From IMG/VR virus record IMGVR_UViG_3300048918_000192, positions 1 through 63,913 of that record: a stretch of 63,913 nt of DNA; one strand, given 5' to 3'. The notes beneath the pieces are model-generated. The model did not search any database. It had not been told where the DNA came from and worked only from the letters and a program-made list of their open reading frames with translations. This DNA comes from a virus. Within the stretch, counting starts at the first letter, position 1. Every line of letters begins with the position of its first letter. Of the stretch, positions 1 to 63,913 are shown one piece after another. The position numbers were made by a program, and so were the translations under genes.

Positions 1-127
1 GGATCGACCCGCGGAGCTAGTGCTCAGGAGGCTTTGTCTCAAGGTCTTGCCGCGCTGCAACAGAAGAAGCCTGGCGAGCCAATTTACGTCTCGAACACGG
101 CAAAGCACATTGGCGACCTTGATAGGG
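1..127. repeat. Terminal direct repeat, copy A (identical to 63787..63913)
   Basis: Compared base by base with the last 127 nt and found identical. An ORF runs in frame across the junction. Confidence 0.95.
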
Positions 128-222
128 GCTCGAGCGCACAATTCGCTGGAGGGTTCTTACCGAGGGCCTTGATTGTCTTCCGCGAAGCTGCTACGGTGGC
201 TCTATCGCGGTTAGCGAAGTAG
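1..222 (+). CDS. 3' part of the wrap-around gene that starts at 63568 (HK97 gp10-like neck/tail-completion protein)
   Basis: The frame of ORF 34..222 is continuous with 63568..63913 through the repeat (63820-63568 = 252). The joined product is about 146 aa and stops at 220-222. Confidence 0.6.
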   Translation, partial: GSTRGASAQEALSQGLAALQQKKPGEPIYVSNTAKHIGDLDRGSSAQFAGGFLPRALIVFREAATVALSRLAK

Positions 223-231
223 GGGGAGCGG

Positions 232-3057
232 GTGGCCGAAGAACGGATTGACGTAGTAGTCACCGATGGCGTTGACTCCTCCGTTGAGAAGAAGATCCTC
301 GGAATTGCTCAGGCGGCAGAGAAGGGTGAAACCTACCTCAACCGTCTGAAAGCGGCATTGGCTTCTGTCAATTCTACCGCCGTTGACCGTCTGGCCGCAG
401 CCATGGCAAAGGCTGATAACGCCCAAGCTGCTCTTATCAACGCTCAGGCACGTTTGACGAATGCGCAGAATGCGGGTTCGGTCGCAGCCGAGAAGGTGGC
501 GCTCGCACAACAGAAGATAGCTACGGAGGCCGCGCGTACCGAGGCAGCACAGCAGCGCGCCGCTGCCGCCAGTAGTGCGGCGGCGCTCGCGGCTCAGCGG
601 CTACAGGCGGCGGCAGGGGCCGTTACGGGTGCATCCGCGGGGGCAGCTAACAGCCAGCAGCAGCTAGCCAGCGCTACAGCGGCATCCGGTTCCGCGGCAG
701 GGGGAGCTGGAAATCAATGGCGGGCGTACATCAACACGATGACGCAAGCTAACAATCAAGCACAGACTCTTGCTGGAGGAACGACTCGCGTCGTAGGGGG
801 ATTGAACCAAACTACCGGCGCGCATCAGAACTACCAGCGAGCTGCTCGTCAGACGACGGCGGTGAACGCCAATATCATCGCTCAGATCCAGGATATCGGT
901 GTCTCGCTCGCAGGCGGGCAGAACCCTCTGCTTGTGGCCATCCAACAGGGCTCTCAGCTGAGTTATATCGCCTCGACTATGAACGGCGGTATGAAGGCGC
1001 TCATTCTGACGATCGGCAAGATGGCGCTTGCGTGGGCGCCTGTGATTGTTGCGGTCGGCGCTGCTTACTTGGCGTTTCGGTCGTTTACGAACGCGCTCAA
1101 CGATACCGCTGCCAACGACAAGTTTGTCAAGAGCTTGGGGCTCACGCACAAGGAAATCAAGAAGCTCGGCGACACGTCCATCACTATGGGCGATACCATC
1201 AAAGCCACGTTCCAAGTGCTCGGTGAGAACATCCTTGCTTCGCTGGGCCTGAACATGAAGGAGGTCGGCACCATTTGGCAGAACGTCACAACGACCGTCC
1301 TCAAGTATGCGGTCGCGGCGTTCCTTGGCATCGGTGCCGCGGCAGTGACCCTAGTTAAGTGGATTGCAGTCACTGGCTCCAACATCGGAAAGATCTTCTA
1401 TAACGCTGGTATCGCAGCCGCGAACCTGTTCCTGATGGGTATTCAGCTTCTTGTCAACGGTACAGCGAAAGCGATGAATGCTATCGGCGGCTTCATTAAC
1501 AACCTGTCGAACAAGGCGGGTCTAGGTGACGTCGTTGGCAAGTTCGATGAGATTAACCTCGGTGTCAAGGGTGTTACCGACGGGATGCTAAAGCTCGACA
1601 GCATCGACCTGGGCGGTGAGTTCAAGCAGGGGTTGGAGAACGGTCTCAACACGCTGAAGCGTATCCGTGCCCAAGCACAGGTCAACCACGACGAAAGGCT
1701 TCGGCAGAAAGCAAAAGAGATTATTGCCGACCGTCCGGAGAAGAAGCCGAAGAAGCCGAAGGTTGACCACACGGCTGAGAACCGTGCTCATGCAATCGAC
1801 CAAGTCAACCTCAAGCTGGACGACGAGCTGTCGCGCATGAAGATGCTGAAGGACGCGCGCGAAATCCAGCAGCGGATGGACCAAATCGAAGAGAGCCTTG
1901 CGCAGAAGAAAATCCATCTTACTGACAAGGAGCGGGAAGCTATTCTCGCTAAGGTCACTGCGATCGAGAAGTTCAAGTACGTCCAAGCTGAAATGGATCG
2001 GATCTACGAAGCAGCTATCGAACCGCAACGGACGTATGCAGCATCGATAGAAGCGATCAACATCTTGCTCGAAAAGCACGCGATCGACGCGCAACGTGCT
2101 TCGCAGGAACAGGTCCTAGCTTCGCGCAAGCTAGCCGAAGCAGTGAACCCGTTCTTCCAGCTCGAAGAGGGCATGACGGTCGCAACGAAGGCGGCGGGGC
2201 TGTACGGTATTGAGGTCGAACGGAACACCTATTACGAGTCGCTCCGTCAAGCAGCGCTCGCCAAGGGCATCGTGCTCGGGGTGAACTCCACTGCGGCGGT
2301 TGACGCGCAAACGGCGGCACTGATGAAGCAGAACGACGCATTGCTTCAGCAGCAGTACATCCAGTCGCAGGTTAGCACCATCGTTAACCCGTTGCTGGAT
2401 GAGCAGCGCTTGCTCGATAACAAAGCGAACTTCTATGCTGAGATCGAACGACTCCGCCAAACCGACGTCCTTAGCGAGGAGCAAGCTCAGCGGGCCAAGT
2501 ATGCGCTCGACGCTAAGTTCAGCGAGATGCGGTTGCAGGGCGCGTCCCAGTTCTTCGGCACCCTTGCCCAGCTGAGCTCGAGCGGCAACAAGAAGCTCGC
2601 CATGATTGGCAAGGCGGCAGCTATTGCGCAGACCACGATTGACGGTATCGTCGCGGTTCAGAAGGCACTCGCTAGCGGTCCGCCGCCGTGGAACATGATT
2701 AACGCTGCGGCCATCGCTGCCATGACAGGTGCAAACGTCGCGCGCATCATCTCGACGCCTGCGGGTAACTTCGCAACCGGCGGCCAGTTTATGGTCGAGG
2801 GTCGTAGCGGCGTGGATGCGAACAACATTAACATGAACGTGACGCGCGGCGAGCGGGTGACGGTGGAGACGCCGGCACAACAGCGAGCTAACGATTCACC
2901 GTCAGGGAACGGGGCGCCCGCTCCTGTGAACGTTAAGTCGATTACACTATTTGACCCGCGGCACATGCTAGACGCTATGAACACGTCCGAAGGTGAGCAG
3001 GTCTTTATCTCTGTCATTGAACGCCGCGCGTCGGAAATCTCGAGGATACTGGGCTAA
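232..3057 (+). CDS. Tail tape measure protein
   Basis: 941 aa with a GTG start just after GGGGGAG. It has an Ala/Gln-rich coiled-coil N-terminus, a Gly/Ala-rich hydrophobic central block and long heptad-like regions. It lies downstream of the frameshifted chaperone pair. Confidence 0.85.
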   Translation: MAEERIDVVVTDGVDSSVEKKILGIAQAAEKGETYLNRLKAALASVNSTAVDRLAAAMAKADNAQAALINAQARLTNAQNAGSVAAEKVALAQQKIATEAARTEAAQQRAAAASSAAALAAQRLQAAAGAVTGASAGAANSQQQLASATAASGSAAGGAGNQWRAYINTMTQANNQAQTLAGGTTRVVGGLNQTTGAHQNYQRAARQTTAVNANIIAQIQDIGVSLAGGQNPLLVAIQQGSQLSYIASTMNGGMKALILTIGKMALAWAPVIVAVGAAYLAFRSFTNALNDTAANDKFVKSLGLTHKEIKKLGDTSITMGDTIKATFQVLGENILASLGLNMKEVGTIWQNVTTTVLKYAVAAFLGIGAAAVTLVKWIAVTGSNIGKIFYNAGIAAANLFLMGIQLLVNGTAKAMNAIGGFINNLSNKAGLGDVVGKFDEINLGVKGVTDGMLKLDSIDLGGEFKQGLENGLNTLKRIRAQAQVNHDERLRQKAKEIIADRPEKKPKKPKVDHTAENRAHAIDQVNLKLDDELSRMKMLKDAREIQQRMDQIEESLAQKKIHLTDKEREAILAKVTAIEKFKYVQAEMDRIYEAAIEPQRTYAASIEAINILLEKHAIDAQRASQEQVLASRKLAEAVNPFFQLEEGMTVATKAAGLYGIEVERNTYYESLRQAALAKGIVLGVNSTAAVDAQTAALMKQNDALLQQQYIQSQVSTIVNPLLDEQRLLDNKANFYAEIERLRQTDVLSEEQAQRAKYALDAKFSEMRLQGASQFFGTLAQLSSSGNKKLAMIGKAAAIAQTTIDGIVAVQKALASGPPPWNMINAAAIAAMTGANVARIISTPAGNFATGGQFMVEGRSGVDANNINMNVTRGERVTVETPAQQRANDSPSGNGAPAPVNVKSITLFDPRHMLDAMNTSEGEQVFISVIERRASEISRILG

Positions 3058-3989
3058 TGGCTTTTACGACCGGAACTGCAACCGACTACCACGACCTCCT
3101 CGACAAGCTGCGGGCGTATCTGCTTGCACAGGGTTGGACGATTGATTCGTACGCTGCTGGCGCTACGATTACAGATCCGTCTACTCTGCTTGTCACAGCG
3201 CCTGGCAATGTCGGTGGGCAGCAACCGAAGATCGGTATCCAGACGGACTGCAACACGATCACGAACGCTTATGCGTGGAAGATCGGAGCTTATCCGCAAT
3301 ACGATTCCAGCCGTGCGTTCGGAACGCAGGACGAGAACAGCCCTCTTATTTACTACAACATTTGGCAGAACACAATCGACTATTGGTTCTACGTGAACGA
3401 CACGCGATTCATTGTGATCGCGAAGCTCGGAACGTACTACGTCTCTTGCTACGCGGGATTTTTCCTGCCCTATGCGCTGCCGGCGGAGTATCCGTACCCG
3501 TATTACATTGGCGCGACCTACAATACGCTTCAGCCGTACAACTTGAACAATTCGGGTATGCGGTCGTTCTGCGACCCTGGCACTGGTGCAGCGTACTATA
3601 TGAACCGTTCTGCTTTGACGTGGGAGCAGGTTGCAAACTCGTTCCAAGAGGTCAACTCGGACGATGCTTACGGTCCATTTGAAGGTGGACGGATTTGGCC
3701 TTATGGCCAGACTCGCAGCAACTCGACAGAATCGGCGCTGCAAGATATGAGCGTTGGCTTCTTCTATTGTATGCGCCCACCTGTTGGCGGTAAGATGCCG
3801 ATGTACCAATGCCAGATCATGGATTCGCACTATCGCGTCATTTCGGGCGCGCTGGATGGCGTCTTTGCTGTGCCAGGGTTCAACCGCGTATCTGAGCAGA
3901 CCATTGTCGAGGGTGCGGTAACGTACCGCCTATTCATTCAACAGAACCGGAACACCCCGAAGGGGTTCTTTGCAGTCGAGGAAGCATAA
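3057..3989 (+). CDS. Tail-tip structural protein, paralog 1 (function unknown)
   Basis: 310 aa with a TAATG overlap onto the tape measure gene. The N-terminal ATDYHDLLDKLRAYLLAQGW and a central W[FY][FY]x[ND]D...FG block are shared with 3993..5051 and 10882..11997. Confidence 0.6.
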   Translation: MAFTTGTATDYHDLLDKLRAYLLAQGWTIDSYAAGATITDPSTLLVTAPGNVGGQQPKIGIQTDCNTITNAYAWKIGAYPQYDSSRAFGTQDENSPLIYYNIWQNTIDYWFYVNDTRFIVIAKLGTYYVSCYAGFFLPYALPAEYPYPYYIGATYNTLQPYNLNNSGMRSFCDPGTGAAYYMNRSALTWEQVANSFQEVNSDDAYGPFEGGRIWPYGQTRSNSTESALQDMSVGFFYCMRPPVGGKMPMYQCQIMDSHYRVISGALDGVFAVPGFNRVSEQTIVEGAVTYRLFIQQNRNTPKGFFAVEEA

Positions 3990-3992
3990 GCG

Positions 3993-5051
3993 ATGCAGTT
4001 TCTTCAAACTAACGCAACCGACCTAAACGGGCTGCTCATCGCGATGCGGAACTTCCTTACCGCTAACGGATGGACTACGTTAGCAGACGGTACGGGCGGC
4101 GGCGGACTCACGCTCGAAATGACCAACGCGAACGGGCATGATTTCCAATTTACGTCGTCTACTAACGCGGCAACCGTTTACGTCGGTGTCGGCGGAACAG
4201 GGTCTGCGTTCAACGATCGTTTGCTCAAGTGCGCGTTCCAGAAAGCGGATATCGGTCTATCAGCTGGCTATACTGCTAAGCCTGCTATCACGAACGACAT
4301 GGCTGGGCCGTTTCCGAACATCTGGTTCTTCACTGACGATGCGGCTACTTATTGTCATGTGGTCATGCAGACTGGCAACGCTCGATACAACCACTTCAGC
4401 TTCGGCAACGTCGACAACAAGGGTCTCCACGCGGTCAATCTTCCGTATGCGTTTGGTTGCTATCACATCTGGTGGCAGTGGAACCCGTACTTCACGGGCA
4501 ACAGCGCTGACGCTTGCGCCTTCACGGACTTTAGTGCGGGCTCGCACAATATCGGCTTCTACTGTGAGGAGCAAAATAGCGAGGATATCAATTTCGCTGG
4601 CACGGCTGCTCGTATAGGTCTGCCTGACGGTGTTGTCGATCCGACGCTTGGCTTCACCGACGGTCCACTTGAAGCGGCTCTACTGCGGCAGACAATGACG
4701 CGGTACTGCGTCCAGACTATCCCAGGCGATAGCGCGGGGCTTGCACTCGACTTCCTCGACTATTACGATAACCAAGGGTACACCGGAGGAGTTCCAATCT
4801 TCCCTGTGCCTCTTGTGGTTCGCAACATCGCAGGCACTGTTCACACGCAAGTAGGAGAGTGGCCCGGTATCGGCAGCGTCAACGTTGACGGTCTATCTCC
4901 TAGCCAGGAGCTGGACTTTGCGGGTGAAGTTTGGATGGTGTTCCCTATCAAGCAGAAGGGAACATACGCTGCCAAGAACAATGGAGCTAATCCAGCACCC
5001 TTTACGAATACCCTCAATTATGGCATCGCTGTCAAGAAAGTGGATGCGTGA
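3993..5051 (+). CDS. Tail-tip structural protein, paralog 2 (function unknown)
   Basis: 352 aa. The N-terminal NATDLNGLLIAMRNFLTANGW and the block NIWFFTDDAATYCHVV...FSFGN parallel the upstream gene. Confidence 0.6.
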   Translation: MQFLQTNATDLNGLLIAMRNFLTANGWTTLADGTGGGGLTLEMTNANGHDFQFTSSTNAATVYVGVGGTGSAFNDRLLKCAFQKADIGLSAGYTAKPAITNDMAGPFPNIWFFTDDAATYCHVVMQTGNARYNHFSFGNVDNKGLHAVNLPYAFGCYHIWWQWNPYFTGNSADACAFTDFSAGSHNIGFYCEEQNSEDINFAGTAARIGLPDGVVDPTLGFTDGPLEAALLRQTMTRYCVQTIPGDSAGLALDFLDYYDNQGYTGGVPIFPVPLVVRNIAGTVHTQVGEWPGIGSVNVDGLSPSQELDFAGEVWMVFPIKQKGTYAAKNNGANPAPFTNTLNYGIAVKKVDA

Positions 5052-6712
5052 TACTAGGACCCATTGGAGCCGACCGTGGCACGACTGAAGCGCTAAAGAC
5101 AGGTCTCCTGTCAGGCGGGTCTGTAGCCGTACCCGAAACGCTCTCGGAGATCCTTGTAGCGGCTGACGATGCAATCGCAACGCCATCCCATTACATCTTG
5201 CCTGCTAGCACAGGTTCCGTCCTACGCGCTTTTGCAGACATCTTCTATTTCCGCATCTGGCCACTGCCGTCGGTGCTCGACGTGCAGAACCCGAAACGGG
5301 GCGTACCGATTCCGTTCCAACTCTGGAATGCATTCCTCGGACCCGAAACGCTTAACGTTATCACGCCAACGAACGCTGACGGCCTTACGCTCGATATAAC
5401 CACAGGTGACGTCTTCGCTCGGTTGGAGATGCGTACCGTCCACGCTACCATCGGCGCGGATGCTCCGAACCAAATCGATGCGCTATTTAACTTCGCGTTT
5501 GACGATGACGATGCAACTCTCCGCTTCCTCGCATTGCTGGCAGAAATCCTGCCTATCTTTGCTGAAGACCAGATCACCGAGAAGCTGGAGTGGAAGACCG
5601 ACGTGCTTCAGAACTACGATGGTTCGGAGCAGCGCATTGCACTCCGGCAGCGCCCGCGTAGGCAGTTCATTATGGACTACACCCTCACGGACGAAGCGGA
5701 CAGGAAGCTCCTCTACGACAAGCTGTTTAAGACCTCGGGGCTGACGGTGGTGGCGCCCGCCTACCAATACCAGTCGCGCTTGAAAGTCAGTACCGTCATC
5801 GGTGATAATAAGCTGTACACGAACACTCGTCGCGCAGACCTTCGCGCAGGTGAGAGCGTCCTTATCACAACCAAGGACGATGTTCACTTCCTTTACACCA
5901 TCGACCAAGTCTTTGCCGACTACGTTACCATCACGACAGCCTTCTCACAGGTTATCAAGAAGGGTGCAATCGTATGCGGAGCGTTTGACGGGCGTTACCC
6001 GAATAAGTCGGGACTAGGTATGATGGCGCTGGGCGGTCACGCTCAGCTGTCAGTCCTGCTAAGCAACCCTCGGCCGCAAGTGTCTTGGCCGGATGTAACG
6101 ATTCCCATTCCAACCTTCAACAGTAAGCCTCTGCTCCTGCGTCGTCCGCTTGCGGATGAGGAGGCAAAGGAGAATTTTGATGTCGGCCTCGACACCATCG
6201 ACAACGAGACCGGAAAGCCAGCGTACTACACATCATGGACGCAGCCGTTCATGGAGGGAGATCGCAAGTGGCTTATCCAAACTCTATTCGAACCCGACGA
6301 ACTGGAGTTCTGGCGTACCTTCCTCGACACGGTTAAGGGCAAGCAGAAGTCGTTCTACACTCCGACGTTTAGGCAGGACCTTGAGTGGGACGATTCGAAC
6401 CCTTTCCTAGTCGGTCAGATTCACGTCATGGGAACGGAGTACGCGACGCAATACTTCGGGAAACCCGCATACGACCAGCTTCAGATTGAAACTGACGTCG
6501 GCACCTTTGAGGTAGCTATCGATAATGTGGTCAACCTCGGTGATCGGACGCGCCTTAACTTCGTCACACCGATTCCGGTTGACGTCAGCACTGCGACCGT
6601 GCTACGCATCTCTTACTTGATGCTAGTCCGCCTGGGCGGGGATGAAGTCAGTCTAGTCCACTACCCGCTTTACTCGACTGTGAACGCGGCACTTAGGATG
6701 GCGGTTGCATAA
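5048..6712 (+). CDS. Distal tail protein-like (lambda gpM / RcGTA g12, DUF2460-like core)
   Basis: 554 aa with a GTGA overlap. LEWKTDVLQNYDGSEQRIALRQRPRRQF resembles the sGxEQR core of that family. It sits directly upstream of the BR0599-type gene. Confidence 0.5.
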   Translation: MILGPIGADRGTTEALKTGLLSGGSVAVPETLSEILVAADDAIATPSHYILPASTGSVLRAFADIFYFRIWPLPSVLDVQNPKRGVPIPFQLWNAFLGPETLNVITPTNADGLTLDITTGDVFARLEMRTVHATIGADAPNQIDALFNFAFDDDDATLRFLALLAEILPIFAEDQITEKLEWKTDVLQNYDGSEQRIALRQRPRRQFIMDYTLTDEADRKLLYDKLFKTSGLTVVAPAYQYQSRLKVSTVIGDNKLYTNTRRADLRAGESVLITTKDDVHFLYTIDQVFADYVTITTAFSQVIKKGAIVCGAFDGRYPNKSGLGMMALGGHAQLSVLLSNPRPQVSWPDVTIPIPTFNSKPLLLRRPLADEEAKENFDVGLDTIDNETGKPAYYTSWTQPFMEGDRKWLIQTLFEPDELEFWRTFLDTVKGKQKSFYTPTFRQDLEWDDSNPFLVGQIHVMGTEYATQYFGKPAYDQLQIETDVGTFEVAIDNVVNLGDRTRLNFVTPIPVDVSTATVLRISYLMLVRLGGDEVSLVHYPLYSTVNAALRMAVA

Positions 6713-7521
6713 TGCCGACTTACGACGACAATGAAACTTCTGTTCAAGATAGTACCCCTATCGAGCTGTACAAGTTCGTCGGCAGCTTCAAGAACTACTT
6801 ATACACGTCGTCTGACCAAGTAGAGCTGTTCGCGGGAGAGTTTTATCAGCCTATTGCTGTAACTCGTTCGCGGGTGAAGGCGGGTACGCAAGAAGATACG
6901 AACCTGTCGCTCGATCTGGACATTCCATTTGATACGGATGTTGTGAAGGACTATGCGTTCTCCAACGTACCGCCGAAGCTCGAGCTCACCGTGTACCGGA
7001 AGCAGCCCGATGACACGTTCGCCACGTTCTGGACGGGATTGGTTCGCGGGCTGGAGGTATCCGACCGTACAGGTAAGGTGAAGGTGCCTTCTATCTTCAG
7101 CCTAGCGCTGTCGGGCGAGTGCCCCAACGTTCATTATCAGGTGCCGTGCAATCACGTCCTCTATGATAACCACTGCCAAGTTTCGCGGGTCGCGAATACG
7201 TTCACCGAACACGTCCAAGCTATCAGCGGATCTGAAATCTCGCTTGTCGGTGTCCCCTCCACGACCAACGACCTTCGCGGCGGTGAGATTATCAATACTC
7301 GCAACGGTGAACGTCGACTTATATTGACAAACGTCGGCACTCTCGTTAGTGTTGGATATGCCTTTGCTGATCTTCAGGTCGGCGATGAGGTTGAGCTCGC
7401 TAGGGGTTGCAACCATCTAGGGCGGACGGGGGACTGCAAGTTGAAGTTCAACAACTACATCAACTATGGCGGATTCGAAGATATCCCACCGGAGAATCCC
7501 TTCAGCGGTGAGCTCGTCTAG
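6712..7521 (+). CDS. Tail tip protein, DUF2163 / 'phage BR0599' family (lambda gpL / RcGTA g13-like)
   Basis: 269 aa. The C-terminal GDCKLKFNNYINYGGFEDIP matches the Cys...NFGGFP signature of the family. The gene order also fits. Confidence 0.7.
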   Translation: MPTYDDNETSVQDSTPIELYKFVGSFKNYLYTSSDQVELFAGEFYQPIAVTRSRVKAGTQEDTNLSLDLDIPFDTDVVKDYAFSNVPPKLELTVYRKQPDDTFATFWTGLVRGLEVSDRTGKVKVPSIFSLALSGECPNVHYQVPCNHVLYDNHCQVSRVANTFTEHVQAISGSEISLVGVPSTTNDLRGGEIINTRNGERRLILTNVGTLVSVGYAFADLQVGDEVELARGCNHLGRTGDCKLKFNNYINYGGFEDIPPENPFSGELV

Positions 7522-10394
7522 TGCCTTGGTTTATCATCGCTGCCTTTGTTGTCGGCCTTATCGCGTCGCTGTTCCTTGCGCCGAAGCCCAAGCTCGAGAA
7601 CGCTCGCGCGTCCACCTTATCGGACCTTAACTTTCCTCGCGCCAAGGAAGGCGACCCAAAGCCCTGGATCATCGGTAAGATCCGAAATAAGGGACCGAAC
7701 ACACTTTGGGCAGGAGACTTCGAGGCTCGACCAATCAAGAAGAAGGTTAAGACTGGCCTCTTCACTTCCAAGAAGCAGATTGTCGGATATAACTACCTTG
7801 TCGGTCTCGTCATGGACTGGGGCTTAGGCCCTGGCGTAACGCTTCATAAGATTTGGAGCGCCAAAGACGTCCTGTGGTCGGGTACAGCTACCGCCGACGG
7901 TACGATCATCGATGTCAATAAGCCAGACCTTTACGGTGGCAAGGAGAAGGGCGGCGGGTTCGTTGGTCGCATCCGTTATTACAGTGGCAGCTTCACGCAG
8001 GGCATCAACGCTTACTATCAGTCCAAGCAAGGTAGCGGCGACGTTCCCGCCTACCGTGGCAGCATTATCACAGTGTTCGAGCACGTCAATGTCGGCGAGC
8101 AGAATACCATCCGCGAGATCTCCGCTGAGCTGTCCCGCTACCCGAACGGGCTTGGGCTTGCTGGCGGCAAACACATCGTCGGCGAAGACGCTAATCCGAT
8201 GGAAGCGCTCTATCAGCTGTTCACCGCGGATTGGGGCGGGCTTGACGTCTCGCCGGCGATGCTCGATCTCGATAGCATGATTGACTGCGGAAACACGTTG
8301 TTCGATGAAGGCAACGGCATCTCGCTAATCATTTCCAATCCGAACGACGGCAAGGGTGTCGCGACCGAGATCCTCCGTCAAATAAATGCTATCATGTACA
8401 ACGATCCGGAGACGGGCAAAATCGTTGTGAAGCTCATCCGCGACGACTTCGGTGATATCGACTTGCTCCCGCACTTTAACGAGAGCAACATTCTTGGTAT
8501 CCGGTCCTTCACGCGCAAGCTGTGGGAAGATACGATTAACGTCGTGCGCGTCACGTACACGAATCGTGATAAGCTGTATGCGGATGGAACTGCCATGCAA
8601 CAGGACATGGCGAACATCGGTGCGCAAGGACGTCTCCGCCCGTCGACTGCCTCTTACCCTGGCATCACTACGGCTGTGCTGGCAAACTTCGTCTGTGCCC
8701 GCGACCTAGCTGTTGGCTCCGTTCCGCTTATGTCGGCTCAGATTGAGTGCAACCGTGAAGGGTCAAAGCTACGGCCGGGCGACCGCTTTGTGTGGTCATG
8801 GGGCCCGTATAACATCAACCAAGTAGTTATGCGAGTGACCACATTTGACCTCGGTTCGCTCACGGACAACCGCATCACGTGGAACTGCGTCCAAGATGAG
8901 TTTGCAATTAGCGACACCCTTATCGGTGACCCTGTCGGCAGCGGTACAAGTGTGAGCGGGCCTGGCTACGTCGCCAGCAGCGCAACAAATCGTATTGTCA
9001 AGGAAGTACCATTCTTCTTTGCAGCGGCAGCGGGTCTTGGACTTCCTGACAGTTCCTCGCTCTTGCTGGTCGCTGCGTCTGCGGCTACCGGCACTGACAG
9101 CATGGATATCTACACGTCCACGGACGCGGGCGTAACGTACAACGAATCGGCAGAAGGGCTGGTACTCACTCCGATCGGTACGCTTGGCACTGCTATCTCT
9201 GCTGTCGCCAACCTAGCAACGGGCGTTATCCCGTCGCTGAGCGTTACCATTGACCCAACGCTGGTCGATCAGAACACTGCGACGCTAGCTGCGAGCGGCG
9301 GTGGCATGTTCCTTATCGGAAACGAACTGTTCGTGTTTGAAACACGGACGACGGGCAGCGGGGTCGTTACCCTCAACAACGTATGGCGGTCGGTTCTCGA
9401 TACGTCACCGGCGGCACATGCCATCGGAGACGCTGTGTTCTTTATCACTGGCGATAACATCGTAGAAGATGCATTCCCTAACACGGCAACCGTTCGTGTC
9501 AAGATGCTGCCGAATATGTTCCAGAGCTCGCTTGACGAAGCTAGCGCACCTTTCGACTCGATCACGCTGAACAAGCGTTCTGCCCGTCCGCTACCGCCTG
9601 AGGCCATTAAGTTCGGCGCGGGGGCGTTCTTCGCTCCTCCCGCTGCGGCGACTGGTATCCAGACCATCACTTGGGCGAACCGTAGCAGGCTTGGCTCTAA
9701 GGTGCGGAAGATTATCGACCTCACTAACGAGTTCGAGCCCAATCAGCAGACTGTCATCCGTTACCGCATTGGCGCGGGTGCGTGGGTCGCTACGAACTTC
9801 GATCCGGGCATTACGACCGCCTCTATCGATACAGGTGTAACGGCCGGCACTCGCGAATGGCAGATCTATGCTGTTCGTGATGGACTGGAAAGCTGGGCGT
9901 CGTGGGGCTTTGTTGCGGGTGCTGCGGACGCAACGAGCACGTCACCGGATACCGGCGGAACTACGCCAGCGGATCCGGCTACGCCTGGCGGTCCGACTAC
10001 TCCGCCTGATCCTTACACGCCTCCGACCGATGCGGACATCACAACTGCGTCGCAGGTCTCGCTGGTCTTCCCATTCGGCGAGTTCGCTGGCACCTATGCT
10101 ATCGACCTGCCGATCACCTATCCGATCACCATTCCTGCGGGGCTGGTAGGTACGAACGTTGACCACAAGGCGAATCCGACCATTGTGCAGACGTTCACGT
10201 TGAAGAAGATTACTGCGCTCGGTACTGTCACGACGGTTGGAAGTGTTGCTATCAGCACTGGCGGGGTCTATACGTTGACAGCGGCTTCCGATATCGTGCT
10301 GGTCGCTGGTGATACCCTTTCGTGTCAGCCTCCGGCAGTTGAGGATACGGCGCTCAGGGGTGCTACCATCTCGGTCGCAGGTAGGAAGTCATAG
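7521..10394 (+). CDS. Central tail hub / host-specificity protein (lambda gpJ / RcGTA g15-like)
   Basis: 957 aa with a GTG overlapping the previous stop. It has an N-terminal hydrophobic helix and a gpJ-like block (VRVTYTNRDKLYADGTAMQQDMANI). It is the largest tip gene. Confidence 0.65.
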   Translation: MPWFIIAAFVVGLIASLFLAPKPKLENARASTLSDLNFPRAKEGDPKPWIIGKIRNKGPNTLWAGDFEARPIKKKVKTGLFTSKKQIVGYNYLVGLVMDWGLGPGVTLHKIWSAKDVLWSGTATADGTIIDVNKPDLYGGKEKGGGFVGRIRYYSGSFTQGINAYYQSKQGSGDVPAYRGSIITVFEHVNVGEQNTIREISAELSRYPNGLGLAGGKHIVGEDANPMEALYQLFTADWGGLDVSPAMLDLDSMIDCGNTLFDEGNGISLIISNPNDGKGVATEILRQINAIMYNDPETGKIVVKLIRDDFGDIDLLPHFNESNILGIRSFTRKLWEDTINVVRVTYTNRDKLYADGTAMQQDMANIGAQGRLRPSTASYPGITTAVLANFVCARDLAVGSVPLMSAQIECNREGSKLRPGDRFVWSWGPYNINQVVMRVTTFDLGSLTDNRITWNCVQDEFAISDTLIGDPVGSGTSVSGPGYVASSATNRIVKEVPFFFAAAAGLGLPDSSSLLLVAASAATGTDSMDIYTSTDAGVTYNESAEGLVLTPIGTLGTAISAVANLATGVIPSLSVTIDPTLVDQNTATLAASGGGMFLIGNELFVFETRTTGSGVVTLNNVWRSVLDTSPAAHAIGDAVFFITGDNIVEDAFPNTATVRVKMLPNMFQSSLDEASAPFDSITLNKRSARPLPPEAIKFGAGAFFAPPAAATGIQTITWANRSRLGSKVRKIIDLTNEFEPNQQTVIRYRIGAGAWVATNFDPGITTASIDTGVTAGTREWQIYAVRDGLESWASWGFVAGAADATSTSPDTGGTTPADPATPGGPTTPPDPYTPPTDADITTASQVSLVFPFGEFAGTYAIDLPITYPITIPAGLVGTNVDHKANPTIVQTFTLKKITALGTVTTVGSVAISTGGVYTLTAASDIVLVAGDTLSCQPPAVEDTALRGATISVAGRKS

Positions 10395-10408
10395 GGAGAT
10401 AGAGTATT

Positions 10409-10882
10409 ATGGCAAGGGGTAGGACTTACGCCGTTTCGTTCGCAGGCATCTCGGTGGCTGCGATACAAGACCTTCTCGCGGTCTACTGCGGCGGGTCCAT
10501 GGCAATCGAACTGCATGGTCTAGTGATCGGTCAGATTACTGGCGCCACCGTGCAGAACATGCGCATCTCGGTCAAGCGGCTCTCCGCTACCGTGACATCG
10601 GGCTCGGGTGGCGCTACTGCGTCTCCGCAGAAAATGGTCCGCGGTGATGCGGGTGCAACGGTCACCGCTCGTGTAAATGATACGACCCAAGCTACGACCT
10701 CGGGTACGACCGCCAATATCCTTCAGGACGTGTACAACATCGTCAACGGCTATCAACTGTTCTGGCCGCCAGACGACCGTCCAACTATTGGCCTTAGCGA
10801 GGCTGCTGTGGTCAGTCTGGACACTGCTCCTGGCAGCGCCCTCCTGATGAACGGTACGCTCTACTTCGCTGAGATCCTCTAA
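10409..10882 (+). CDS. Tail-associated protein (unknown)
   Basis: 157 aa with GGGAGA upstream of the ATG. It lies inside the tail-fiber block. Confidence 0.5.
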   Translation: MARGRTYAVSFAGISVAAIQDLLAVYCGGSMAIELHGLVIGQITGATVQNMRISVKRLSATVTSGSGGATASPQKMVRGDAGATVTARVNDTTQATTSGTTANILQDVYNIVNGYQLFWPPDDRPTIGLSEAAVVSLDTAPGSALLMNGTLYFAEIL

Positions 10883-11997
10883 TGACCGTCCGCATCTACA
10901 AGTCGACGGACGCTAGCGCTCCCGTCCTCACCGGGCAGACAGGCTCGCTTGTCGCCTTGCTTGATGCTATCCTCGTTAACGGATACGGCGCGATAACGGC
11001 GGCGGGGTGGACCAAGGCGTTCTCAGCGACGAACAAAGCTGCTTATCGGCAGAACGCAACAGGCGCGAACAATACCGCGAATCCGATGTACATATACGTC
11101 GATGATACGGGGCCCGGCGCTGGTTCGTCAAGAGAGGCTCGCGTTTGCGGCTTCGAAACTATGTCAGCTATCACGCCGACGGGTACGGGGCAGTTTCCGA
11201 CCAGTGGGCAGTCTGGCACGACCGTCACCGGCGGGTATCTTGTCTGCCGTAAGTCTGCAACCGCGGACGCTACTGCGCGTCAATGGACGTGTATCGCTAA
11301 CGGTCAGACGTTTTATCTCTTTATTGAATCCGGCGACGTAGCTGTTCCGCTTGCTTGCACGACTATGAGCTTCGGCGACTTTAAGTCGTTCAAAGTCAAC
11401 GACCTATATGCCGTATTTATCATGGCGCGGACTACGGAGAACCAAGCCGGCGGCAACTATGATTCGATGGGCGCTACAAGTCACGGTCAAACTAACGGCA
11501 ATATCAACACGCTTAACGCTGGTCTGCCAGGGCACTATATCGCACGACATTGGACTGGCGTCGGCGGTTCTGTCAAATGGGGCAAGCCGGTCGACTGGAG
11601 TCGGTTCCTCAGTTGGGGCTCACAGGGCGGTATGTGGGGGAACTATTCCAACGATACGCAAACTCAGTTCGCTCCTGTAAACGGTCCGAACTCTGCACTC
11701 GGACGTTATCACGTCGGTGTTTCAACCCCGCTTTGGCCCGCACCGAATGGACCAGATGGTTCACTAGCGCTCGCTCCCGTTTGGGTCGGCCACAGCAATG
11801 CCCTTCGCGGTTATCTGCCAGGACTGTGGTGCCCGATGCACGATCGACCGCTTAACCATCTCGACGCCTTTACCGTTGTAGGCGGGAACATGAACGGTAA
11901 GTCACTTATCGGCCTAAATATCCAAGCCTACATTAACGGTGCTCCGCTTGCTGAGAACGGACAGGTGATTGTGGAGTATTCGGACACCTGGAGCTAA
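10882..11997 (+). CDS. Tail-tip/fiber protein, paralog 3 of the 3057/3993 family
   Basis: 371 aa with a TAATG overlap. It shares LVALLDAILVNGYG...AAGW and WTCIANGQTFYLFI...SFGDF with the two genes after the tape measure. Confidence 0.55.
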   Translation: MTVRIYKSTDASAPVLTGQTGSLVALLDAILVNGYGAITAAGWTKAFSATNKAAYRQNATGANNTANPMYIYVDDTGPGAGSSREARVCGFETMSAITPTGTGQFPTSGQSGTTVTGGYLVCRKSATADATARQWTCIANGQTFYLFIESGDVAVPLACTTMSFGDFKSFKVNDLYAVFIMARTTENQAGGNYDSMGATSHGQTNGNINTLNAGLPGHYIARHWTGVGGSVKWGKPVDWSRFLSWGSQGGMWGNYSNDTQTQFAPVNGPNSALGRYHVGVSTPLWPAPNGPDGSLALAPVWVGHSNALRGYLPGLWCPMHDRPLNHLDAFTVVGGNMNGKSLIGLNIQAYINGAPLAENGQVIVEYSDTWS

Positions 11998-12000
11998 CCT

Positions 12001-13527
12001 GTGGCTATCGCTGTCCGCGGGTCAGGCGTCCAATACGCCAATAGCGTTAGCAGTCAAGCTATCTCACTTCCGGCTGGTTCAGCTGCGGGTGACACTTGCT
12101 ATGTCTTCGCGGGACACGGATTTGGCATCACTGCCGTTGCTGGTGCAGCGGGAGAGACTTGGACTCTAGTTGATGTCTTGCCGGGCAGCGGATATAACGG
12201 AGCGACTTACACAAAACTTCTAAATGCTGCTGACATTGCTCAAGGAAACGTTACTGTCTCCTTCGGTGGCACCTATTTCGGAATTATTGGAATAATCGTA
12301 TTCGTTGGATCGGCTGCAATCGTTCGCACTTCATCCAGCTCTCGTAACGGGTCTTATAGTGCTACGCGAACAGTAACCACAGACGCCACTCCGCGGACTA
12401 ATGACTATGCAATCTATTGGGGCTCTGCTCGACTGAACAACACGGCCAGCAGTAGCGCTGGCGCAACTCTTCAATCTAGCACAGCTAACGAGTCGTCTTC
12501 TATCCTTGCTGGAGGATTGCTTGGTTCCGATGGAGCTGTAAGCAGTAACTTCGGTTATGCTGGCGGCGCTGGAAATGGCGACTACCAGATTATTCTTGTT
12601 GTGCGTCCTCAAGCGCCAACAACTAACGTTCTTGACTCTACCAGGAAGTCAGGTAACATTACCCTCAACGCCTCTAAGCTAAATGCCAACTCAACTGGCG
12701 CTGGCGGAGGTGTATCTGCCCGTCGAATGACAGGTGACACTTACTTTGAGGCCGTTCTTGGAGCTTCCACAGGTACGCCGGAAATTGGTGTCTGCTCAGG
12801 ATGCAATGTTGGCACAACCGACATGCAGACGCAACTAGATTCTGTCATGTACTTGCCTGCTGGTACAGTTCGAAATAATGGCGCGACGCTTGCAACAATT
12901 CAAGCCTATGCTGCTGGCAATCGAATTGGCGTTGCTATCAGTCCGCGTAATAGGCTTATCTGGTTTCGTACGAATGGCGGTAACTGGAACAACAATGCAC
13001 TGAACGATCCGGTGACGTTGGTTGGTGGTATCGATATTAGCGGTATCGCTCTGCAAACGTTCGTGGTCGCTTATTGGGCGTCGTTGACCGGAACTATTTG
13101 GACCTTCAACTTGGATTCGGCATCCTTTGTTGATACAGCGCCCACAGGTTATCTTGACCTGTCGGTGAACCAATATACGCTCGCTCGCAATGTCTGTGAG
13201 CAGCATGAGACGAACACAGCGTTCACTCCCGACTTCAGCATTGCCGCTGTAGCTCGTCCTCATCCAGCTGACGTGCAGCATCGCAACTTTAATCCGCCAG
13301 GGCCAATCACAATGGTGAGCGGGGTCACGCAGGAGAGTGGCGTCAATGTACCCTTCAAACGAGTTGACGTCTACGATCGGGATTCGGGTGAACTGCTCGA
13401 CACCGTTTATAGCGACGTTACCGGCGCCTGGACAGCTCATTGTATGGGGCGCCCGCGGGTTCGCATTGTCGGTTCGGACCCCACTACATTCAACTCACAG
13501 GTCTTCGACAACGTAGCAGGAGCGTAA
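12001..13527 (+). CDS. Tail fiber / receptor-binding candidate with a possible SPRY/concanavalin-like domain
   Basis: 508 aa with a GTG start. The segment YFEAVLG...PEIGVCSG...GNRIGVAISPRNRLIWFRTNGGNW resembles the SPRY pattern (YfEv...iGv...gd.iGv..D.....l.F..NG). Confidence 0.45.
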   Translation: MAIAVRGSGVQYANSVSSQAISLPAGSAAGDTCYVFAGHGFGITAVAGAAGETWTLVDVLPGSGYNGATYTKLLNAADIAQGNVTVSFGGTYFGIIGIIVFVGSAAIVRTSSSSRNGSYSATRTVTTDATPRTNDYAIYWGSARLNNTASSSAGATLQSSTANESSSILAGGLLGSDGAVSSNFGYAGGAGNGDYQIILVVRPQAPTTNVLDSTRKSGNITLNASKLNANSTGAGGGVSARRMTGDTYFEAVLGASTGTPEIGVCSGCNVGTTDMQTQLDSVMYLPAGTVRNNGATLATIQAYAAGNRIGVAISPRNRLIWFRTNGGNWNNNALNDPVTLVGGIDISGIALQTFVVAYWASLTGTIWTFNLDSASFVDTAPTGYLDLSVNQYTLARNVCEQHETNTAFTPDFSIAAVARPHPADVQHRNFNPPGPITMVSGVTQESGVNVPFKRVDVYDRDSGELLDTVYSDVTGAWTAHCMGRPRVRIVGSDPTTFNSQVFDNVAGA

Positions 13528-13528
13528 C

Positions 13529-13903
13529 TTGCCTTACTCTCCTCCCGTCACTCCTAGCATAACGTTCAACTTTCTTGGGACGTACACTCCACCTGTCACG
13601 CCCAGCGTTGTTATCGACTTTGCGCTGCTGCCCGATCCTGGAGGTGGATCTGGAATAGAGCAGCTTCCTGGCACTCGTATCCTCCTCAAGGAATACCTGT
13701 ACCGCGAGGAAGCATGGCATCCGCCAATGCGTCGGCCCTTCCTTGTCGAGGATTTCGATCTTGGCAATGTGGGTCTATCCTTTACCCGTCCAGCTATGTG
13801 GACGAAGTACGCCGAACCAGAATGGTTCCCTCCGCGTAGGCGCGTGATTGGTATCCCAAGACTAGGCTTGCGGTCTCGGAAAGCAGCGCAGATTATCGGG
13901 TGA
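13529..13903 (+). CDS. Hypothetical protein, last gene of the tail block
   Basis: 124 aa with a TTG start 1 nt after the previous stop. It has an internal duplicated Y[ST]PPVTPS[IV] motif. Confidence 0.4.
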   Translation: MPYSPPVTPSITFNFLGTYTPPVTPSVVIDFALLPDPGGGSGIEQLPGTRILLKEYLYREEAWHPPMRRPFLVEDFDLGNVGLSFTRPAMWTKYAEPEWFPPRRRVIGIPRLGLRSRKAAQIIG

Positions 13904-13922
13904 TTTCGGTGGCAGCGGCTAT

Positions 13923-14044
13923 AGGGGTTACAGCGCCCCGCGTTGATGCACCCTACGGGGCCCACAGCCGCGGCACAGGCCCCGATCGCCACCCCGCCGC
14001 CACCCATACGGCGGCCGGTGCGTTTTCAGCGCTGTAGCACCCCT
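13923..14044. other. Structured GC-rich element where the two converging gene blocks meet
   Basis: The outer stem AGGGGT+TACAGCGC (13923-13936) pairs with GCGCTGTA+(gc bulge)+ACCCCT (14029-14044). Inner stems are GGGGCC/GGCCCC and CCGCCG/CGGCGG. It shares several words with 50114-50260. Confidence 0.5.
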
Positions 14045-14058
14045 TAAAACGGCCCGCA

Positions 14059-16284
14059 TTACTTGGCATCTTCTGGAGGGATTGCGCCAATGTCCCTCAA
14101 GATCCGGACAGACTCAGTAATATACCAATCGTAATCGATATCCACGGGAGGCGTGTCAGGTAGGACCATACAGGGTTTCGCACCCTCCGAGCGTGGGACT
14201 TTGTTGCCTGACTTGGCATAAACGAGCTCCCCTTGCACCTCGGTCGAGTAGTACCAGCGCACAGGGTTGCCGATGTACTCTGTTTCTCCGGGCAAGCGTG
14301 TAAGGTCTTTGGCGAGGTCATAAGCGACGTGTAGATAACGAGCGTCGCGCAACGTCTCCCCTTCGAGCACCCATGAGTTCTTAGCGATTTCGTAGAACCC
14401 CGCCATCTTGACCAGCTCTTCTGGCGTCTCGTGATCGGGTGGCACCTGTCCCCATACTTTGACCGCGCCACCGCTGGCACTGCGGACGGACACAAACTTA
14501 GTGAAGTCCTGCTCGGACCGGATAGTGTGGTCAATCGGGGTCTGCTTAATCAGGAATTGCTCGACCGCTTCAACGCAGATAGTAGTTGTCGGATTCTTGT
14601 GCAGACGTTCAGCAAGGTTCTTCTTACTCGACCAAGGATTGGCATAAGCCCCTTTGTTCTTGGTCCCCGAGGGTTGTTCGAGCCAAGTGACAGAGCCGTC
14701 TGGATTCTTTTGTTCGGTCTGCTTAACGGCAATGTAGTTATTGACGTCGCGGGAGTAGAGTGCGAGGTAACGGGTTTCTTCGGTCGGGAATTTTGTGTCA
14801 TCTTCCCACTCCTTAACGATTGCGTCCATAACGTGCATCATCGTGCGCGGGCACTTAATGACGATTCCGTCCGTATTGGCGCTGACCACACGGATGCCAG
14901 CCATCTCCAGTCGCTCAATCAGCATAAGCAAGGACAGCTGACCCGTTACCGTTGTCTGGATTAGTCCGTCAGGCGCATATAGGATGGAATACTTGCTGCC
15001 CTGCTTTCCAAACCATCCGTTGACAACGATCTTGAGGGAGTCGGCCACTGGCTTGTTGCCAGCCTTCTTAGCTGTGATGCGACGATCAACGATGCTGCGA
15101 TAAATCTGTAGCGCGACAGGTCCAAGGGCGGGCGGATAAAGCCCACAGTTAAGGATGATGAAGGGGTAGTAGCTCGTGACGTCAATGTCCCGTAGCACAT
15201 AGTCTTTGTCCGTGTAGTGCGCGGTCGACTGTTCACTTGAGTGCAGACCGCCAATACCCATCCGATAAACGGCACCATTGATGTCGAGCGCAAGAGCACT
15301 AACCTCCTCAGGCATTATGATGGAGCCATGTTCGCCCACGATGAAACGGGCGCGCTCGATAACGGTGAGGGCCCACTGCATGAGCGGGGACCGGAACTTA
15401 ACGAAGGCGGGCGTTTTGTAGAAGTAAGTCGTGCCTACAGGGATGCTAATCTTTTCAGGCTTGCTCCCTGTACGCTTCTTAATCTCCTCCACAATAACCG
15501 CTTCAGCGATCTGCGCGTCCGACTTGCTACGAAGGTCGATCTTGTACTCGTTGGAGAGCGTGTAGCGAAGCTCAATCTGTTCGTTGAGGCATTCACGTAG
15601 GAGCTTCGTGTTGGCTGTATCGTTGCAGCAATACCAGCGGACGATGGCGCGCTGCTCAGCAGATAGGAACGTGCTTGGGTGAAACGGCAAGTTCTGCATC
15701 TTATGCGCGTGGAGGCGACCAGCATACGTCTTAAGCGAGGCGAACAGCGGCGCGACTTCAATAAGGTCAATGTGGTCAACCTTTAGCGCCTTCGCTTTCG
15801 CTTTGCGCCTGATGTCCTGACCGCGAATTTCCTCAATAATGATTTGGTCGCTAGCGGTCTTGAGCGCTGTGCAATCAGCACCGGCTACAGCCATCTCGTT
15901 AATAGGCAAGTCGTAGTTGATACCGTTGAAGGTAACGATGGTGAACGACTCAAGCAGCCATTGGAGCTTGCGCGTGTCAAGCGGGTGACCGTCGTACATC
16001 TCCACAAACGCAATCTTGCCGGTGACAAGGTTTGTGAACACTGACAGGAAGTAGTTCGGATAAACTTCGGTGTCCTGCAAGAACTCCTGCTTCTCCATGC
16101 GGGCAGTGATAAGCTCCTGCATCGTCATTATTTCGACGGGGAACCTCAGCGCTTCTTCGAGCCCAGGCAGGTAGTCTGGACGTAACCACACTGGCTCCGG
16201 TGGTTGCCGCTTTTCCTTCTCCTTCTTAGGAGGTTTCGGCGGAGGGGTGTCGTCCCAAAAGAATCCGACTGCGTCGTTACGCAT
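14059..16284 (-). CDS. DNA polymerase, family B with 3'-5' exonuclease domain
   Basis: 741 aa. Exonuclease motifs are DTE (ExoI), FNGINYDLP (ExoII) and YCCND (ExoIII). Polymerase motifs are DIDVTSYYPFII (motif A), KIVVNGWFGK (motif B) and SANTDGIVI (motif C). Confidence 0.8.
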   Translation of the reverse strand: MRNDAVGFFWDDTPPPKPPKKEKEKRQPPEPVWLRPDYLPGLEEALRFPVEIMTMQELITARMEKQEFLQDTEVYPNYFLSVFTNLVTGKIAFVEMYDGHPLDTRKLQWLLESFTIVTFNGINYDLPINEMAVAGADCTALKTASDQIIIEEIRGQDIRRKAKAKALKVDHIDLIEVAPLFASLKTYAGRLHAHKMQNLPFHPSTFLSAEQRAIVRWYCCNDTANTKLLRECLNEQIELRYTLSNEYKIDLRSKSDAQIAEAVIVEEIKKRTGSKPEKISIPVGTTYFYKTPAFVKFRSPLMQWALTVIERARFIVGEHGSIIMPEEVSALALDINGAVYRMGIGGLHSSEQSTAHYTDKDYVLRDIDVTSYYPFIILNCGLYPPALGPVALQIYRSIVDRRITAKKAGNKPVADSLKIVVNGWFGKQGSKYSILYAPDGLIQTTVTGQLSLLMLIERLEMAGIRVVSANTDGIVIKCPRTMMHVMDAIVKEWEDDTKFPTEETRYLALYSRDVNNYIAVKQTEQKNPDGSVTWLEQPSGTKNKGAYANPWSSKKNLAERLHKNPTTTICVEAVEQFLIKQTPIDHTIRSEQDFTKFVSVRSASGGAVKVWGQVPPDHETPEELVKMAGFYEIAKNSWVLEGETLRDARYLHVAYDLAKDLTRLPGETEYIGNPVRWYYSTEVQGELVYAKSGNKVPRSEGAKPCMVLPDTPPVDIDYDWYITESVRILRDIGAIPPEDAK

Positions 16285-17243
16285 TACATCCGCATTCCGA
16301 TAATGGCTCCGCGCACCCGCTCGCCGAAGAACAGCGCTGGCTCGGGGTACAGGGCGAAGTCCGCGGTATGCGCTACGCCATTCAGCAGACCTAGCATGGC
16401 GATGTTATAGCAACCGTCAAAGTCGATATCGTCGACCTCGTATGTGCCGCCGGTGAAGTCCTCTGTGTGGGTCCGTAGCAGCCCGTTATTGATGTACACG
16501 CGGCTTGCTCCGTCTGCGATGCGCTGAAGCACCTCAATACCCGTAAAGAGCTCAGGCGGGATAGCTTTGGCGTTGCACGGCTTGTTGAGGATGTCCGTCA
16601 TCTTTTCGAACGGCCAGTCCCCTTGCAGAAGTTGGCTCCGTATCCAGCGCCCGTCCGTATAGTGGAAGGTGATCGAACGGTCGTGTAGCTGCGCATGAGT
16701 AGGCGCTTCGTCGACCCGCAGAATCTCGTTGACGCAATAGCGCGGCAAGTTCACTTGGAACGGGACAGGTGTACCGATCCAGTATTCGATAAGACAGGCG
16801 TTGTTCGTAGCGAAGGCTGAGTGCCCTTGGAACAGGATGCCGTTTGCCCATGGCCGTGATGCATCGTTACCGATAAACGGCTGTAGCGTCTTACACGCTG
16901 CGAGCAGCTCCTCACCGTTAAATTGGATTGGCTCACCTTCGGGTAGCGGGTGGACGGTCTCACCTTCGATCGTTTCGACGAACGCACGGAACCGACCGCT
17001 CTCAATACGCAAGCGCCCGCCAGCAGTCATGCTGAGCGTGATAGCTTCCTCGCATTGCTGAATTGCTTTGACAAGCTGGACCGCTTTCGGGTTGCAGTCG
17101 ATATCGAACGCTATTGGGCTGCTGATAGCCATCTGCCCGTTGAAGCTGCGGACGTGCCCGCCTTCGATACGAAAGTGCGTCATAGCGGGCAGCAAGTCCT
17201 TCTTACCGACCGCACCCTGTACGAACTTGAGGTCCTTGAGCAT
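16284..17243 (-). CDS. DnaN-like beta sliding clamp
   Basis: 319 aa. It aligns by eye with E. coli DnaN blocks: ANGILFQ...ATNNACLIEY to LNGMLFE...ATDGHRLA, VNLPRYCVNEILRV, SQLLQGDWPFEKM, and the C-terminal AIIGMRM to VVMPMRL. Confidence 0.75.
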   Translation of the reverse strand: MLKDLKFVQGAVGKKDLLPAMTHFRIEGGHVRSFNGQMAISSPIAFDIDCNPKAVQLVKAIQQCEEAITLSMTAGGRLRIESGRFRAFVETIEGETVHPLPEGEPIQFNGEELLAACKTLQPFIGNDASRPWANGILFQGHSAFATNNACLIEYWIGTPVPFQVNLPRYCVNEILRVDEAPTHAQLHDRSITFHYTDGRWIRSQLLQGDWPFEKMTDILNKPCNAKAIPPELFTGIEVLQRIADGASRVYINNGLLRTHTEDFTGGTYEVDDIDFDGCYNIAMLGLLNGVAHTADFALYPEPALFFGERVRGAIIGMRM

Positions 17244-18196
17244 TACTGAAGCATCCCATAAAGGTCTTGCTGTTTACCCTCAAGGTAACAAGCGCGACGG
17301 CGTTCATCCATTATCTTATTGATTTCACCGAACGCCCAAAGGTTGAAGGCAGCGCGGGACTCGTAGACCTCTCCTACTCGTTCATAGTCGAAGCCATAGC
17401 GCTCAAGCAGTCCAAAGACAAAGTCCTTCTCTGGTTCGCTGAGGGTAGTGATATGCTGGCCCCAATCGTGCCGACTAGGGGACTTGGTTGAGACAGCGAT
17501 TGGCCAAGCAGGGTTGGAGGTGCTAGCTCCTGGCATAACGATAGACCCAAAGGCAGCAGACTGAATCCATGAAGAGGAGTCGCAGGAGTACCAATCGAAC
17601 TCCTCCATAAGTGGAACCGCTGTGATACCGAATCCATGAACTTTAATCTTAGCGCGCCCGGATCCATCCAGTAGATGATTCTCCCAAACTCGCTCAAGCC
17701 AATTCCGAAGTTGCGCCGTAGACGCGCCGACCATGCCTCCGAGCGTAATGTACTCATAGTTCGCCACGTAGTAATCGAGGTAGCGGGAGTCCTCTTCGAA
17801 GTGGAAACAGGGTAATGGCCGAACACCTCGTGCCTCCATTTCAAGTTGGTTGCGATATGTCTTAAGTGGGTCGCCGATACCGTCCAACACCGACGCCATA
17901 AGGATGCCGTCTTCCTTGCGAATGATATCCTCGTTCTTTTGGATGTACTCGCAATACTCCCGCACCGATAACTCAACGCCCAAGGTGTACGCCGAGAACG
18001 CACCAGAGTCGAGGAAGATCTGCGCTCCGTTGCGGCGCATGTGGTCAACGAACGACTGCTTACCTACATAGTGCCACGACTCGAGGATGTGCGGGAGACC
18101 CATGAGGATCTCCCGTTCCCGTTCGTTCAATTTGACGTAGCGGTTCATTCCCTCCGGATAACTATTGGAGTAGACCGCGGCCATGTAGATGTGCAT
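17243..18196 (-). CDS. dpdA: DpdA-like DNA guanine transglycosylase (TGT superfamily)
   Basis: 317 aa. The blocks IFLDSGAFSAY, ITLGGMVGAS, KVHGFGIT and YSCDSSSW resemble conserved TGT/DpdA regions. It is adjacent to the preQ0 genes. Confidence 0.7.
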   Translation of the reverse strand: MHIYMAAVYSNSYPEGMNRYVKLNEREREILMGLPHILESWHYVGKQSFVDHMRRNGAQIFLDSGAFSAYTLGVELSVREYCEYIQKNEDIIRKEDGILMASVLDGIGDPLKTYRNQLEMEARGVRPLPCFHFEEDSRYLDYYVANYEYITLGGMVGASTAQLRNWLERVWENHLLDGSGRAKIKVHGFGITAVPLMEEFDWYSCDSSSWIQSAAFGSIVMPGASTSNPAWPIAVSTKSPSRHDWGQHITTLSEPEKDFVFGLLERYGFDYERVGEVYESRAAFNLWAFGEINKIMDERRRACYLEGKQQDLYGMLQ

Positions 18197-18220
18197 GGGC
18201 TTACCCTAGCAGTTCGCTAG

Positions 18221-19114
18221 TTACCTCGCAAGCTGTAGAAACTCGGCACGAGCCGATGGTTCATCCTTGAACACCCCTCGAAGAGCGCTTGTGACAGTGT
18301 GATGTCCCTGCTGACAGACGCCCCGCGATTCCATGCAGAGGTGCCGTGCTTTGACCACAACGCCGCAGCCGAGCGGTTTCAGATGCTCCATGAGCGCATC
18401 CGCGACCTGAGCCGTTAGGCGCTCCTGCACCTGTAACCGACGAGCGTAGGCGTTCAGCACCCTGTTCAACTTGGACAAGCCGACAATCTTCTTGTCTGGC
18501 AAGTAAGCGATAGTCGCCGTGCCAAAGAAGGGCGCCATGTGATGCTCGCAGTGCGTATAGAACGGGATGTCCTTGACGACCACCATTTCGTCGCAGCCCT
18601 CAGCGCCGTCCTCGAACGTTTTGAGCAGAGCACCGATGTCTTGGTCGTATCCGCTACACCAGAACGCCCAGGCTTTGGCGACGCGAGCAGGAGTCTCTTC
18701 GAGCCCGCCGCGTTCGGGGTTCTCTCCAATGAACTGGAGCAGGCGACGGATGTTGTCTTCGATACCACCGACGCTGTCGCCTTCCCACGGCCACACGACC
18801 CAATCCTCGCCGAACGCCCAGTTCCGCTTATCGATGAGAGCGAAGAACGGTTTGTCTCCGAACTTCTCCTTCGTCTTGCCGGTGTCGATAAGATCGTCGA
18901 AGATGAAGTCAGCTTCCAACGGGTTGTCGGTAAGCTCGAGCTTCATGTGCGCACGGTAGAGCGATAGCACTGCCGGCACCCCGCCGCGCGGGACAGGATA
19001 GACCGTTAAGTGCGTATCCACGATGCCGCGGTTCTTGAAGTACAGGCGAATTCGGTCGGCTGCGTCGTGCGCTAGCGCGGCGAGTTCTTTGTAGCTGATG
19101 ACTTGCGTTCCCAT
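18221..19114 (-). CDS. folE: Fusion of an XGPRT-like phosphoribosyltransferase domain and GTP cyclohydrolase I
   Basis: 297 aa. The N-terminal ~105 aa has VPRGGVP, the PRPP loop ADFIFDDLIDTGKT and DWVVWPWE (compare E. coli Gpt ...TWIEQPWD). The C-terminal part has FYTHCEHHMAPFFG, GLSKLNR and QVQERLT. Confidence 0.8.
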   Translation of the reverse strand: MGTQVISYKELAALAHDAADRIRLYFKNRGIVDTHLTVYPVPRGGVPAVLSLYRAHMKLELTDNPLEADFIFDDLIDTGKTKEKFGDKPFFALIDKRNWAFGEDWVVWPWEGDSVGGIEDNIRRLLQFIGENPERGGLEETPARVAKAWAFWCSGYDQDIGALLKTFEDGAEGCDEMVVVKDIPFYTHCEHHMAPFFGTATIAYLPDKKIVGLSKLNRVLNAYARRLQVQERLTAQVADALMEHLKPLGCGVVVKARHLCMESRGVCQQGHHTVTSALRGVFKDEPSARAEFLQLAR

Positions 19115-19575
19115 TAGTCCCTCGCGTAGATGGCGCTATTGCCGCCGTGCTCGCGCACCTCGACAGACATGATTTGGAGCCCTCGGGTATCGCACTCGAG
19201 GAAGTGTTCTTCGCCGAGCCAGTCGTCGACGTAATCGAAGACGTACTTGGCAAACGACTCGCATCCCACGCCAGGCAGGATGTTAATGAGGTCGAAGCCC
19301 CACTTGTTGTAGAGCGCGACGAAGTCAGGAAGGGCGGGGTCGTCCTGCGCGAGGATGGTGCGGTGGTCGAAGTTCTTGCACAACCACTCTTTGATTGGCT
19401 TGAGACCGCCGAAGTCGAGGACCCAATTATCCTTTGTGAGCTTGACCGCACCGAACGTGAGCTTGAAGCTCAACGGGTATCCGTGAGGGTCTTTGCAGTG
19501 CGACTCCGCACCAGGCTGGCGGAAGCAAGCGCTCAGGCCAAGGTTGTGGTCATAAGTCTTAGTGACGTAGTACAC
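19114..19575 (-). CDS. queD: 6-carboxytetrahydropterin synthase (QueD/PTPS family)
   Basis: 153 aa with a GTG start. The N-terminus KTYDHNLGLSACFRQ...HCKDPHGY fits a QueD-type fold. It lies between folE and queC. Confidence 0.7.
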   Translation of the reverse strand: MYYVTKTYDHNLGLSACFRQPGAESHCKDPHGYPLSFKLTFGAVKLTKDNWVLDFGGLKPIKEWLCKNFDHRTILAQDDPALPDFVALYNKWGFDLINILPGVGCESFAKYVFDYVDDWLGEEHFLECDTRGLQIMSVEVREHGGNSAIYARD

Positions 19576-20987
19576 TATTCGTTCCCTCCCTCATATTCGA
19601 TTACCTCTGGCAATCCGTTAATTCTGAATGCCGTGCGCCGCATATAGCACGGGCCGCACGTTCCGCAATGCTTGTCGCCAGCGCGATAGCAGCTCCACGT
19701 GAGGTGAAGCGGAGCATCAAGCTCAATACCCGCTGCAACAATCTCATGCTTCATAAGATTGCCGACGGGCATGATGACCTTCAGCTTCTTCCCGTCGCCG
19801 ATCGCAAATGGGAGCAGGTCGTTAAACCGTGCAATGAACTCAGGTTCGTTGTCCGGATAGGCGCCAGCTTCCTCGAGGTTGTTACCGAGGACCAGTGTGT
19901 CGAACCCATTGGCTTCGGCGTAAGCTGTGGCAAGCGATAGCATCACTAAGTTCCGCGCCGGAACCCATTCATAGGCGAACTCAGCGCCAGCTTCCCCTCC
20001 AGCTATGCGGTCGTCGGCACGGAGCAAAGGAGAATCATCTTGCCCATAGATAGCCATGGACTTAAAGACCACATCGACGCCCATAGCTTCAGCTACGTTG
20101 CGGATAGCATCTTGCTCGGGACCTTCAGCCCGGCTACCGTAGCGGAAATGGAGCAGCGTAACGTCGCACCCATTCGCTTTGACGTAGGCTGCCGCAACGA
20201 CGCTGTCCATGCCGCCGCTGCATACCACGAGCGCTCGCTGAGTCACCCTGTCGGGCGTGTCAAGCCTGTGCTTTAGCTCAGGAGTGAACAGCCAACAGCT
20301 ATATGGTTCGAGCATCTGCGGCACAAGGAACGTCGGAAAATAGTCCCGCGAGCTAGCAAAGAAGCATCCGTTAGTCGCTGCGGCGAACCATACAGGTCGA
20401 TAGTTACAGGCAACGAACATTGCGTCCGGATGGTCGTCATGTGTGGCTAGGATAGCGTAGCTGCCCTTGAGCTTAGCGATCTGCATCTGGAAATACTGAC
20501 CACAGCCATAGATGTCGGTTGCTCGGTCCTCGCTCGCAAGTAGCTCCGCGATTGCGGCGCTGTCAACCGTCGTAGGTAGGGCGACGAACTTCCGAGCACA
20601 TGCTTCGCGAAGCTCCCTGTCGTTTGCGATAGTTCCGTTATGAACGATGTTCCACTTGCCGGCGCGATAGGGTTGCTGGTCGAAGTCCCGCTTCGTCTCA
20701 ACATATTCGGTCGTCGGTTCAGCACGAGTATTGCCGATCATGACAGCGCTGTCCATTAACCGGAACGCATCGAAATAGTCGTTGGACTCCGGTCGCGACA
20801 TGCGTTCGGTCGATTTACGTTCGTAGTTCTGACCAGTTGTCTTAGCAGGACTTTCATGAACGTGGAAGCCCCATCCGTCTCGGCCACGTTCGAAGCTAGC
20901 GTTGAAGATATGCTCGAGGACGAAGTTTGCGCCCTTCACGGCGGACGGCGAAGCGCTCCAGATGAGCGCACCAAAGACAGAGCACAT
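19575..20987 (-). CDS. queC: Gat-QueC: class-II glutamine amidotransferase fused to 7-cyano-7-deazaguanine synthase
   Basis: 470 aa. The N-terminal MCSVFG has the Ntn catalytic Cys2. The C-terminal half has the PP-loop VVCSGGMDSVV and the zinc motif CGTCGPCYMR. Confidence 0.8.
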   Translation of the reverse strand: MCSVFGALIWSASPSAVKGANFVLEHIFNASFERGRDGWGFHVHESPAKTTGQNYERKSTERMSRPESNDYFDAFRLMDSAVMIGNTRAEPTTEYVETKRDFDQQPYRAGKWNIVHNGTIANDRELREACARKFVALPTTVDSAAIAELLASEDRATDIYGCGQYFQMQIAKLKGSYAILATHDDHPDAMFVACNYRPVWFAAATNGCFFASSRDYFPTFLVPQMLEPYSCWLFTPELKHRLDTPDRVTQRALVVCSGGMDSVVAAAYVKANGCDVTLLHFRYGSRAEGPEQDAIRNVAEAMGVDVVFKSMAIYGQDDSPLLRADDRIAGGEAGAEFAYEWVPARNLVMLSLATAYAEANGFDTLVLGNNLEEAGAYPDNEPEFIARFNDLLPFAIGDGKKLKVIMPVGNLMKHEIVAAGIELDAPLHLTWSCYRAGDKHCGTCGPCYMRRTAFRINGLPEVIEYEGGNE

Positions 20988-21703
20988 TATTCGACTCCTA
21001 CGACTTTGTGGATCTGGACCTGGAGGATGTAACCGAACAGTAGGCAGGACTTAACCGCCGCTGCGTTGTTCATCCTGTTCTTCTCGACATCCTGGCTGTC
21101 CATCGGTTGGACGTACACAGGTCTGTCCCAACCCTCGGGCGGTCGAGCAACCCAAGGGGACGCCGTGTGTTGGAGAGCTTGAAGCGGTAATCCGTCATCG
21201 AGACCAACATTACCGGCTTCGACAACGTACTTGAGCGCACATGCGCGGAACAGCGCATCAGGATGCACCTTGCCAGTCTTGGGACTGACAACCATGTACA
21301 CGCCAAATCGCTTTGTTGGATCCGTTGCCCACGGCAACCCGCCGATGGGCTGGAGGGTTCCGTTCGATTCGATCTGCACGAAGAAACCGTGCTCGTGAAG
21401 CTGCCAGCACAGTTCACGGATGTCCTGTCGAAACGGTTCGCCGCCTGTGATAACGACCAGTCCTTCCTTGCGGAGTTCCTGCACAGACGACAAAACGGCT
21501 TGCGCCGTCATCGAGGTTCGTTTGGAGGTGTAGTCCGTATCGCAGCCCGGGCATTGTAAGTTGCATCCGGTTAGGCGAACAAAGACACAGGGGAAACCGC
21601 AGAAGGGCCCTTCGCCCTGGATGGTTTCAAAGATGGAGTGAACGTGGAGAAGGCCGTCGGTTCTGAAGGCTCGCTTCTCGATTGGTTGGGTATTGATTGA
21701 CAC
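20987..21703 (-). CDS. queE: 7-carboxy-7-deazaguanine synthase (radical SAM)
   Basis: 238 aa with a GTG start. It has GCNLQCPGCDT (CxxxCxxC) preceded by ETIQGEGPF. Confidence 0.8.
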   Translation of the reverse strand: MSINTQPIEKRAFRTDGLLHVHSIFETIQGEGPFCGFPCVFVRLTGCNLQCPGCDTDYTSKRTSMTAQAVLSSVQELRKEGLVVITGGEPFRQDIRELCWQLHEHGFFVQIESNGTLQPIGGLPWATDPTKRFGVYMVVSPKTGKVHPDALFRACALKYVVEAGNVGLDDGLPLQALQHTASPWVARPPEGWDRPVYVQPMDSQDVEKNRMNNAAAVKSCLLFGYILQVQIHKVVGVE

Positions 21704-21721
21704 TGGTCCTCCGGGAGGTAG

Positions 21722-21751
21722 CTAGGGGCCGCTCCGAAGAACGACCCCTAG
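21722..21751 (-). other. 13-bp GC-rich hairpin with a UUCG tetraloop (minus-strand RNA)
   Basis: The minus-strand RNA reads cuaggggucguuc-UUCG-gagcggccccuag. Two U.G pairs work only on this strand. It lies 24 nt after the stop at 21775 and has no U tract. Confidence 0.6.
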
Positions 21752-21774
21752 CAGGTTTCGGCGGGTATTGGAAG

Positions 21775-22323
21775 TTAGGCGTTCTCGGTCTGCTTGGCAG
21801 TCTGCTTCGCAGCAGCGGCCGCAGCCTTTTCATCCGCCTTCTTCTTTTCGGCAGCCGCCTTCTCCGCGAGCTTGCGCGGGTCTTCGACGCGACCGCTGAT
21901 GCCGAAGAACTTCCGCCAGCGAGCGTACTCGGCGCGGACGTTGGCTTCGTTCAGGCCCTGCGAACGAGCGACTTCCATCGACTCGCCGATCGACGCGGGA
22001 GCGCCGTTCTGCTTGCTGATGTCGTCGAAGATGGCCCACGCCTTGCCGCAGAGACCGTCCGGCTTCGGCCGGCGGATACCGTTCTGCTCCGGCATACGGG
22101 ACGCTTCACGCGCTGCGGCGGCTTCGTCCTTCTTGCGCTGGCGCTCGGCAGCTTCCGCCGCCTTCTTGTCCTCGCGAGCCTTAGCCGCGGCAGCCTTTTC
22201 GGCTTCCTTCTTGGCTTTGGCTTCCGCCTTTTCGGCGTCCTTGCGAGCCTTCTCGTCGGCTTTCGCCTTGTCGGCGGCGGCCTTTTCTGCGGCGATTTCT
22301 TCCGCAGTCTTCTCTTCTGCCAT
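21775..22323 (-). CDS. Lys/Ala-rich (histone-H1-like) protein with a central 'EQNGIRRP' domain
   Basis: 182 aa counted from the ATG 6 nt after GGAG (MAEEK...). KA/E-rich low-complexity arms flank PEQNGIRRPKPDGLCGKAWAIFD...YARWRKFFGISGR. This domain is paralogous to 39374..39778. Confidence 0.6.
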   Translation of the reverse strand: MAEEKTAEEIAAEKAAADKAKADEKARKDAEKAEAKAKKEAEKAAAAKAREDKKAAEAAERQRKKDEAAAAREASRMPEQNGIRRPKPDGLCGKAWAIFDDISKQNGAPASIGESMEVARSQGLNEANVRAEYARWRKFFGISGRVEDPRKLAEKAAAEKKKADEKAAAAAAKQTAKQTENA

Positions 22324-22394
22324 TTTCATCTCCGTTGTCCATGGGCGGACTATAAGGGGGCTAGCACTCCGCCCGTAACAATGCAAGCCCTTAT

Positions 22395-23117
22395 TTATGA
22401 GATACGACTTTTCATCCAGTTACCAAGCTCGTTACTCGAACTCGTGCGCTTGATGCTTTTCTCCGTCTCCAATCTGGCCATCATCTCCTTGCGTAGTGCG
22501 AGGACGACGTCCTTGTCGGTCGGCTTACCAGCCGCTTCCCACATTTCGTCTGCCACGGCCCAAATGGTGGGGCGAACGCTGTTCATGCGCGTAGCGGCGC
22601 TACGGGGCGGCATGGGGCGCGCTGCCGCCGGTGCCGCCGTTGGGGTAGCGCTGCGCACCTTGCGGCGCTGTGGGGCCCGTGTAGCGGCTTCCTGCGCTTC
22701 AATCGCGTTGAGCGGCGCTGTGTGTAAGTGGAACAGGTCTTCCTGCTTGGCTGGCTTGTTCGCTCCGAGCGCATAGGTGTACGCGATACCAGCGTAAAGG
22801 TCGTCTTCAACGGCTGCTACCTGTGCTTCAAGTTCGCTGAGACTTGCGTGAGCAGCTTTGAGCTTCTCCTCGACAAGTGTGGCCAGCATCTCCCTGACCA
22901 CAATATGCTCGGTCCCAGTGATGTCGAGGCCGGTCGTGTTCTTGTACAGCATCCGTAGATCTAACCCCGACATCTTAGCGAGGAAGAACTCACGGTCTGT
23001 ATTCTCTATCGTAACCGAATGACCTGGCATCTCCAGCCAAGCTAGGTGGCGCACCACCTCAGCGTCACGATGCTTGTGGACGAACTGTAGGTCGTCCATA
23101 TTGATGCTAACGTACAT
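22395..23117 (-). CDS. Hypothetical protein; C-terminus distantly resembles the 'EQNGIRRP' family domain
   Basis: 240 aa. The C-terminal RPTIWAVADEMWEAAGKPTDKDVV...NELGNWMKS parallels the C..VW..D...P...V...N..E..WRK pattern. Confidence 0.5.
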   Translation of the reverse strand: MYVSINMDDLQFVHKHRDAEVVRHLAWLEMPGHSVTIENTDREFFLAKMSGLDLRMLYKNTTGLDITGTEHIVVREMLATLVEEKLKAAHASLSELEAQVAAVEDDLYAGIAYTYALGANKPAKQEDLFHLHTAPLNAIEAQEAATRAPQRRKVRSATPTAAPAAARPMPPRSAATRMNSVRPTIWAVADEMWEAAGKPTDKDVVLALRKEMMARLETEKSIKRTSSSNELGNWMKSRIS

Positions 23118-23404
23118 CAGGCAGCTCGCAGAACGATTTGCGTGTTGGACATAGCCTTGAGGCGAGCGAACTCGTCCGGCATGATAAGCGGTTCGGCGCG
23201 CTTGAGAAGTTCTGGCGCGGTGAGCTGCTTCTCCGACAGACCACGAGCAGCGACCGCGAAAGCGTCAATGAGGCACTTCGCTTGATGGGCTTGCGGGTGG
23301 CGCGGACTAAGTGGCACAAACGTCTCGCTTGATGGGAATGAATCGGCTGCCTGAATGCGGATCTGACGAGCCGTACGGCGGATAAGAAAAAAGATCGGTT
23401 CCAT
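23117..23404 (-). CDS. Hypothetical protein
   Basis: 95 aa with TAAGGAG upstream of the ATG at 23404 and a promoter-like element just upstream. Confidence 0.5.
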   Translation of the reverse strand: MEPIFFLIRRTARQIRIQAADSFPSSETFVPLSPRHPQAHQAKCLIDAFAVAARGLSEKQLTAPELLKRAEPLIMPDEFARLKAMSNTQIVLRAA

Positions 23405-23425
23405 TTGACTGCTCCTTACCCGCGC

Positions 23426-23454
23426 ATTGTACTAAAAGGTCTGCTGATATGCAA
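23426..23454 (-). promoter_or_regulatory. Sigma70-like promoter (TTGCAT-N17-TACAAT) on the minus strand
   Basis: The reverse complement of 23449-23454 is TTGCAT and that of 23426-23431 is TACAAT, with a 17-nt spacer. It overlaps a near copy (AACGCTTGCA) of the recurring 10-mer. Confidence 0.55.
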
Positions 23455-23461
23455 GCGTTAT

Positions 23462-25312
23462 TTAGAACGGCACGTCGTCGTCCAGATCCGTGTCGAATGC
23501 CGCTACTCCAGTCGGTGGAGCAACGCGCGAATTGCTTACGCCTCGAACCTCAACGTCGGCAACGAACGGAGCGGAGTTTGGATCTTTGGTTCCGAACGAT
23601 GTTCCATCGTAGCAATAAGCCATAATCTCAGGATACGGTTTTCGATTTGTCCATATACGGAGCTCGGTAGGCATCTTAAGCTCGCTGATTCGAGCGATAG
23701 CTTCGGAGGTGCTAGCCGGTAGGGGCGTTCCTGCTCGTTCCTTCCAGATCTTGGCTGCTTTGCGACCAGCCCAGTCAGCGTGTTCGGGACAGAGGTATTC
23801 GCTCCAGGCTTTATATCCGGAATAGTAGGTAATCTTGACGCTAGGAGGCTTTCCGAGCTTGCGATGCTCGTCAACTGAGATATGGTCAACATGAAATACC
23901 TCCGTGATGGGCATTTCGCCCTTGATAAGGTCGTCGGTGCCGGAGTCCGCTTTGAACTTAACCTCGAACGTGAACTCGTTATCGCATTTCGCTCCGCTCG
24001 GTAGGATACCGTTGCACCATCTAAGGCTCGCGTGGACGTAGCACTCGCACTTCGGGCATTCCTTGACCGGCGCTGTACCTCCACCCTCACCCTTGCGGCG
24101 GGGAAGGACAGGGTCGTTCACAGGTCCGAGTCGTGCTGTGTTGCGGGCGTAGTCAAGCACAAGGCAGTCTTGCTTCGCGCTAGCTGCAATGGATGCAAGC
24201 CTACCGCCAATGTCGCTAAGGTTGAATCCTGGCATGTAGAGCGGTCGCGTACCACGGCCAAGCATCTGAACCCACAGCACAGAGGAAGCGGTTGCGCGAA
24301 GCACAATGATAAGGTCGATGCTAGGGTCGTCGAAGCCTGTGGTTAGCACATTGTTGTTCACGAGAGCAGTTAGCTCACCGCGGCGGAACGCTGCAATGGA
24401 CTCGTCTCGACCTGCTCGCTTGCTATGGACGACACCTGTAGGGACGCCGAACTGGTCGAGCATCTGTCCAATGTGGTCTGCATGGTCCACGCCGGACGCA
24501 AAGACCAGCCACTTACGACGGTTCTGCTCAGCAGCGATATGCATTGCTTCACGAATAGCAGCTTCAGTGATCTCATCTTTATCGAAGAGCTGTTGCATCT
24601 CCCCTTCGATATACTCGCCACCGCGGATATGCAGACTGTCCGTGCTCAACTCGAGCTTAGTCTTGCGCGGCACAAGTGGAAGCAGATACCCTTCAGCAAT
24701 GAGACGGTTGAATGCGTCCATCGTTGTGATGTCAAAGCAGACGTCTGTGAACAGCGGTGGAATCTCGTTCCCCTTGCTGTCGACCGATGGATCTGTAAGG
24801 TGACCGTGGCCGAGCCGCCAAGGGGTTGCAGTGAAGCCAACCACCTTCAGCAGCGGGTTCCGTGACCTCAGGCCGTTAAGAAACGAACGGTACATTGTCT
24901 GATCGTTAGGACTGAGCAAGTGTGCTTCGTCGATAAGCACAAGGTCAATATGACCGAACAGCGCCCACTTTTTCCAGACCGATTGTATGCCCGCAAAGGT
25001 GATAGGGCACATATGATTCTTTTCGCCGAGCCCTGCACTATAGATGCCAGCAGGACAGAACGGCCACAGAGCTAGAAGTTTCTCATAGTTCTGTTGGATG
25101 AGCTCCTTAACATGGGTTAGGAGCATGATTCGTTGCTGCGGATACGGTATATAGACCGACTGTAAGAACCGAGCGATGACCACACTCTTGCCCGTGCCAG
25201 TCGGCATCGCAATTAGCGGGTTTCCGCTTGCTCCTCGGAAGTAGTCCCAAATGGAGTTAACGGCTTCTGTCTGATAAGGGCGGTCTTGAAATCCGCCTAA
25301 CGGCACAGACAT
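23462..25312 (-). CDS. SF2 DEAH-box DNA helicase with a C-terminal zinc ribbon
   Basis: Walker A is MPTGTGKSV and the DEAH box is LIDEAHLL. The C-terminus has CPKCECYV...CDNEF. The start is set at the internal ATG that forms TAATG with the upstream stop. Confidence 0.75.
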   Translation of the reverse strand: MSVPLGGFQDRPYQTEAVNSIWDYFRGASGNPLIAMPTGTGKSVVIARFLQSVYIPYPQQRIMLLTHVKELIQQNYEKLLALWPFCPAGIYSAGLGEKNHMCPITFAGIQSVWKKWALFGHIDLVLIDEAHLLSPNDQTMYRSFLNGLRSRNPLLKVVGFTATPWRLGHGHLTDPSVDSKGNEIPPLFTDVCFDITTMDAFNRLIAEGYLLPLVPRKTKLELSTDSLHIRGGEYIEGEMQQLFDKDEITEAAIREAMHIAAEQNRRKWLVFASGVDHADHIGQMLDQFGVPTGVVHSKRAGRDESIAAFRRGELTALVNNNVLTTGFDDPSIDLIIVLRATASSVLWVQMLGRGTRPLYMPGFNLSDIGGRLASIAASAKQDCLVLDYARNTARLGPVNDPVLPRRKGEGGGTAPVKECPKCECYVHASLRWCNGILPSGAKCDNEFTFEVKFKADSGTDDLIKGEMPITEVFHVDHISVDEHRKLGKPPSVKITYYSGYKAWSEYLCPEHADWAGRKAAKIWKERAGTPLPASTSEAIARISELKMPTELRIWTNRKPYPEIMAYCYDGTSFGTKDPNSAPFVADVEVRGVSNSRVAPPTGVAAFDTDLDDDVPF

Positions 25313-26265
25313 TAGAAGTCGTCCGCTACTTTCCAGTCGGGACAAGCGACCTGTTGTTTCTCACGTGTCAATTCCATGTTGTGCTTATTGCATACCCAAG
25401 CGGCATTCGCAACAGGCTTGCTGAATTGACAGGTGCGACAGTTGATGGCAGGGGTTGCCCGCAAGTGGCAGACCGGACGATGGTCGCAGAAGCGGCACAA
25501 GAAGAAGCCAGGGCTTGGATTAATCTTGGTGGGCGCTGCTTCTAGCCATACCAGCTTGTCACCGCGGTCAATGAACTGATCTGCTATCTCAGGGTTGAGC
25601 GTTATCAGCTCCATGTACTGGTCGTCTGTGTTCTTGTTGACGGCAACGTACAGCGCCATCGTGTAGCCCATCTTACGCATGTAGATTTGCATCTGAACGT
25701 AGTGCTCGGGCTTAGCTGCTTTTACTCCTTTGCCTGTGAAGGAACCTTCTCCGCGAACGTAAGCTCGCCATTCAGGTAGCTTGCCAGCAAGTTCGACAAA
25801 TGACTTCTCCCCATGCGTCTTGCACTCAAGAACAAGACAGATCTCGGGGACATCAGGGATGCCAAGCGCCAACCCGTCTCCCGATCCACCAGCATGACCT
25901 TCGGCCCAAGAGATTTTGAACTGTTTGCCATTTGCATCCTGCTGCCAGACCTGCGCACCTATCATTAGAAGCTGCGCAATGATACGCCCTTCTTCGAGGT
26001 GCCCACGGTTAAAGAGACGGAGCAGACGACCGTCGAAATTGCTCTTGGTCGCCCAACGAAAGTTGTACCAGATAGAACGAGCGCACTCGCTACCCATCAG
26101 AGACGCGCCCATGTGCCCGCGGAAGCTCTCCTCTTCGGACCGATATGCGTCGCCGATGTGTGGTAACACACGCCCAAGCCATCCTCGGAACGAGGCGCCC
26201 TGATCAGCTTGTATCATGCTGTCAATCGCGCGCATCGTTTGAAGCGCGTGTGTTAGATGACCCAC
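25312..26265 (-). CDS. PD-(D/E)XK nuclease, Cas4/RecB-like with a Cys cluster
   Basis: 317 aa with a GTG start after GGAG. It has GSECARSIWY, LVLECKTHG (ExK), YVQMQIY and a C-terminal CRFCDHRPVC...CRTCQF. Confidence 0.65.
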   Translation of the reverse strand: MGHLTHALQTMRAIDSMIQADQGASFRGWLGRVLPHIGDAYRSEEESFRGHMGASLMGSECARSIWYNFRWATKSNFDGRLLRLFNRGHLEEGRIIAQLLMIGAQVWQQDANGKQFKISWAEGHAGGSGDGLALGIPDVPEICLVLECKTHGEKSFVELAGKLPEWRAYVRGEGSFTGKGVKAAKPEHYVQMQIYMRKMGYTMALYVAVNKNTDDQYMELITLNPEIADQFIDRGDKLVWLEAAPTKINPSPGFFLCRFCDHRPVCHLRATPAINCRTCQFSKPVANAAWVCNKHNMELTREKQQVACPDWKVADDF

Positions 26266-26336
26266 TTAAGAACTCCGGCTGCTGGTAGAGGGGTGAGCGT
26301 GGCCGCCCATAATGGATTACGACACCCCTCAACGAG

Positions 26337-26360
26337 CAGCCGGACCCGAAGGCCCGGCTG
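26337..26360 (-). other. GC-rich hairpin with a UUCG tetraloop after the SSB gene
   Basis: The minus-strand RNA reads cagccgggcc-UUCG-gguccggcug. It has one G.U pair and lies 5 nt after the stop. There is no U tract. Confidence 0.55.
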
Positions 26361-26364
26361 TAGT

Positions 26365-27225
26365 TCAGCCTTGCGGCTGTCCCTGATTCGCCCAGGGCGG
26401 CGGCTGCTGTTGAGCCTGAGTCGCGGCAGCGGCGTGAGGGTCGGGTTGACCCTGCGGCTGCTGCTGAGGCTGCGGCTGCGGCTGTGCTTGGCCCCCGTTC
26501 CACGGCTGCGGCTGACCTTGCGGTTGAGGCTGCGGCTGTGTCTGGAACGGATGCTGCTCCTGCGGCTGCGGCTGAGGTGCCGTCGCCATTGGAGGTTGCG
26601 CCCACGGTTGCGGCTGAGGCTGCGCTTCCGGCTGCGGAGCAAACTGAGGCTGAGCCTGAGGTTGCGGTTGCGGCTGGAACTGTTGCGGCTGTGGCTGCGG
26701 CGTCGGCTGAGGTTGGAACTGCTGCGGCTGCGGCTGTGGAGCGAATCCAGGCTGCTGCTGCGGAGGAGCGAACCCCTGCGGAACCGGAGGAGCACCAGCG
26801 CCCTGACCGCCACCCGAGGTGTCGACCTGTTCGTTGATGTTCTTGTACGAGATGATCTCGTTCTGGTCCTCGTAGTTGTCGTCGCCCTTGCGGATCTTGA
26901 CCTTCACCTTCAACGGGATGCCGTGAAGCTGCTGCGAGTCTGCGATGTGCAGAACGCCGACCGCGTGACCGATCGCCGACAGCTGACGGAGAGCGATCTC
27001 CTGCGCTTGGGCGTTGGCGTTGCGGATGTTAAGCCGTGTGAACAGCTTGCGACCCTTGTACTGGCCGTCGAGGATGTTGAAACGCGCTTGGAGATACGTC
27101 CCGTGGCCGTCCTTGGTCGGCTTGAGATCGGACTCGTCCATCATCACGTTGTACCATCCCGCCGGAACCGTATCGAATCCGGTATCCGGTTCGACTTGGG
27201 TCGCGTCGAAATTCAGTTGTGCCAT
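26365..27225 (-). CDS. DUF669-type single-stranded DNA-binding protein with a long Pro/Gln-rich tail
   Basis: 286 aa. The N-terminal 135 aa (LNFDATQVEP...VPAGWYNVMMDES...GQYKGRKLF) fits the DUF669 pattern. It is next to a Sak4-like ATPase, which is a typical recombination module. Confidence 0.65.
   Translation of the reverse strand: MAQLNFDATQVEPDTGFDTVPAGWYNVMMDESDLKPTKDGHGTYLQARFNILDGQYKGRKLFTRLNIRNANAQAQEIALRQLSAIGHAVGVLHIADSQQLHGIPLKVKVKIRKGDDNYEDQNEIISYKNINEQVDTSGGGQGAGAPPVPQGFAPPQQQPGFAPQPQPQQFQPQPTPQPQPQQFQPQPQPQAQPQFAPQPEAQPQPQPWAQPPMATAPQPQPQEQHPFQTQPQPQPQGQPQPWNGGQAQPQPQPQQQPQGQPDPHAAAATQAQQQPPPWANQGQPQG
26368..26817 (-). repeat. Imperfect (CAGCCG)n-type low-complexity repeat encoding (QP)n
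   Basis: About 450 nt dominated by ctgcggctg units on the plus strand. It encodes about 150 aa of QPQPQ... All six frames are open here. Confidence 0.85.
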
Positions 27226-27228
27226 ATG

Positions 27229-27954
27229 TTATACTCCGAGTATCTTTGCAAAGACAGCGCTTAGAACAGGCGTTTCAACCGCAGCCAGCGCCCCGCTTCG
27301 GTCTTTCGCTTCGAACTGCAGATCCGGTTGGGTCTGCAGGAATCGATACTTTTCCCCTTGCGGGGTCTGGCCGATACCGAGGCGGAATACCTCGTCGAAG
27401 AAGTAGGGCAGCTTATTGCCGAGCTTCGCTCCAGGCATTGCTGGCCCATATTTGATTACGCCAGTGAGCTCGTCTTTGTTCGGCTCCTGCTTGGCGCTAA
27501 GGATAACGTTCTTGTTCGGCAGGTCGCGGAAGAGGCGCACAAGCGTTTCCATCTTCTCAATCAGCTCGCCGTACGCTTGCCGCGGGTCTTTGACCTGTCG
27601 CTTAGCGTTGTTAAGCACGACCTCAGCGATCTCGCTGATGCTGTCCATGCCGACGGTCTGGAACTGTGCTGCCTGAGCACTGCCCGCGCACCAATTATAG
27701 GCGTCAGTAAGGTCCTCGACCGTCTTAACCTCAATGATGGGCATGTTGTAACAGATGTACGGATTGCCGACGCCGTAGAGGCGTTCAAGGTTCTGTTGGC
27801 GGAGCGAAAGCGCACCTGACTCCGCGCTGATAAGCACAGGAGTTGGAGCTGTGGCCATTAGAACCGTCTTACCGGCACCCGCGCCGCCATAGACAAGGGC
27901 TTTGATACCCGCTGTCATTGATGCGTGGTTCGCATCGGTGAAGTTAAGCGCCAC
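27229..27954 (-). CDS. Sak4-like / AAA_24 RecA-fold recombination ATPase
   Basis: 241 aa with a GTG start after AAGGAG. Walker A is VYGGAGAGKT. The size and context match Sak4-type proteins. Confidence 0.65.
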   Translation of the reverse strand: MALNFTDANHASMTAGIKALVYGGAGAGKTVLMATAPTPVLISAESGALSLRQQNLERLYGVGNPYICYNMPIIEVKTVEDLTDAYNWCAGSAQAAQFQTVGMDSISEIAEVVLNNAKRQVKDPRQAYGELIEKMETLVRLFRDLPNKNVILSAKQEPNKDELTGVIKYGPAMPGAKLGNKLPYFFDEVFRLGIGQTPQGEKYRFLQTQPDLQFEAKDRSGALAAVETPVLSAVFAKILGV

Positions 27955-28019
27955 CCGAATCTCCTTGTCAATAGCGGTTGCATACCCTAGCGCCCCTTCG
28001 CGCGAGAAGCAAGATTAAA

Positions 28020-28970
28020 CTACGAGATGTCCGAAGAATCTTTGAAGCTCTGCCACGTCGGAAAGCGCGGCTTGTCTTTAATCCCTTTCGGGAAGAACTT
28101 CGCTTTGTGGACCTGTTCCATAAACTCTTCTTGAGCAATGAAATAGGCCTTGCGTTGGTCGTGGTTCAGGCACCCTGCTCCGACACGGACCTCGGCACCT
28201 TTCTCGAACAGTACCTCGCCCGAGACGGGGTCTTTGACCACATCTAGCGTTGTGCCGAGCATGGCGCCAATCATACCGTTGGCGACCTTGTTCTCTTGGT
28301 GCGAGCTCCGGAACGTGTGGCCCAGCTCATTGGTTTGAGCTTCGTTCTGGTTCTCTTCGCCCTCGATAATCTCATGCACCTTGAATTCAAAGTCGACGAA
28401 GCGCTTGATCCGTAGCAACCCGCCCTCGGTTGGCGTACTTCGGCCCTGCTTGTGCTTACCTTTCAAGGAACGGATGCAAACGCCCTCGAACCCCGCTGCA
28501 AGCATCTTGTTCTCGTAGTCGAGCAAGTGATCTAAGCTGCTCACAAGCTCAAACGGAATGGGGCGTAAGTGATGCCACTGGTCAGGAGCTTCGTCCTTGA
28601 TGCGCTCAAGCTCCTTGGGTATGAGCTCCGAGCACCTGTGGAAGTAAGGCAGCTGAGCCGTCTCAGGCGTTACGATGTCGAAAATCCACCACAGGAGATA
28701 GGGTTCTCCTTTGATGGTGCCCGTCGCGCTGCTGGTGAGGCGACAAAGGTCTGGATGGTTTTCGCGTTCACCCGCAAGTTCCCCGTCAAGCCCAGCGAGT
28801 GCGCTGTGTCCGAAGAAGTGGGTGATGTGTTGGTTCTTGAAGGGCTTAAGGCTTCGCCCTGTAAACTTGCCGGTCGTATGGAGGGCACGGACACCATCTA
28901 TCTTAGGTTGCGCGATGAGCGGAAACGTGAGCTTCGCTTCAACGAAGTCACTTGCAAGCATAGGTTTCAT
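28020..28970 (-). CDS. ATP-dependent DNA ligase
   Basis: 316 aa. The adenylation motif I is AQPKIDGVRAL (KxDG). FEGVCIR and LLRIKRF resemble motifs IV and V. Confidence 0.8.
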   Translation of the reverse strand: MKPMLASDFVEAKLTFPLIAQPKIDGVRALHTTGKFTGRSLKPFKNQHITHFFGHSALAGLDGELAGERENHPDLCRLTSSATGTIKGEPYLLWWIFDIVTPETAQLPYFHRCSELIPKELERIKDEAPDQWHHLRPIPFELVSSLDHLLDYENKMLAAGFEGVCIRSLKGKHKQGRSTPTEGGLLRIKRFVDFEFKVHEIIEGEENQNEAQTNELGHTFRSSHQENKVANGMIGAMLGTTLDVVKDPVSGEVLFEKGAEVRVGAGCLNHDQRKAYFIAQEEFMEQVHKAKFFPKGIKDKPRFPTWQSFKDSSDIS

Positions 28971-29290
28971 TCTTTGCCGAGCTCCTCTTTGAGCTGCTCC
29001 ACAATGCGTTCTAAGTCCGCAAAGCGAAGCAAGCCACCCTTGACGAAGGGCTTAATGTTATCGATGATATCGTCGAGCGACTGGTCGTAGTTCTTACCAG
29101 CCGTCTCCGCACGATAGTTGACGCAACCGATCTTGTGCGTACAGTCACAAGGGTCTGGATGCTCATGAACGTCGTCCAACGCATCGGTGAAGTCACCCAT
29201 CGTCGTGGCGGGAGTTCCGCGCTGTACTAGGATAGCAACGAGCTCCCCACGGAACAGGATTTCGTCACCAATACGTTGGACGTCTTGCAT
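28967..29290 (-). CDS. Hypothetical protein
   Basis: 107 aa with 4-nt overlaps on both sides. Confidence 0.5.
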   Translation of the reverse strand: MQDVQRIGDEILFRGELVAILVQRGTPATTMGDFTDALDDVHEHPDPCDCTHKIGCVNYRAETAGKNYDQSLDDIIDNIKPFVKGGLLRFADLERIVEQLKEELGKE

Positions 29291-29940
29291 TACTCAGCTC
29301 CGAAGAACGCTTTGGCTGTGTTGGGGAAGTTACCCTCGAGAACGTCCTTACAGAGATTCGCGATGTAACGATGCTCCGCCTGGACACCTTCCGCGGTACG
29401 CTCCGCGATGTAGTGAAGCCATGTGCGGACGGAGAAGTGCAGATACATAACCGTCGGAACAAGTCCCTCCGGTAGGACGGTCCGCGCTACCTCCTTGGCG
29501 ACACCCTTGCTCAACCAATACTTGTAGTCGGCTTCGTCGCGGGCAGCTTTCTCGCGGATGTAATGGTCCCACTCCTCCGCAATGTCCTTCTCCTCCTGCG
29601 TCTCAGGCAAGCGAGATAGCTGCCTGTTGGTAGGATGCTGGAAGCGGCATTCGCGGGTCGTCAGAAGTTCGCCATATTCGGCGTACCTACCAGAGAACTC
29701 CTGATAGCCGATCGCGGACAGGTGCCGCAGTATCTGGCGACCGACATCGCGGGTTGTGGTTACTTCAATACACATAGCCGCCATCTGAAAAGGCGACCAG
29801 TGATTGTGGTTGATGAGATACCGAATCAATCGGTCCGACGGGGCGTCCCTATTGCCAGGGTTACTCACCCTGGCAATATCGGCAATCAGCTTGTCTCCGT
29901 TTGGAGTACAATGGACGAGCTTGATTGAATGGTTCTTCAT
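29290..29940 (-). CDS. thyX: ThyX-like flavin-dependent thymidylate synthase homolog with a divergent signature
   Basis: 216 aa. LIRYLINHNHWSPFQ...RQILRHLSAIGYQEFSGRY aligns with T. maritima LIEYLMKHGHETPFE...RQWFRHRIASYNELSGRY. The RHR motif is RHL here, and there is a 1-residue insertion. Confidence 0.65.
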   Translation of the reverse strand: MKNHSIKLVHCTPNGDKLIADIARVSNPGNRDAPSDRLIRYLINHNHWSPFQMAAMCIEVTTTRDVGRQILRHLSAIGYQEFSGRYAEYGELLTTRECRFQHPTNRQLSRLPETQEEKDIAEEWDHYIREKAARDEADYKYWLSKGVAKEVARTVLPEGLVPTVMYLHFSVRTWLHYIAERTAEGVQAEHRYIANLCKDVLEGNFPNTAKAFFGAE

Positions 29941-30524
29941 CAGCTTTGCGGCGCCGACGGAGGGGACTGCGGCTCGACCGTCGGAGCGGACAACGACGCG
30001 GTCGTCTGCTCAAACAGCTTGCGAGCTTCGGAGCCTTCCGGCAGCGAAGAGCGGAACGATTCGAGCAGGTTCTCACGCTGCTTGACACGCTCGACCTCGA
30101 GCATGGCGCCGCCGAATTCCTTCTCCCGCTTGTTGAGCGCGAGGTACTCGGTCGTATCGACCTTGCTCACCGCCCACTTGTAGTCGAAGTTGGCGTCGAC
30201 GTCAATGTCCGGCGCTTCGTCCACGCGGAGCACGTTGACCACAGCAAGGTCACCGCCCGGATCGAGGACAACGAGATGCTGGCCAGCCTTGACGTCCCAT
30301 GCCTTCGGCACCTTGTAGACGTACGACTGCGGACGCTTGCCGCGAGCGGGCTGCTTCATCCGCATCTCCAAGCGCGGGTCTTCACCCTGCCACGGCGTGT
30401 GGATTTCGACGCTCTCGATCGTAACGTCGTACTCGCCCGGCGGCAGGAGTGAACCCGTACCGAACGCAACATGGACGGTCGTAAACGACTGGTCCAAGAG
30501 TGAGAACATATGCTTATGCTTCAT
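29940..30524 (-). CDS. Hypothetical protein
   Basis: 194 aa with a strong AAGGAG 8 nt upstream of the ATG. Confidence 0.55.
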   Translation of the reverse strand: MKHKHMFSLLDQSFTTVHVAFGTGSLLPPGEYDVTIESVEIHTPWQGEDPRLEMRMKQPARGKRPQSYVYKVPKAWDVKAGQHLVVLDPGGDLAVVNVLRVDEAPDIDVDANFDYKWAVSKVDTTEYLALNKREKEFGGAMLEVERVKQRENLLESFRSSLPEGSEARKLFEQTTASLSAPTVEPQSPPSAPQS

Positions 30525-30529
30525 GACTT

Positions 30530-31000
30530 CTACTCCTTAGAGTCCGTAAGTATCCACTCACGGGCCAACCTCAACCCATCTTTAGCTCGCTTGTCACAGA
30601 GGTTGTTTGTGACGAATCGAGCCTCGGGACGCGACGTGTGTCCCTTCACATGCCTGAAACTGAAAGTGAATCCAGTCCCACGCTTGAGTTCAAAGAACAG
30701 CTCCTTGGCGTCCTTCTCGTGCTGCGTTAGACGCTTGCGCAATCCGGTGAACGAATCGATTGCACCTTGGCAGTCCGTCTGCAGCAGAGCATGGTCGCCC
30801 TTCTGAAGCAGTTCTCTCTTTGCGGCGACAGCGACCGCGTTGATGATTGCCATCATTTCGGCTGCGATGGATCCAGACACCTTTTGGCGTATGAACCCTC
30901 CGCCTCCGTGCTTCCCCCGCTCGGTAGCTATCCAGTAGCCGTATCCAGCGGCACCTGTATCCGAGCAGTGGGAAGCATCGGCTATGATTGTTACCCTCAT
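30530..31000 (-). CDS. RNase H (RNase HI fold)
   Basis: 156 aa counted from MRVTIIADAS, with an ATGA overlap onto the upstream gene. The DEDD-type residues are ADAS, AAEMMAI, QTDC and KGH...NNLCDKRAK. Confidence 0.65.
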   Translation of the reverse strand: MRVTIIADASHCSDTGAAGYGYWIATERGKHGGGGFIRQKVSGSIAAEMMAIINAVAVAAKRELLQKGDHALLQTDCQGAIDSFTGLRKRLTQHEKDAKELFFELKRGTGFTFSFRHVKGHTSRPEARFVTNNLCDKRAKDGLRLAREWILTDSKE

Positions 31001-31443
31001 GCTGGACGCTTGGGGATAGTAATGTCCAGCTGAGGGGAACCAGGCTTGATCACAAGGCACTGGTCGAATGCGTGGCGCTCTACCTCCGTGAGCTTGCGGT
31101 ACTCGCTGAGGACCAATTCTGGCTTCCAGCGAATCAGCTTGGTGAGGTCGAGTTGCGGAAGGTTGGAACCCTCTGCAGCAATCGCTTCGCGCAGCCCCTC
31201 GAGCTGCTGCTCATCAACCGAGCGGTTGATTACATGGTCCGCGCACAGGACAGCACCAGTGCCATCATTGAGCGGATGCTTGTTGTCCTTCGCCCCTTCG
31301 GTGGGGTTCGGAAAGAAGTATTTGAAGATGCGACCGCGAAGCATTGCTTCCGCACCCTTTACCTCGGCCAGCTGCTTCTTCAGCTTAAACCAAGTAGTCA
31401 AGTCCTCGGTGGTGACTGCCACCTGTTCTGAAAGGTCTACCAT
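30997..31443 (-). CDS. Hypothetical protein
   Basis: 148 aa counted from the ATG 7 nt after AAGGAG (MVDLSEQ...). A promoter-like element lies immediately upstream. Confidence 0.55.
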   Translation of the reverse strand: MVDLSEQVAVTTEDLTTWFKLKKQLAEVKGAEAMLRGRIFKYFFPNPTEGAKDNKHPLNDGTGAVLCADHVINRSVDEQQLEGLREAIAAEGSNLPQLDLTKLIRWKPELVLSEYRKLTEVERHAFDQCLVIKPGSPQLDITIPKRPA

Positions 31444-31475
31444 CTGACTGCTCCTTGCTTGCATTGCGTACCCTG

Positions 31476-31507
31476 TTTATAGGCGCAAGGCGCGCAATGC
31501 AAGCGAA
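31476..31507 (-). promoter_or_regulatory. Promoter-like element TTCGCTTGCA-N16-TATAAA (minus strand)
   Basis: The reverse complement of 31498-31507 is TTCGCTTGCA and that of 31476-31481 is TATAAA. The architecture matches 38822-38853 and 52497-52528. Confidence 0.55.
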
Positions 31508-31521
31508 AAGGTCCGTCCGAA

Positions 31522-32199
31522 TTATTCCTCGGGGTCGCCCAAAGGTTCGTTGACTGTCTTATGCGGTACACGCACAGGCGGTGGCTCGACCGGCTCGCCT
31601 GGGAACGGCTTGCGCTGAGGCGCTTTGTCTGCTCGTGCGTGGGCACCGGCGTCGGTGTACTTCAGGCCGTCGTAGCGCACCTTCAGCTTGGCGATGTTCT
31701 CACGTAGAGCTTCAACCCGCTCAACGCCGAACATATATCCGATCGTGACAGCGTACTTGGCGCATTCCGTCATGGCGACGGTTAGCTTGCCAAGCTCGAG
31801 CTCCTTGTTGTAGATAGCAGCCTTCTTAATGTAGTCCAAGACCTGCGCACCATAGACGGAGCACTGGGCGCCGTACATAAGCATCGAGTCCGGACCAAGG
31901 TGCTGATTGCGAGCGAACGCAGTAATGCCGTCCCAATCGAGCTCCATCGTAAGGCGCTGACAGATCTGCTCGATGTAGAAGAACAGGTCGCCCAGCTCCT
32001 CAACGACATTCTTGCGTCCTTCTTCGATCGTAGCGTTGCCCGTGACCACAAGCACAAGGCCCTCAAGCAGCTCGCCACACTCACCGGAGACGCCTGTTGC
32101 CCCATGCCAGAGATCGGTCGTCTGCTGTGACAGGGTTGCCATGATAGCGGCAGGTGGCTTAACTAGAGCAGCCACAAGCTCTGGATGTGTAACGTCCAT
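31522..32199 (-). CDS. mazG: MazG-like nucleoside triphosphate pyrophosphohydrolase
   Basis: 225 aa. GECGELLE...VEELGDLFFYIEQI is the EExxE...ExxD metal-binding pattern of MazG/all-alpha NTP-PPases. Confidence 0.65.
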   Translation of the reverse strand: MDVTHPELVAALVKPPAAIMATLSQQTTDLWHGATGVSGECGELLEGLVLVVTGNATIEEGRKNVVEELGDLFFYIEQICQRLTMELDWDGITAFARNQHLGPDSMLMYGAQCSVYGAQVLDYIKKAAIYNKELELGKLTVAMTECAKYAVTIGYMFGVERVEALRENIAKLKVRYDGLKYTDAGAHARADKAPQRKPFPGEPVEPPPVRVPHKTVNEPLGDPEE

Positions 32200-32211
32200 T
32201 GTCTTCTCCTT

Positions 32212-34734
32212 CTAATGGCTGTCCGACGCCATGGACTCGTAATCGGGCAGCTTAATGATACGGAAGGCACGTCCATGATAGTTGTACATCTCGACCAGTT
32301 TGTCGCCTTTGACTTCCATAATGTAGCCAGATGCAACAAGCTGCTGGAGAGTTTCGTCCAGCGCTTTGTTGGCGCCGAACTTGTGCTTGTAGAAGGCGCT
32401 TGCACGAGACGTCCGCTGTTGCAGATACGGACGCGGAACGATACCCGCTTTCCGCATGTCGTCAGGCACCTTGTAGCTGGGCGGAATTGGTTTGGACAGG
32501 AACTCCTGTATGACTGCGACAGCCTTGCGCTCACGCGACGTATCATTAAGGCCGACATCACCGCTGCTCAACCGCTTGCGCATGATATCAATGTCCGCCA
32601 TGATAAGCGCAATCGCCCAGTCTGCATGTTCCTTCGTCATGACAGGGTTCATGTAGTTGTCAGCCACCGCTAAGATAGCTGCAACCCGCAAGACCTTCAG
32701 AGTGGCACGGTTCCACATCTGCCTACGCGCTTCGTCCTGTGTACCACGGATATTGTCCGCAGCTTGCAGGCTGAACTTGTTTAGGATGAGCGCAGCTTCT
32801 TCCGTCCGGTTAACGAACTGCGATTGACCGTTACCGATGTTAGCATCCGCTTGGAACGCCATACCGCATAGATACTTAGTCAAGGCGCTGTCGGGATACT
32901 CAATCATATTGGGGTTTGCGTCTGGACGGTCACCGTCGTACGCTATGACTAGAAAGCGGGATAGGAACCCGTCTTCCATCATGGACTCAGTTAAGCTGTC
33001 GTAGAACGTCTGCGGAGTGGATTCGCCCACCATGCTATAAGCGACGGACTGGAGCGCTTCAATGTTGTTCTCAACAGAGCTGTATCCAATGCCGCCAACG
33101 ATGCTCATGGGCGCGGACTTCTGATACAGGTTAGTCATTTGCGTTCGTAGTGTGGTCATTGGACCCTCGCGCTCGTCTTCCATAGCGATGCGCTTCATCC
33201 TGCGTCCCCATTCACCGGACACATTAACGAACGACGTATTCTGCGCACATGCCTTGATAAGCGCGGGCCCTGACGCATACTCTGTGAAGTCCACGAAGTT
33301 GCCAAACTGTGGGAAGTCACGGATGCAAGCGCTAACGACGGTCGAGATACCTGTGTGGAGCGCTTCCTTACCGATAGCAGACCGCGCGACAAGCACGATG
33401 TACAGGTTAAGTCCAGACTTGGGTATGTGCCACGCCTTGCCACAGATACCTGACAGCAGACCAAGCGCCGCGGAGACAGCTACTTCCTTGATTGGTAGGA
33501 AGCTGTTGTTATAGATGAACTGTGCTAGCGCGCCGACCATGCCCGGAGGCCAGGGCAACCCCTCAGCGCCAGCAGCTACAGCAGATTCAGTGACGGGGGC
33601 AAGCTGTGCGAGCGCTGCTTCGGGCGGCGGAGACGTAACCACAGGCTCGCCTGTGCCGGGCACCTGTAGCGGCGCCACTGTGCGGGGAGGTACTGTACCG
33701 AAAGCACCCGCCACCGCTGTAGCCGGCGGCGCGCCGCCCTGTAAGCGTTGAATCTCTTCGCGGGCAAGGTCACGAATGGTGTCTGCCGCTGCAAGGATAC
33801 CGCTCAGCTCAACACTGCGCTCCCTAGCTTGACGGTCACGGATGGTCTTAAGCGTGTTGTCGATATAGCGGTTGTCTTTTTGAGCCTTCTCCCGCTTACC
33901 TAATCCGCTTTCGCGAAACAACCTCCTGCACTGCTCATTCGATTCGCTGTAGAAGGTGAACATGGACATGAGGGCCAAGTCTGCTTCTGACTGCGACGGG
34001 AAGTTAAACTGGTCCTCACGCCAAAGGCCTTTCCACAGCTTGCCAAACTTGTCCGAGTTGGCAGCATTGATGGCAACGTGGAGGATATACCAGTCGTCTG
34101 CTTCCTGTGGTATCTCTTCAAGGTCCAGCACCTTAGCAACAGGGCGCATCTGATGCACCATGTTAGCAAGGAGGTATTCCCTGTCCTCTACGGGTTTGTT
34201 GACGTAGACGTCGCCCGTCGAGATGATGAACCGCTCTTGCGAGTAGATTTCGATCCCATCTCTACGAAAACCTCTTCCGATGTTCCCTTTGACCCAAACG
34301 TGGATCCCCTTGCCCGATTTAGACCGCTCCGTGTAAGACCCGAAGTGCTCAATAATCGAGACATAACGTTCGAAGTCATCTGCGGTTGTCCACTTCTCAG
34401 GTTTATCTGGATGGGTAACAGCGTCCTTAACGTCCAAGTCAATACACGTGAACGGGTCTGCTGAGTTTAGAATGTAGCCTATGTCCAAACCCGTCTGGCG
34501 CACATGGACGCCTTCGTTCGTGACGTGTGTGGTAACAGTCTCACGGTTGTCCCAAGCAATCTGACACGCTTGCTCAAAGGACATCCATGTGGATGGTTCT
34601 GTAACGCTGATAAGACGCAGCCCACCTTGAGGCGCTACTGCCATAGGCGCTTTAGACGCGCCAGCGACCGCCCATTGCGGGCGTTCCTTCATCTCGTAAG
34701 GTAGGTTGCTCCAGAGAGCAGCGTGTTTGCTCAC
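32212..34734 (-). CDS. Bifunctional primase-polymerase / helicase (Prim-Pol + PriCT-like + DUF3987-like ATPase)
   Basis: 840 aa with a GTG start. It has CIDLDVKD and SKSGKGIHVWV (prim-pol), PSQSEADLALMSMFTFYS (PriCT-like) and a P-loop-like ARSAIGKE. Confidence 0.7.
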   Translation of the reverse strand: MSKHAALWSNLPYEMKERPQWAVAGASKAPMAVAPQGGLRLISVTEPSTWMSFEQACQIAWDNRETVTTHVTNEGVHVRQTGLDIGYILNSADPFTCIDLDVKDAVTHPDKPEKWTTADDFERYVSIIEHFGSYTERSKSGKGIHVWVKGNIGRGFRRDGIEIYSQERFIISTGDVYVNKPVEDREYLLANMVHQMRPVAKVLDLEEIPQEADDWYILHVAINAANSDKFGKLWKGLWREDQFNFPSQSEADLALMSMFTFYSESNEQCRRLFRESGLGKREKAQKDNRYIDNTLKTIRDRQARERSVELSGILAAADTIRDLAREEIQRLQGGAPPATAVAGAFGTVPPRTVAPLQVPGTGEPVVTSPPPEAALAQLAPVTESAVAAGAEGLPWPPGMVGALAQFIYNNSFLPIKEVAVSAALGLLSGICGKAWHIPKSGLNLYIVLVARSAIGKEALHTGISTVVSACIRDFPQFGNFVDFTEYASGPALIKACAQNTSFVNVSGEWGRRMKRIAMEDEREGPMTTLRTQMTNLYQKSAPMSIVGGIGYSSVENNIEALQSVAYSMVGESTPQTFYDSLTESMMEDGFLSRFLVIAYDGDRPDANPNMIEYPDSALTKYLCGMAFQADANIGNGQSQFVNRTEEAALILNKFSLQAADNIRGTQDEARRQMWNRATLKVLRVAAILAVADNYMNPVMTKEHADWAIALIMADIDIMRKRLSSGDVGLNDTSRERKAVAVIQEFLSKPIPPSYKVPDDMRKAGIVPRPYLQQRTSRASAFYKHKFGANKALDETLQQLVASGYIMEVKGDKLVEMYNYHGRAFRIIKLPDYESMASDSH

Positions 34735-34964
34735 TGCCCCTTCCTCGATGCGATAGCCTTAGCCCAGTCTTGCATCATGGGCACAGCTAACGATCGAGGC
34801 CAAAGCATGATATGCGCATCCCCATTGGCGCGCCTTATCACGATTGCTTCAGGTAGCTTCCCTGCTCGTACACCATTGAAAACGGTGGAACGATTAACGC
34901 CGAGGGTTTGACAGATCTCTGTTGAGCTGATGTACTGTTCATCAAACTGTTGTTGCAGAGACAA
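34731..34964 (-). CDS. Small helix-turn-helix DNA-binding protein (AlpA/excisionase-like)
   Basis: 77 aa with a TTG start. ISSTEICQTLGVNRSTVFNGVRAGKLP is an HTH-type segment. Confidence 0.5.
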   Translation of the reverse strand: MSLQQQFDEQYISSTEICQTLGVNRSTVFNGVRAGKLPEAIVIRRANGDAHIMLWPRSLAVPMMQDWAKAIASRKGQ

Positions 34965-35075
34965 GCGCTCTTCCCCCGTTCAGACTATATGGTGACAGCA
35001 TTACGCTTCTGAACCGAAGCGGGGTGGCGTGTCCTAACAGCACTACTTGCTTAACAGCCGTTGCAGAAATCGCAA

Positions 35076-35759
35076 CTACTGTTTTGCAATCAAACTGTTA
35101 ATTTCTGTGCGTAACTTTTGTATCCGCTCTTTGAAGTCTTGAGCAGCTTCCTTGCGGCGCTTGGCAGCGTCCTCCATAGCAGCCTGATGCCGCTTGGTTT
35201 CCTCAAGCAAAAGCGCATCCGTATCTTCTGCATCTTGCTTGAGTTGAGTAACGTAACCCTCAAGCTCTGCCACTTGCGCTTGCACCTGTGGATCTTGCTG
35301 CTTAAGAACTTTCTTGCCAGGCGACCTGTGCGAACGTGTCTTAGCCATGCGCTCACGATTGCGTCTGCGTTCGCGGTCCTCTTTCGATTCGCCTGGGTTG
35401 GCCACATCCCTGTCCACGGACTGCAACCATTGAACAGCTCTGTTGTACCACAGACGCATGGCGTCCATGAACGTAACAGGTTCGATATTAGGTGCGTGGT
35501 TGATGTTCCATGCGAAGTGTACAATGGACGGAACTGGCAGCGTTGCGGGCTTGTCAGGCGTTGGGGCCCACCAATCCACTAGCTGCCAGAACGATACCAA
35601 ATCCGCATCTGTTATGAACAGGTGGAACGGTTGCTGTATCTGTCCAACGTTAGGGGCATGGTTCAAGAATAGGTAACGATGGACTTCCTGCAAAGTGACA
35701 TCGCGTTCACCCATGCGATGCCGCAAGACTTCCAGTTCCCTGTTCTCAACAATTATCAT
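35076..35759 (-). CDS. Early protein of unknown function with a basic stretch and a C-terminal coiled coil
   Basis: 227 aa. RERRRNRERMAKTR has N-x7-R spacing reminiscent of a bZIP basic region. A heptad-like Q/E/K-rich tail follows. Confidence 0.5.
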   Translation of the reverse strand: MIIVENRELEVLRHRMGERDVTLQEVHRYLFLNHAPNVGQIQQPFHLFITDADLVSFWQLVDWWAPTPDKPATLPVPSIVHFAWNINHAPNIEPVTFMDAMRLWYNRAVQWLQSVDRDVANPGESKEDRERRRNRERMAKTRSHRSPGKKVLKQQDPQVQAQVAELEGYVTQLKQDAEDTDALLLEETKRHQAAMEDAAKRRKEAAQDFKERIQKLRTEINSLIAKQ

Positions 35760-36007
35760 CTGCGTCCAAACCCGTTCACATAGACGATAGCTAATTCCAT
35801 TTCGTCTGGCCCGAACACCTTAAACGTTTCGCCTACACGATGCCAACGACGAATGTCCATCGACGGGTAATAAAGGCAAATGCGTATCTCATTGCCAAGC
35901 AGGGCAGTTAGGCGTTGGAAGCCCGTTCGCGTACGAGCAACATCCAACGCCATAGCCAACTCAGCAGCTAGAGCTTGGCGCTCGGGTCTGCTGTGGTCCA
36001 CTATCAC
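35756..36007 (-). CDS. Hypothetical protein
   Basis: 83 aa with ATGA-type overlaps on both sides. Confidence 0.45.
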   Translation of the reverse strand: MIVDHSRPERQALAAELAMALDVARTRTGFQRLTALLGNEIRICLYYPSMDIRRWHRVGETFKVFGPDEMELAIVYVNGFGRR

Positions 36008-36501
36008 CGCCCAACTTGGCGTAGTTTGTACGCCCAGGCCCTCGCAATAGCTGCGGATAGAACAGACGCACAGTTACCCTTGCCCCACGCGAATGTCTCC
36101 ATCCGCAGACCAGGCATAGCAGGATCGGATCCAACGCCGTTAAGCCATAACGACATGGATGCAGTACAGTTGACGCCCTGCGCTGCCGCAGGCATCTGCT
36201 CTGTTCCACCCGCAAGCCAACCCTTCGGACGTAGCTTTAACGCTGTGTCGATGGTAGTCGTGTAGAGGGCAGCGGTGGATGCTGTGGTCATGCCATCCAA
36301 CGTCTTGGCGGGTTCCTTGACTAACGCAAGTAGCTGTGAGTTGAGGCTTGCGTTTGGCGTTGCGTTCTGCTCCAGCACCTTGGCGAGTGCTTCTAGCTGC
36401 GCTGACGTTGTGAGCGTGGCACCATGCGCCGGGCGAGTGGTGAAGATCAGCACTGCCACGATCGCGATAATGGCAAGTAATAGGATATGAATACGTTTCA
36501 C
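36004..36501 (-). CDS. Secreted or membrane-anchored protein (signal peptide)
   Basis: 165 aa with a GTG start after AAGGAG. The N-terminal MKRIHILLLAIIAIVAVLIFTTRPAHG is signal-peptide-like. Confidence 0.55.
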   Translation of the reverse strand: MKRIHILLLAIIAIVAVLIFTTRPAHGATLTTSAQLEALAKVLEQNATPNASLNSQLLALVKEPAKTLDGMTTASTAALYTTTIDTALKLRPKGWLAGGTEQMPAAAQGVNCTASMSLWLNGVGSDPAMPGLRMETFAWGKGNCASVLSAAIARAWAYKLRQVGR

Positions 36502-36525
36502 GTTGACTTCTCCTTGCTACAGGGT

Positions 36526-36578
36526 GGTGCGATGCGATAGCTGTGGAGCGGAAAGGACCTAGGCTAACGCATCGCACC
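36526..36578 (-). other. 11-bp perfect inverted repeat (ggtgcgatgcg / cgcatcgcacc) with a 31-nt loop
   Basis: The arms are 36526-36536 and 36568-36578. It lies in the 82-nt gap between two minus-strand genes and has no U tract. Confidence 0.6.
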
Positions 36579-36583
36579 CTCCA

Positions 36584-37048
36584 TCAGGACGGGGGCAATG
36601 ACGTCTCCGATGGAGTTTCAGGTTCATCCGGGAGCACAACACCTTCGGGCGTCCGCTCCTGCATGATGCGGTGGATTGTGTCTTGTGCCGATTCGCCGAA
36701 CGTGCCAACAATGCCCAGCGACTCAAGCAGGTTATTGAGGTTAAGGTCCGACACGACCATCTTGTATTCGGGCGTCGCATCCTCGTCGCTAATCATCTCG
36801 AACACAGGTGCGTCTGCCATCAGATCGAGGAACGTGTCAATGACAGCATTGCGGAAGTTAATCGCCTCAGGAGCGCTACCCTTGCGGGCAGCGTAGTCCT
36901 CCAAGACAATGTTCTCCAGCGAACCATATCCACGCTCTGCGTCTGCCTTGCGCGTGTACCCTTCGGATACCGCTACAATCTCGCCGTTGTTCCCTTTGAC
37001 GTGGAAGTAGTATTGCCCGTCCTTGCCTTCGAACACTTCATGCGCCAT
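36584..37048 (-). CDS. DUF1508 (YegP-like) domain protein with an acidic C-terminal region
   Basis: 154 aa. The N-terminal FEGKDGQYYFHVKGNNGEIVAVSEGYTRKADAERG matches the YegP/DUF1508 repeat pattern. Confidence 0.65.
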   Translation of the reverse strand: MAHEVFEGKDGQYYFHVKGNNGEIVAVSEGYTRKADAERGYGSLENIVLEDYAARKGSAPEAINFRNAVIDTFLDLMADAPVFEMISDEDATPEYKMVVSDLNLNNLLESLGIVGTFGESAQDTIHRIMQERTPEGVVLPDEPETPSETSLPPS

Positions 37049-37329
37049 TAGACTGTTCCTTCCAGTAATGCCTTGAACTTGGCATAGGTGTATTTCGATC
37101 GGACTTCACCCTTGTCCACCCTATCAACGAACTCCTGCATAGCTGCGCGGCATTCGTCCACAGTATTGGCTAACTGATGGGCTTGGGCGACACTGATACC
37201 AGCAAGGTAGGCGTCTGGCATACCATTGGCTCGATAGGAGCGTAGCTGCCTGACCACAGTGTCCAAGCGTGGACGAGCAGTCATAACGTGGATAGGACCA
37301 AGTTTACTGGTATCAATCGGATCTGGCAT
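37048..37329 (-). CDS. Hypothetical protein, first gene of the leftward operon
   Basis: 93 aa with a 1-nt overlap onto the downstream gene. Confidence 0.5.
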   Translation of the reverse strand: MPDPIDTSKLGPIHVMTARPRLDTVVRQLRSYRANGMPDAYLAGISVAQAHQLANTVDECRAAMQEFVDRVDKGEVRSKYTYAKFKALLEGTV

Positions 37330-37406
37330 GGTGGAACGCCCCTTGAAGTTAATAGGGTTAACGGTTGTTGCGTTTGATTACAAGCCCCTCCCTATGATAC
37401 TAAGTG

Positions 37407-37435
37407 AATATAGTTGTGGTCGATAAAATTGGCAG
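37407..37435 (-). promoter_or_regulatory. Candidate leftward promoter (CTGCCA-N17-TATATT)
   Basis: The reverse complement of 37430-37435 is CTGCCA and that of 37407-37412 is TATATT, with a 17-nt spacer. It lies about 75 nt upstream of the ATG at 37329. Confidence 0.3.
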
Positions 37436-37843
37436 ACTTATGTGCTGTGCATACGCGGGCGCGTGTAGCGTGGGCAATGGAAGCATAAGACTATTGGAGG
37501 GCGATGACAATACTATGCAATGGGGGCCCCCTAAGCACAGAAACACACAAACGTGAAAACCCTAAACCCCTTGGCACTGCACAAACGGCGGCCGGCCCTC
37601 CCCCGAATGTATTGTTGTGCCGTGTGCCAGGTCCTATACTGGTATCTATGTTTCTTTGTTTCCTACCCTTATAGGGTTATGATAGTGTTTTTCGTCTGTA
37701 TATTGCATGTTTATTCGACTTATAGAACTAATTCTCCCTCCTATACCTGTTTTAGCCCCTCCCGAGGACCCCATCTGAATTATGGCAGCTCCAGATAAAT
37801 TGGCATAAATCAAGCAATTCGCACATCTGTCTAAAGATAGCTG

Positions 37844-37872
37844 TTGCGATGTCTGCACAGGTGCGCTTATAT
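37844..37872 (+). promoter_or_regulatory. Candidate rightward promoter (TTGCGA-N17-TTATAT)
   Basis: It sits at the right edge of the AT-rich segment and points into the stem-loop array. Confidence 0.3.
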
Positions 37873-37959
37873 GGGGACAAGCTGGTGCTGCCCACTGGAT
37901 GTTGATGGTGTGTCTGGATCCCACCCATCGGCTACTCGACTAGTGGATGCATCAGACAG

Positions 37960-38300
37960 CCGTGTAGCAGCGGGACCTGACCAGATAATCCTGCTACCGT
38001 AGAGAATGAACGCAACTGGGCGTCGGACGTAGGTCTGCCGCCTAAATGTCTAAGCCCGCCGGAGGCGCTTGCGCACAACATGGCTGTGGTCATAGACGGG
38101 TGCCTTCGTCACTGAGGGCACCCACGACCAAGTGACTGGTCGTATAGCGCTGCTGCTCGACAGCGTCTGTCCGTGAGGACGGGTTTGGGTCTGCACCCTC
38201 CCAATATCCCCCGCAGACCCATTCGGGGTTGACTGCCCACCTTGCTAATGACGACTAGGGCGCCTCAGCGATGGGGCGTCCTAGCTCGTGGCCGCGGCCG
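37960..38300 (+). ncRNA. Candidate structured non-coding RNA (array of at least 7 stem-loops)
   Basis: The stems are 37964-70/37991-97, 38098-104/38117-23, 38125-30/38137-42, 38147-52/38161-66, 38167-72/38177-82 (GUGA loop), 38187-94/38213-20 and 38255-64/38275-84. Three stems contain G.U pairs that are possible only on the plus strand. There is no credible ORF. Confidence 0.35.
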
Positions 38301-38314
38301 CTCGACGGGTAGCC

Positions 38315-38351
38315 CAAAAAATAGTAGGTGGGTCAAAAAATAGTAGGTGGG
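38315..38351. repeat. Tandem direct repeat, 2 x CAAAAAATAGTAGGTGGG (19-nt period)
   Basis: 38315-38332 and 38334-38351 are identical 18-mers separated by a single T. Confidence 0.9.
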
Positions 38352-38625
38352 GGCGAGCCGACCGATTTATTGGTTAATTCGAGCTAGTCGTTAACCATCT
38401 ATCGGCGACAGGTGTCGACCGAAAGGGACACTGGCGTTCCAAGCGTCCTACATCAATAACACAGTATAGCACGGCCGGCCCCCTGTCGCAAGACGGCAAC
38501 GGTTTAGGTCTGTACGCCTGAATTCGCACATCACCGGCAGATTTCGCTTGCAATAGGCGTGAAGCTGTGCAGATCGCTGTCCCGATTTAGCACATTTTTT
38601 CTTTCGAGAGAAGTGAATTAGTGTA

Positions 38626-38654
38626 TTGACATCAGGTCCAAACGAAGTTACAAT
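38626..38654 (+). promoter_or_regulatory. Near-consensus sigma70 promoter TTGACA-N17-TACAAT
   Basis: TTGACA is at 38626-38631 and TACAAT at 38649-38654, with a spacer of exactly 17 nt. Confidence 0.7.
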
Positions 38655-38660
38655 GGTAGC

Positions 38661-38796
38661 GGCCGTACGGCCGACGGCCCCCTCCCCTGATCGCGATTTT
38701 GTCCAACTTTGGGACACATCGACGTAAGGCCGATTTAAGCCGGGCTACAGCCCCGATCGTCGATTTCCGACCCGTAGGGGCGAAAAAGATTTTTTG
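38661..38796 (+). ncRNA. Candidate short transcript from the consensus promoter
   Basis: It starts at the GGCCGTACGGCC palindrome (38661-72). It ends at GCCCC...GGGGC (38750-81) with an inner GTCG/CGAC stem, followed by GAAAAAGATTTTTT. No ORF with an RBS is present. Confidence 0.3.
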
Positions 38797-38821
38797 TCGC
38801 TAATCGGACTTTCGGCATTTT

Positions 38822-38853
38822 TTCGCTTGCACATCCGAACGAATTAGTATAGG
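38822..38853 (+). promoter_or_regulatory. Promoter-like element TTCGCTTGCA-N16-TATAGG
   Basis: The exact 10-mer is at 38822-38831 and TATAGG is at 38848-38853. Confidence 0.5.
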
Positions 38854-38927
38854 CGGGCGCCCCCGCCCCGCGCAGTTTAACTCGCCTAGTTCGGTGTCCC
38901 AAATTGGTGCAAACTTTTTTGGAACTA

Positions 38928-38965
38928 TTCGCTTGCAATGGGTCCGCCATGCGTGTACCTATAAT
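38928..38965 (+). promoter_or_regulatory. TTCGCTTGCA motif plus TATAAT box upstream of the first rightward gene
   Basis: The 10-mer is at 38928-38937 and TATAAT at 38960-38965. The 22-nt spacing from CTTGCA is atypical. AAGGAG and an ATG follow at 38977 and 38989. Confidence 0.45.
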
Positions 38966-38988
38966 GCATGGAAACGAAGGAGACCACG

Positions 38989-39102
38989 ATGCGCCTGTTC
39001 ACCCGCCCCGCCCCCAAGCCCGCCACGCTCTCGGAGCTCCAGCGCGCCTGGTACGAAGTTTACGCCATTGCCCGCGCTCAGCGCGAAGCGGGTGTCAAGT
39101 GA
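38989..39102 (+). CDS. Small hypothetical protein (37 aa)
   Basis: AAGGAG lies 6 nt upstream of the ATG. The product is MRLFTRPAPKPATLSELQRAWYEVYAIARAQREAGVK. Its stop overlaps the next GTG start (GTGA). Confidence 0.45.
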   Translation: MRLFTRPAPKPATLSELQRAWYEVYAIARAQREAGVK

Positions 39103-39296
39103 GCCGCCCGTACTACACGCTGGTCGAGCTCGAGGATTCGGGTTGGTCCATTCGGTTCGGGGACTACTTCAAGTCCGTCGTTCGCACCGAGCTGGAGGAC
39201 GCCGTCTACTCGGGTACGCCCCGCAAGCGGTTGCGCATTATCCAGTCGGGGGACCTCCAGTCGGAGATCGAGCAAGCCGTACGCCAGCTCCCATAG
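39099..39296 (+). CDS. Small hypothetical protein (65 aa)
   Basis: The GTG start is coupled to the upstream stop. The product is SRPYYTLVELEDSGWSIRFGDYF... Confidence 0.5.
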   Translation: MSRPYYTLVELEDSGWSIRFGDYFKSVVRTELEDAVYSGTPRKRLRIIQSGDLQSEIEQAVRQLP

Positions 39297-39373
39297 GTCG
39301 AAACCCGCTCCGCGGGTCGTCCGGTATCGCCGGGCCTGATGAGACCATCAGTAGCAAGCAAGGAGTAGTCAAA

Positions 39374-39778
39374 ATGCCGAACTATAGCGAAATGACCAAG
39401 AAGCAGCTTATTGCTCTCGCCGCCGACCGCAAGGTCGAGCTGCCCAGCAAAGCCAACGTTGCTACCATCGTCGCCGCACTGGAAGCCGCCGACAAGCCGG
39501 CGTCCGCTGCTACAGGGTCGGGCCTTAAAATCGAAAAGGATCGCCCCGAGCAGAACGGTATCAAGCGCCCATCTGCGGGTGGACGTTGCCGCGCTGTATG
39601 GGATGCGCTGGATGCGTACCGTGCAGAGACGAAGGAGCTTCCGACTGCCAAGGTCGTTGCGGAGCTCGCAGCGGACGAAGGGTGGAACCCGAACAACGCC
39701 AGCATCGAGTTCTACCAGTGGAGGAAGTACAATGGCATCACGGGGCGTCAGGCCAAGCCTGCCAAGTCGGATGCGTAG
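39374..39778 (+). CDS. HeH/SAP-like N-terminal domain plus 'EQNGIKRP' domain protein (paralog of 21775..22323)
   Basis: 134 aa with AAGGAG upstream. It has MTKKQLIALAADRKVELPSKANVATIVAALEAA (Rho_N/SAP-like). PEQNGIKRPSAGGRCRAVWDALD...FYQWRKYNGITGR follows. Confidence 0.65.
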   Translation: MPNYSEMTKKQLIALAADRKVELPSKANVATIVAALEAADKPASAATGSGLKIEKDRPEQNGIKRPSAGGRCRAVWDALDAYRAETKELPTAKVVAELAADEGWNPNNASIEFYQWRKYNGITGRQAKPAKSDA

Positions 39779-39804
39779 TACCCCTCTAACACAGTAGTAC
39801 AGGA

Positions 39805-39837
39805 GGGGGGCGCCTAGTGCGTCCCCCTTTTTTATTT
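39805..39837 (+). terminator. Rho-independent terminator
   Basis: The stem GGGGGGCGC / GCGTCCCCC has one G.U pair and a CTAGT loop. It is followed by TTTTTTATTT. Confidence 0.8.
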
Positions 39838-40124
39838 GATTGTATTATGTGTATTACATACATAGCACAGCAACACAGATGCATGGAGTCGACTCGATTC
39901 ACTCACGACGACTCGATGAGCCCCTCGGGGTACTATGTCAATTCTCCGATCGCCGGCCGGCCGTCCCATGCCGAGTTCGGCGGCTATATTTTAGCTCGGT
40001 TTACATCTGTTGCGCATACTGTGCTTCGTCCCCTTACAGTGTGTTAGTCCACGTCTCTTTGTTTCTGTCTTGCGATGTGTTGTGCGGCCCGCTAGTGTTG
40101 TTAGCGTCATTAGGGGAACCCTTC

Positions 40125-40346
40125 ATGTTAGTACGGAACGACCACGATACGCTCACTGTTCAGCATACGCTTGACGAGACAGATGACCCCGACTGCCATA
40201 CGCCACGGACTATGTCCACAGCGGAGCTGATCTACCATGCTGCGAACTTGCACCTGTTCCGCATGGACATGAAAGGCCAGAGCGGTCAACCACTGTGGTC
40301 ACTCCGGTCCCTCCCCGAAATCCGTGGAAAGCGGGTGACGTTGTAA
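40125..40346 (+). CDS. Small hypothetical protein (73 aa)
   Basis: AGGGGA lies 7 nt upstream of the ATG. Only the 3' part of ORF 39840..40346 is kept. Confidence 0.35.
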   Translation: MLVRNDHDTLTVQHTLDETDDPDCHTPRTMSTAELIYHAANLHLFRMDMKGQSGQPLWSLRSLPEIRGKRVTL

Positions 40347-40380
40347 TTCGCTTGCGCCGTTCAGGCGCGTGTGCTTTATT
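40347..40380 (+). promoter_or_regulatory. TTCGCTTGCG motif with TTGCGC-N17-TTTATT
   Basis: This is a one-mismatch copy of the 10-mer. An AT-rich -10-like box lies 17 nt from TTGCGC, upstream of gene 40412. Confidence 0.4.
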
Positions 40381-40411
40381 ATAGCAACGTCTGTTAGCAA
40401 GGAGAAAGTCA

Positions 40412-40669
40412 ATGCAGTTCCTAGTACGGTTGAAGACTCGGAGAACCGATCAGGTGCGTCTGGTCTCGAGCTTTGCGAAGGGTGCCAAGATGGCACGTGA
40501 GCATGTCGGTGACCACGATCCGATTGACGGGTGCTCGGCACCTGCTATCGAGCGCGGGATGCGACTGTCGGCGATCGAAGCGCTGACGGTGCGGCGGAGC
40601 ACGTCCTTTGGTGAGCGCTTCGCTAGCGTTCAGCCGGTCTTCTCCGAGCAGGTGGTCGATCTGCTATGA
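40412..40669 (+). CDS. Hypothetical protein
   Basis: 85 aa with a strong AAGGAGA RBS. Confidence 0.6.
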   Translation: MQFLVRLKTRRTDQVRLVSSFAKGAKMAREHVGDHDPIDGCSAPAIERGMRLSAIEALTVRRSTSFGERFASVQPVFSEQVVDLL

Positions 40670-40845
40670 GAAAGGAAGTTATCGCCAAGGTGTTCATCGA
40701 GCTCGTCAAGGAGCCTGGTGCGCCCGCTCCGTCGGTTAGCGACGTTGAGCAATGGGTCCTGGCTGGTATGGCCAAGGCCGACGTAGATGGTCCGAACGGC
40801 TGTCGGTACTCCGAGGCTCGGGTGCTGGAGGTCCGAGTCGTATGA
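40666..40845 (+). CDS. Small hypothetical protein (59 aa, below the ORF-track cutoff)
   Basis: It has ATGA overlaps at both ends, linking 40412..40669 to 40842..41294. Confidence 0.5.
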   Translation: MRKEVIAKVFIELVKEPGAPAPSVSDVEQWVLAGMAKADVDGPNGCRYSEARVLEVRVV

Positions 40846-41294
40846 TAATCGGTACTGTCCAGGCACTCCTGCAAGAGGAGACCTTTACGTTCACGCCGGA
40901 AGGCGAGACGGAGGAGGTCCACATCTTCAGCGGTCAGCTGCGCAAGTGGCTCCTCGCTAATGCGAAGGATAAGGTCATTAACCTGACCTTTCCGGATGGG
41001 CAGACGGAAGAGGAGCTAATCAAGCAGCACGGCTTGGAAGAGCCTCGCATGAAGTCCATGACGCTGCTCGAGGCCAGCGAGCCTGTTATCGTCGGTCTGT
41101 GGCCGGGCGGGACGCATGTGCTTATCGACGGCGGGCATCGGCGCTGGTTCTGGTGGAAGAGAGGAATCAACACCATCAAGGGTTGGGCCGTGCCAATGGA
41201 TATCTGGCGCTGCTTCCAAGTGAGCTTGGACGAGCTGTCCATGATGACCCACCATAAGACAGGGGCGTCCTTGCCCCAAAGGAGAGGAAAATGA
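40842..41294 (+). CDS. ParB-like nuclease domain protein (candidate)
   Basis: 150 aa counted from the ATG coupled to the upstream stop. THVLIDGGHRRW resembles the DGxHR motif of ParB/Srx-fold domains. Confidence 0.45.
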   Translation: MIIGTVQALLQEETFTFTPEGETEEVHIFSGQLRKWLLANAKDKVINLTFPDGQTEEELIKQHGLEEPRMKSMTLLEASEPVIVGLWPGGTHVLIDGGHRRWFWWKRGINTIKGWAVPMDIWRCFQVSLDELSMMTHHKTGASLPQRRGK

Positions 41295-41689
41295 ACTATC
41301 ACGTAAACGTACCGCGCGAGATCGATGCCAAGAGGGTGCAGGACATGATTGTCGGTGCCTTCGAGGGTGGGTCCAACTACTGGCTCGGAGACGGCCGCGT
41401 CGAGCTTGTCACTCCGACCTACGAGGAGCTCGGCGGGAAGGATGAGAAGATCGTTTGGTACGGTCGGGAGACCGACAACGTCTTCGCCCGTGAGGAGTTC
41501 ACGATCACCATCGATGTGCCGGAGGACGAGCTGCGTACCCTCGACCGCACGGCTGTCGCTCGGGGACTTCAGGTGATGGGCGACAAGTATCCGGACCATT
41601 ACAACGATCTGGTCGGAGAAAACGACGACGCTGCCACTGCGGACGTGTTCCTTCAGTGCGCACTCTTCGGCGAGCTCGTGTATGGTTGA
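41291..41689 (+). CDS. Hypothetical protein
   Basis: 132 aa with an ATGA overlap. Confidence 0.55.
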   Translation: MNYHVNVPREIDAKRVQDMIVGAFEGGSNYWLGDGRVELVTPTYEELGGKDEKIVWYGRETDNVFAREEFTITIDVPEDELRTLDRTAVARGLQVMGDKYPDHYNDLVGENDDAATADVFLQCALFGELVYG

Positions 41690-41954
41690 CCACAATCAGC
41701 AGAAGCTCGGTGCCATCCTCTACGTGATGGCGAAAAATCGCTTCCATATCCTCGAAGTGGAGGCGTTAGCCAAGGCTTTGGACGCGCACGATCGGTTGAC
41801 GTTCGAGCTGGTCGGGCCCAAGGGTCGCTTCAAGTGCAAATTCCTCGATGCTCACTACGGAATGTTCGAGCGGGAAGAGGGTGGCGCCATGAATGTGAGC
41901 ACCTTTCAGTTCGTTTCGGACGTTCATTGCGAGAATATCGGAGGATTTGAATGA
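41682..41954 (+). CDS. Hypothetical protein
   Basis: 90 aa with an 8-nt overlap. Confidence 0.5.
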   Translation: MVDHNQQKLGAILYVMAKNRFHILEVEALAKALDAHDRLTFELVGPKGRFKCKFLDAHYGMFEREEGGAMNVSTFQFVSDVHCENIGGFE

Positions 41955-42154
41955 AGAAGTCTGTTACCTTCACCGACGCTGCTGGCCGCGCGCACAATAC
42001 CCCTGACGCCGCGACCGTCAGCGACCTCGCGGGGCTCCTCATCAACGAGAACCTGCCCGCGGGTGCGGCTGCGGACATCGCTTCCAAGTTCTTTAAGCGG
42101 CGCAAGGACGTTGAACGCATCTTTGCCGAGCACGACGAGGCGATTCAGCCGTGA
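41951..42154 (+). CDS. Hypothetical protein
   Basis: 67 aa with an ATGA overlap. Confidence 0.5.
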   Translation: MKKSVTFTDAAGRAHNTPDAATVSDLAGLLINENLPAGAAADIASKFFKRRKDVERIFAEHDEAIQP

Positions 42155-42615
42155 TTGTGGTTATTGAACCTATAGCCAAGGAAGGACCTCGGGGTGACAG
42201 GGACACGCAGACACATCCTTACAAGGATTATCATATCCACGTTCTCGCTTCTGACAAGGAGCTCCCTTCCAAGGACACAATCGTCCACGAGGTCGACGGC
42301 TTCGACAACTGGTGGACAACTATCCGCAAAGAGGACGAAGTCAAAGCGGAAGCCACCGAATTCGCTCGGCGTCTCGCCAAACGGTTCGGAACAACTGTCG
42401 TCTGGTCCCACATGCTCGGCAATAAGCCGACTAAGTTCAAGGTCATTCGTGCGGTTGTCGAATGCAAAGTGCCTGACCACATCACAGAGAAGGCGCTCGT
42501 CAACGCCCTTACCCGTATCCTCGTACATCCGATCCAGCTTGGTTTCCAAGGACAGAAGGATACGCTCGTCACGCCGTCGTTCAAGCAATACTCGAGGGTG
42601 AGGGCGCGTTCTTGA
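42151..42615 (+). CDS. Hypothetical protein
   Basis: 154 aa with a GTGA overlap. Confidence 0.5.
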   Translation: MIVVIEPIAKEGPRGDRDTQTHPYKDYHIHVLASDKELPSKDTIVHEVDGFDNWWTTIRKEDEVKAEATEFARRLAKRFGTTVVWSHMLGNKPTKFKVIRAVVECKVPDHITEKALVNALTRILVHPIQLGFQGQKDTLVTPSFKQYSRVRARS

Positions 42616-43292
42616 CTGCACCTACCCAAATAACGCCTGGGCAGATGTTCGGAAAACTAAAGATGCTCGAGGAAGTTGAGCGCGGTAAGCACGGCGAACG
42701 TCGATGGAGTACACGCTGCGAATGCGGTACACGAAAGGTCTATAGGCTTGGGCATATTACTCAGGGCCGCGTCACGTCATGCGGAGCAGCCTCTTGCCGC
42801 GATGCTGAGAAGTATCGTAGCCCAAGCGCAGCGATGGGTGAACAGCGTAGAACTTTTGAGCGAATGCATGGAAAAGAATGCAGCGTTTGCTTTGAACGAA
42901 AACCATTATCGGAATTTCCTCGAAAGTATAATTGGTACAGTTCTCATTGCAAATCGTGTACTATTCTCAAGAACCGTAACAAGCATATGAAGCGAAAAGG
43001 TAGAACTGAATACGTTCCACCTCAAGCTCCTCCAAAAATAGAGCGAACATCTGGATTTCCGGGTGAAAAGTATAATCATCTAACAATCGTAAGCGAAGCG
43101 GAGCCGCAAAAAGGAAAAAGACGCGTCTTATGCCGTTGCGATTGTGGGGGCGAGCTTACTGTTCTACTTCAGAACATTCGAAACAATAACACGAAGTCAT
43201 GCGGTTGCATTGTTCGTGGCCAAGGTGCTCACACTCGTGAAGCTCGAAAGCGAGAACGTGAGATTCAAAGAGGACCTTGGGCGCGTTCTTAA
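42612..43292 (+). CDS. Cys-rich zinc-ribbon DNA-binding protein with an internal duplication
   Basis: 226 aa. Two copies of ...RCxCG...V....SCG(C) flank CSVCFERKPLSEFPRK...HCKSC. The region looks visibly more AT-rich than its neighbours. The start could be TTG at 42612 or ATG at 42645. Confidence 0.5.
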   Translation: MTAPTQITPGQMFGKLKMLEEVERGKHGERRWSTRCECGTRKVYRLGHITQGRVTSCGAASCRDAEKYRSPSAAMGEQRRTFERMHGKECSVCFERKPLSEFPRKYNWYSSHCKSCTILKNRNKHMKRKGRTEYVPPQAPPKIERTSGFPGEKYNHLTIVSEAEPQKGKRRVLCRCDCGGELTVLLQNIRNNNTKSCGCIVRGQGAHTREARKREREIQRGPWARS

Positions 43293-43365
43293 AAAGACGC
43301 ACGAATTCGCTTGTGATGGTCTGTAGTTCTGCTAAGCTGTACGGACCTAGCAAGGGAGTTGAAAA

Positions 43366-44094
43366 ATGACTATCGTGGAAAAGATCAAGGCGCTTCTCGC
43401 TAAAGCTGCCTCTTCTGATCACCAAGCCGAAGCGGAGGTATTTCTCGCTAAGGCACATGAGCTGATGGAAAAGCACCAGCTCGATGCAGCGGACCTCGAA
43501 ACCGACGATCCAGTCGATGGTGAGGAATACTACACGAAGGGCAACGTCAAGGCTGCGCCCGACTGGGACTTCATGCTTATCTTCGCGGTGGCGAAGTATT
43601 TCGGATGCAAGGCTTGCCGGAACTTTACGAAGGACGGCAAGTGGACAATGGACCTTGTCGGTCGCGAGTCCGCCCGCGTCACCGCCAAAGCGATGCACGA
43701 GTACCTCGTCAAGACTGTGCGTAGGCTTGGACGGGAAGCTGCTGGCACCCGCGAGTTCAAGATCTACAAGGAGGACAAGCACTTCGGCGGTCATTATTGG
43801 ACTGGCGAGTACATGAACGCCGATCAGGCTTCGCGCCGTATCGGTAACGCCCTCCGTTCGCGCCTCAACGAGCTCGCTGCGACGCTGCATAAGCCGGAGC
43901 CGACCACTCCGTCGGGTAAGAACGCTCTCGTTACCATCGACCGCGTCCTTGCCGTCTACAACGAGCGCAACCCGAACGCGACTAACATCGGCGGACCGGG
44001 CTATCGCACGACGGGCAACGCTCGGAAGATCGCTGCTGGCATCGGACTTAACCTCCAGACCGGCGGGTCGTCTGGCGTAAAGCAGCTCACGTGA
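43366..44094 (+). CDS. DUF2786-domain protein
   Basis: 242 aa. The N-terminal IVEKIKALLAKAASSDHQAEAEVFLAKAHELMEKHQL fits the DUF2786 pattern. Confidence 0.6.
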   Translation: MTIVEKIKALLAKAASSDHQAEAEVFLAKAHELMEKHQLDAADLETDDPVDGEEYYTKGNVKAAPDWDFMLIFAVAKYFGCKACRNFTKDGKWTMDLVGRESARVTAKAMHEYLVKTVRRLGREAAGTREFKIYKEDKHFGGHYWTGEYMNADQASRRIGNALRSRLNELAATLHKPEPTTPSGKNALVTIDRVLAVYNERNPNATNIGGPGYRTTGNARKIAAGIGLNLQTGGSSGVKQLT

Positions 44095-44519
44095 GACTGC
44101 CTATCCTGGAGCGAGCATTGGTCGTTCTGCGGCCAACTACGGAGGGAAAGGGGCTGTGCTTTCACTGGAGCGCAGCCCTAGCTCTCGACGTTCCCGACAT
44201 GGAGCTCTGCATTGGCATTCTCCACGAGCAGCTCATTCACGCCTGGTGCGAGTACAAGGACCACGTTTACGCACCGACTCTTATCGATAAGATGGGTGGG
44301 CAGCTCTTGCCTATTCCGACCGCGTTCTACTACACCGAGAACAAGGTGCGCGAGGTCAAGCGACTCAGCCACGCTCAGGTTACTGCCATTCGTGGCGTAC
44401 ACCGTCACCTGACCACAGGTAAGCCGCTCGGTCCCGATCGCGCACTAGGCGACGAGCTTATGACGCTAGCTGGTATTCAATGGCGCTCGACCCCTGCGGG
44501 CACGGCGATAGCGATATGA
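44091..44519 (+). CDS. Hypothetical protein
   Basis: 142 aa with a GTGA overlap. Confidence 0.5.
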   Translation: MRLPILERALVVLRPTTEGKGLCFHWSAALALDVPDMELCIGILHEQLIHAWCEYKDHVYAPTLIDKMGGQLLPIPTAFYYTENKVREVKRLSHAQVTAIRGVHRHLTTGKPLGPDRALGDELMTLAGIQWRSTPAGTAIAI

Positions 44520-44728
44520 AAGCGGGCACATACATCCCGACCAATAAAGAGGGCTGGTGGGGAACGCCAGATACTCGGCTGCGCTGCAAGGCGGATAACA
44601 AGGTCGTATTCTTCTCTGAGCGTGACGCAGAGATATCCGCCAAGCGAGCAACAGGTCGTGGAACGCCCATGCACCATTATCTCGGCAAGTGTGGTCATTG
44701 GCATACTTCTCGGACTCGGGTCAAGTAG
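44516..44728 (+). CDS. Small Cys/His-containing protein
   Basis: 70 aa with an ATGA overlap. It has C...HHYLGKCGHWH. Confidence 0.5.
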   Translation: MKAGTYIPTNKEGWWGTPDTRLRCKADNKVVFFSERDAEISAKRATGRGTPMHHYLGKCGHWHTSRTRVK

Positions 44729-44787
44729 AGCGATGCAACTTCTATTCCCCTTGTGCGTTGTGCGCATATCCAACGAGGAGAATGCTC

Positions 44788-44907
44788 ATGGCAGAGAAGC
44801 ACGGCGATTCGTTCGCACAGGGGACGCAGAGCGCTCCCGCCAAGGAAGTCAACAAGGACATGAAACAGGCCGGTCTCAAGGACACGCCCAAACCGAAGTC
44901 CAAGTAA
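44788..44907 (+). CDS. Small basic protein (39 aa)
   Basis: GAGGAG lies 7 nt upstream of the ATG. A terminator follows. Confidence 0.4.
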   Translation: MAEKHGDSFAQGTQSAPAKEVNKDMKQAGLKDTPKPKSK

Positions 44908-44925
44908 CCGACTTCTCTCGATTAA

Positions 44926-44956
44926 GGGGTCTCCGTTCGACGGGGACCCCTTTTTT
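44926..44956 (+). terminator. Rho-independent terminator
   Basis: The stem GGGGTCTCCG / CGGGGACCCC has one U.G pair and a TTCGA loop. It is followed by TTTTTT. Confidence 0.8.
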
Positions 44957-44961
44957 GTGGC

Positions 44962-44990
44962 TTGTAACATCCAAAGCCTACGGCTACAGT
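44962..44990 (+). promoter_or_regulatory. Candidate promoter TTGTAA-N17-TACAGT
   Basis: It lies immediately after the terminator and 28 nt upstream of the ATG at 45018. Confidence 0.4.
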
Positions 44991-45017
44991 TATTAACTAG
45001 AGGGAAAGGGGCAATTC

Positions 45018-45239
45018 ATGAAAGTTTTCTTGCTCGGCCAGCGTCTCCGCTTTAGCTACACGAACCATCGCGAGGAGACCGAAGTCCGTACCGTTCAGTT
45101 CGAGGGCCTCGACTACGGGGACAACGAATGGTATCCAGACCGCCAATGGTTCCTGCGCGGGTTCGACGAGTCCCGCAACGCTCACCGGAGCTTTGCCCTT
45201 GCCAGAATTGACGGGGACGAGATCGAGGTAGTCGGTTAA
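45018..45239 (+). CDS. Stand-alone WYL-like domain protein (candidate)
   Basis: 73 aa. QWFLRGFDESRNAHRSFALARI resembles the W[YF]L...R.F...RI core of WYL domains. Confidence 0.4.
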   Translation: MKVFLLGQRLRFSYTNHREETEVRTVQFEGLDYGDNEWYPDRQWFLRGFDESRNAHRSFALARIDGDEIEVVG

Positions 45240-45511
45240 TGGCTGTCGGAGTCGACTTCCCCGAGTCTAATCTCAACCTCGTTGGTACGCCCGAGGATCG
45301 CGCTGCTGGCACGGTCTATGACCTTCACGCGCATCGCTACCAAGATCTGGACGGTAACTGGCACGTCATAACGAAGTGGCGGTTCAGCCCTGAGGAGCTC
45401 GAAGAGGTCCGTCGGACTGGGGCAGTCTGGCTCACCTGTTGGGGTAAGACGCAACCGCCCATCCTTGTGATGGGTAACTATCCGTTTGTGACGAAGGAGA
45501 CCAAAGGGTGA
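45239..45511 (+). CDS. Hypothetical protein
   Basis: 90 aa with a TAATG overlap. Confidence 0.5.
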   Translation: MAVGVDFPESNLNLVGTPEDRAAGTVYDLHAHRYQDLDGNWHVITKWRFSPEELEEVRRTGAVWLTCWGKTQPPILVMGNYPFVTKETKG

Positions 45512-46008
45512 TAGGTAACTTCCAACTAGGCAGCCGTGTCTGGCCGGGCCTAGCCAAGCTGCTTGAGGAAGCAGGTGAGGTCTCCGAAATCGGAGGTAAG
45601 ATCGTTGGCAACGATGGCAAGCACATCCATTACGATGGAACGCGCCTGGACGTCCGCATAGCCGAGGAGGTTGCGGACCTCTCTGCCGCCTGTCGCGCCT
45701 TCTTCCAGCTTAACGGATACGATGGTGCTCCATGGGTCTTGCGCCGCGAGATCGATAAGTACAGCAAGTTCCTTCGCTGGCACAATGAGAACCTCGAGGA
45801 CAAGCCAGACGAGATTACTCAAATGGACCACGGGCTGATCGGTCGCGTTGGACGCCGTGTTGGACGCTTTCTTGGCGTGGGCAGCGATGCGCACTATCAG
45901 ATCTACTGGTCGTGGCGTGTGTACCCGCAAGCGATGTTCCATACATTGTTCATTGGCGTGATGCTCGGTGCGCTGCCCGGTATCGCTCTATTCGTGTTTA
46001 CGCGATGA
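45508..46008 (+). CDS. MazG-like domain protein with a C-terminal transmembrane helix
   Basis: 166 aa with a GTG start. It has LLEEAGEVSE...IAEEVADL (EExxE...EExxD). The C-terminus is FIGVMLGALPGIALFVF. Confidence 0.45.
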   Translation: MIGNFQLGSRVWPGLAKLLEEAGEVSEIGGKIVGNDGKHIHYDGTRLDVRIAEEVADLSAACRAFFQLNGYDGAPWVLRREIDKYSKFLRWHNENLEDKPDEITQMDHGLIGRVGRRVGRFLGVGSDAHYQIYWSWRVYPQAMFHTLFIGVMLGALPGIALFVFTR

Positions 46009-46223
46009 GGTACGGTATCGTCCGCCGCCCGTATGGGCTAGCAGTTCTTGATCGTGAGACGGGACTTGCAGAGCATATTAGTTCCGAGCTAGTGAACCTC
46101 CTTGACATGAGCAAGGTTGAGCCGCTACGCCGTAGCCCGCCAACCTATGTCGAGCCCTACACGCTAGCTGAAAGCGTCAAACGGGCAGACGAAGCCTCAC
46201 GACGGAAGTGGAAGCGCAAATGA
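46005..46223 (+). CDS. Hypothetical protein
   Basis: 72 aa with an ATGA overlap. Confidence 0.45.
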   Translation: MRYGIVRRPYGLAVLDRETGLAEHISSELVNLLDMSKVEPLRRSPPTYVEPYTLAESVKRADEASRRKWKRK

Positions 46224-46618
46224 ATGACCCGATCAATCCTGCCCATTACGACGGAACCGCTTGCGCTCAGATCGGGGAGCGCCTGACAGGGAACAGCTAC
46301 CAAGTCTTGAAGTATAACTGGCGGCTTGGAAAGAAGGACGACCCTGTCATTGAGGTGGGCAAGTCCATCTGGTATCTCGACCGCGAGATCCTTATCGCGG
46401 GGCAAGGGTTCATGCCTACGCAGCGACTTCCTGACGATCTGTGGTTTCAGTCCATGCTTATGGGCGTCGACGACTTCGTCAACTACGTCGCCTGGCGCCT
46501 TATCGCGTGGAACCGCAAGCGCGAGATCGATGAGCTCATTATCCTGCGCAACGCCTTGATCGAACGGCGGGCTAAGCTCGAGCAGGAAGCTACAGGTCAA
46601 GGGACAATGGCAATATGA
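46220..46618 (+). CDS. DUF3310-family protein
   Basis: The sequence INPAHYDG...VLKYNWRLGKKDD...GKSIWYLDREI matches the DUF3310 pattern. The start has an ATGA overlap. Confidence 0.6.
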   Translation: MNDPINPAHYDGTACAQIGERLTGNSYQVLKYNWRLGKKDDPVIEVGKSIWYLDREILIAGQGFMPTQRLPDDLWFQSMLMGVDDFVNYVAWRLIAWNRKREIDELIILRNALIERRAKLEQEATGQGTMAI

Positions 46619-46860
46619 GCCAGACCAAGAGAGCTAGCTTTGTCGAAGCCATTACGAACACGTCCGTCGGTCTACTGATCGCTTTCGCTGCCCAATGGTT
46701 TATCTGTTGGGTCTACGGCATCAAGCTAACGCCGCACGACAACGGCATTATCGTGTTCTGGATGACTGTGCTTAGCGTAGTTCGCTCCTACGTTGTCCGC
46801 CGCGTATTCAATCGCAAGACCGACTCTCGCTATATAGATGAGGCGTATGACTCGTATTAA
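46615..46860 (+). CDS. Small membrane protein
   Basis: 81 aa with two hydrophobic helices. Confidence 0.5.
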   Translation: MSQTKRASFVEAITNTSVGLLIAFAAQWFICWVYGIKLTPHDNGIIVFWMTVLSVVRSYVVRRVFNRKTDSRYIDEAYDSY

Positions 46861-47278
46861 CCTGATTCCGCCCAGCGAGCTCATGGACCAGCATCTCTTT
46901 GCTGAGTGGCGTGAAATTAAGATGGTTCCGCAATCGTTGAAGCGCTCCCTCGCGGCCCGCGGGGAAGCAGGCGTCCTGCTTATGGTGCCGCCGACGTTTC
47001 GACTTAACACAGGACACGTTTCGTTCTTCTACGACAAGGGCGTCTATCTCCGAAACAGATACAAGGCCCTAACTGATGAGATCCTTGATAGGGGTGTTCA
47101 TACTATCGATCGTGCTGCTGAGCTTGACACAGAGCGAATCTATTTCAATCTGCCTAAAGCGTTTCACCGTGACTACGATCCTACACCCGAAGCATGTGCT
47201 ATCGTGCGTGAACGAATCGCTCTACGGATAAGCGAACGACCGAACTGGTATCGCTATAAGGGGCGCATCTGTGGTTAA
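46847..47278 (+). CDS. denV: Pyrimidine-dimer DNA glycosylase (T4 endonuclease V family)
   Basis: MTRINLIPPSELMDQHLFAEWREIKMVP compares with T4 DenV [27 protein letters not shown]. The start is set at MTRINL because the N-terminal Thr2 amine is catalytic in T4 DenV. Confidence 0.8.
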   Translation: MTRINLIPPSELMDQHLFAEWREIKMVPQSLKRSLAARGEAGVLLMVPPTFRLNTGHVSFFYDKGVYLRNRYKALTDEILDRGVHTIDRAAELDTERIYFNLPKAFHRDYDPTPEACAIVRERIALRISERPNWYRYKGRICG

Positions 47279-47741
47279 CCCTCGAACCAAGGGCGCCGAG
47301 GGCGAGCGTCAGGTGTATAAGATGTTAAACCAGATCATCGTCGAGGTGATGACTGGACTAGCGTACCCTGCCGAGGAAATCGAAAAAGCGAAAACGATGG
47401 TTCAGCGCAACCAGAACCAGACGGCTGTCGGCGGGTGCGACCTCACTAATACGTTTGGCATCGCATTCGAGGTGAAACGTCAAGAGCAGCTTGCCATCCC
47501 TGAGTGGTGGCGTCAGGTGACTAAAGCTGCGGAGAAGAACAACGAGCTACCTGTGCTCATATTCCGTCAGAACAATAAAGCGTGGCGGATACGCACATAC
47601 GGCTTTCTCCATACGCCTGGACCGAACGGCGGGTGGGGTAGCGTCCAAGGTATCGTCGAAATTGACGAGCCGACCTTTAAGCAGTGGTTCAGAGCATGGG
47701 TCACTGGCAAACTTCAAAACGGAGCGGAGTACAGAACATGA
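47271..47741 (+). CDS. PD-(D/E)XK Holliday-junction resolvase-like nuclease (Hjc-like)
   Basis: 156 aa. It has KGAEGERQV...GGCDL...AFEVKRQ (D...ExK). Confidence 0.5.
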   Translation: MVNPRTKGAEGERQVYKMLNQIIVEVMTGLAYPAEEIEKAKTMVQRNQNQTAVGGCDLTNTFGIAFEVKRQEQLAIPEWWRQVTKAAEKNNELPVLIFRQNNKAWRIRTYGFLHTPGPNGGWGSVQGIVEIDEPTFKQWFRAWVTGKLQNGAEYRT

Positions 47742-47950
47742 GTGACCACGATGGCAGCGTCAGAAAGGCTGGCGAGCTAGTCGCCTTCGTTAAGGAGTGC
47801 GTCGAGAACCATGGCGCGACTCCTCATACCGAGGTCTATGTCCGCAGGGGCAAGGATGGTCCGATGGAGCGTATTGCTCAAGTTAAGATGATGCGCGACG
47901 ACCGCGGGCAAGCGATCATCCTCGAAACCTCAACGGTACTGGTCTCGTGA
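47738..47950 (+). CDS. Hypothetical protein
   Basis: 70 aa with an ATGA overlap. Confidence 0.5.
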   Translation: MSDHDGSVRKAGELVAFVKECVENHGATPHTEVYVRRGKDGPMERIAQVKMMRDDRGQAIILETSTVLVS

Positions 47951-48210
47951 GTGATGTCCCGCCCCGCGAGCTCTCCATTGAGCTACATGACCCGAACTAT
48001 CATCCTTGTTATACTCGGGTTGGCGTTCGTGTTGATGGTGTCGAGCGAAACGATATTGCGTACTATAACTTGGATAACCTCTCGTACAAGACGAATCGGG
48101 ATACCTCGCACCTCGCCACGAGTATCGAGCCTTATTGGCGTTATCCCGCGAGCCGACAGCAACGCCGTTTCGAGGAGCGGTGGGAAAGGAAGCACAACCA
48201 TGAAGTTTGA
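47947..48210 (+). CDS. Hypothetical protein
   Basis: 87 aa with a GTGA overlap. Confidence 0.45.
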   Translation: MSDVPPRELSIELHDPNYHPCYTRVGVRVDGVERNDIAYYNLDNLSYKTNRDTSHLATSIEPYWRYPASRQQRRFEERWERKHNHEV

Positions 48211-48487
48211 AGCTGCACTCAAAAGGTGCCAGGAGCTCGATCGGATTATGAACGAGCATGGCAATACGGCCACCCGAGCGTCGCAGACGTACACTGCAAC
48301 CATGACGCTCTTCAACGTAGCCGCTGACGCGGGCGACGAAGAGTCTATGCAGAAGCACAGGGACACGCTTCACACTTGTATCGACTCGATCTGCGATGCC
48401 GGCGCTATGCTTGCCAAGCTGCAGAAAGAGAAGTACGAAGTGGCGCAGAGCGCTGAAATGCCGAGCGGTGGATTTCCGTTCAACTGA
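48200..48487 (+). CDS. Hypothetical protein
   Basis: 95 aa counted from the internal ATG of ORF 47951..48487. It overlaps the upstream gene by 11 nt. Confidence 0.45.
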   Translation: MKFEAALKRCQELDRIMNEHGNTATRASQTYTATMTLFNVAADAGDEESMQKHRDTLHTCIDSICDAGAMLAKLQKEKYEVAQSAEMPSGGFPFN

Positions 48488-48553
48488 CGTAAAATAAATG
48501 TTGCGTCAAGTGGACCTATGTGCAATAAGGTGCGCATAGCAAGGAGACAGTTT

Positions 48554-50113
48554 GTGGGAAATCTAGGCGTAGACGTTAGCGGGGTTGCTCCGTTCGAGGG
48601 CGTGGGCAACATTGAGGACGAGCCGCGGGACACCTCGCGCAAGTGGAGCTCGTTCCAAACGTCCATCTTCGCGTTCGTCGAAACGGGGACGGGCAACGCT
48701 ATCGTGGAAGCGGTTGCGGGTTCCGGCAAGTCGACCACCATCGTTGAGGCGATGAAGCTGGTCCGCGGGTCGTCGCTGTTCCTCGCGTTCAACAAAGCGA
48801 TCGCAGACGAGTTGAAGAAGCGGGGCGTCAACGCTCGCACGTTCCACTCGCTCTGCTGGTCCGCTGTGCTCCGCGCAACCAATGCGGTTCTCGAGCAGGA
48901 CAAGCTGAAGAAGCTCCTCAAAGAGAACGTCGGGCTTGACGGGGACGAGACTACCATCTCCGCCTACGAAGAGCGCATCTATCGTTCGTTCGCTATGCGC
49001 TTGGTCGGTCTCGCTAAGCAGGTCGGCATGGGCTTCCTGACAACTGATACGCTGGAAGCGTGGATCGACATCTGCAACCACCACGATATCGAGCCGGAGA
49101 CGGAAGGTGCGTCGTTCGAGCGTGGTATCCAGATCGCTCGGATGCTGCTTGCTTGGTCCAACGCGGATAACCGTCGCGTCGACTTCGACGACATGCTGTT
49201 TATCGCTGTCCGCGACCGTCTCACCCTGCCCAAGTTCGACTTCGTATTCGTAGACGAAGCGCAGGACACGAACATGATCCAGCGCGAAATCCTGCGCATG
49301 ATAATGCGTCCGAACTCCCGCATGGTCGCAGTCGGTGACCCCGCGCAAGCCATCTACGGGTTCCGCGGAGCAGACGCCCGCTCGCTGCATATGATTGCAG
49401 AGGAGTTCAACGCTGTCACGCTCCCGCTGAGCATCAGCTACCGTTGCGCCTCAAGTGTGGTCAAGTACGCCCAACAGTGGGTTGACCACATTCAAGCGCG
49501 GGACAATGCGCCTGAGGGTGTCGTCGAGCATAAGGACTACGATTGGTCGCCTGAGGACTTCGCTCCAAATGACCTCGTTGTCTGCCGCAAGACCGCCCCG
49601 CTTATCAGCCTGGCGTTTAAGTGCATCCGGTTCAACGTGCCCGCACAGGTTATGGGCCGCGATATCGGGCAGGGCCTCAAGGCGCTCATTAAGAAGATGA
49701 ATGCGTCGAACATCGATATTCTGGTGCAGAAGCTCAACGCCTACATGGAGCGTGAGATTGCTAAAGCTCTGGCGGACGATAACGACCGTCTGGTTGAGCA
49801 GATCCAAGACAAGGTCGGTTCGCTGCTGTTCCTCATTGACGCGCTCCGCGAGGACCGCCGCAATCTAGAGGGGCTCGAGGTTGGTATCGATTACTTGTTC
49901 AAGGACAAGGCCAATTCCGTCAAGCTCGCTACTATCCACAAGTCGAAGGGCTTGGAAGCTGATACCGTGTGGTGGCTGGGCCGTTCTGAGTGCCCGGCGC
50001 AGTGGGCTTCTCAGCCTTGGCAGAAGCAGGAGGAAATTCACCTCTGCTATGTCGCCGCCACCCGCGCGAAGAATGCGCTTTATCTAATTGAAGACGGTAG
50101 CGACGAAGCGTAG
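48554..50113 (+). CDS. UvrD/PcrA-like SF1 DNA helicase
   Basis: The GTG start lies 7 nt after AAGGAG. Walker A is AVAGSGKST and Walker B is FVFVDEAQDT. It also has VGDPAQAIYGFRGA and TIHKSKGLE. Confidence 0.75.
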   Translation: MGNLGVDVSGVAPFEGVGNIEDEPRDTSRKWSSFQTSIFAFVETGTGNAIVEAVAGSGKSTTIVEAMKLVRGSSLFLAFNKAIADELKKRGVNARTFHSLCWSAVLRATNAVLEQDKLKKLLKENVGLDGDETTISAYEERIYRSFAMRLVGLAKQVGMGFLTTDTLEAWIDICNHHDIEPETEGASFERGIQIARMLLAWSNADNRRVDFDDMLFIAVRDRLTLPKFDFVFVDEAQDTNMIQREILRMIMRPNSRMVAVGDPAQAIYGFRGADARSLHMIAEEFNAVTLPLSISYRCASSVVKYAQQWVDHIQARDNAPEGVVEHKDYDWSPEDFAPNDLVVCRKTAPLISLAFKCIRFNVPAQVMGRDIGQGLKALIKKMNASNIDILVQKLNAYMEREIAKALADDNDRLVEQIQDKVGSLLFLIDALREDRRNLEGLEVGIDYLFKDKANSVKLATIHKSKGLEADTVWWLGRSECPAQWASQPWQKQEEIHLCYVAATRAKNALYLIEDGSDEA

Positions 50114-50117
50114 TTTT

Positions 50118-50207
50118 TGCGGCCCGCGGTGAACTAAGCTGCGGGCCGCACAGCCGCCGCGCTAGGGGTGGCCGGTACAGCGCCGCCACCCATGCCGCCC
50201 CCTAGCG
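50118..50207 (+). other. Two long GC-rich hairpins after the helicase gene
   Basis: The first is TGCGGCCCGC/GCGGGCCGCA (50118-27/50141-50). The second is a 14-bp stem GCGCTAGGGGTGGC/GCCGCCCCTAGCGC (50159-72/50194-207) with one plus-strand U.G pair. Confidence 0.6.
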
Positions 50208-50319
50208 CTGCCCCCGCTGTACGGGCCCCGCAACGGCCCCTAGCTGCATATCGCTTGCAGACCTTTACGGTCATCCGTTACAGCCCAGTGCATGATAGGG
50301 CAGTAAGGGCATCTACATC

Positions 50320-50817
50320 ATGCATGTTTGGGGGAAAGCATCGCAGCAACGAATGGAAGGCCTCCATCCGGATCTGCGCAAGGTGCTCAATCGCTACATC
50401 GAAATCTCGCGGATCGATAGCACCATCATTGAGGGTGTCCGTTCCGACGAGCAGTGCTACATCAACTTCGGCAAGGGGCGCAACGCTGCTCAGTGCCAGG
50501 CGGGTGGATGCCCTGCGAAGTACGCGAGCCCGTCGTCCGCCAAGGTAACTTGGGTCGGACATGCACTATCTTCAAACCACCGCAAGAAGGCGGATGGTTA
50601 TGGGTACGCGGTAGATATGTATCCGTATCCTGTCTCTCTGGTTCTCGCTGGCAAGGAGAAGGACTGGAAACCGCTATTCAATACGATGGCGGAAGACATG
50701 AAGCAGGCGGCTAAGGACGTCGGCGTCAAGATCCGTTGGGGAGCGGATTGGGATCAAGACGGTGTTGCCCGTGAAAAGGGTGAGACCGACAATCCACACT
50801 TCGAGTTGCTCAAGTAA
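50320..50817 (+). CDS. Endolysin, peptidase M15 (VanY / L-Ala-D-Glu peptidase-like)
   Basis: 165 aa. It has EGVRSDEQC, SSNHRKKADGYGYAVD (SxHxxGxAxD) and DNPHFEL. Confidence 0.75.
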   Translation: MHVWGKASQQRMEGLHPDLRKVLNRYIEISRIDSTIIEGVRSDEQCYINFGKGRNAAQCQAGGCPAKYASPSSAKVTWVGHALSSNHRKKADGYGYAVDMYPYPVSLVLAGKEKDWKPLFNTMAEDMKQAAKDVGVKIRWGADWDQDGVAREKGETDNPHFELLK

Positions 50818-51104
50818 TGCCGTTGCTCCGTAATATCTTCAAGGGCGTTTCAGGCGAGTACGATAGTGCTCGTATCCTATTCGTCATCGGCGGGCTCAAC
50901 GGCGTTATATCGCCTGTAGGCTTTCAGATCTGGTCTATGCTCAAGGGTGAGCATTGGGATCCACTTGCGTTCTGCACTGCCTACGGCGGAATGCTCGCAG
51001 CTATCCTATCGCTCGGCGGACTTGGTATTGCGACCAAGGACAAGGGCGTGGCGAGCGCTCAGAACACAACGGCGCCGAGCCCGCCTGAAGGAGGCCAACC
51101 CTAA
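50817..51104 (+). CDS. Holin (two transmembrane helices)
   Basis: 95 aa with a TAATG overlap onto the endolysin gene. It has two hydrophobic helices and a polar C-terminus. Confidence 0.6.
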   Translation: MPLLRNIFKGVSGEYDSARILFVIGGLNGVISPVGFQIWSMLKGEHWDPLAFCTAYGGMLAAILSLGGLGIATKDKGVASAQNTTAPSPPEGGQP

Positions 51105-51721
51105 TGTTCGCTGCTATCGGTCTAGCGTGGAAGCTCGGAGGGTTCCGCGGCGTCTTCAAAATGATTCCTCGATCAGTGTGGATCGGCCTAGCTGTGGTTA
51201 TCGCAGTTATTGGTCTGGTGCTGCTTCATCAGCATAAGGTCCACAGCTTCGAAGCAACCATTCGCGCTGACGAGCGTTCCCTAGCTAACGCCGAGTGGCA
51301 GAAGAAGTTCGATACTATGCGGAAGAACGCATTGGATTGGAAAGGCAAGTATGAGACCGCTTCCGGTCAGCTTGCTACTGCTCGGAGGAACTCGTATGAA
51401 GAAGGTCTTCGCTCTGACGCTGCTCGCGCTGGCAGCTTGCTCAACAACGGGCCAGGAGCGGCTCGTTGCGGACAAGTCAATTATCCCGGAGCAAGCGCCT
51501 CCGCCAGTGGACGTAACGCGGTCAGTCGGCCCCTCGATTCTGGACTGGGCGGAATGCCTAGTGAAGGAGGGTCCGCTCTCATCGCGCTGCCATACAATGA
51601 TTTCATCTCAGTCGCAAGGCAGTGCGACGCCAACCGCTCCGAGTCATTGACCTGGAGGTCACATGATTCCGAGCAACGAGCATTGAGGGCGGGGATGCTT
51701 GCAGGACCAGAAAAGAAGTGA
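51104..51721 (+). CDS. i-spanin (Rz-like)
   Basis: 205 aa with an N-terminal TM helix and a coiled-coil periplasmic region. A lipoprotein ORF is embedded in another frame. Confidence 0.6.
   Translation: MFAAIGLAWKLGGFRGVFKMIPRSVWIGLAVVIAVIGLVLLHQHKVHSFEATIRADERSLANAEWQKKFDTMRKNALDWKGKYETASGQLATARRNSYEEGLRSDAARAGSLLNNGPGAARCGQVNYPGASASASGRNAVSRPLDSGLGGMPSEGGSALIALPYNDFISVARQCDANRSESLTWRSHDSEQRALRAGMLAGPEKK
51396..51650 (+). CDS. o-spanin (Rz1-like lipoprotein) embedded in the i-spanin gene
   Basis: MKKVFALTLLALAAC has the lipobox LAAC. The 84-aa product is Pro-rich and lies wholly inside 51104..51721 in another frame. Confidence 0.65.
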   Translation: MKKVFALTLLALAACSTTGQERLVADKSIIPEQAPPPVDVTRSVGPSILDWAECLVKEGPLSSRCHTMISSQSQGSATPTAPSH

Positions 51722-52221
51722 ACATGATTATTGTTGAAATGAAGAAGCACTTCGAGCTGAGGGCGATCGAGTGGTGGTCCGCCGGCCTGATGTTCTCGTG
51801 GGGCTTCTTTGTCCTTCTCTTTCCGACCACCTTCCAAGTTAATCCAGCCTGTCATGCGCTGCTCGAGTTTGCACCTCAACACATTTGGGGTCTGGCGGCG
51901 CTTATGGCAGGTGGCCTGAGACTTGTTGCGTTATTCGTCAACGGCATGTGGTATCGAACTCCAGCCGTTCGTTGGCTAACCACAATGATGTCGATATTCA
52001 TTTGGTTCTGCATCACGGCTGCGTTCGCTAGCAGTCCGATAATCAATATGGGTGTTGTCCTGTACGGGTGGCTTATGGCCGCGGACCTGTACTCGGCATA
52101 TCGGTCTGCCAATGATTTCATTGAAGCCGAAGCGCAAAGGCAACTGAAGAAGATGCCGCCCGCTCCCTCGGACGTATATGAGGGGACGGAGGGCAATGTA
52201 CGTCGCATCGGCGCTCGCTAA
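51718..52221 (+). CDS. Integral membrane protein (about 4 TM helices)
   Basis: 167 aa with a GTGA overlap. It follows the spanins. Confidence 0.5.
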   Translation: MNMIIVEMKKHFELRAIEWWSAGLMFSWGFFVLLFPTTFQVNPACHALLEFAPQHIWGLAALMAGGLRLVALFVNGMWYRTPAVRWLTTMMSIFIWFCITAAFASSPIINMGVVLYGWLMAADLYSAYRSANDFIEAEAQRQLKKMPPAPSDVYEGTEGNVRRIGAR

Positions 52222-52483
52222 CGTAGATTGGCCCACCGTCGCCGCGGCGGTGGGCACCTTTATTGGAGCAATCTACCTCTCCCTGAAGGGCGTACAAAAG
52301 GGCAGGGAGAAAGTCGAGAAGGGCAAGTCTGAGATCACTTCGATCGTAGGCGCGTCGCTTATCGAAACGAGTAGCATTCAGATGCTATCGCTTCAGTTAC
52401 AAGAGAACACTCATGCGCTCCGCGAGAACACGTCGGAGCTCAAAAGGTGCAACGACATTGAGCTTATGACGCGTCGAAAGTAG
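52196..52483 (+). CDS. Small membrane-anchored coiled-coil protein
   Basis: 95 aa counted from MYVASAL... It has an N-terminal TM helix. Confidence 0.4.
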   Translation: MYVASALANVDWPTVAAAVGTFIGAIYLSLKGVQKGREKVEKGKSEITSIVGASLIETSSIQMLSLQLQENTHALRENTSELKRCNDIELMTRRK

Positions 52484-52496
52484 GCCATGAAACAAA

Positions 52497-52528
52497 ATCG
52501 CTTGCAGAGACGAATCGTCCCGTATATG
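52497..52528 (+). promoter_or_regulatory. Promoter-like element ATCGCTTGCA-N16-TATATG upstream of terS
   Basis: The 10-mer variant is at 52497-52506 and TATATG is at 52523-52528. Confidence 0.5.
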
Positions 52529-52571
52529 CTCACAGTCGAAGAATAGGTCAACAGGGAAGGGCCGCTCCTAC

Positions 52572-53006
52572 ATGAACGCCTTTGATCCCTCTCTGGATCC
52601 TCAGCGTACCGAGCCGCAGCTCGACGCACGTGAACAGGCAGTTCGCGACCTCTTTGTCAACGAGTACCTCAAGGACTTCGACGCGTATCGCGCCTGTATC
52701 CGCATGGGCTTCCTAGCGGCGTTTGCGATCGAGCAAGCCAAGACGTTTATGGGGGACGGGTACGTCCTGCGCAAGATCGATTACATGACCCGACAGGCGG
52801 TTGCAAATCCGGATGCAGATAAGCAGGCTATGCTTATGAATCTGCGCTGGCTCGCGCACAACGGGACCCCTGCCTCACGAGCATCAGCAACGAAGCTCTA
52901 TATGGAGGCCATGGGTTACATCGAGAAGGATGGGAACCGCGAAGAACTCGCTACTGCCCAGCTGATCGACGCCTTGAAGGAATTCGGCGCTAACGCTCCG
53001 TCATGA
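52572..53006 (+). CDS. terS: Terminase small subunit
   Basis: 144 aa. RDLFVNEYLKDFDAYRACIRMGF... is a typical small-terminase N-terminus. It lies directly upstream of terL. Confidence 0.65.
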   Translation: MNAFDPSLDPQRTEPQLDAREQAVRDLFVNEYLKDFDAYRACIRMGFLAAFAIEQAKTFMGDGYVLRKIDYMTRQAVANPDADKQAMLMNLRWLAHNGTPASRASATKLYMEAMGYIEKDGNREELATAQLIDALKEFGANAPS

Positions 53007-54355
53007 GCGAGATAGTCCTCGCGCGCCAAAAAGCGCGATGGTATCCTCTAATCGACCATCCTGTCCAGCTTAGCTTGCTAGGCGCCGTCGACCGCGGCAT
53101 CCGCTTCCCTGTGGTTCCTGCTGGTCGACGGTCAGGCAAGACAGAGCGAGCGAAACGCTTCCTGGCTAAGCAAGCCCTCCAAAATCCTGGAGAGAAGTAT
53201 TTCGCGGCAGCGCCGACGCGAGACCAGGCAAAGAAGATCTGGTGGGACGACCTGAAGATGCTCACGTTGAGTATCTTGCACAAGCGACGTCCTAGCGAAT
53301 CCGACCTTATCATCTACCTGCCGAACGGCACCGAGATCCACGTTCTCGGGTTGGACCGACCGGAGCGTATTGAAGGTATCAATTGGACTGGCGGGGTGAT
53401 CGACGAGATCGCAGACGTCAAGGCGGAAGCGCTTGAGGCAAATATCATGCCTGCGCTTAATACCTTCAATCCATTGCGACCCGACTATCGTGCCTGGTGC
53501 TGGTTCATCGGGGTGCCAGACGGTCTAAACCACTATTACGATATGGCGGAGTACGCTAAGACAGCTGGCGACCCCGACTATGAACTGTTTACATGGTGGT
53601 CGGAGGAGATCTTGCCTCCGGACGTTATTGCGTCCGCTAAGCGCACGATGTCCAAACGGCAATACGACCAAGAGTACAAAGCTAGCTTCGAAACGGCTAG
53701 TGGTCGTATCTATGAAGATTACGATTGCCGCGCTCCGACGGCAACGACAGAGGCTGGATACAACTGGACAGACGCGGAAATCAAACCGCATGAAGCTCTG
53801 TACTGGATGCACGACCAGAACTATACTCCTCTGAGCAGCGCCATAGCTGTGGTCAGGAATGGTGTTCCCTACATCCTCGATGAGATCGTGCTCACCAGTG
53901 CTGTCAGTTCGCAGGCCGCAGAAGAGTTCGTAGAGAAGTATAAGGACCACAAGAACAAGCTGGTCTATATCTACGGTGACCCTGCTGGTCGAGCAGGTGA
54001 GAAGCACGGGCATAAGTCCGACTACAACGATATCGAAGATGTGCTGCGGCGCGAGAAGTGGAAGTTCGAACGGCGGGTGCGGAACAAGCACCCTGCTATC
54101 AAGGACCGCCAAAACGCTGTCCGCGCTAAGATCCGAAACGCAGCAGATGAAACTACGCTGTTTGTCAACCCGAAGACAGCTCCATGGAGCCACAGGGGTC
54201 TGGCAACAGTTCAGCTGCAAGAGGGGTCGACCTTCCAAGAAGACCAGAAGAATCAGTATCAGCATATTACGACCGCGATAGGTTACTTTATTGACGTACA
54301 TTGGCCCGCTGGACGAGCCGTACCGAAATCGGGTAACACTACTGGCAACTTCTAA
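53003..54355 (+). CDS. terL: Terminase large subunit
   Basis: 450 aa. Walker A is PAGRRSGKT and Walker B is GGVIDEIAD. The C-terminal half is nuclease-like. Confidence 0.8.
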   Translation: MSEIVLARQKARWYPLIDHPVQLSLLGAVDRGIRFPVVPAGRRSGKTERAKRFLAKQALQNPGEKYFAAAPTRDQAKKIWWDDLKMLTLSILHKRRPSESDLIIYLPNGTEIHVLGLDRPERIEGINWTGGVIDEIADVKAEALEANIMPALNTFNPLRPDYRAWCWFIGVPDGLNHYYDMAEYAKTAGDPDYELFTWWSEEILPPDVIASAKRTMSKRQYDQEYKASFETASGRIYEDYDCRAPTATTEAGYNWTDAEIKPHEALYWMHDQNYTPLSSAIAVVRNGVPYILDEIVLTSAVSSQAAEEFVEKYKDHKNKLVYIYGDPAGRAGEKHGHKSDYNDIEDVLRREKWKFERRVRNKHPAIKDRQNAVRAKIRNAADETTLFVNPKTAPWSHRGLATVQLQEGSTFQEDQKNQYQHITTAIGYFIDVHWPAGRAVPKSGNTTGNF

Positions 54356-54370
54356 ATCCGGGGATCCAAC

Positions 54371-55954
54371 ATGGCACTTGATTCAGTTCATCCGCGATAT
54401 GCCGCTCTGTCCCCTGATTGGGTTCAGCTCCGCGATTTCGCTAAGGGTGAACGCGCTGTCAAGGCGAAGACAACCGAGTACCTACCGCCGACGAAGGGCA
54501 TGGTGCTCGACGGCTTGGGTACTACCACGACCGCGGGCACGGTCGGCAAGAAAAAGCTGGGCCAGGAGGTCTACGACGCTTATCTGCTCCGTGCAGTGTT
54601 CCCTGAGTACATCAAGGACGCACTTGAGATCTTCATGGGTATGCTCCACAACAAGGACGCGGTGATTGAGCTGCCTCCGGAGATGGAGATTCTTCGCTCC
54701 AACTGCACCGAGATGAACGAACCGATCGGTTTGCTCCTCCAGCGCATCAACTTGGAGCAGCTAACCACAGGTCGTCTCGGGCTGCTCGCTGACCTTCCAA
54801 AGAAGCCAGACCCTGCCAATCCTATGCCGTTCTTGGCGCTTTACGTCGCCGAGGCTTGCCGCAACTGGGACAATGATGCGATAAGCGACGAGCGAGCTGA
54901 GCTCAATCTGGTCGTGCTGGATGAATCCGGCTACGCTCGCGGCACAGACTTCGAATGGAACATCGTTCATAAGTACCGCGTTCTCATGCTTGACGATAGC
55001 GGCGCTGCCCGCGTCTATAAGTGTGGTGAGTTTGCGGACGAGGGTGGAACTCCTAACTTTGACCTCACGCTGATGCGCGAGCCGAAGGTGCGGGGTAAGA
55101 CGCTTCAGAACATCCCGTTCTTGTTTATCAACAGCAAGGACATCTCCCCTGATCCCGATGAACCGCCGCTGATCGGCCTTGCTCGCCTGTGTGCTGCTAT
55201 CTACCGTGGCGAAGCGGACTACCGTCAGAACCTGTTCATGCAAGGACAGGACACGCTCGTTGTCATCGGCGAGCGGGCGCGACCCATTACTGATCCGGCT
55301 GCTGAAGGCACAGGGGAGGAACCACTCCGCACTGGCGCCGGCAGTCGCATTGAACTGGAAACCGGCGGCGATGCAAAGTACGTCGGGGTCCAATCGCAAG
55401 GTCTGACCGAGCAGCGCTACGCACTCGAAAATGATAGGAAACGAGCGGAGTCTCGGTCAGGCCAACTTATTGATGCAGCGAAGGGCGACAAGGAGAGCGG
55501 TACGGCGCTCAAGACCCGCGTCGGCGCACAGACTGCAACACTGAACCAGATTGCAAAGACGGGTGCTCTCGGGCTTGAACTAATCCTCAAGCGTGTTGCT
55601 GAATGGATTGGAGCTGACCCCGAGAAGGTCAAGGTGCAGCCGAACTTCGAGTTCGCTGACTACCAGATGAGCGGCCAGGATCTAGTCAACCTGATGACCG
55701 CCAAGCGGACGCAAGGCGCTCCGCTGTCGCTCGAGAGCATCCACCGTCTGATGGTACAGGGCAACCTGACCTCCTTCGACTACACTACCGAGCAGTCCAT
55801 GATCGACGCTGAGCCAGAGTTCCAAACTCCGGAAGCTAAGCTCGCTCTTGAAACTGCTAAGATTGCTGCGTCTGCGAAACCGAAGCCCGGTGAGCAGCCG
55901 CTAGGTCCTGGACCGGCGCCCAAGGACCCTAGCAACCCTGCGCCTAAGAATTAA
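54371..55954 (+). CDS. Portal protein
   Basis: 527 aa, immediately after terL. The N-terminal HPRYAALSPDWVQLRDFAKGERAVK resembles DUF4055-type portals. Confidence 0.7.
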   Translation: MALDSVHPRYAALSPDWVQLRDFAKGERAVKAKTTEYLPPTKGMVLDGLGTTTTAGTVGKKKLGQEVYDAYLLRAVFPEYIKDALEIFMGMLHNKDAVIELPPEMEILRSNCTEMNEPIGLLLQRINLEQLTTGRLGLLADLPKKPDPANPMPFLALYVAEACRNWDNDAISDERAELNLVVLDESGYARGTDFEWNIVHKYRVLMLDDSGAARVYKCGEFADEGGTPNFDLTLMREPKVRGKTLQNIPFLFINSKDISPDPDEPPLIGLARLCAAIYRGEADYRQNLFMQGQDTLVVIGERARPITDPAAEGTGEEPLRTGAGSRIELETGGDAKYVGVQSQGLTEQRYALENDRKRAESRSGQLIDAAKGDKESGTALKTRVGAQTATLNQIAKTGALGLELILKRVAEWIGADPEKVKVQPNFEFADYQMSGQDLVNLMTAKRTQGAPLSLESIHRLMVQGNLTSFDYTTEQSMIDAEPEFQTPEAKLALETAKIAASAKPKPGEQPLGPGPAPKDPSNPAPKN

Positions 55955-55995
55955 AGTTCCACCACCGCCCGAGGGGGCAACACAGGAGAAGTAGA

Positions 55996-56808
55996 ATGGC
56001 TTTTAAGATGGTACTCGACAGCCTGGATGGGCTGCCGGAGGAAGTGGCAAGCGAGTACGTTGAGAAGGACGGAAAGTTCCACATTCAGGTCGAGGGCATG
56101 AAGACCCCCGATGATTTTAACAAGGTGCAGACGTCATTGAACGCCGCCCGTACCGAAGCGAACACGCTCAAGCAACGCCTTGGGATGCTCGGCGATCGCA
56201 AGGTCGAGGACGTGCTCGAGCAGCTGAACCGCATCCCTGAGCTCGAAGCTGCGGCCGAGGGCAAGCTCGATGACGACAAGATCAACGGCATCGTCGAGAA
56301 CCGTATCAAGACGAAGATTGCCCCGCTGGAGCGGGAGCGCGACACGCTCAAGTCGCAGCTGACCGAGAAGGATGGTATCATCCAAACCTTCGAGCAGAAG
56401 GAAACGGTTCGCAAGATCCATCGTCAGGTGCGCGAAGCTGCCAAGGCCTCTGGTATGCGCGAAGAAGCAATCGACGACGCGCTGCTCCTCTCCGATCGCA
56501 CCCTTGAGCTGGTCGACGGCGTTGCTGTGGTCAAGGCAGACACCGGCTACAATCAAGGGCTCGCACCCAAGGATTGGCTCGCTGAGCTCCAGTCGAAGCG
56601 GCCGCATTGGTGGCCCGAGAGCGAGGGCGGTGGCGCCGGCGGCAATCGCGGCGGTGGCGGAAGCCTCACGAAGAACCCTTGGTCGGCCGACAACTGGAAT
56701 ATGACCGAACAGGGCAAAATCTACAACGAGAATCCGACTCGTGCGGAGCAGCTTGCGAAGGCGGCCGGTACGACGATCGGAGGAGCAAAGCCAGCTCCGA
56801 AAAAATAA
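55996..56808 (+). CDS. Scaffolding protein
   Basis: 270 aa, coiled-coil rich, with a Gly-rich C-terminus. It lies between the portal and capsid genes. Confidence 0.6.
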   Translation: MAFKMVLDSLDGLPEEVASEYVEKDGKFHIQVEGMKTPDDFNKVQTSLNAARTEANTLKQRLGMLGDRKVEDVLEQLNRIPELEAAAEGKLDDDKINGIVENRIKTKIAPLERERDTLKSQLTEKDGIIQTFEQKETVRKIHRQVREAAKASGMREEAIDDALLLSDRTLELVDGVAVVKADTGYNQGLAPKDWLAELQSKRPHWWPESEGGGAGGNRGGGGSLTKNPWSADNWNMTEQGKIYNENPTRAEQLAKAAGTTIGGAKPAPKK

Positions 56809-56924
56809 TCCTTGACTCGGCAGCCGGTACAGTGTTACGCCTTGCGATAGCGGGGCAATGTGCCGGCTGTCGTTCGGGTCCATGGGACAGGGCGATCTTC
56901 CAACCAACATAGGAGACACTTCCC

Positions 56925-57965
56925 ATGGCTTCGGGGGTTACTCGTCTTTCTGACGTCGTTACACCGGCGATCTTTTCGCCTTATTCGCAGCAGCTGACCC
57001 AGGAGAAGTCACGTCTCCTTCGTTCGGGTGCTCTCGCCAATGACGGCGCGCTGGCAGCGGAACTCGCCGGCGGCGGTCTTACCTTCAACGAACCGTCCTT
57101 CAAGGACCTCGACAACGACGCGGAAAACGTCTCTTCTGACGATCCGGCGGTCGAATCGACTCCGAACAAGATCGGAACGGCAACGGAAATCCAGGTCCGT
57201 CTGTCGCGCAACAACTCCTGGAGCTCGATGGATCTGGTCGAGGCCCTCATCGCTGAGGACCCGATGCAGGCGATCGCCAATCGTGTGTCGGACTATTGGG
57301 TCCGTCGTCAACAGGCTGTGTTCGTCGCAACGATGAACGGCGTCTTCGCGGACAACGCGGCGGCTCCGAGCGGAACCGACACGCACGTCCAGAACGACAT
57401 GACGCACGATATCTCCGCGGCTGGCGTCTTCACCGACGGCACCACGAACTTCTCGGCGGAAGCGTTCATCGACGCAACGACCACGATGGGTGACAGCATG
57501 GAGGAGCTTTCGCTCGTCATGATGCACTCGGTCGTTTACAGCCGTGCGCTCAAGAACAACCTGATCGACTTCATCCCCGACGCCATCAATCCGGCGGCGG
57601 CGGCTATCCCGACCTTCCTCGGCCGTACGGTCGTGGTCGACGACGGTATGCCGCACACGGGCGGCGTGTTCGACACCTGGCTGTTCGGACGCGGCGCTGT
57701 TCGTTGGGCCGCGGGTTCGCCCAAGGTTCCGACGGAAGTCAAGCGTGAGCCGGCGGCTGGTAACGGCGGCGGACAGGACATCCTGTTCAACCGCGTGGAG
57801 TGGATTATTGCTCCTGCCGGTTACGCCTACATCGGTACTCCTCCCAAGGGTGGCCCGAGCAACGCGAACACGACCAACAACCTGGCGAACGCCGGCAGTT
57901 GGTCGCGTGTGTTCTCGGAGCGCAAGCAGATCCGCATCGCGCGGCTCGTCACCACCGAGTTCTAA
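56925..57965 (+). CDS. Major capsid protein
   Basis: 346 aa. The position and composition are typical, and a stable 3' hairpin follows. Confidence 0.75.
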   Translation: MASGVTRLSDVVTPAIFSPYSQQLTQEKSRLLRSGALANDGALAAELAGGGLTFNEPSFKDLDNDAENVSSDDPAVESTPNKIGTATEIQVRLSRNNSWSSMDLVEALIAEDPMQAIANRVSDYWVRRQQAVFVATMNGVFADNAAAPSGTDTHVQNDMTHDISAAGVFTDGTTNFSAEAFIDATTTMGDSMEELSLVMMHSVVYSRALKNNLIDFIPDAINPAAAAIPTFLGRTVVVDDGMPHTGGVFDTWLFGRGAVRWAAGSPKVPTEVKREPAAGNGGGQDILFNRVEWIIAPAGYAYIGTPPKGGPSNANTTNNLANAGSWSRVFSERKQIRIARLVTTEF

Positions 57966-57970
57966 TCGCT

Positions 57971-57996
57971 GTGGGGGCGCCTTCGGGCGTCCCCAC
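57971..57996 (+). other. GC-rich hairpin with a UUCG tetraloop after the capsid gene
   Basis: The RNA reads gugggggcgcc-UUCG-ggcguccccac with one G.U pair. It lies 5 nt after the stop and has no U tract. Confidence 0.6.
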
Positions 57997-58025
57997 TAGA
58001 TTAGGCTCAACAAGGAGCTTTATCG

Positions 58026-58535
58026 ATGTCGAAGGGTTTCAGTCGCTCGCTCGGTCGTGGATCCGCCTCGTCGCAACCTGTCTGCCGTGAAACGCTGACG
58101 CTGCGCGACAAGGCGATTACCACATCGGGCCTCACCGGCATCGGGTTCGGCACTGCCGTCCTCGCCGGACTGCCGCAGGGGAATATCTTGATCCTCGGCG
58201 CTATTGCCTATCTCCAGTTCACCAAGCAGAGCGCTGGCACCATTGCCACGTTCGATGGTGACGTGGCGATTGGTTCCGCCCCGACCGCCGATAACGCCCT
58301 TGCGGGTGCGGAAGTCGACATCATTCCTTCAACGCCGCTGAACGCGGCCACTGCTGGCGTCTCGCCAATGGTGCGTGGGGCCAACGCGACGCAGGTCATG
58401 TTGGACAACACCGACGGTTCGTTGGAACTCAACCTCAACCTCTTGCTCGACGACGCGTCAGTGAGCGCAGACGCCCAAGCCTTCGTGGTGAACGGTACTG
58501 TCCAACTCGCTTACATCGTCCTCGGCGACGACTAA
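58026..58535 (+). CDS. Head-associated structural protein (decoration candidate)
   Basis: 169 aa with AAGGAG upstream. It lies directly after the capsid gene. Confidence 0.45.
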   Translation: MSKGFSRSLGRGSASSQPVCRETLTLRDKAITTSGLTGIGFGTAVLAGLPQGNILILGAIAYLQFTKQSAGTIATFDGDVAIGSAPTADNALAGAEVDIIPSTPLNAATAGVSPMVRGANATQVMLDNTDGSLELNLNLLLDDASVSADAQAFVVNGTVQLAYIVLGDD

Positions 58536-58551
58536 GGAAGGGACCATCGGC

Positions 58552-59622
58552 ATGGCCGAGAATAGTAACATCGTAGAAGCGCTCAAGAAGCTGGATCCGT
58601 CCAACGACGACCAGTGGACTTCGAGCAAGCAGCCGACTGTCGCTGCCGTATCGGAACTCGTTGGCGAGTCCGTTACGCGGGAACAGATCGATGCTGCCGC
58701 GGACGGCTTCAACCGCGACACGGCGCCTGGCTTCTTCATGACGGCTACTGCGAAGCCGTGGGAGCAGGGCGCTGCGAAGGCGGACGGAACCCAAGAGACC
58801 GGCCCGCAGGCTGGTACGGACGTTGATGGTAACACCGACGCGCCCACCGAGGGTCCAAAGGCAGACGAGGACAATCCTCAGACGCCTGCGAACGCCGACG
58901 AGACCGACCAGAACGCTGGCCAGAATGCTGACGGTGACATCACCGGCGTCCGCAAGGACCCCGAAGAGGTTACTGCCGGCGAGGACGGTGACAACGTCGA
59001 TGCTCATAACGAGCCGTCAGGCGTTCCGTCGGGTACGGGTTTCCGCGAGACGGAAGACTCGCCCGGCCCGCCGTTCAACCCTGCTGACCCTGTCCAGGCG
59101 CCTACCGGCAACGGTGGCACCGGCCCGGAGAGCGCTGCGGAGTTGACCACATCCCCTCGCGCGGAAGGGGCCGAGGCCGACGATGACACTGCCTCGAGCG
59201 GAGCGGATGGCCCCGATACCGATGATGGCGCATCCGAACAGCAGTCGTTGGGCAATGCCAGCGACAGTTCCGATGAAATCGCATCGCTGGAAGAGGAACT
59301 GGCGGACCTCGAAACGGATATCAATGACATCCGCATAGAGCGTGACAAGCTGAGCCAGCGTATCCTGCGGCACGAGGGTCGTGCAGACGACCTCCGCGGG
59401 CGCTTGGAACAGCTCCGTCCACGGTCGTCCAACACCGGCACCATCCAGGCCTACCTCGAGCGCCAGAAGCAGATCAGTCAGGAGAAGGCGGAAGGTCGCC
59501 AGGCTCTTCGCGCTGCTGGCGTAAGCCTGAAGGACTTGCAGAAGGCAGTCGGTCGTTCGCCGATCGACGAAGCGATGCAACGTAAGACGGGTCGCGGCGG
59601 ACGCCGCCCGACTCGGGTCTAA
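58552..59622 (+). CDS. Acidic low-complexity protein with an HeH-like N-terminus and a C-terminal coiled coil
   Basis: 356 aa. It has LDPSNDDQWTSSKQPTVAAVSELVGESVTREQI. About 180 aa of D/E/T/G/P-rich sequence follows, then heptads and a basic tail. Confidence 0.5.
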   Translation: MAENSNIVEALKKLDPSNDDQWTSSKQPTVAAVSELVGESVTREQIDAAADGFNRDTAPGFFMTATAKPWEQGAAKADGTQETGPQAGTDVDGNTDAPTEGPKADEDNPQTPANADETDQNAGQNADGDITGVRKDPEEVTAGEDGDNVDAHNEPSGVPSGTGFRETEDSPGPPFNPADPVQAPTGNGGTGPESAAELTTSPRAEGAEADDDTASSGADGPDTDDGASEQQSLGNASDSSDEIASLEEELADLETDINDIRIERDKLSQRILRHEGRADDLRGRLEQLRPRSSNTGTIQAYLERQKQISQEKAEGRQALRAAGVSLKDLQKAVGRSPIDEAMQRKTGRGGRRPTRV

Positions 59623-59626
59623 GCCA

Positions 59627-59797
59627 ATGGCAACGCAGTCTGCATCTGGAGCACTTTCGCCAAGGGTGCAGGCTGCGTTGTATTATGCCCGGAAGCGTAG
59701 ACGCCAGCGCTGGTTTGACGGGCTCCCCACTGCGGATCCTTTGTCTGCCGGCGTTCAGTGGAATGATAACGGGACCATTAGAACTAGCGCGGGGTAG
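59627..59797 (+). CDS. Possible small ORF (56 aa)
   Basis: It fills the gap between two genes, but no clear RBS is visible. Confidence 0.25.
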   Translation: MATQSASGALSPRVQAALYYARKRRRQRWFDGLPTADPLSAGVQWNDNGTIRTSAG

Positions 59798-59800
59798 GGG

Positions 59801-60319
59801 ATGGCGTTCACCGTAGAGGATGGGTCGGGGGTAGTCGGCGCCAACAGTTACACTACAGTTGCTTTCGCCGATGCTTACTTCGAGGAGCGCGGCAACGCTG
59901 TATGGGCTGCTATCGCTGATGACGCGGATAAGGAGAAGCTCCTTATTCAGGCGACCGATTACATCGAACTTATTTACTGCCGCCGGTTTATCGGTGACAT
60001 GGTCGCGACCGATCAGGCGTTGTCCTGGCCGCGGAACTACGCTGACCCGTACCCGAACGATGCTATCCCGCTCGCGCTGCAGAAGGCTTGCGCCGAATAC
60101 GCGCTGCGAGCGAACGATGGACCGCTGCTCCCTGATCCGACCGTCGATGCCAATGGCTTCGCTAGTGTGGTCAAGCGCAAGAAGATTGGGCCCATTGAAA
60201 AAGAGTTCGAGGTAATGAACGGCGGCAAGGTCTACGTTGTTCGCTCGTACCCTGTCCCCGATGGATATATGTACAAGCTGCTCGCGCCGGGCACCTACGG
60301 GAACCGAGTAATCCGGTGA
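59801..60319 (+). CDS. Head-tail adaptor/connector
   Basis: 172 aa. ANSYTTVAFADAYFEERGNAVWAAI...LLIQATDYIE is the common adaptor N-terminal pattern. Confidence 0.6.
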   Translation: MAFTVEDGSGVVGANSYTTVAFADAYFEERGNAVWAAIADDADKEKLLIQATDYIELIYCRRFIGDMVATDQALSWPRNYADPYPNDAIPLALQKACAEYALRANDGPLLPDPTVDANGFASVVKRKKIGPIEKEFEVMNGGKVYVVRSYPVPDGYMYKLLAPGTYGNRVIR

Positions 60320-60714
60320 GGGAAGACTACCTCGAATTTATCGCGGATGCGAAAGAGCTCATTGAAGAACATGGGCAGGACTGCTGGTGGCAGAAAGCAG
60401 CGCCGACGGTCGGTGGCGAGCCCGGCTACCCTGTAGCGGGAGCACAGCCTCAGCCGATACCGTGCGTGATTGCATTCTTCTCGCAGAAGGATCTCGATCG
60501 CGGGGTCCTGCAATACATGGATGTCATTCCCAATACGGAAGTGCCCGATAACGTGCAGATCGGTCTGCTTGCAGGTGGGCAATCCTTTACTCCGGAAAAC
60601 ACAGACACCATCCGCAGGGGCGCTGTGGATGCAGCTGAGACCGCTATTGTCAAGTTCGACGTGCTAGCGCCTAACGGGACGCCTGTCCTGTACTTCATCA
60701 CGGTGACCAAATGA
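60316..60714 (+). CDS. Head-closure / neck protein
   Basis: 132 aa with a GTGA overlap. The call rests on position. Confidence 0.45.
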   Translation: MREDYLEFIADAKELIEEHGQDCWWQKAAPTVGGEPGYPVAGAQPQPIPCVIAFFSQKDLDRGVLQYMDVIPNTEVPDNVQIGLLAGGQSFTPENTDTIRRGAVDAAETAIVKFDVLAPNGTPVLYFITVTK

Positions 60715-61187
60715 GCCTGTCACCACAGCAAGCCCGTAAGCAGATGTTCGCGCTGGTTGACGGCGTTTGGAACGCCAAAGCTGCTGCCATCGTTGGAGGG
60801 TCAGACCCATACGTTCCGCACATCCGTTATCAAGGTGCAGAGGAGGGGGCACTTCCTGGCGCTGACAAGTTCTGGATGCGTTGTAGCACACAAGGGGTGA
60901 TGAACCCTCAACGTGGACACCGTATGCCGGAGACGGGAATCTCTCAGCCTGTGTACGACAACATCGGGTTTATCACTCTGCAGATCTTTGCACCGATGAA
61001 GGTCGGCGAGTCGTACGCTAAAGGGGAGTTGCTGGCTGAGCTTGGACAGTGTATGTTCATGGCCTCAGAAACGGGTGGGTCGGTTTGGTTCCGCAATCCT
61101 CGCATCCGTGAATTGGACAACGACGGAACGTGGTACAGGTGGAACGTGATTGCGGACTACCAATTCAGTCAAGTGAAAGGAATCTAA
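60711..61187 (+). CDS. Tail terminator-like protein (DUF4128-like)
   Basis: 158 aa with an ATGA overlap. It lies directly upstream of the tail tube gene. Confidence 0.45.
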   Translation: MSLSPQQARKQMFALVDGVWNAKAAAIVGGSDPYVPHIRYQGAEEGALPGADKFWMRCSTQGVMNPQRGHRMPETGISQPVYDNIGFITLQIFAPMKVGESYAKGELLAELGQCMFMASETGGSVWFRNPRIRELDNDGTWYRWNVIADYQFSQVKGI

Positions 61188-61191
61188 ACTC

Positions 61192-62721
61192 ATGGTTGCC
61201 GAAAAGCAGGACGCCAACCTAGTTGGCTTCTACAAAATCCGGGAAGCTACGCTCGGTCAGGTGCCTGCGACGGGCAACTGGCAGACCCGCGAACCGAACT
61301 CGTTCGACGATCTTGGCGCCGATTATACCAAGGTCGCTCGCAAGCCTTTCAGTCCTTCGCGGCAGCGTAAGAAAGGCAACACAACCGACCTCGATGCCGA
61401 CGGCGGGTACAACGAGGACCTGACGCAGAACAACATGCAGACCGAGCTGGAAGAGTTCTTCTTCGCTCATCAGCGGATTCAGGCGTATCAGGGCAACATC
61501 GCAGCGGTCGCTGCTTCGGACGACTATACGGTCGCTTCGAGCGCAGGCTTCATGGCGGGCCACGTTGTGCTCGTCAAGGGGTTTGCGGACCCTGCCAACA
61601 ACGGCGTAAAGGTGCTTGACCTGATCACCGATGGTACGCACATCTCGACCGGCGACCCGCTGGTGGACGAAGCTGCCGCGGTTCAGCAGACGGTCGAGGT
61701 TGTGGGCTTCCAGTTCACTGCCGGCGACGTCAGCATCGATCTTGTGGGTGGGCTTGCAGTCCTCACGAGCGCTACTCCGATCGATATGAACGACTTCGGT
61801 GTCATTCCTGGCCAGTGGGTCTTCCTCGGCGGCGATCTTGCTGCGGAGACCTTTGCTAACATCGAACCGTTCTACGCTCGCGTCTTTGACATCTCCGATG
61901 ACGGTGCTGTCATGCGCTTCGACAAGACCACGCAACCTGTGGTCACGGATGCTGGCGCCGCCAAGACGATTCGCATGTACTTCGGTCCAGTGATTCGCAA
62001 CGAGGAAGACCCCGACCTCATCACGCGCTTCAGCGCAACGATCGAGCGGACGCTCGGCCGCGATGATGACGGTGTCCAGTCAGAGTACCTCACTGGCGCC
62101 GTTGCAAGCGAGCTGAAGTGGAACAGCCCGCAAGCGAACCTCGTCAACCTCGACCTGAAGTACATCGCACAGAAGGCGAACACTCGCGTCGGAGCGGATG
62201 GTCCGCTCAGCGCTCGTGCAAGCAACGTCCGGCTGCCGGCACTCGGTGAAGAGGCGTTCAATACGTCCTCCAACCTGTACCGCATCCGTATGGCGATGGT
62301 CGATCCCGCTACCCTTAACCCGAGCCCGTTCTTCGCTCGTGTTACCGAGTGGAACGGAACGTTCAATAACAACGTTTCGTCTGCGAAGGCGCAGGGCGTA
62401 CTCGGCGGGTTCGACACGGTCGTTGGCAACTTCGACGTCGAGATCGAGGTCACCGCGTACTTCACGACCGTGGAAGCTATCCACGCCGTCAAGTGCAACT
62501 GGGACAGCACCTTCGATGCAATCTACGCAAAGGCGAATGCCGGCGTGTACATCGATGTTCCGCTGCTCAGCCTTGGTGGTGGGCGTCTCAAGATCGAGCA
62601 GGATGCCGCAATCATGCTGCCGCTCAAGAACCCCGCTGCTGAGTCTTCGTTCGGCCATACGGCTCTGGTTGGTTGGTTCACCTACCTTCCGGATGTCGCC
62701 ATGCCCGATCAGGATTGCTAA
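61192..62721 (+). CDS. Major tail (tube) protein, large form
   Basis: 509 aa. It lies between the terminator-like gene and the chaperone pair. Confidence 0.55.
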   Translation: MVAEKQDANLVGFYKIREATLGQVPATGNWQTREPNSFDDLGADYTKVARKPFSPSRQRKKGNTTDLDADGGYNEDLTQNNMQTELEEFFFAHQRIQAYQGNIAAVAASDDYTVASSAGFMAGHVVLVKGFADPANNGVKVLDLITDGTHISTGDPLVDEAAAVQQTVEVVGFQFTAGDVSIDLVGGLAVLTSATPIDMNDFGVIPGQWVFLGGDLAAETFANIEPFYARVFDISDDGAVMRFDKTTQPVVTDAGAAKTIRMYFGPVIRNEEDPDLITRFSATIERTLGRDDDGVQSEYLTGAVASELKWNSPQANLVNLDLKYIAQKANTRVGADGPLSARASNVRLPALGEEAFNTSSNLYRIRMAMVDPATLNPSPFFARVTEWNGTFNNNVSSAKAQGVLGGFDTVVGNFDVEIEVTAYFTTVEAIHAVKCNWDSTFDAIYAKANAGVYIDVPLLSLGGGRLKIEQDAAIMLPLKNPAAESSFGHTALVGWFTYLPDVAMPDQDC

Positions 62722-62796
62722 GCGGCGCCCGCTACGCTATGCTCGCGGGGCGGGGGCAAATCAGCCTCCGCCCCGCTTTCGTAACAGGAGATAAGC

Positions 62797-63240
62797 ATGT
62801 CACTTCGTAAGACCTTCAAGACCGACAAGAACGCCGAGCAGGAAGGCGTCTGGATCGAGGTTGCGGTCAATGACCACAACAATAAGCCGATCCGAATCAA
62901 GATCTCCCGCATGAGCTCCACGAACAAGCGGTACACGAAGGAGCTCAATAAGGTCACGAAGCCGCACCAGTCCGCGATCGCCAATGACGCGCTGGACAAC
63001 GACCTGGCTCGCAAGATGCTCCAGGAAGTGTTCGCCGACACGGTCCTGCTGGATTGGGAGAACCTCCCGAAGTCCGAACTCACTGGCAACGACGAGGACG
63101 TCGAGGAGCTGGAATTCAACCGTGAGAACGCGATTGCGCTGTTCACGGAGATGCCTGACCTTTATGACGACTGGGAATCGCGGGCGCAGAAGTCCGCCGC
63201 GTTCCGTGAAGCCGAAAGGGAGATTGCAGCAAAAAACTAG
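62797..63240 (+). CDS. Tail assembly chaperone (gpG analog)
   Basis: 147 aa with an acidic C-terminus. It ends at a slippery A_AAA_AAC just before the stop. Confidence 0.75.
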   Translation: MSLRKTFKTDKNAEQEGVWIEVAVNDHNNKPIRIKISRMSSTNKRYTKELNKVTKPHQSAIANDALDNDLARKMLQEVFADTVLLDWENLPKSELTGNDEDVEELEFNRENAIALFTEMPDLYDDWESRAQKSAAFREAEREIAAKN

Positions 63241-63584
63241 CAGCCGTTCTGATCTTCTCGCATGAGTTTCCGCCCGAAGTCGAAAAACGAATGAGGGCGG
63301 AAGCTCGCAAGTTCAAAGAGCCTCTACCTAAGAGACTTGCGAACAAGCCGGACCTGTTTTTTGGAAATGCTCTGTTCCTTAACGCATGGTTCGATCTAGA
63401 TCAAGAACGGGAGCGGCCGAATCAGATAACAAGGTCGATGTGTTTTCAGTACGCATCCGATTACGAGTTTGATTCAGAGCAGGTAGAAGACCTCTGGTAT
63501 CACATCCAGGCAATGGAAAAAGAGTTCCTGCCTTGGTGGGCCAAAAGACAGAAGGGGCGTAAGAGGGGTGGCGCGGACGTTTAG
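62797..63584 (+). CDS. Tail assembly chaperone -1 frameshift fusion (gpGT analog)
   Basis: The -1 frame is open from 63210 to 63584. Slipping at 63231-63237 joins the G-like ORF to the 63291..63584 ORF frame. Confidence 0.6.
63231..63237 (+). promoter_or_regulatory. Programmed -1 ribosomal frameshift slippery heptamer A_AAA_AAC
   Basis: The zero-frame codons are gcA AAA AAC tag, which is a canonical X_XXY_YYZ heptamer. Confidence 0.65.
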
Positions 63585-63913
63585 CCAGTTTGCCAAGTCG
63601 ATGCGGGAGCGGGCAGCTAAGATGCCTACTCTCGCTTCTGACGTTGCGCGGGCTGGCTCGCAAGCGATACTGAAGGACTGGCTCGACGTTATGCCGGTTG
63701 ACACCTCCACCGCCATTTCCAACACTCGCATCGGGGTCGGCGAACGCCCTGCTGGCGAGCTGCGCCCCTTCTTTCATGGTAGGCACGGATCGACCCGCGG
63801 AGCTAGTGCTCAGGAGGCTTTGTCTCAAGGTCTTGCCGCGCTGCAACAGAAGAAGCCTGGCGAGCCAATTTACGTCTCGAACACGGCAAAGCACATTGGC
63901 GACCTTGATAGGG
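63568..63913 (+). CDS. HK97 gp10-like neck/tail-completion protein (5' part; continues at 1..222)
   Basis: The GTG start lies 10 nt after GAAGGGG, and the start is uncertain. VMPVDTSTAISNTRIG resembles the PvDTGxLrxS motif of the HK97 gp10 family. Confidence 0.5.
   Translation, partial: MARTFSQFAKSMRERAAKMPTLASDVARAGSQAILKDWLDVMPVDTSTAISNTRIGVGERPAGELRPFFHGRHGSTRGASAQEALSQGLAALQQKKPGEPIYVSNTAKHIGDLDR
63787..63913. repeat. Terminal direct repeat, copy B (identical to 1..127)
   Basis: Same 127 nt as the window start. This fits a circular-assembly overlap or terminal redundancy. Confidence 0.95.

Follow-up and report, generated by a model that had tools for sequence, protein, structure and literature searches.

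Which base does the 7-deazaguanine gene cluster of this phage produce, and into which nucleic acid would it be placed? The cluster lies in a window of 63,913 nt (positions 1 to 63,913 of IMG/VR record IMGVR_UViG_3300048918_000192; GC 56%), the complete ~63.8-kb genome of a siphophage. At 17243–21703 on the minus strand, five consecutive, co-oriented genes encode DpdA, FolE, QueD, Gat-QueC and QueE, and every one of these ORFs was confirmed where the initial annotation had placed it. The motifs it had quoted (LDSGAFS, HGFG, SCDSSSW, CEHHMAPFFG, MCSVFG, SGGMDS and CNLQCPGCDT) are all present in the translations, and the zinc site reads CGTCGPC. Most of the genes overlap: the junctions among the five are 1-nt overlaps or one 24-nt gap, and they continue into the clamp and polymerase genes. 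Downstream of dpdA are a clamp-like processivity factor (16284–17243, minus strand; phrog_947 at 2e-71) and a DNA polymerase (14059–16284, minus strand; phrog_1252 at 4e-202), with a 1-nt overlap at each junction and the same order as in phage 9g. Upstream, also on the minus strand, are two conserved proteins of unknown function (21775–22386, phrog_18634; 22395–23117, phrog_7864) and an SF2 helicase (23462–25345, phrog_16); these partners (21775–25345) are homologous to 9g gp09/gp10, with their position unchanged. Since the junctions are near-continuous and promoter-like and terminator-like sites show no excess across the operon, it is fair to describe the module, flanked by the polymerase/clamp genes and the helicase gene, as lying inside the replication operon, as had been proposed.

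DpdA (17243–18196, minus strand, 317 aa) is a DpdA1-type 7-deazaguanine DNA transglycosylase. A Pfam search returned no matches for it, and the NCBIfam DpdA profile matched only weakly (1e-4, 21 bits vs. a cut-off of 200). Despite the missing Pfam match, the DpdA/TGT-like identity proposed for this protein was upheld by phrog_887 (1.6e-83), by 67.5–68% identity to the experimentally validated DpdA of 9g, and by a TGT fold in the AF2 model (pLDDT 83.8). The best Foldseek match of the model was an archaeosine tRNA-guanine transglycosylase (E 2e-5, prob 1.0), the top matches being arcTGT (1j2b/1iq8), QTRT1 and bacterial TGT. Residues D63, S64, F67, D105, H132, G153, G154, F189 and D206 are all invariant in the alignment, and the same nine residues, with identical numbering, have been assigned for CAjan DpdA (PMC7544227). 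The alignment check suggested earlier for the catalytic aspartates thus found D63 and D206 in place, together with the complete CAjan residue set.

The assignments of the other four genes also held, with profile matches well above what chance would give. FolE (18221–19114, minus strand, 297 aa) has an N-terminal Gpt-like domain and a C-terminal GTP cyclohydrolase I domain (aa 118–297, 18221–18763; PF01227 at 3.9e-70) that scores 240 bits with NCBIfam FolE, above the cut-off of 174. Foldseek aligned this catalytic domain to GCH-I from T. thermophilus, M. tuberculosis and human at 48–51% identity and a target TM of ~0.9, and the zinc-site residues C189/H191/H192/C260 are invariant. The QueD-like CPH4 synthase (19114–19575, minus strand, 153 aa) matches PF01242 at 7e-15, its 55.5 bits exceeding the cut-off of 22.4, and phrog_2389 at 1.9e-35. 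Its NCBIfam QueD score does not reach the equivalog cut-off, and its closest PDB match is the CPH4 synthase 7v0f (1.7e-3). It belongs to a non-canonical 'YGH..FRQ..SHC...HGY' lineage in which HGY replaces HGH and two of the three histidines that canonically ligate zinc have been lost, with C27, H31, D70-H71 and E142 retained. Of 76 related clusters, 32 carry this lineage, as does phage Iggy, the DNA of which contains dPreQ0.

Gat-QueC (19575–20987, minus strand, 470 aa; phrog_10428 at 2e-201) is 53% identical to its 9g counterpart over 99% of its length. Its N-terminal class-II glutamine amidotransferase domain (aa 1–240, 20268–20987) matches GATase_6 at 1.6e-9 and GATase_7 at 4.4e-9, and its QueC domain (aa ~248–470, 19575–20246) matches PF06508 at 2.4e-52. 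Across 52 phage Gat-QueC sequences, M1-C2, R34-G38, H116-N117-G118 and D142 of the Gat domain are invariant; in the QueC domain the same holds for the PP-loop (S257-G-G-x-D-S262) and for the zinc cysteines (C433/C441/C444/C447). QueE (20987–21703, minus strand, 238 aa), a radical-SAM 7-carboxy-7-deazaguanine synthase, matches Radical_SAM and phrog_2076 (6e-55); its top NCBIfam matches are all QueE families, yet fall below the equivalog cut-offs. It carries the cluster motif CNLQCPGC and is 50% identical to 9g QueE, which complements E. coli ΔqueE (PMC6884629).

The first 117 residues of FolE (18764–19114) lie outside every Pfam and NCBIfam FolE match. When a profile was made of 43 homologues of this mini-domain, xanthine-guanine phosphoribosyltransferase (XGPRT) structures ranked first (E 1.6e-3 to 5e-3), and 19 of the 43 match PF00156. 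Alignment to E. coli Gpt by hhalign covered Gpt residues 1–141 with 96.4% probability (E 1.3e-9), and the domain was modeled with a pLDDT of 87–97. Loop I (VxRGG) and PRPP loop III (DDLxDTGxT) are kept, as are a Lys and a Trp equivalent to Gpt K115 and W134, and P42, G45, D73, D74, D77, G79, T81, K96, W105, P109 and W110 are invariant. The PRPP- and purine-binding residues are retained. The phage domain differs from Gpt in being fused to FolE and ~35 residues shorter, with the hairpin of the catalytic flexible loop II (Gpt ~58–80) and a segment at ~117–126 deleted. The fusion is found in 33 of the 76 related clusters, and we found no published description of it. For this domain, a guanine-type ligand or PRPP would be the most plausible binding partner. 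We favor a salvage role, in which the guanine that DpdA releases would be recycled toward GTP, and a role in nucleotide-sensing regulation appears about equally likely.

Palindrome usage offers a view of the predicted modification at the level of the genome. Thirteen hexamer palindromes are strongly depleted genome-wide, none of which contains GA or GGC (Fisher p 8e-4), and GA is the best discriminating dinucleotide under three background models. The target motifs of DpdA1 enzymes have been mapped to GA in Iggy and to GA and GGC in CAjan. In 9g the avoidance is likewise GA/GGC-exempt (p 7e-4), with seven purged sites common to both genomes. The signature is weaker in Iggy, where GGC-containing sites are purged too, in keeping with GA-only targeting, and it is weak in CAjan (p 0.077) despite the experimentally mapped motifs. 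It was absent from unmodified phage T1, the single genome that served as negative control. Over 68 related loci, GA palindromes have an O/E of 0.95–1.0 vs. 0.54–0.65 for other G-containing palindromes. The signature supports, in silico, GA-directed protection, and Queuovirinae are known to withstand type I/II restriction-modification systems in vivo (PMC8594841). The initial annotation had mentioned neither this signature nor the Gpt-like domain and the non-canonical QueD.

We consider it probable that the five genes form a 9g/Queuovirinae-type, post-replicative DNA hypermodification module that yields dG+, is GA/GGC-selective and shields the DNA from restriction. FolE, QueD and QueE would convert GTP to 7-carboxy-7-deazaguanine, from which the QueC half of Gat-QueC would make preQ0. 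By a TGT-like double displacement, with D206 as the putative nucleophile and D63 as the putative acid/base, DpdA would remove guanine from double-stranded phage DNA and insert the deazaguanine base. No QueF, QueF-L, ArcS or other tailoring gene was found in the window, so Gat-QueC is the sole candidate for the last step: its Gat half would supply the ammonia that converts the nitrile group to archaeosine's formamidine, before or after base insertion, to give dG+. We infer the identity of the base from homology, and the target motif with the further support of the avoidance signature. By analogy with 9g, the base is most likely archaeosine (dG+), replacing part of the guanine; the modified G would most likely be that in GA and probably that in GGC, together 24–31% of all G. 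Sites so modified would be shielded from restriction, the remaining palindromic sites would have been purged from the genome, and the module would be co-transcribed with the replication genes.

The pairing of Gat-QueC with dG+ rather than dPreQ0, as given in the initial annotation, agrees with the literature: with 9g genes in E. coli, Gat-QueC gave dG+ and plain QueC gave dPreQ0 (PMC6884629), and the pairing has been reported again (PMC10484667, PMC8594841). An active pathway might still leave mainly dPreQ0 (or dADG) in the virion, if the Gat domain were inefficient or amidotransfer failed with this DpdA. The 9g genes do yield dPreQ0 in E. coli when Gat-QueC is expressed lower than DpdA (PMC6884629), several phages carry 7-deazaguanine mixtures, and the avoidance signature, being equally strong in QueC-only relatives, cannot separate the two bases. 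Against this, none of the 52 sequences, that of the window included, departs from the Cys2 nucleophile, the H116-N117-G118 oxyanion-hole residues or D142; such conservation argues for a functional amidotransferase, and 9g Gat-QueC with DpdA gave dG+ almost exclusively (PMC6884629). We regard a dPreQ0 outcome as rather unlikely.

The fused domain suggests another route, in which a phosphoribosyltransferase would take a deazapurine (preQ0, CDG or G+) as its substrate, as in toyocamycin or tubercidin synthesis, to provide a pre-replicative dGTP analogue for the polymerase, or a free nucleotide. Enzymes of the same PF00156 family belong to CDG-using, tubercidin-type 7-deazapurine nucleoside clusters (bioRxiv 10.64898/2026.04.15.718813), the PRPP loop and purine-contacting Lys and Trp are present, and the window encodes two MazG-like pyrophosphatases. 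However, the domain lacks catalytic loop II, 43 of the 76 clusters, otherwise equivalent, do without the fusion, and no kinase or reductase that could take a ribonucleotide to the dNTP level was found in the window. DpdA is moreover present with its catalytic residues intact, and modification in CAjan requires DpdA; this makes the route distinctly improbable. That the cluster modifies RNA instead, placing queuosine- or archaeosine-type bases in host or phage tRNA, might be supposed from the origin of all five enzyme families in tRNA queuosine/archaeosine pathways and from the tRNA-guanine transglycosylase that best matches the DpdA model. Yet the nearest sequence relatives are DNA-modifying DpdA1 enzymes, and 9g dpdA failed to complement E. 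coli Δtgt (PMC6884629). The protein, at 317 aa, lacks the C-terminal tRNA-binding domains, whereas the matched arcTGT structures have ~576 aa; an Rfam scan of the window returned no RNA families and hence no tRNA; and the genome-wide GA/GGC exemption points to an effect on DNA. We give RNA modification hardly any credence.

How does the module compare with known systems? It is an ordinary new representative of the Queuovirinae-type kit, known since 2016–2019 and present in hundreds of phages; its two undescribed features are the Gpt-like domain fused to FolE, the main point of interest, and the unusual QueD. In 9g (Nonagvirus), the prototype dG+ coliphage, whose protein functions have been established by genetics and LC-MS (PMC6884629), the order is the same: polymerase, clamp, DpdA, FolE, QueD, Gat-QueC, QueE, two unknowns, helicase, Cas4 exonuclease and SSB. 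Catalytic residues are shared, and FolE is 60% identical. The 9g FolE, however, has 204 aa and no Gpt-like domain, its QueD is canonical (HGH) and undetectable by tblastn with the QueD of the window, an extra hypothetical gene separates Gat-QueC and QueE, and the genome has a GC of 44% with no nucleotide-level similarity. The Pseudomonas phages NP1, PaMx25, JG012 and Quinobequin-P09 (Nipunavirus, Queuovirinae), for which we found no published measurement of modification, share the 297-aa FolE with its Gpt-like domain and, among cultured phages, match best in Gat-QueC (56–57%) and DpdA (70%). NP1 differs in its canonical HGH QueD and in the homing endonuclease that separates FolE from DpdA. The closest cultured relative overall is Sphingomonas phage vB_StuS_MMDA13 (63.7 kb), similar in genome size, with a DpdA 70–71% identical, a long FolE (N-terminal domain 53% identical) and an HGY-type QueD (71%), but with plain QueC and a separate QueF-like protein in place of Gat-QueC.

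Escherichia phage CAjan and Pseudomonas phage Iggy share the DpdA1 family and its pocket and catalytic residue numbering, and their mapped targets agree with the site classes exempt from avoidance here. In both, QueC stands without a Gat domain, FolE is short and the modified base is dPreQ0, in contrast to the dG+ predicted for the window, and CAjan has a YhhQ-like preQ0 transporter. The bacterial Dpd system (DpdA/DpdB/DpdC of Salmonella Montevideo), in which the DpdA mechanism is established (PMC10164549), shares the transglycosylation chemistry, the catalytic Asp pair and the GGM backbone contact to the 7-substituent. Its sequence similarity is only remote. The phage has neither the DpdB ATPase partner nor DpdC, and no CxCxxC...H zinc motif can be seen in phage DpdA. 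The level of modification differs as well, being very low with bacterial Dpd and reaching about 30% of G with phage DpdA1.

The five genes lie on the minus strand at 17243–21703, exactly where the initial annotation had placed them, and the motifs it had quoted are all present in the translations. Profile searches matched the FolE, QueD/PTPS, QueC, class-II glutamine amidotransferase (GATase) and QueE families, in agreement with the proposed gene identities. From QueE the operon runs through Gat-QueC, QueD, FolE and DpdA into the clamp and the polymerase, and neighbouring genes either overlap by 1 nt or stand 24 nt apart. These tight junctions, together with a lack of enrichment of promoter-like or terminator-like sites across the operon, justify the earlier description of the module as being inside the replication operon. 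The remaining early region encodes a Cas4-type exonuclease, SSB, Sak4, ligase, thymidylate synthase (29290–29940, minus strand), RNase H, MazG-like pyrophosphatases, primase and RusA. Two genes for MazG-like nucleoside-triphosphate pyrophosphohydrolases are found at 31522–32199 (minus strand) and 45508–46008 (plus strand). Searches of the window for nucleotide kinases and PRPP synthetase returned none; to be complete, a phage-encoded route from guanine to GTP would need guanylate kinase, NDP kinase or PRPP synthetase, and none of the three was seen. The window also contained no preQ1 riboswitch or any other Rfam family. Public calls disagree on the start codon of the helicase at 23462–25345 (554 vs. 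616 aa).

The window comes from a JGI metagenome. Its first 127 nt are identical to nt 63787–63913, an assembly overlap, and permuted 63,816-nt contigs of the same phage occur in two other samples (SRR35925705 and SRR35925602). It is therefore a complete genome, ~63,786 bp long, that assembles as a circle. Among 50,697 phage records there was no close nucleotide relative. The genome contains two copies of a domain of unknown function (phrog_18634/11298/21588) with homology to the C-terminal part of 9g gp09. One copy, at 21775–22386 (minus strand), adjoins QueE and lies within a Lys/Ala/Glu-rich protein; the gene at this position is annotated as a transcriptional activator in CAjan and Iggy. 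The other, at 38894–39778 (plus strand), makes up the C-terminal end of a protein in which an endonuclease-VII-like segment is also present.

DpdA was the weakest point of the initial argument, and a DpdA/TGT-family match with intact catalytic residues was the test set for it. The protein had no match in Pfam, matched the NCBIfam DpdA equivalog at 1e-4 only, and matched phrog_887 (1.6e-83), annotated as queuine tRNA-ribosyltransferase. Searches against solved structures, with the single sequence or a profile, reached no TGT or DpdA. An hhalign comparison with E. coli Tgt gave a non-significant probability of 3.5%, and its sole aligned segment was the catalytic LDSGAFS/TDSGGFQ. The identity is nevertheless settled by three observations. 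Over its full length the protein is 67.5–68% identical to the experimentally validated DpdA of 9g, and it is 57–71% identical to the DpdA of JenP1/2, NP1, MMDA13, Vid5, CAjan-like phages and Iggy. The AlphaFold2 model (pLDDT 83.8) has a TGT-type TIM-barrel fold, with archaeosine TGT (1j2b/1iq8; E 2e-5 and 8e-5, probability 1.0), human QTRT1 and bacterial TGT as best matches. In CAjan DpdA, the nucleophile is Asp206 and the base Asp63, and the pocket is formed by Ser64, Phe67, Asp105, His132, Gly153, Gly154 and Phe189 (Kot et al., PMC7544227). All nine residues occupy identical positions in our protein and are invariant in alignments of 29 and 43 sequences, so that both catalytic aspartates which the initial annotation had wanted aligned, D63 and D206, are in place. 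The corresponding aspartates of Salmonella DpdA are essential by mutagenesis (PMC10164549). With the 9g identity, the fold and the pocket residues all in agreement, the DpdA/TGT assignment on which the earlier proposal hinged is upheld.

TGT and bacterial DpdA carry a structural zinc site, CxCxxC...H, after the nucleophile. This is absent from our protein, where the stretch from D206 to residue ~300 is free of cysteine and only H243 and H248 are conserved. The validated 9g DpdA likewise lacks the motif. Its absence distinguishes the DpdA1 clade from both of these groups, and is not evidence against membership of DpdA1.

Gat-QueC begins with MCSVFG and matches the GATase_6/7 Pfam families, identifying an Ntn-type class-II amidotransferase domain. 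M1, the Ntn nucleophile C2, the oxyanion-hole residues H116-N117-G118 and D142 are invariant in 52 phage sequences, as are the PP-loop S257-G-G-M-D-S262 and the zinc cysteines C433/C441/C444/C447 of the QueC part. The QueC domain matches PF06508 at 2.4e-52 and scores 130.7 against the NCBIfam QueC equivalog, under its cut-off of 150.3; the protein matches phrog_10428 at 2e-201 over residues 1–467. It is collinear with the validated 9g Gat-QueC (53% identity, 99% length coverage). When expressed alone in E. coli, 9g DpdA inserts dPreQ0 at ~0.3% of G, while DpdA and Gat-QueC together yield dG+ at 9–18% of G, and 9g Gat-QueC can stand in for QueC (Hutinet et al., PMC6884629). The literature links Gat-QueC with dG+ (PMC6884629, PMC10484667). 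Because the protein is collinear with its 9g counterpart and all catalytic residues are present, dG+, the base predicted in the initial annotation, is the best available prediction for the final base of this phage. We looked in the window for QueF, QueF-L, ArcS, a 9g gp07 homologue or another tailoring gene and found none. Our literature search found no base measurement for any phage that joins a long FolE with Gat-QueC.

QueE is a radical-SAM protein (phrog_2076, 6e-55) with the Cx3Cx2C cluster motif present as CNLQCPGC. Its top five NCBIfam matches are all QueE models, each under the equivalog cut-off (best 89 vs. 200), and it shares 50% identity with the QueE of 9g, which has been functionally validated. 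QueD is less typical. It matches PF01242 (55.5 bits, cut-off 22.4; 7e-15) and phrog_2389 (1.9e-35), while scoring 34.3 against the equivalog TIGR03367, for which the cut-off is 89.25. The canonical QueD zinc triad, a histidine in "xxHRx" plus "HGH", is not found; in its place the window protein carries "ACFRQ" and "HGY", so that two of the three canonical zinc-ligand histidines are replaced, as they are in MMDA13. C27, D70-H71 and the C-terminal E142 have aligned counterparts in the QueD of 9g and of E. coli, and the cysteine and His31 align with PDB 7v0f. The HGY lineage keeps another set of histidines, in "YGH", "SHC" and "HGY" (H10, H26 and H31). A tblastn search with 9g QueD, which complemented an E. 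coli ΔqueD strain (PMC6884629), did not match the window. Iggy has an HGY-type QueD as in the window, and its DNA contains dPreQ0 as verified by LC-MS (PMC10484667). HGY is the sole QueD type in 32 of 76 related clusters. It is probably functional, although this falls short of proof because hosts carry their own QueD. It makes up a second lineage of QueD, one whose metal site is rearranged and which is swapped freely with the canonical type among relatives. For the gene itself (19114–19575), public start calls differ between 119 aa (JGI) and 153 aa (Logan); the shorter call is probably wrong since the longer form holds the conserved YDH/SACFRQ N-terminal segment.

In the proposed pathway, FolE would convert GTP to H2NTP, QueD would form CPH4, QueE CDG, and the QueC domain preQ0. 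DpdA alone would then exchange the base into DNA, with amidation to G+ by the Gat domain before or after insertion. For close homologues, the literature documents these pathway steps and also protection, both in vitro and in vivo, against type I/II restriction.

We asked whether the genome itself carries a trace of this modification. The mapped DpdA1 motifs are GA and GGC in CAjan (PMC7544227) and GA in Iggy. In the window, 24.3% of all G are in a GA context and 31.1% in GA or GGC, close to the modification levels of 25–32% measured for 9g and CAjan. Strong depletion affects 13 hexamer palindromes of the window, and none of the 13 contains GA or GGC. Nine of these, AAGCTT (34 expected), GCATGC (27 expected), ACCGGT, GGTACC, GTGCAC, ACATGT, GTATAC, TACGTA and AGTACT, have zero copies where 7–34 are expected. 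Among palindromes that do contain GA or GGC, 0 of 22 are strongly depleted (Fisher p 8e-4; Mann–Whitney p 5e-5). An unbiased scan of the ten dinucleotide classes ranked GA/TC first under Markov-1, -2 and -3 backgrounds. The AT-only palindromes TTATAA, AATATT, TTTAAA, AAATTT and TAATTA are also absent from the window.

The same avoidance pattern is seen in 9g (p 7e-4), with seven purged sites in common with the window. For Iggy, GA ranked first and GGC-containing sites are purged, as expected of a GA-only enzyme, whereas in CAjan the signature is weak (p 0.077). In contrast, the unmodified lytic coliphage T1 has purged GA/GGC sites like any others, and GA ranks 9–10 of 10; T1 is the single negative control, and the site classes compared are small. 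When 68 de-replicated relatives were pooled, GA palindromes in each of the three pathway classes had an observed/expected ratio of 0.95–1.0, compared with 0.54–0.65 for the remaining palindromes that contain G. The signature does not separate dG+ from dPreQ0 phages. The phage relies on site avoidance at palindromes without GA or GGC. For those that contain them, the pattern is consistent with GA-directed, and probably GGC-directed, protection relieving selection on such sites, and it gives indirect support to the predicted exchange of guanine for 7-deazaguanine in DNA. From it we infer GA, with or without GGC, as the DpdA target. The open-access papers we searched contained no description of a deazaguanine-linked palindrome signature. 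Palindrome avoidance may allow a DpdA target motif to be read from sequence alone, a cheap prediction for uncultured phages both of the motif and of the restriction enzymes that should still cut.

FolE has a component that 9g, CAjan and Iggy lack. The protein is 297 aa long, and its GTP cyclohydrolase I (GCH-I) domain covers residues 118–296 only. This domain is genuine: FolE matches PF01227 (4e-70) and the NCBIfam models NF006825 (240 bits, cut-off 174) and TIGR00063 (221, cut-off 181.6), Foldseek aligns it with solved GCH-I structures at a target TM of ~0.9 and 48–51% identity, and the zinc ligands C189, H191, H192 and C260 are invariant. Residues 1–117 (18764–19114, minus strand) form a mini-domain with profile homology to Gpt, the xanthine-guanine phosphoribosyltransferase (XGPRT) of E. 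coli, a 6-oxopurine enzyme of the type I phosphoribosyltransferase (PRTase) family. The homology is visible only with profiles. The window copy alone had no match in a permissive Pfam scan, single-sequence phmmer against the PDB found nothing, a fold search with the full-length FolE model returned only GCH-I matches, and a word-index homologue search found nothing with the domain alone but worked with full-length FolE. A 43-sequence profile, however, had XGPRT chains as its top matches in the PDB, PF00156 (Pribosyltran) is matched by 19 of the 43 homologues, and hhalign aligned the domain with residues 1–141 of E. coli Gpt (96.4% probability, E 1.3e-9).

The invariant residues of the domain, VPRGG in loop I, D73-D74-L-I-D77-T-G79-K-T81 in loop III, K96 and W105, align with their Gpt counterparts. 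K96 and W105 correspond to Gpt Lys115 and Trp134, which we take to be the O6-contacting and base-stacking residues. In PRTases, loop I serves PPi, and the loop III acidic pair with xDxGxT is the PRPP motif (PMC6783271). The flexible loop II, which shuts the active site during catalysis, is absent: the Gpt hairpin at ~58–80 has no counterpart in FolE 1–117, and in the model the two strands are joined by only 8 residues at this place. For this reason we call the domain Gpt-like rather than a PRTase.

The domain is conserved in all of the best 120 metagenomic FolE homologues and is found in 34 cultured-phage records, namely MMDA13, the NP1/PaMx25/JG012/Quinobequin group, and phages of Xanthomonas, Stenotrophomonas, Variovorax and Vibrio. 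When 1.84 billion representatives were searched exhaustively, the family grew to 325 clusters. Among the best 150 of these, the domain is fused to FolE in 57 (in one case with an intein) and occurs without FolE in 93, many of the latter being complete proteins of 100–170 aa. In a 583-aa metagenomic fusion (P0245), an intein with an HNH endonuclease splits the FolE domain. On a related viral contig (L059, 5922–6997) the Gpt-like domain is a separate ORF directly upstream of a short FolE; either the gene has been split here, or this is the ancestral arrangement before fusion. No description of a FolE–PRTase fusion was found in the open-access literature.

We compared 76 viral loci having DpdA, FolE, QueC and QueD. 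Gpt-FolE is present in 33 of them: 23 of 52 with Gat-QueC, 5 of 14 with plain QueC and 5 of 10 with QueC and QueF-L. Both HGH and HGY QueD are found with every component combination, and neither Gpt-FolE nor the QueD type correlates with the last-step enzyme. Gpt-FolE is commoner at higher GC (median 55% vs. 48%). Since the components combine freely, a role of the Gpt-like domain would concern the early steps that all pathway variants share (GTP, guanine and FolE) and not the final base.

Two such roles seem about equally plausible. With 24–31% of 36,017 G exchanged, ~9,000–11,000 GTP would be consumed and as many guanines released per genome copy; this number of freed guanines, and the tether to a GTP-consuming enzyme, make guanine salvage to the GTP pool sensible. 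A sensor of guanine nucleotides, PRPP or (p)ppGpp that gates the first committed step is made plausible by the missing loop II and by the fact that (p)ppGpp and PRPP share this pocket in HPRT and XGPRT (PMC6783271). Our tentative proposal, held with rather less than even confidence, is that the Gpt-like domain is a functional and previously undescribed sixth component acting in one of these two ways, drawn from a family of loop-II-less mini-PRTases spanning the 325 clusters. If true, salvage would close a guanine-to-deazaguanine recycling loop that feeds FolE. The presence of the domain on FolE in ~40% of related clusters, including those of cultured Pseudomonas, Xanthomonas, Stenotrophomonas, Sphingomonas and Vibrio phages, suggests that phages manage the guanine/GTP economy of a modification in which between a quarter and a third of their G is exchanged.

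The core finding by itself changes little. Gpt-FolE, the alternative QueD and the palindrome read-out are modestly interesting and can be tested in cultured relatives such as NP1 and MMDA13. Enterobacteria phage 9g has exactly the same gene order, and this order is conserved across the Queuovirinae (PMC10484667). To a specialist the module is unsurprising, being one more uncultured, higher-GC environmental case of a well-characterised anti-restriction system.

What the first reader, a model, noticed from the sequence alone, without database searches (positions are those of the whole stretch)
18221..19114. GTP cyclohydrolase I fused to an XGPRT-like phosphoribosyltransferase: a possible guanine-recycling loop
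The FolE enzyme carries an extra N-terminal domain of about 105 aa. It has a PRPP-binding loop (ADFIFDDLIDTGKT) and ends in DWVVWPWE, as E. coli Gpt ends in ...TWIEQPWD.

DpdA-type base exchange releases one free guanine for every modified position. A guanine PRTase attached to the first pathway enzyme could turn that guanine back into GMP, and then GTP, the FolE substrate. That would close a salvage loop. I do not recall this fusion being discussed for the known phage deazaguanine clusters.
Basis: inference. Interest (0 to 1): 0.7.

Follow-up and report, generated by a model that had tools for sequence, protein, structure and literature searches.

The report
Mini guanine-salvage domain fused to FolE
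The first enzyme of this phage's DNA-modification pathway (GTP cyclohydrolase I) carries an unannotated, stripped-down relative of the bacterial guanine/xanthine salvage enzyme Gpt; the fusion is real and common in phages and some bacteria, but whether it recycles guanine is untested.

Summary
Window 18221-19114 (minus strand) is one 297-aa ORF. Residues 118-296 are a complete GTP cyclohydrolase I (FolE). Residues 1-111 are a minimal type I phosphoribosyltransferase (PRTase) domain.

Pfam, NCBIfam and PHROGs give no hit for the N-domain, but profiles of its homologues hit solved XGPRT/XPRT structures first. The AlphaFold model is confident.

The fusion is not an artefact. It occurs in 34 GenBank phage records, in 79 of 80 IMG/VR loci (nearly all with QueD/QueE and DpdA, most with QueC), and in 32 Dehalococcoidia chromosomes with no deazaguanine genes nearby. 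Unfused homologues sit directly beside folE in at least four other gene arrangements.

Residues that bind PRPP and a 6-oxopurine in Gpt are 86-100% conserved, but the catalytic flexible loop II and part of the hood are deleted.

Most likely it is a 6-oxopurine (guanine) PRTase feeding the GTP pool that FolE drains. The DpdA-specific recycling loop is plausible but cannot be the whole reason for the fusion. Activity is untested. No paper in the library mentions the domain.

The parts
18221..19114 (-). Whole 297-aa ORF: mini-PRTase::FolE fusion (stop codon 18221-18223)
   Evidence: AlphaFold2 model built from 119 homologues has mean pLDDT 92.
18782..19114 (-). N-terminal minimal type I PRTase domain, residues 1-111, XGPRT-like
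   Evidence: Profile against PDB hits XPRT/XGPRT at E 1.6e-9. hhalign against E. coli Gpt gives 97.7%. pLDDT is 89-98, and the strand/helix order E3-5 H8-27 E35-40 H45-55 E58-61 E70-76 H80-83 E90-95 E105-107 fits a PRTase core. In BFVD the non-FolE hits are PRTases.
18980..18988 (-). Loop I (pyrophosphate loop), R43-G44-G45; aligns with Gpt R37-G38-G39
   Evidence: Alignments. Conserved R 88% (plus K 7%), G 97%, G 100% over 150 representatives that are no more than 50% identical to each other.
18872..18913 (-). PRPP-binding motif ADFIFDDLIDTGKT, residues 68-81. D73/D74 align with Gpt D88/D89 and D77 with Gpt D92 (the N7-contacting Asp of 6-oxopurine PRTases).
   Evidence: Conservation: D73 and D74 99%, D77 95%, S/T78 98%, G79 97%, T81 98%.
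18827..18829 (-). K96, aligns with Gpt K115 (contacts the 6-oxo group in 6-oxopurine PRTases)
   Evidence: Alignments. K in 86% of representatives. The role of this residue is from memory of the XGPRT/HGPRT structures.
18782..18805 (-). Shortened hood and C-terminal motif DWVVWPWE, residues 104-111. W105 aligns with Gpt W134 (stacks on the base); P109-W110-E111 align with P138-W139-D140.
   Evidence: Each residue is 93% conserved. P. horikoshii purine PRTase 1vdm ends ...WIVFPWE.
18764..18781 (-). Linker, residues 112-117
   Evidence: pLDDT drops to 69 in the block 111-120.
18224..18763 (-). GTP cyclohydrolase I (FolE type IA) domain, residues 118-297
   Evidence: Pfam 235 bits and NCBIfam above cut-off. 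Foldseek against PDB hits FolE at E about 5e-23 and TM (target) 0.87-0.91.
18539..18550 (-). C189-E190-H191-H192: zinc-binding and catalytic motif of FolE (E. coli C110, H112, H113)
   Evidence: Invariant in 119 homologues. The mapping to E. coli residues is from established knowledge.
18335..18343 (-). H258-L259-C260: second zinc-binding and catalytic element of FolE (E. coli H179, C181)
   Evidence: Invariant in 119 homologues.
19114..19575 (-). QueD (CPH4 synthase). Its stop overlaps the fusion's start codon.
   Evidence: Pfam PTPS; sequence.
19575..20987 (-). Gat-QueC (glutamine amidotransferase fused to QueC)
   Evidence: Pfam QueC plus GATase_6/7.
20987..21703 (-). QueE (radical SAM CDG synthase)
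   Evidence: Pfam Radical_SAM and Fer4_12. Same position as QueE in phage homologues.
17243..18196 (-). DpdA (DNA guanine transglycosylase), starts 24 nt after the fusion's stop codon
   Evidence: phrog_887, E 1.6e-83. Same position as DpdA in MMDA13, NP1 and VpKK5.

Best explanation
The gene encodes a true two-domain protein. A complete zinc-dependent GTP cyclohydrolase I (FolE) is preceded by a roughly 111-aa minimal type I phosphoribosyltransferase whose closest solved relatives are bacterial xanthine-guanine PRTases (Gpt).

The domain most likely binds PRPP and a 6-oxopurine, guanine being the obvious one, and makes the nucleoside monophosphate. Host kinases then raise GMP to GTP, the substrate FolE consumes to start preQ0/archaeosine synthesis. 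Because the two domains are one polypeptide, salvage capacity scales one-to-one with the enzyme that drains the guanine-nucleotide pool.

In DpdA phages the free guanine expelled from DNA at every exchange would be the natural input, so the pathway becomes close to guanine-neutral and the exchange product is removed. The link is to FolE rather than to DpdA, because cellular Dehalococcoidia carry the same fusion without DpdA nearby.

Shown: domain identity, fold, conservation of ligand-binding residues, and the recurrent fusion or adjacency with folE. Inferred: catalytic activity, guanine as the substrate, and any recycling loop.
For: Domain identity:
- A profile of 49 diverse N-domains has XPRT/XGPRT as its top PDB hits (E 1.6e-9, full length). 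All 14 hits at E <= 0.01 are purine PRTases.
- hhalign against E. coli Gpt gives 97.7% probability.
- The AlphaFold2 N-domain has pLDDT 89-98 with a PRTase-like strand/helix order.
- In BFVD the non-FolE matches are phage and giant-virus PRTases.

Conservation:
- Residues aligning with Gpt R37, D88, D89, D92, T93, G94, T96, K115, W134 and P138-W139-D140 are 86-100% conserved across 150 representatives that share no more than 50% identity. They are also kept in the Dehalococcoidia copies.
- The DDxxD(S/T)GxT form with the third Asp is typical of 6-oxopurine PRTases, not APRT, OPRT or UPRT (my own knowledge).

Recurrence of the fusion:
- 34 of 386 FolE-encoding GenBank phage records.
- 79 of 80 IMG/VR loci, 71 of them with DpdA within 10 kb.
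- 325 clusters at 50% identity contain the domain.

Separate PRTase genes lie directly beside folE in:
- Flavobacterium phage immuto, order PRT then FolE; this copy passes the Pfam Pribosyltran cut-off at 35.1 bits.
- Brevundimonas phage StAshley, order FolE then PRT.
- Two metagenomic clusters, QueD-QueE-FolE-PRT.

Stand-alone copies also occur with no folE nearby (L007, L056, L139), which fits an enzyme with a function of its own.

The TAATG start/stop overlap with queD, and dpdA 24 nt downstream, indicate one operon.
Against: - The flexible catalytic loop II is deleted. The spacer from RGG to DD is 26-28 aa, against 48 in Gpt. Deleting seven loop residues in T. cruzi HPRT lowers kcat 380-840-fold (PMC9536471).
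- About 10 residues of the hood are also missing.
- The window domain itself gets no hit in Pfam, NCBIfam or PHROGs.
- GMP is not FolE's substrate, and no guanylate or nucleoside-diphosphate kinase was found among the 20 neighbouring genes scanned, so there is no direct channelling.
- Hosts normally have their own Gpt/Hpt.
- Most FolE-encoding phages lack the domain, including the experimentally studied 9g/CAjan-type coliphages.
- In Dehalococcoidia the fusion exists with no DpdA context, so guanine released by DpdA cannot be the general reason for the fusion.
- No biochemical data exist.
Confidence: 0.5

Rival explanations
1. The domain is a ligand sensor rather than an enzyme. It is a PRTase-derived module that still binds PRPP, guanine or GMP but is catalytically weak or dead. 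It tunes FolE activity or assembly to the purine or PRPP supply, much as PurR uses a PRTase fold to sense PRPP.
For: - Loop II and part of the hood are missing, and loss of the loop is known to cripple catalysis (PMC9536471).
- The partner is always FolE, including in cellular Dehalococcoidia where nothing points to DNA modification.
- GMP is not a FolE substrate, so the two reactions are not consecutive.
- Conserved binding residues are equally expected for a sensor.
Against: - Homologues exist as stand-alone proteins with no folE within 8-10 kb (L007, L056, L139).
- The Asp that contacts N7 is 95% conserved.
- To my knowledge there is no precedent for purine or PRPP regulation of bacterial FolE.
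- Close unfused relatives in phages (immuto, StAshley, phiST) are ordinary PRTases by Pfam or by annotation.
Confidence: 0.25
2. The domain is a 7-deazaguanine-base PRTase, like TubE or ToyH of the tubercidin and toyocamycin pathways. It would convert CDG, preQ0 or archaeosine base plus PRPP into a nucleotide, either for incorporation during replication or to trap the base inside the cell.
For: - TubE, a purine-type PRTase encoded together with GCH I, QueD and QueE homologues, was shown in vitro to use CDG + PRPP (PMC6112128).
- The phage domain also sits in a FolE-QueD-QueE-QueC cluster.
- 7-deazaguanines keep the 6-oxo and 2-amino groups that K96 and the hood would read.
Against: - 71 of 79 fused loci encode DpdA, which inserts the free base after replication, so turning the base into a nucleotide would compete with it.
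- The domain is fused or adjacent to FolE, the GTP consumer, not to QueE or QueC, which make the base.
- No Campylobacter phage appears among the tblastn hits. These phages completely replace dG and have no identified DpdA (PMC10484667).
- The Dehalococcoidia fusions have no Que genes nearby.
- The closest structures are XGPRTs.
- The conserved D77 is positioned for N7, which deazapurines lack (inference).
Confidence: 0.12
3. The extension has no ligand-related function. It is only an oligomerisation or stability appendage on FolE, or the fusion is an assembly or frameshift artefact.
For: FolE N-termini vary. Pantoea phage Vid5 and Providencia phage PSTCR4 carry other, unrelated N-terminal extensions of roughly 90 and 158 aa. 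The window domain misses all curated family thresholds.
Against: - The same in-frame fusion occurs in hundreds of independent assemblies and in isolated phages.
- The conserved positions are precisely the PRPP-, pyrophosphate- and purine-binding residues.
- Homologues exist as free-standing genes.
Confidence: 0.04

Closest known systems
E. coli xanthine-guanine phosphoribosyltransferase, Gpt/XGPRT (PDB 1A95, 1NUL; Yersinia-type XPRT 5XTK, 6KQC)
   Same: Best profile match over the full length. Shares the RGG pyrophosphate loop, the DDxxDTGxT PRPP motif with the third Asp, the Lys after strand 5, the stacking Trp and the C-terminal PW(D/E) motif.
   Different: About 21% identity over the aligned columns. 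111 aa instead of 152. The roughly 20-residue flexible loop II hairpin and about 10 hood residues are deleted. No hit to any NCBIfam or Pfam model for the window copy. Fused to FolE.
Pyrococcus horikoshii purine phosphoribosyltransferase PH0095 (PDB 1VDM) and small archaeal or phage PRTases
   Same: E 3.1e-9 to the family profile. Has an identical ...W(I/V)VFPWE ending. Small stand-alone relatives occur in archaeal MAGs (L139) and in phages (immuto, phiST, StAshley).
   Different: 1VDM (153 aa), phiST and StAshley copies keep the long loop segment, so the profile hit is split in two. None of them is fused to FolE.
TubE / ToyH, the PRTases of the tubercidin and toyocamycin gene clusters
   Same: A purine-type PRTase encoded together with GTP cyclohydrolase I, QueD and QueE homologues (PMC6112128).
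   Different: TubE (194 aa) uses CDG and belongs to a nucleoside-antibiotic pathway that has no transglycosylase. Here DpdA is present, the partner is FolE, and the nearest structures are XGPRTs. Sequence relationship to TubE/ToyH was not tested.
Gat-QueC fusion of phage 9g-type clusters
   Same: An accessory catalytic domain fused to a core preQ0-pathway enzyme in the same Queuovirinae-type operon. It is also present in this window.
   Different: Gat-QueC changes the chemical product to archaeosine and has been described and tested (PMC6884629). The PRTase::FolE fusion is unannotated and untested.
Bifunctional HGPRT/adenylate kinase of Zobellia galactanivorans (PMC7326950)
   Same: Precedent for a 6-oxopurine PRTase fused to another nucleotide-metabolism enzyme. 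Only the abstract was seen.
   Different: The partner there carries out a following phosphorylation step. FolE is neither the next nor the previous step.

Membership tests
Type I phosphoribosyltransferases (Pfam PF00156 Pribosyltran) | Score above the curated Pfam gathering threshold (26.3 bits) | tested here: not met
   The window protein gets no hit at E <= 1. Fused phage relatives score 10.8-18.7 bits. Met only by some members: the stand-alone immuto protein at 35.1 bits, and precomputed PF00156 on 8 of the 120 listed fused proteins.
Type I phosphoribosyltransferases (Pfam PF00156 Pribosyltran) | PRPP-binding motif: hydrophobic strand, two acidic residues, then xx(D)(S/T)GxT | tested here: met
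   F70-I-F-D73-D74-L-I-D77-T78-G79-K-T81. 95-99% conserved over 150 representatives.
Type I phosphoribosyltransferases (Pfam PF00156 Pribosyltran) | Alpha/beta core fold with a parallel sheet, and pyrophosphate loop I after strand 2 | tested here: met
   Confident AlphaFold2 model (pLDDT 89-98) with strand-helix-strand-helix-strand-strand-helix-strand order and R43-G-G after strand 35-40. Foldseek BFVD non-FolE hits are PRTases at probability 1.0, E 1.4e-3. A PDB fold match for the isolated domain could not be seen because FolE hits filled the list.
Type I phosphoribosyltransferases (Pfam PF00156 Pribosyltran) | Flexible catalytic loop II between strands 3 and 4 | tested here: not met
   The RGG-to-DD spacer is 26-28 aa, against 48 in Gpt. 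There is a 14-20 residue gap in both alignments and a single short strand 58-61 in the model.
Type I phosphoribosyltransferases (Pfam PF00156 Pribosyltran) | Catalyses base + PRPP to NMP + PPi | not testable with these tools
   Needs an enzyme assay.
6-oxopurine PRTases, XGPRT (Gpt) subfamily | Closest sequence-profile relatives are XGPRT/XPRT | tested here: met
   Top seven PDB sequences are XPRT/XGPRT or the P. horikoshii purine PRTase; HPRTs are weaker and APRTs are absent at E <= 0.01. hhalign gives 97.7%.
6-oxopurine PRTases, XGPRT (Gpt) subfamily | Base-recognition residues: Asp at N7 (Gpt D92), Lys at O6 (K115), stacking aromatic (W134), C-terminal PWD | tested here: met
   D77, K96, W105 and P109-W110-E111 align with them and are 86-95% conserved. 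The residue roles are from memory of the published XGPRT/HGPRT structures.
6-oxopurine PRTases, XGPRT (Gpt) subfamily | Recognised by a curated Gpt/Hpt family model (NCBIfam) | tested here: not met
   No NCBIfam hit for the 117-aa N-domain at E <= 1.
GTP cyclohydrolase I type IA (FolE) | Curated model scores above cut-off | tested here: met
   Pfam 235.4 bits (cut-off 27). TIGR00063 221.2 bits (cut-off 181.6).
GTP cyclohydrolase I type IA (FolE) | Zinc ligands and catalytic histidines (E. coli C110, H112, H113, H179, C181) and the T-fold | tested here: met
   C189, H191, H192, H258 and C260 are invariant in 119 homologues. Foldseek against solved FolE structures gives TM (target) 0.87-0.91.
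Phage 7-deazaguanine DNA-modification cluster (Queuovirinae type) | [quoted passage not shown] | tested here: met
   All five lie in one minus-strand operon, 17243-21703, in the same order as in MMDA13, NP1 and VpKK5.
Deazapurine-base PRTases (TubE/ToyH) | Uses CDG or preQ0 as the base; the pathway lacks a transglycosylase | tested here: not met
   DpdA is present in the window and in 71 of 79 fused loci. Substrate use cannot be tested here, and sequence relatedness to TubE/ToyH was not tested.

The most novel reading that the evidence does not exclude
A loop-less PRTase of only about 110 aa, the smallest known if it is active, is mounted on the FolE decamer. Together they would form a guanine-recycling unit: every guanine that DpdA ejects from phage DNA is recaptured as GMP and returned to the pathway as GTP. 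Hypermodification would then cost the guanine pool almost nothing, and removing the product would pull the base exchange forward. The missing catalytic loop would be replaced by an element of FolE or of a neighbouring subunit, so the PRTase would work only in the assembled complex.
Probability: 0.25. Interest if true: 0.7.

Novelty: new variant of a known kind. Interest (0 to 1): 0.55.

Why it matters
[quoted passage not shown] This finding adds a sixth, widespread component that has been overlooked. About 9% of FolE-encoding phage records carry it, as do hundreds of metagenomic phage contigs.

Every source calls the protein just "GTP cyclohydrolase I". In PaMx25 the domain was even annotated away.

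If it is active, it links nucleobase salvage to DNA hypermodification and gives a directly testable answer to what happens to the displaced guanine. It would also define a minimal PRTase that works without the canonical catalytic loop, which matters for PRTase enzymology and biocatalysis. If it is a sensor, it would be the first purine- or PRPP-responsive regulator of a bacterial-type FolE.

The Dehalococcoidia fusions show that the FolE-PRTase link goes beyond phages.

Tried and rejected
- Single-sequence searches of the N-domain found nothing in Pfam, NCBIfam, PHROGs, PDB (phmmer) or the word-indexed protein database. Only profiles worked.
- The first AlphaFold run, without an alignment, was useless (pLDDT 36).
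- Foldseek of the full model against PDB listed only FolE chains in its 50 rows, so it gave no direct PDB fold match for the N-domain.
It worked with A2, whose narrower patterns probably under-sample cellular genomes.
- Frameshift or assembly artefact: rejected.
- "Natural split" in PaMx25: rejected. It is an annotation error over an intact ORF.
- Divergent PRTase in the long FolE N-termini of Vid5 and PSTCR4: rejected, no profile hit even with filters off.
- Brevundimonas phage StAshley as a FolE+PRT pair without the deazaguanine pathway: rejected. QueC, QueD and QueE lie 8 kb upstream.
- My simple ORF caller produced spurious antisense ORFs in the high-GC Dehalococcoidia loci. Neighbours there were named only from Pfam hits.
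Full report
**What is at the coordinates.** Window 18221-19114 is a single 297-aa ORF on the minus strand. Its ATG overlaps the stop codon of the upstream QueD gene as TAATG.

It lies in a minus-strand operon:
- QueE, 20987-21703
- Gat-QueC, 19575-20987
- QueD, 19114-19575
- this ORF
- DpdA, 17243-18196
- sliding clamp, then DNA polymerase

These assignments come from Pfam and PHROGs (DpdA is phrog_887, E 1.6e-83). The order is the same as in Sphingomonas phage MMDA13, Pseudomonas phage NP1 and Vibrio phage VpKK5.

No close nucleotide relative exists among GenBank phages. The closest protein match is MMDA13 at 71% identity.

**The C-terminal two thirds are an ordinary, complete FolE.** Pfam GTP_cyclohydroI covers residues 118-296 (E 3.9e-70). 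TIGR00063 scores above its cut-off. The zinc and catalytic residues C189, H191, H192, H258 and C260 are invariant in 119 homologues. The model superposes on solved FolE structures with TM 0.87-0.91.

**The N-terminal third.** On its own it gets no hit in Pfam, NCBIfam, PHROGs, PDB (phmmer) or the word-indexed protein search. This explains why every source calls the protein only "GTP cyclohydrolase I". Profiles change the picture:
- Six phage N-domains already hit XGPRT structures (E 1e-4).
- Forty-nine diverse N-domains hit XPRT/XGPRT (5xtk, 6kqc, 1a95) at E 1.6e-9 to 1.4e-8 over the full length, and the P. horikoshii purine PRTase 1vdm at 3.1e-9.
- All 14 hits at E <= 0.01 are purine PRTases.
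- hhalign against E. coli Gpt gives 97.7% probability and E 1.8e-12. I verified that the Gpt sequence I used is identical to PDB 1a95.

With an alignment of 119 homologues AlphaFold2 gives mean pLDDT 92. The N-domain scores 89-98, with a strand-helix-strand-helix-strand-strand-helix-strand order and a lower-confidence linker at about 111-120.

Foldseek against PDB showed only FolE chains in its 50 rows. Against BFVD, the matches after the FolE block include an unnamed 109-aa viral protein (TM 0.81), the annotated PRTase of Cellulophaga phage phiST, and giant-virus PRTases.

**Which residues are kept and which are lost.** By the alignments, the window residues map onto E. coli Gpt as follows:

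| Window | Gpt |
|---|---|
| R43-G44-G45 | R37-G38-G39 |
| D73, D74 | D88, D89 |
| D77 | D92 |
| T78-G79, T81 | T93-G94, T96 |
| K96 | K115 |
| W105 | W134 |
| P109-W110-E111 | P138-W139-D140 |

Over 150 family representatives that share no more than 50% identity, these positions are 86-100% conserved. From my knowledge of XGPRT/HGPRT structures, these are the pyrophosphate loop, the ribose-5-phosphate motif, the Asp at N7, the Lys at O6 and the stacking aromatic.

Two segments are missing:
- The roughly 20-residue hairpin that carries flexible loop II. The RGG-to-DD spacer is 26-28 aa, against 48 in Gpt.
- About 10 residues of the hood.

[quoted passage not shown] Deleting seven of its residues in T. 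cruzi HPRT reduced kcat 380-840-fold (PMC9536471). This is the main reason not to take activity for granted.

**The fusion is real and widespread.**
- tblastn of the N-domain finds it in 38 GenBank phage records (Sphingomonas, Stenotrophomonas, Pseudomonas Nipunavirus, Xanthomonas, Variovorax, Vibrio), always under a gene named GTP cyclohydrolase.
- Of 386 phage records with a FolE homologue, 34 cover at least 80% of the fused protein.
- The coliphage Queuovirinae, Mycobacterium phages, Vid5 and PSTCR4 lack it.
- An exhaustive HMMER search found 325 clusters at 50% identity.
- A scan of IMG/VR confirmed 228 stretches. In the best 80 loci my local HMM census found 79 in-frame fusions to FolE, and 71 of these have DpdA within 10 kb. 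The other eight are short or truncated contigs.
- In PaMx25 the GenBank annotation splits the gene. The DNA holds one intact 297-aa ORF; the "hypothetical protein" laid over the PRTase part is out of frame.

**The PRTase-FolE association survives when the genes are separate.**
- In Flavobacterium phage immuto, a 131-aa PRTase that passes the Pfam threshold (35.1 bits) lies immediately upstream of folE inside the deazaguanine cluster. It is a reciprocal tblastn relative of the fused domains.
- In Brevundimonas phage StAshley the order is folE then PRTase, with queC, queD and queE 8 kb upstream.
- Two metagenomic contigs show QueD-QueE-FolE-PRT, and DpdA-QueC-QueD-QueE-FolE-PRT.
- Other stand-alone copies have no folE nearby: L007, L056, phiST next to RNase H and ribonucleotide reductase, and an archaeal MAG among housekeeping genes.

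**A result that changes the interpretation.** The scan of one genome per species found the same mini-PRTase::FolE fusion in 32 Dehalococcoidia, mostly on chromosome-scale contigs (about 0.14-5 Mb), with no QueD, QueE, QueC or DpdA within 10 kb.

In L112 the neighbours are Ada, a peptidase, a cyclophilin and an enoyl-CoA hydratase. The order FolE-cyclophilin-hydratase recurs in L112, L119 and L128. The PRTase motif residues are retained. The fusion is therefore neither phage-specific nor DpdA-specific. Whatever it does is tied to FolE.

**Mechanism.** The best-supported reading is a 6-oxopurine PRTase, probably acting on guanine, that replenishes the guanine-nucleotide pool FolE consumes. I put this at about 0.5. 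Expressing both domains as one polypeptide keeps salvage in step with consumption. In DpdA phages the guanine ejected from DNA would be a natural substrate, and removing it would favour the exchange. It is compatible with the data, but it is an inference layered on an untested activity, and it cannot explain the Dehalococcoidia copies.

The rivals are:
- A PRTase-derived ligand sensor that regulates FolE (about 0.25). It is favoured by the missing loop and the exclusive partnership with FolE, and disfavoured by the stand-alone copies.
- A TubE/ToyH-like deazapurine-base PRTase (about 0.12). The precedent is real (PMC6112128). It is disfavoured by the presence of DpdA, by adjacency to FolE rather than QueE or QueC, by the absence of Campylobacter phages (no identified DpdA, PMC10484667) from the tblastn hits, and by the XGPRT-like residues.
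- A mere structural appendage or artefact (about 0.04).

**Literature.** The three key papers on phage deazaguanine clusters (PMC6884629, PMC10516641, PMC10484667) never mention phosphoribosyl, PRTase or salvage in their main text. The only paper containing both "DpdA" and "phosphoribosyltransferase" concerns actinomycete antibiotic clusters. Other term combinations found nothing relevant. Within the searchable library the domain is undescribed. Subscription-only papers could not be searched.

**Verdict.** The domain assignment is supported. The recycling loop is plausible but unproven, and it is not the sole reason for the fusion. This is a new variant of a known kind: a minimal, loop-less XGPRT-like domain in a new and widespread fusion with FolE. 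It is of moderate to good interest because it is common, overlooked and directly testable.

Noticed in passing
L109-L119, L121-L136, L138, L140, L141, L143, L148 (match at about 10001-10300 in each): 32 Dehalococcoidia species carry the mini-PRTase::FolE fusion as a chromosomal gene among housekeeping genes (Ada, peptidase, cyclophilin, enoyl-CoA hydratase), with no Que or DpdA genes within 10 kb.
   Followed up: partly
L099 1371-2301 (Pseudomonas phage PaMx25, JQ067084.3): The GenBank annotation starts folE at an internal GTG and lays an out-of-frame "hypothetical protein" over the PRTase-coding part. The DNA actually holds one intact 297-aa fused ORF.
   Followed up: yes
P0125 (583 aa; the 583-aa fused ORF in IMG/VR locus L013 looks like the same arrangement but was not checked) and P0243: A class-1 intein with an HNH endonuclease is inserted exactly at the zinc-ligand cysteine of FolE (...FYSH|CVVGST...SHN|CEHH...) in some fused homologues.
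   Followed up: partly
Stand-alone family members such as P0139, P0150, P0160, P0133 (L007, L094-L096): Stand-alone mini-PRTases of 140-165 aa carry, after the PWE motif, a helix IEDNIxRLLQY that matches the first helix of the FolE domain in the fusion. One more helix follows and then a stop. This could be a remnant of a former fusion or a docking element for FolE.
   Followed up: no
window 19575-20987 (-): QueC here carries the N-terminal glutamine amidotransferase domain (Gat-QueC). In phage 9g this leads to 2'-deoxyarchaeosine, so this phage probably carries dG+ rather than dPreQ0.
   Followed up: no
L089 1288-2103 (Pantoea phage Vid5) and L090 1033-2049 (Providencia phage PSTCR4): These FolE proteins (271 and 338 aa) have other N-terminal extensions of roughly 90 and 158 aa that give no PRTase profile hit. 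Their nature is unknown.
   Followed up: partly
IMG/VR loci L032, L038, L051, L054, L057, L058, L064, L065, L067, L070, L079, L084, L086: Thirteen fused loci have FolE, QueD, QueE and DpdA but no QueC detectable with my HMM. They may hold a divergent QueC or make a different deazaguanine product.
   Followed up: no
window 21775-22386 (-) with 21697-22776 (+): A Lys/Ala/Glu-rich 203-aa ORF of unknown function (phrog_18634) lies just upstream of QueE. Its low-complexity sequence also produces long ORFs on the opposite strand.
   Followed up: no
L003 4860-5303 (Pseudomonas phage NP1): A homing endonuclease gene sits between the fused folE and dpdA in NP1. Together with the inteins, this shows that mobile elements repeatedly target this operon.
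   Followed up: no

Follow-up and report, generated by a model that had tools for sequence, protein, structure and literature searches.

The gap between the divergent gene blocks

The window analysed here is the whole 63,913-nucleotide virus record IMGVR_UViG_3300048918_000192 from IMG/VR. It contains a gap of 1659 bp (approximately 1.66 kb; 37330-38988) between two divergent gene blocks, a leftward replication operon on the left and rightward genes, with their first ATG at 38989, on the right. The first-pass annotation reported no credible open reading frame (ORF) in this gap, and we agree: the longest ORFs are 81-92 aa, and none of them is conserved. When the gap ORFs were compared with relatives by tblastn, only short, weak matches were obtained, and the same DNA was matched in two different frames, showing that the gap is conserved as nucleotide sequence and not as protein. 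On this absence of protein-level conservation, the gap ORFs were rejected as coding.

The relatives used for comparison include the cultured Sphingomonas phage vB_StuS_MMDA13 (MMDA13), the primase of which is matched at 72% identity by that of the window, together with L002, L030 and L037-L047, and they were divided into five sequences of the window's own subtype (A-type) and ten of B-type. A gene-free gap of 1.19 to 1.92 kb is present at the same position in all 15 distinct relatives examined. None of them carries a gene there, and the outcome named in the annotation as refuting, normal protein-coding genes at this place in related phages, was thus not observed. The hallmarks of the RNA described below were present in every relative's gap examined. 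The clade would consist of MMDA13-like siphophages with an NrS-1-type primase-helicase, and the gap would be a composite of three kinds of elements. Nucleotide searches with the gap, near and distant, against 50,697 phage records gave no match, and two-motif scans of viral contigs returned only the contig of L002 and chance matches. A motif scan of one genome per bacterial species gave two chance matches only, so the element is not found in cellular genomes at the exact-motif level. A neighbouring 134-aa protein has 433 homologues, many of them on contigs of 57-65 kb.

We consider it likely that the gap is a conserved non-coding control region, with a structured non-coding RNA gene of approximately 415 nt in its centre and promoters and short motifs on its flanks (Table 1).

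Table 1 Features of the gap between the divergent gene blocks (predicted from sequence; positions are those of the window).
Feature	Position	Strand	Basis or remark
Left third of gap	37330-37843	.	Upstream of leftward replication operon
Two modules of ~55 nt, AGCCCCTCCC...TGAAT...AAATTGGCA	37383-37434 and 37754-37813		Repeat D1
Weak candidate leftward promoters	37510..37482, 37435..37407, 37423..37394	-	9/12 matches
T-rich conserved block TATCTATGTTTCTTTGTTTC and palindrome CCCTTATAGGG	37644-37676		
Putative RNA gene promoter, TTGCGA-17 nt-TTATAT	37844-37872	+	Motif only
Large structured ncRNA, ~415 nt	~37874-38292	+	Folding, covariation, covariance model
P1, 5' GCAAG-type strand with CUUG	37878-37881 with 38241-38244	+	
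5' domain hairpins	37883-37954	+	
Conserved AGACAGCC	37954-37961	+	Within RNA
P3 hairpin	Stem 37964-37971 with 37990-37997; loop 37972-37989	+	18-nt loop
UGAAC		+	Within RNA, between P3 and P4
P4	38017-38044	+	
P5	38048-38097	+	Tip GCUUGC
Four short hairpins	38098-38182	+	
P9	38186-38221	+	
P10	38226-38238	+	
UUGCU	38242-38246	+	Within RNA
P11, terminal GC-rich hairpin	38251-38289	+	
Tandem AAAAAATAGTAGGTGGG, two copies	38316-38332 and 38335-38351	.	Immediately 3' of RNA
Conserved GACCGATTT box	38360-38368	.	GTTAAC-type sites also within 38360-38398
CtrA half-site TTAACCAT	38391-38398	.	Single gap copy; position conserved in relatives (1-5 copies)
Putative leftward promoter, TTGCGA-17 nt-TATACT, TG before -10	38463-38491	-	Promoter scan; converges on RNA gene
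TTTCGCTTGCA box 1, -35 type	38542-38552	+	
Putative rightward promoter, TTGACA-17 nt-TACAAT	38626-38654	+	Promoter scan; transcript would begin with hairpin GGCCGUACGGCC
Rightward leader	38698-38913	.	Conserved block and inverted repeat
Inverted-repeat pair TTTGTCCAACTTTGGGACAC / GTGTCCCAAATTGGTGCAAA	38698-38717 and 38894-38913		
Conserved block GGCCGATTTAAGCCGGGCTACAGCCCCGATC	38728-38758		88% identical to L002; present in L044
TTCGCTTGCA box 2	38821-38831		In rightward leader; TATAGG 16 nt later
TTCGCTTGCA box 3, then TATAAT, RBS GAAGGAG and ATG of first rightward gene	38927-38991	+	ATG at 38989

Compensatory changes maintain the structure of the RNA

A dense stem-loop array had been annotated at 37960-38300, and folding of 37840-38320 bears this out, with -221.7 kcal/mol and z = -4.9 for the + strand against z = -1.3 for the - strand. 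The + strand was also favoured in each of the first five homologues (z from -3.2 to -4.7, compared with -0.8 to -3.9 for the - strand). The RNA has 13 to 14 helices, many of its hairpins are capped by UUCG, GNRA or CUUG tetraloops, and the 18-nt loop of P3 is invariant in five homologues, with one or two positions varying in the others.

Compensatory base changes across related phages, which the annotation proposed to look for, were indeed found. The whole-RNA alignment of the ten B-type relatives yielded 82 pairs in 14 helices, with pairing at 91.8%, compared with 72.7 ± 1.0 in shuffles and 36-41% when the partners were slid, and 51 of these pairs have changed on both sides, a result reached in none of 500 shuffles. 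With the window included, P3 (8 pairs) is 95% paired with seven compensatory pairs, again reached by 0/500 shuffles, and P3 and P5 together (24 pairs) are 91.6% paired with 21 compensatory pairs. P3 and P4 in 14 sequences are 90.4% paired, as opposed to 60.1% after shuffling. Across the RNA covariation tests 90-95% of the cells were paired and 23-60% in the slid controls; MAFFT alignments were used throughout, and the sequences in which pairs were counted are also those that had yielded the consensus structure. There are 126 G-U cells, and the same helices that are 91.8% paired on the + strand are only 78.0% paired on the - strand. It is clear from these results that an RNA structure is maintained by compensatory changes and that the + strand is the folded strand.

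The strand difference also bears on the idea that the hairpins are cruciforms or single-strand DNA signals, or that the gap is a remnant of lost genes. Inverted repeats would exist in DNA too, and the gap length does vary (1.2-1.9 kb), but against these readings stand the G-U pairs, the drop in pairing on the other strand, the RNA-type tetraloops, the presence of a conserved promoter and a terminator-like end, and the lack of a gene at this place in any relative and of conservation at the protein level. We regard both versions as highly improbable.

For the five A-type sequences the whole-RNA alignment was poor (covariation term +5.2, 19 of 68 pairs compensatory), and the window helices beyond P3-P5 therefore rest on single-sequence folding and architectural analogy, as do the helix coordinates beyond P5, which combine single-sequence folding with matching architecture in the relatives. 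For the first five homologues, the MAFFT alignment of the 3' domain was likewise poor. The A-type alignment suggests an alternative pairing of 5' CUGGU with the loop sequence ACCAG, both segments being invariant. A pairing of the conserved AGACNGCC box with the conserved GUGGUCAU motif was dropped because its register differs between the two subtypes.

Model R1 was built from B-type relatives only, without any A-type sequence, and it matches the window at 37952-38093 with 49.4 bits (E ~1e-13) as its sole match there. It finds all A-type copies as well, with rough E-values of 1e-13 to 4e-7, and decoys carrying the loop motif score at most 12.4 bits. R1 also matches the Nipunavirus phages PaMx25 (28.7 bits) and DoCa3 (23.3 bits), where the match comprises the AGAC box and P3 only. 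It appears as if a reduced version of the RNA is present in Nipunavirus phages of Pseudomonas and Xanthomonas, in which the related element is not located at a divergent junction and the convergent promoter is absent.

Pattern search recovered a -35/-10 pair, at a constant distance from the start of the RNA, in 13 of the 15 relatives, and inspection by eye of L037 and L044 revealed TTGTAA or TTGTAG followed after 18 nt by TATTGT, which brings the promoter-like pair to 15/15. A GC-rich terminal hairpin is present in all; it is followed by at least four U in six of the 15 relatives and by three U in four. The terminal hairpin of the window itself has no U tract, so the 3' end is uncertain here and the RNA could read through. 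A terminator scan finds none at 38290. The host sigma70-type promoter would drive the RNA in the same direction as the rightward genes, with the GC-rich hairpin as its end; both promoters and RNA ends are calls at the level of motifs. Collectively, the array is strongly supported, by covariation in 15 phages, as one discrete RNA gene with a predicted promoter of its own.

A different use of the same elements would be a giant cis-acting leader or attenuator, where the RNA is a sensor in the rightward 5' leader and closure of P1 (GCAA with UUGC) decides termination at the terminal hairpin. The RNA is oriented as the rightward genes, the 3' strand of P1 precedes the terminator-like hairpin by 8-12 nt, as is typical of riboswitch expression platforms, and U tracts in only some members would fit leaky termination. 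However, the RNA is followed by strong independent candidate promoters before the first rightward gene is reached, the first ORF is approximately 600-700 nt away from the hairpin, and 7 of 15 phages have a leftward promoter directed at the RNA. P1 never varies among the relatives and gives the model no covariation support. We find a leader function unlikely.

Predicted promoters and short motifs flanking the RNA gene

To the right of the RNA, the near-consensus sigma70 promoter of the annotation was recovered with 11/12 matching positions, and in L030 this hairpin is likewise preceded by a homologue, TTTACA-17-TAAAAT, recognised by eye. The three exact copies of TTCGCTTGCA described for the gap are also there (38543, 38822 and 38928), and a fourth exact copy lies in another intergenic spot at 31507 (-); with up to one mismatch the window has 16 copies, compared with 5.9 expected. 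At 38822, 31507 (-) and 52497, a spacer of 16 nt separates CTTGCA from TATAGG, TATAAA or TATATG, and the copies at 38543 and 38928 have non-standard promoter spacing. On this pattern TTCGCTTGCA is the predicted -35 box of host-type promoters of the rightward operon. The 22 nt between box 3 and TATAAT exceed the spacing of a standard sigma70 promoter, and this copy may therefore work differently. The inverted-repeat pair in the rightward leader could be operators.

The space that separates the RNA from the convergent leftward promoter contains the 17-mer pair, the GACCGATTT box and a single CtrA half-site. The promoter would fire over the RNA gene in the direction of the replication operon. The pair was annotated as a perfect tandem 18-mer, and the repeat is indeed perfect (100% matches; TRF period 19, 1.9 copies), but its core is 17 nt. 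One or two copies of AAAAAATAGTAGGTGGG are found at the same place in L002, L037, L038, L044 and L047, and a degenerate copy in L041, while other relatives have the variant AACAAGCCGAGGGGAGGG instead and L030 has four copies of CTCCACTATAGG. The leftward promoter was found in all five A-type relatives, in MMDA13 and in L045, and not in the other eight B-type phages. Its spacer contains one GGCCGGCC site. The annotated count of exactly three GGCCGGCC sites is correct, but it does not exceed chance (1.55 expected; three or more in 20/100 shuffles), and significance of GGCCGGCC was rejected. What stands of the proposed early/late switch, at the level of sequence motifs, is a set of conserved divergent and convergent host-type promoters.

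Such promoters could form an antisense or interference switch, in which the RNA gene and the convergent promoter (38491..38463) form a toggle and either transcription of the RNA gene or the RNA itself determines when the leftward operon is active, with CtrA at TTAACCAT as a possible modulator. On their way to the replication operon, leftward transcripts would have to pass 1.1 kb antisense to the RNA gene. Retention of the convergent promoter in the five A-type relatives, MMDA13 and L045, the CtrA half-site just downstream of it and the published CtrA control of gap promoters in other alphaproteobacterial phages (PMC9437464) are in favour of such a switch. Simple antisense control, however, needs neither 14 compensatorily maintained helices nor invariant loops, the same search missed the convergent promoter in 8 of 10 B-type phages, the Nipunavirus phages have no such layout, and the single CtrA half-site in the gap is at chance level. 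We therefore find this switch doubtful. With one TTAACCAT in the gap and two in the whole window (0.85 expected), the half-site is not enriched, and no full CtrA site (TTAA-N7-TTAAC) was found in the window even with one mismatch, on which grounds a CtrA-site cluster of the LPEG type was rejected for the window. Among the relatives, L040 with five sites and MMDA13 with four do have the cluster.

In the left third, the blocks are shared by the five A-type relatives, and identity to L002 amounts to 71% over 37496-37702. Interpretation of the AAATTGGCA repeats as sigma54-type elements was dropped, as it fits the window and L002 but not L037, L038 and L044. The AT-rich stretch annotated here is real but modest, with a GC content of 0.34-0.46 (100-nt windows, 37630-37830) against approximately 0.56 for the genome; the patch of lowest GC in the gap (0.34) lies in this third.

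This patch brings up the replication origin, which was proposed for the gap alongside an early/late switch, regulatory RNAs or some mixture of the three. A phage initiator, e.g. the primase-helicase, would use the 17-mers, or the repeats that replace them, as iterons, the AT-rich patch would unwind, and transcription of the RNA would activate or prime replication, in the manner of the transcript-activated or transcript-primed origins of ColE1 (RNA II) and lambda (ori); such an origin could coexist with an RNA gene. The gap adjoins the replication operon, it contains the low-GC patch (37630-37780), the cumulative GC skew is lowest at approximately 37-40 kb, and the short direct repeats 3' of the RNA turn over like iterons, from two AAAAAATAGTAGGTGGG in the window to four CTCCACTATAGG in L030. 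Against this, the window has only two 17-mer copies where an iteron-type origin has three or more phased repeats, and the patch lies on the other side of the RNA gene from them, approximately 540 nt away (37780 to 38316). The skew turns where the genes change orientation, and this turn is therefore not independent evidence for an origin. DnaA boxes (TKATCCACA with one mismatch) are absent from the gap (none of the 12 window matches falls in 37330-38988, and the total is below chance), and the related Nipunavirus element lies away from the divergent junction. In addition, NrS-1-type primase-polymerases need no primer made by RNA polymerase. Of the parts proposed for the gap, the RNA is strongly supported and the promoters are supported at the level of motifs, and no positive evidence was found for the origin, to which we give a low probability.

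Possible role of the RNA and comparison with known systems

Covariance-model searches against known families, as suggested in the first-pass annotation, gave no family match. With Rfam 15 (4227 models, including RNase P, tmRNA, 6S, group I and II introns, GOLLD, ROOL, HEARO and OLE) nothing reached the gathering threshold in the whole window, no relevant match was seen at E up to 10 in 37200-40300, and the gaps of 13 relatives gave no match, that of L043 none at E up to 10. ARAGORN found no tRNA or tmRNA in the window, and a hammerhead candidate is located to the right of the gap, at 39296-39354. The literature yielded neither transcript data nor an earlier description of the RNA, which apparently belongs to a class undescribed so far.

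Host RNA polymerase would make the RNA early in infection. We give about even chances to the RNA acting in trans as a folded molecule, as a protein-binding scaffold, a decoy or a catalytic RNA, and not as a simple antisense RNA or leader. The trans role is favoured mainly by the reduced Nipunavirus version, which is found elsewhere in the genome, without the convergent promoter and in phages of gammaproteobacteria. To our knowledge, large non-coding RNAs with complex folds are rare, and those of known function are ribozymes or RNP cores. More tentatively, and with less confidence than in a trans role as such, the RNA may represent a novel class of large ornate RNA in phages, such as a ribozyme, an RNA-only assembly or a subunit of a phage RNP. 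It would be linked to the way in which siphophages sharing an NrS-1-type primase-polymerase replicate or take over the cell, with a core (AGAC box and P3 loop) retained from Sphingomonas phages to the Nipunavirus phages of Pseudomonas aeruginosa and Xanthomonas. Such a class would be within reach of experiments, since MMDA13, which infects Sphingomonas turrisvirgatae MCT13, is cultured and a reduced version is apparently present in Pseudomonas aeruginosa phages of the PaMx25/NP1 type, where it would be an RNA of approximately 270-300 nt located between gp62 and gp63.

Of the known systems, ColE1 RNA II/RNA I resembles the locus in having a structured transcript of several hundred nucleotides that faces a convergent promoter beside replication functions. 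The antisense promoter of ColE1 is, however, located within the 5' part of the RNA, whereas that of the window lies outside it and is missing in many relatives, and a priming role of the window RNA is doubtful.

The non-coding segment of MMDA13 was described as 1186 bp with a repeat and Bprom promoters only, and no RNA (Marmo et al. 2020, PMC7472734). It shares with the window the locus, the divergent arms, the lower GC, a repeated TGCGTTAACCAT motif and several predicted promoters, but the gap of the window is longer (1659 bp), has one TTAACCAT instead of four, and contains the AAAAAATAGTAGGTGGG pair that is absent in MMDA13. The MMDA13 repeat has been interpreted as CtrA sites (PMC9437464, PMC7472734), and EMSA and reporter evidence shows that CtrA controls gap-region promoters in other alphaproteobacterial phages (PMC9437464). 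The MMDA13 gap is among the cases in the description of gap or terminal-repeat regions rich in CtrA-binding sites in the LPEG phages of Alphaproteobacteria (Front Microbiol 2022, PMC9437464), and the position of TTAACCAT is conserved in the window and most relatives; the high local density of CtrA sites is nevertheless absent in the window, and the CtrA model leaves the RNA of ~415 nt unexplained. The published CtrA-regulated gap of MMDA13 should accordingly be reread, as approximately one third of it would be RNA gene and not promoter space.

The functions of GOLLD, ROOL and OLE are long-standing puzzles. These large ornate RNAs of bacteria and phages, for which a cryo-EM study is available (PMC12286853), differ from the window RNA, which is smaller (~415 nt), has no Rfam match, is not found beside tRNAs and is so far confined to one phage clade. 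They resemble it in their length of several hundred nucleotides, their many helices supported by covariation and their carriage by phages as a free-standing gene. To this group the RNA adds an apparently undescribed class with approximately 14 helices, present in every examined member of a widespread and mostly uncultured phage clade.

The gap between the divergent gene blocks

At 63.9 kb, the window appears to be an entire siphophage genome, and the gap between its two gene blocks is a conserved composite control region with a structured plus-strand RNA at its centre. The leftward block encodes an NrS-1-type primase-helicase of 840 aa (Pfam PF22763 and DUF3987), which is 72% identical to that of Sphingomonas phage vB_StuS_MMDA13; identity to its counterparts in the Nipunavirus phages PaMx25, NP1 and DoCa3 is approximately 56%. 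The gap DNA itself gave no nucleotide match among 50,697 phage records. Relatives were gathered with the primase against viral contigs, with the RNA motif against metagenomes and with the neighbouring 134-aa protein against a large protein collection, and the gap layout was compared in 15 distinct relatives whose contigs were retrieved. In all 15, the primase operon points leftward and is followed by 1.2-1.9 kb without genes, after which come small ORFs in the rightward direction and the gene for the 134-aa protein. The first-pass annotation had seen no credible ORF in the gap, and indeed no conserved one was found; the condition that this annotation had set as refuting its reading, related phages with genes at this position, was not borne out, since the gap is gene-free in all 15 relatives. 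For MMDA13 a 1186-bp non-coding segment has been reported at the equivalent junction (PMC7472734), and the gap as such is already in the literature. One relative's contig (L040; JGI Ga0181360_100001, 63629 bp) starts within the gap, its first 1392 bp being gene-free and including the RNA; this start may merely be the opening point of a circular assembly, or could point to genome termini close to the gap.

Folding, covariation and identity of the RNA

A dense stem-loop array had been noticed in the gap, and on the plus strand this stretch folds much more stably than shuffled sequence, with -221.7 kcal/mol and z = -4.9, compared to z = -1.3 on the minus strand. The 18-nt loop of the P3 hairpin, GGGACCNGNCCAGAUAAU, is identical across the five homologues collected first, and later ones depart from it at one or two positions. 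The P3 stem has a different sequence in each phage with complementarity kept: its 8 pairs are 95% paired and 7 of them are changed on both sides, a result equalled by none of 500 shuffles, and slid partners reach 23-60%. Compensatory changes across related phages, which the first-pass annotation had suggested looking for, were found in P3, P5, P4 and the whole B-type RNA (the subtype of ten relatives including MMDA13; the window and the other five relatives carry the A-type). P3 and P5 together comprise 24 pairs, 91.6% paired and 21 compensatory, and P3 and P4 in 14 sequences are 90.4% paired against 60.1% when shuffled.

The ten B-type sequences align well over their full length, and RNAalifold gave 14 helices with 82 pairs, 51 of them with compensatory changes. 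A separate pair count gave 91.8% paired, with 72.7 +/- 1.0 for shuffles and 36-41% for slid partners, and 158 double-change cells against 53; none of 500 shuffles reached any of five measures. Here and for P3-P5 alike, alignments were made with MAFFT and each structure was counted on the sequences that had yielded it. Full-length alignment of the A-type is poor, and window coordinates beyond P3-P5 therefore rest on single-sequence folding and matching architecture. The fold is closed by a predicted long-range helix of invariant sequence, 5' GCAA with UUGC directly ahead of the last hairpin, and many hairpins are capped by UUCG, GNRA or CUUG tetraloops. The 5' segment GCUGGU has a complement, ACCAG, in the P3 loop; both are invariant, and the two could form a pseudoknot that would explain the loop conservation.

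A feature acting at the DNA level instead of an RNA is contradicted by the G-U asymmetry between the strands: G-U pairs make up 126 of the paired cells, and the same helices read on the opposite strand are 78.0% paired. In all five first homologues the plus strand folds 19-40 kcal/mol better.

As a predicted promoter of the RNA, all 15 relatives carry, at a fixed position upstream, a -35/-10 pair (TTGCGA, TTGTGA or TTGTAA, then 16-18 nt and TTATAT, CTATAA or TATTGT). A strong GC-rich hairpin forms the last helix and is followed by at least four U in 6 of 15 relatives, three in 4 of 15 and none in the window. A covariance model built from B-type sequences only found the window copy (37952-38093, 49.4 bits, E ~1e-13) as its sole hit in the window and every other A-type copy at E <=4e-7, against at most 12.4 bits for decoy loci picked for the loop motif. 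The Rfam search that had been proposed gave no family at threshold in the window and in the gaps of 13 relatives, and nothing relevant at E up to 10; no tRNA or tmRNA was found in the window. At exact-match level the RNA motif was missing from a set with one genome for each bacterial species. In the two papers that treat the MMDA13 gap (PMC7472734, PMC9437464), the features described are a 12-bp repeat, predicted promoters and CtrA sites, and the RNA is not among them; further literature searches returned no description of it.

DNA elements of the gap and its neighbourhood

Features of the gap and its surroundings.
Feature	Position	Strand	Remark
Leftward gene block	13.5-37.3 kb	-	
AT-rich stretch	37630-37830		GC 0.34-0.46
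GCUGGU	37881-37886	+	
P3 loop	37972-37989	+	
ACCAG	37979-37983	+	
Short repeats	38316-38351		2x AAAAAATAGTAGGTGGG
Leftward promoter	38491..38463	-	TTGCGA-17-TATACT, converges on RNA gene
sigma70 promoter	38626-38654		11/12 consensus positions
Inverted-repeat pair	38698-38717 and 38894-38913		right third
Conserved block	38728-38758		right third
Rightward gene block	from 38989	+	
Hammerhead candidate, type II	39296-39354	+	between ORF ending 39298 and 134-aa gene
134-aa gene	39374-39778		adjoins gap
Second gene-free stretch	39779-40126		~350 nt
Intrinsic terminator	39801-39831		clear
Nipunavirus region, PaMx25 (L017)	4633-5046		after second rightward gene
Nipunavirus region, DoCa3 (L018)	~4905-5315		after second rightward gene

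Every element previously read from the sequence was recovered, among them the AT-rich stretch (modest), a perfect tandem repeat (17-nt core, 19-nt period), the near-consensus sigma70 promoter, which together with a hairpin at its transcript start also occurs in the relative L030, and three exact copies of TTCGCTTGCA. The three GGCCGGCC sites are also present, in a number not above chance. The earlier interpretation is supported in part: for the RNA, as a structured RNA gene, and for the promoters, not for GGCCGGCC. Judged from the sequence, TTCGCTTGCA is a -35 box of host-type promoters, since it recurs at other intergenic sites, is followed in several copies (CTTGCA) by TATAnn 16 nt on, and is used in the first rightward promoter of PaMx25; of its three copies in the gap, two depart from the standard spacing. 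The conserved block and inverted-repeat pair may be regulatory. The left third holds two repeated modules of ~55 nt and, besides these, a T-rich block with a palindrome, all conserved among A-type relatives.

Directly 3' of the RNA, at a position conserved across relatives, lie the pair of 17-mers that makes up this tandem repeat (2x AAAAAATAGTAGGTGGG), GACCGATTT and one TTAACCAT, whose copy number and even sequence turn over: the L030 counterpart (~1400-1490) has four copies of CTCCACTATAGG spaced 17-24 nt, others AACAAGCCGAGGGGAGGG, an iteron-like turnover. A replication origin could coexist with the RNA gene, but the gap lends it no positive support: only two repeats are present, a DnaA box is absent and GC skew is confounded with gene orientation.

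The hammerhead candidate has GAAA and CUGAUGA cores, a GUC cleavage site and three predicted stems, and scores 26.1 bits against an Rfam threshold of 37; the equivalent position in L038, another relative (5927-5988), exceeds it with 41.8 bits, and these two loci alone match the strict pattern. The second gene-free stretch, downstream of the 134-aa gene, contains the third GGCCGGCC site and, in common with 11 relatives, a conserved block GGTCGGGGTAG-GGGTCAATCTT...CGC-ATCCC-GCAATTTT and promoter-like CTTGTAACGC...GCTATACC. The 134-aa protein has a SAP/Rho-N-like N-terminus (PF07498 in one homologue, no Pfam hit for the window copy); its 433 homologues in the large protein collection, many on 57-65 kb contigs, make it a marker of a large phage clade that is mostly uncultured.

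Proposed working and the probable Nipunavirus counterpart

We propose that host RNA polymerase would transcribe the RNA early, from a promoter presumably sharing the type of the early rightward ones, and that the RNA would act as a folded molecule. A giant cis-acting leader is a possible alternative that could coexist with the RNA gene, as could a switch working by antisense or interference together with the leftward promoter, found in all A-type and two B-type relatives, possibly involving CtrA. The published CtrA cluster of MMDA13 has no equivalent in the window gap, where one half-site is found, at chance level. In favour of a folded molecule are the upkeep of 14 helices and of invariant loops, and the apparent survival of the core in phages where it lies away from the divergent junction and is not faced by a convergent promoter.

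The B-type model matches PaMx25 (28.7 bits, E ~1e-6) and DoCa3 (23.3 bits) across the AGAC box and P3. The matching non-coding regions, ~410 nt long, contain TTGTGC-17-TATAGT, which resembles a promoter, as well as a terminator given in the annotation, and their ends are near-identical between the Pseudomonas phage PaMx25 and the Xanthomonas phage DoCa3; the divergent junction of these phages is only ~400 bp. As the E-values are rough, we regard the region as a probable reduced version of the RNA. The family is widespread and experimentally accessible, and appears to be a new, undescribed one among the large phage-borne structured RNAs of obscure role.
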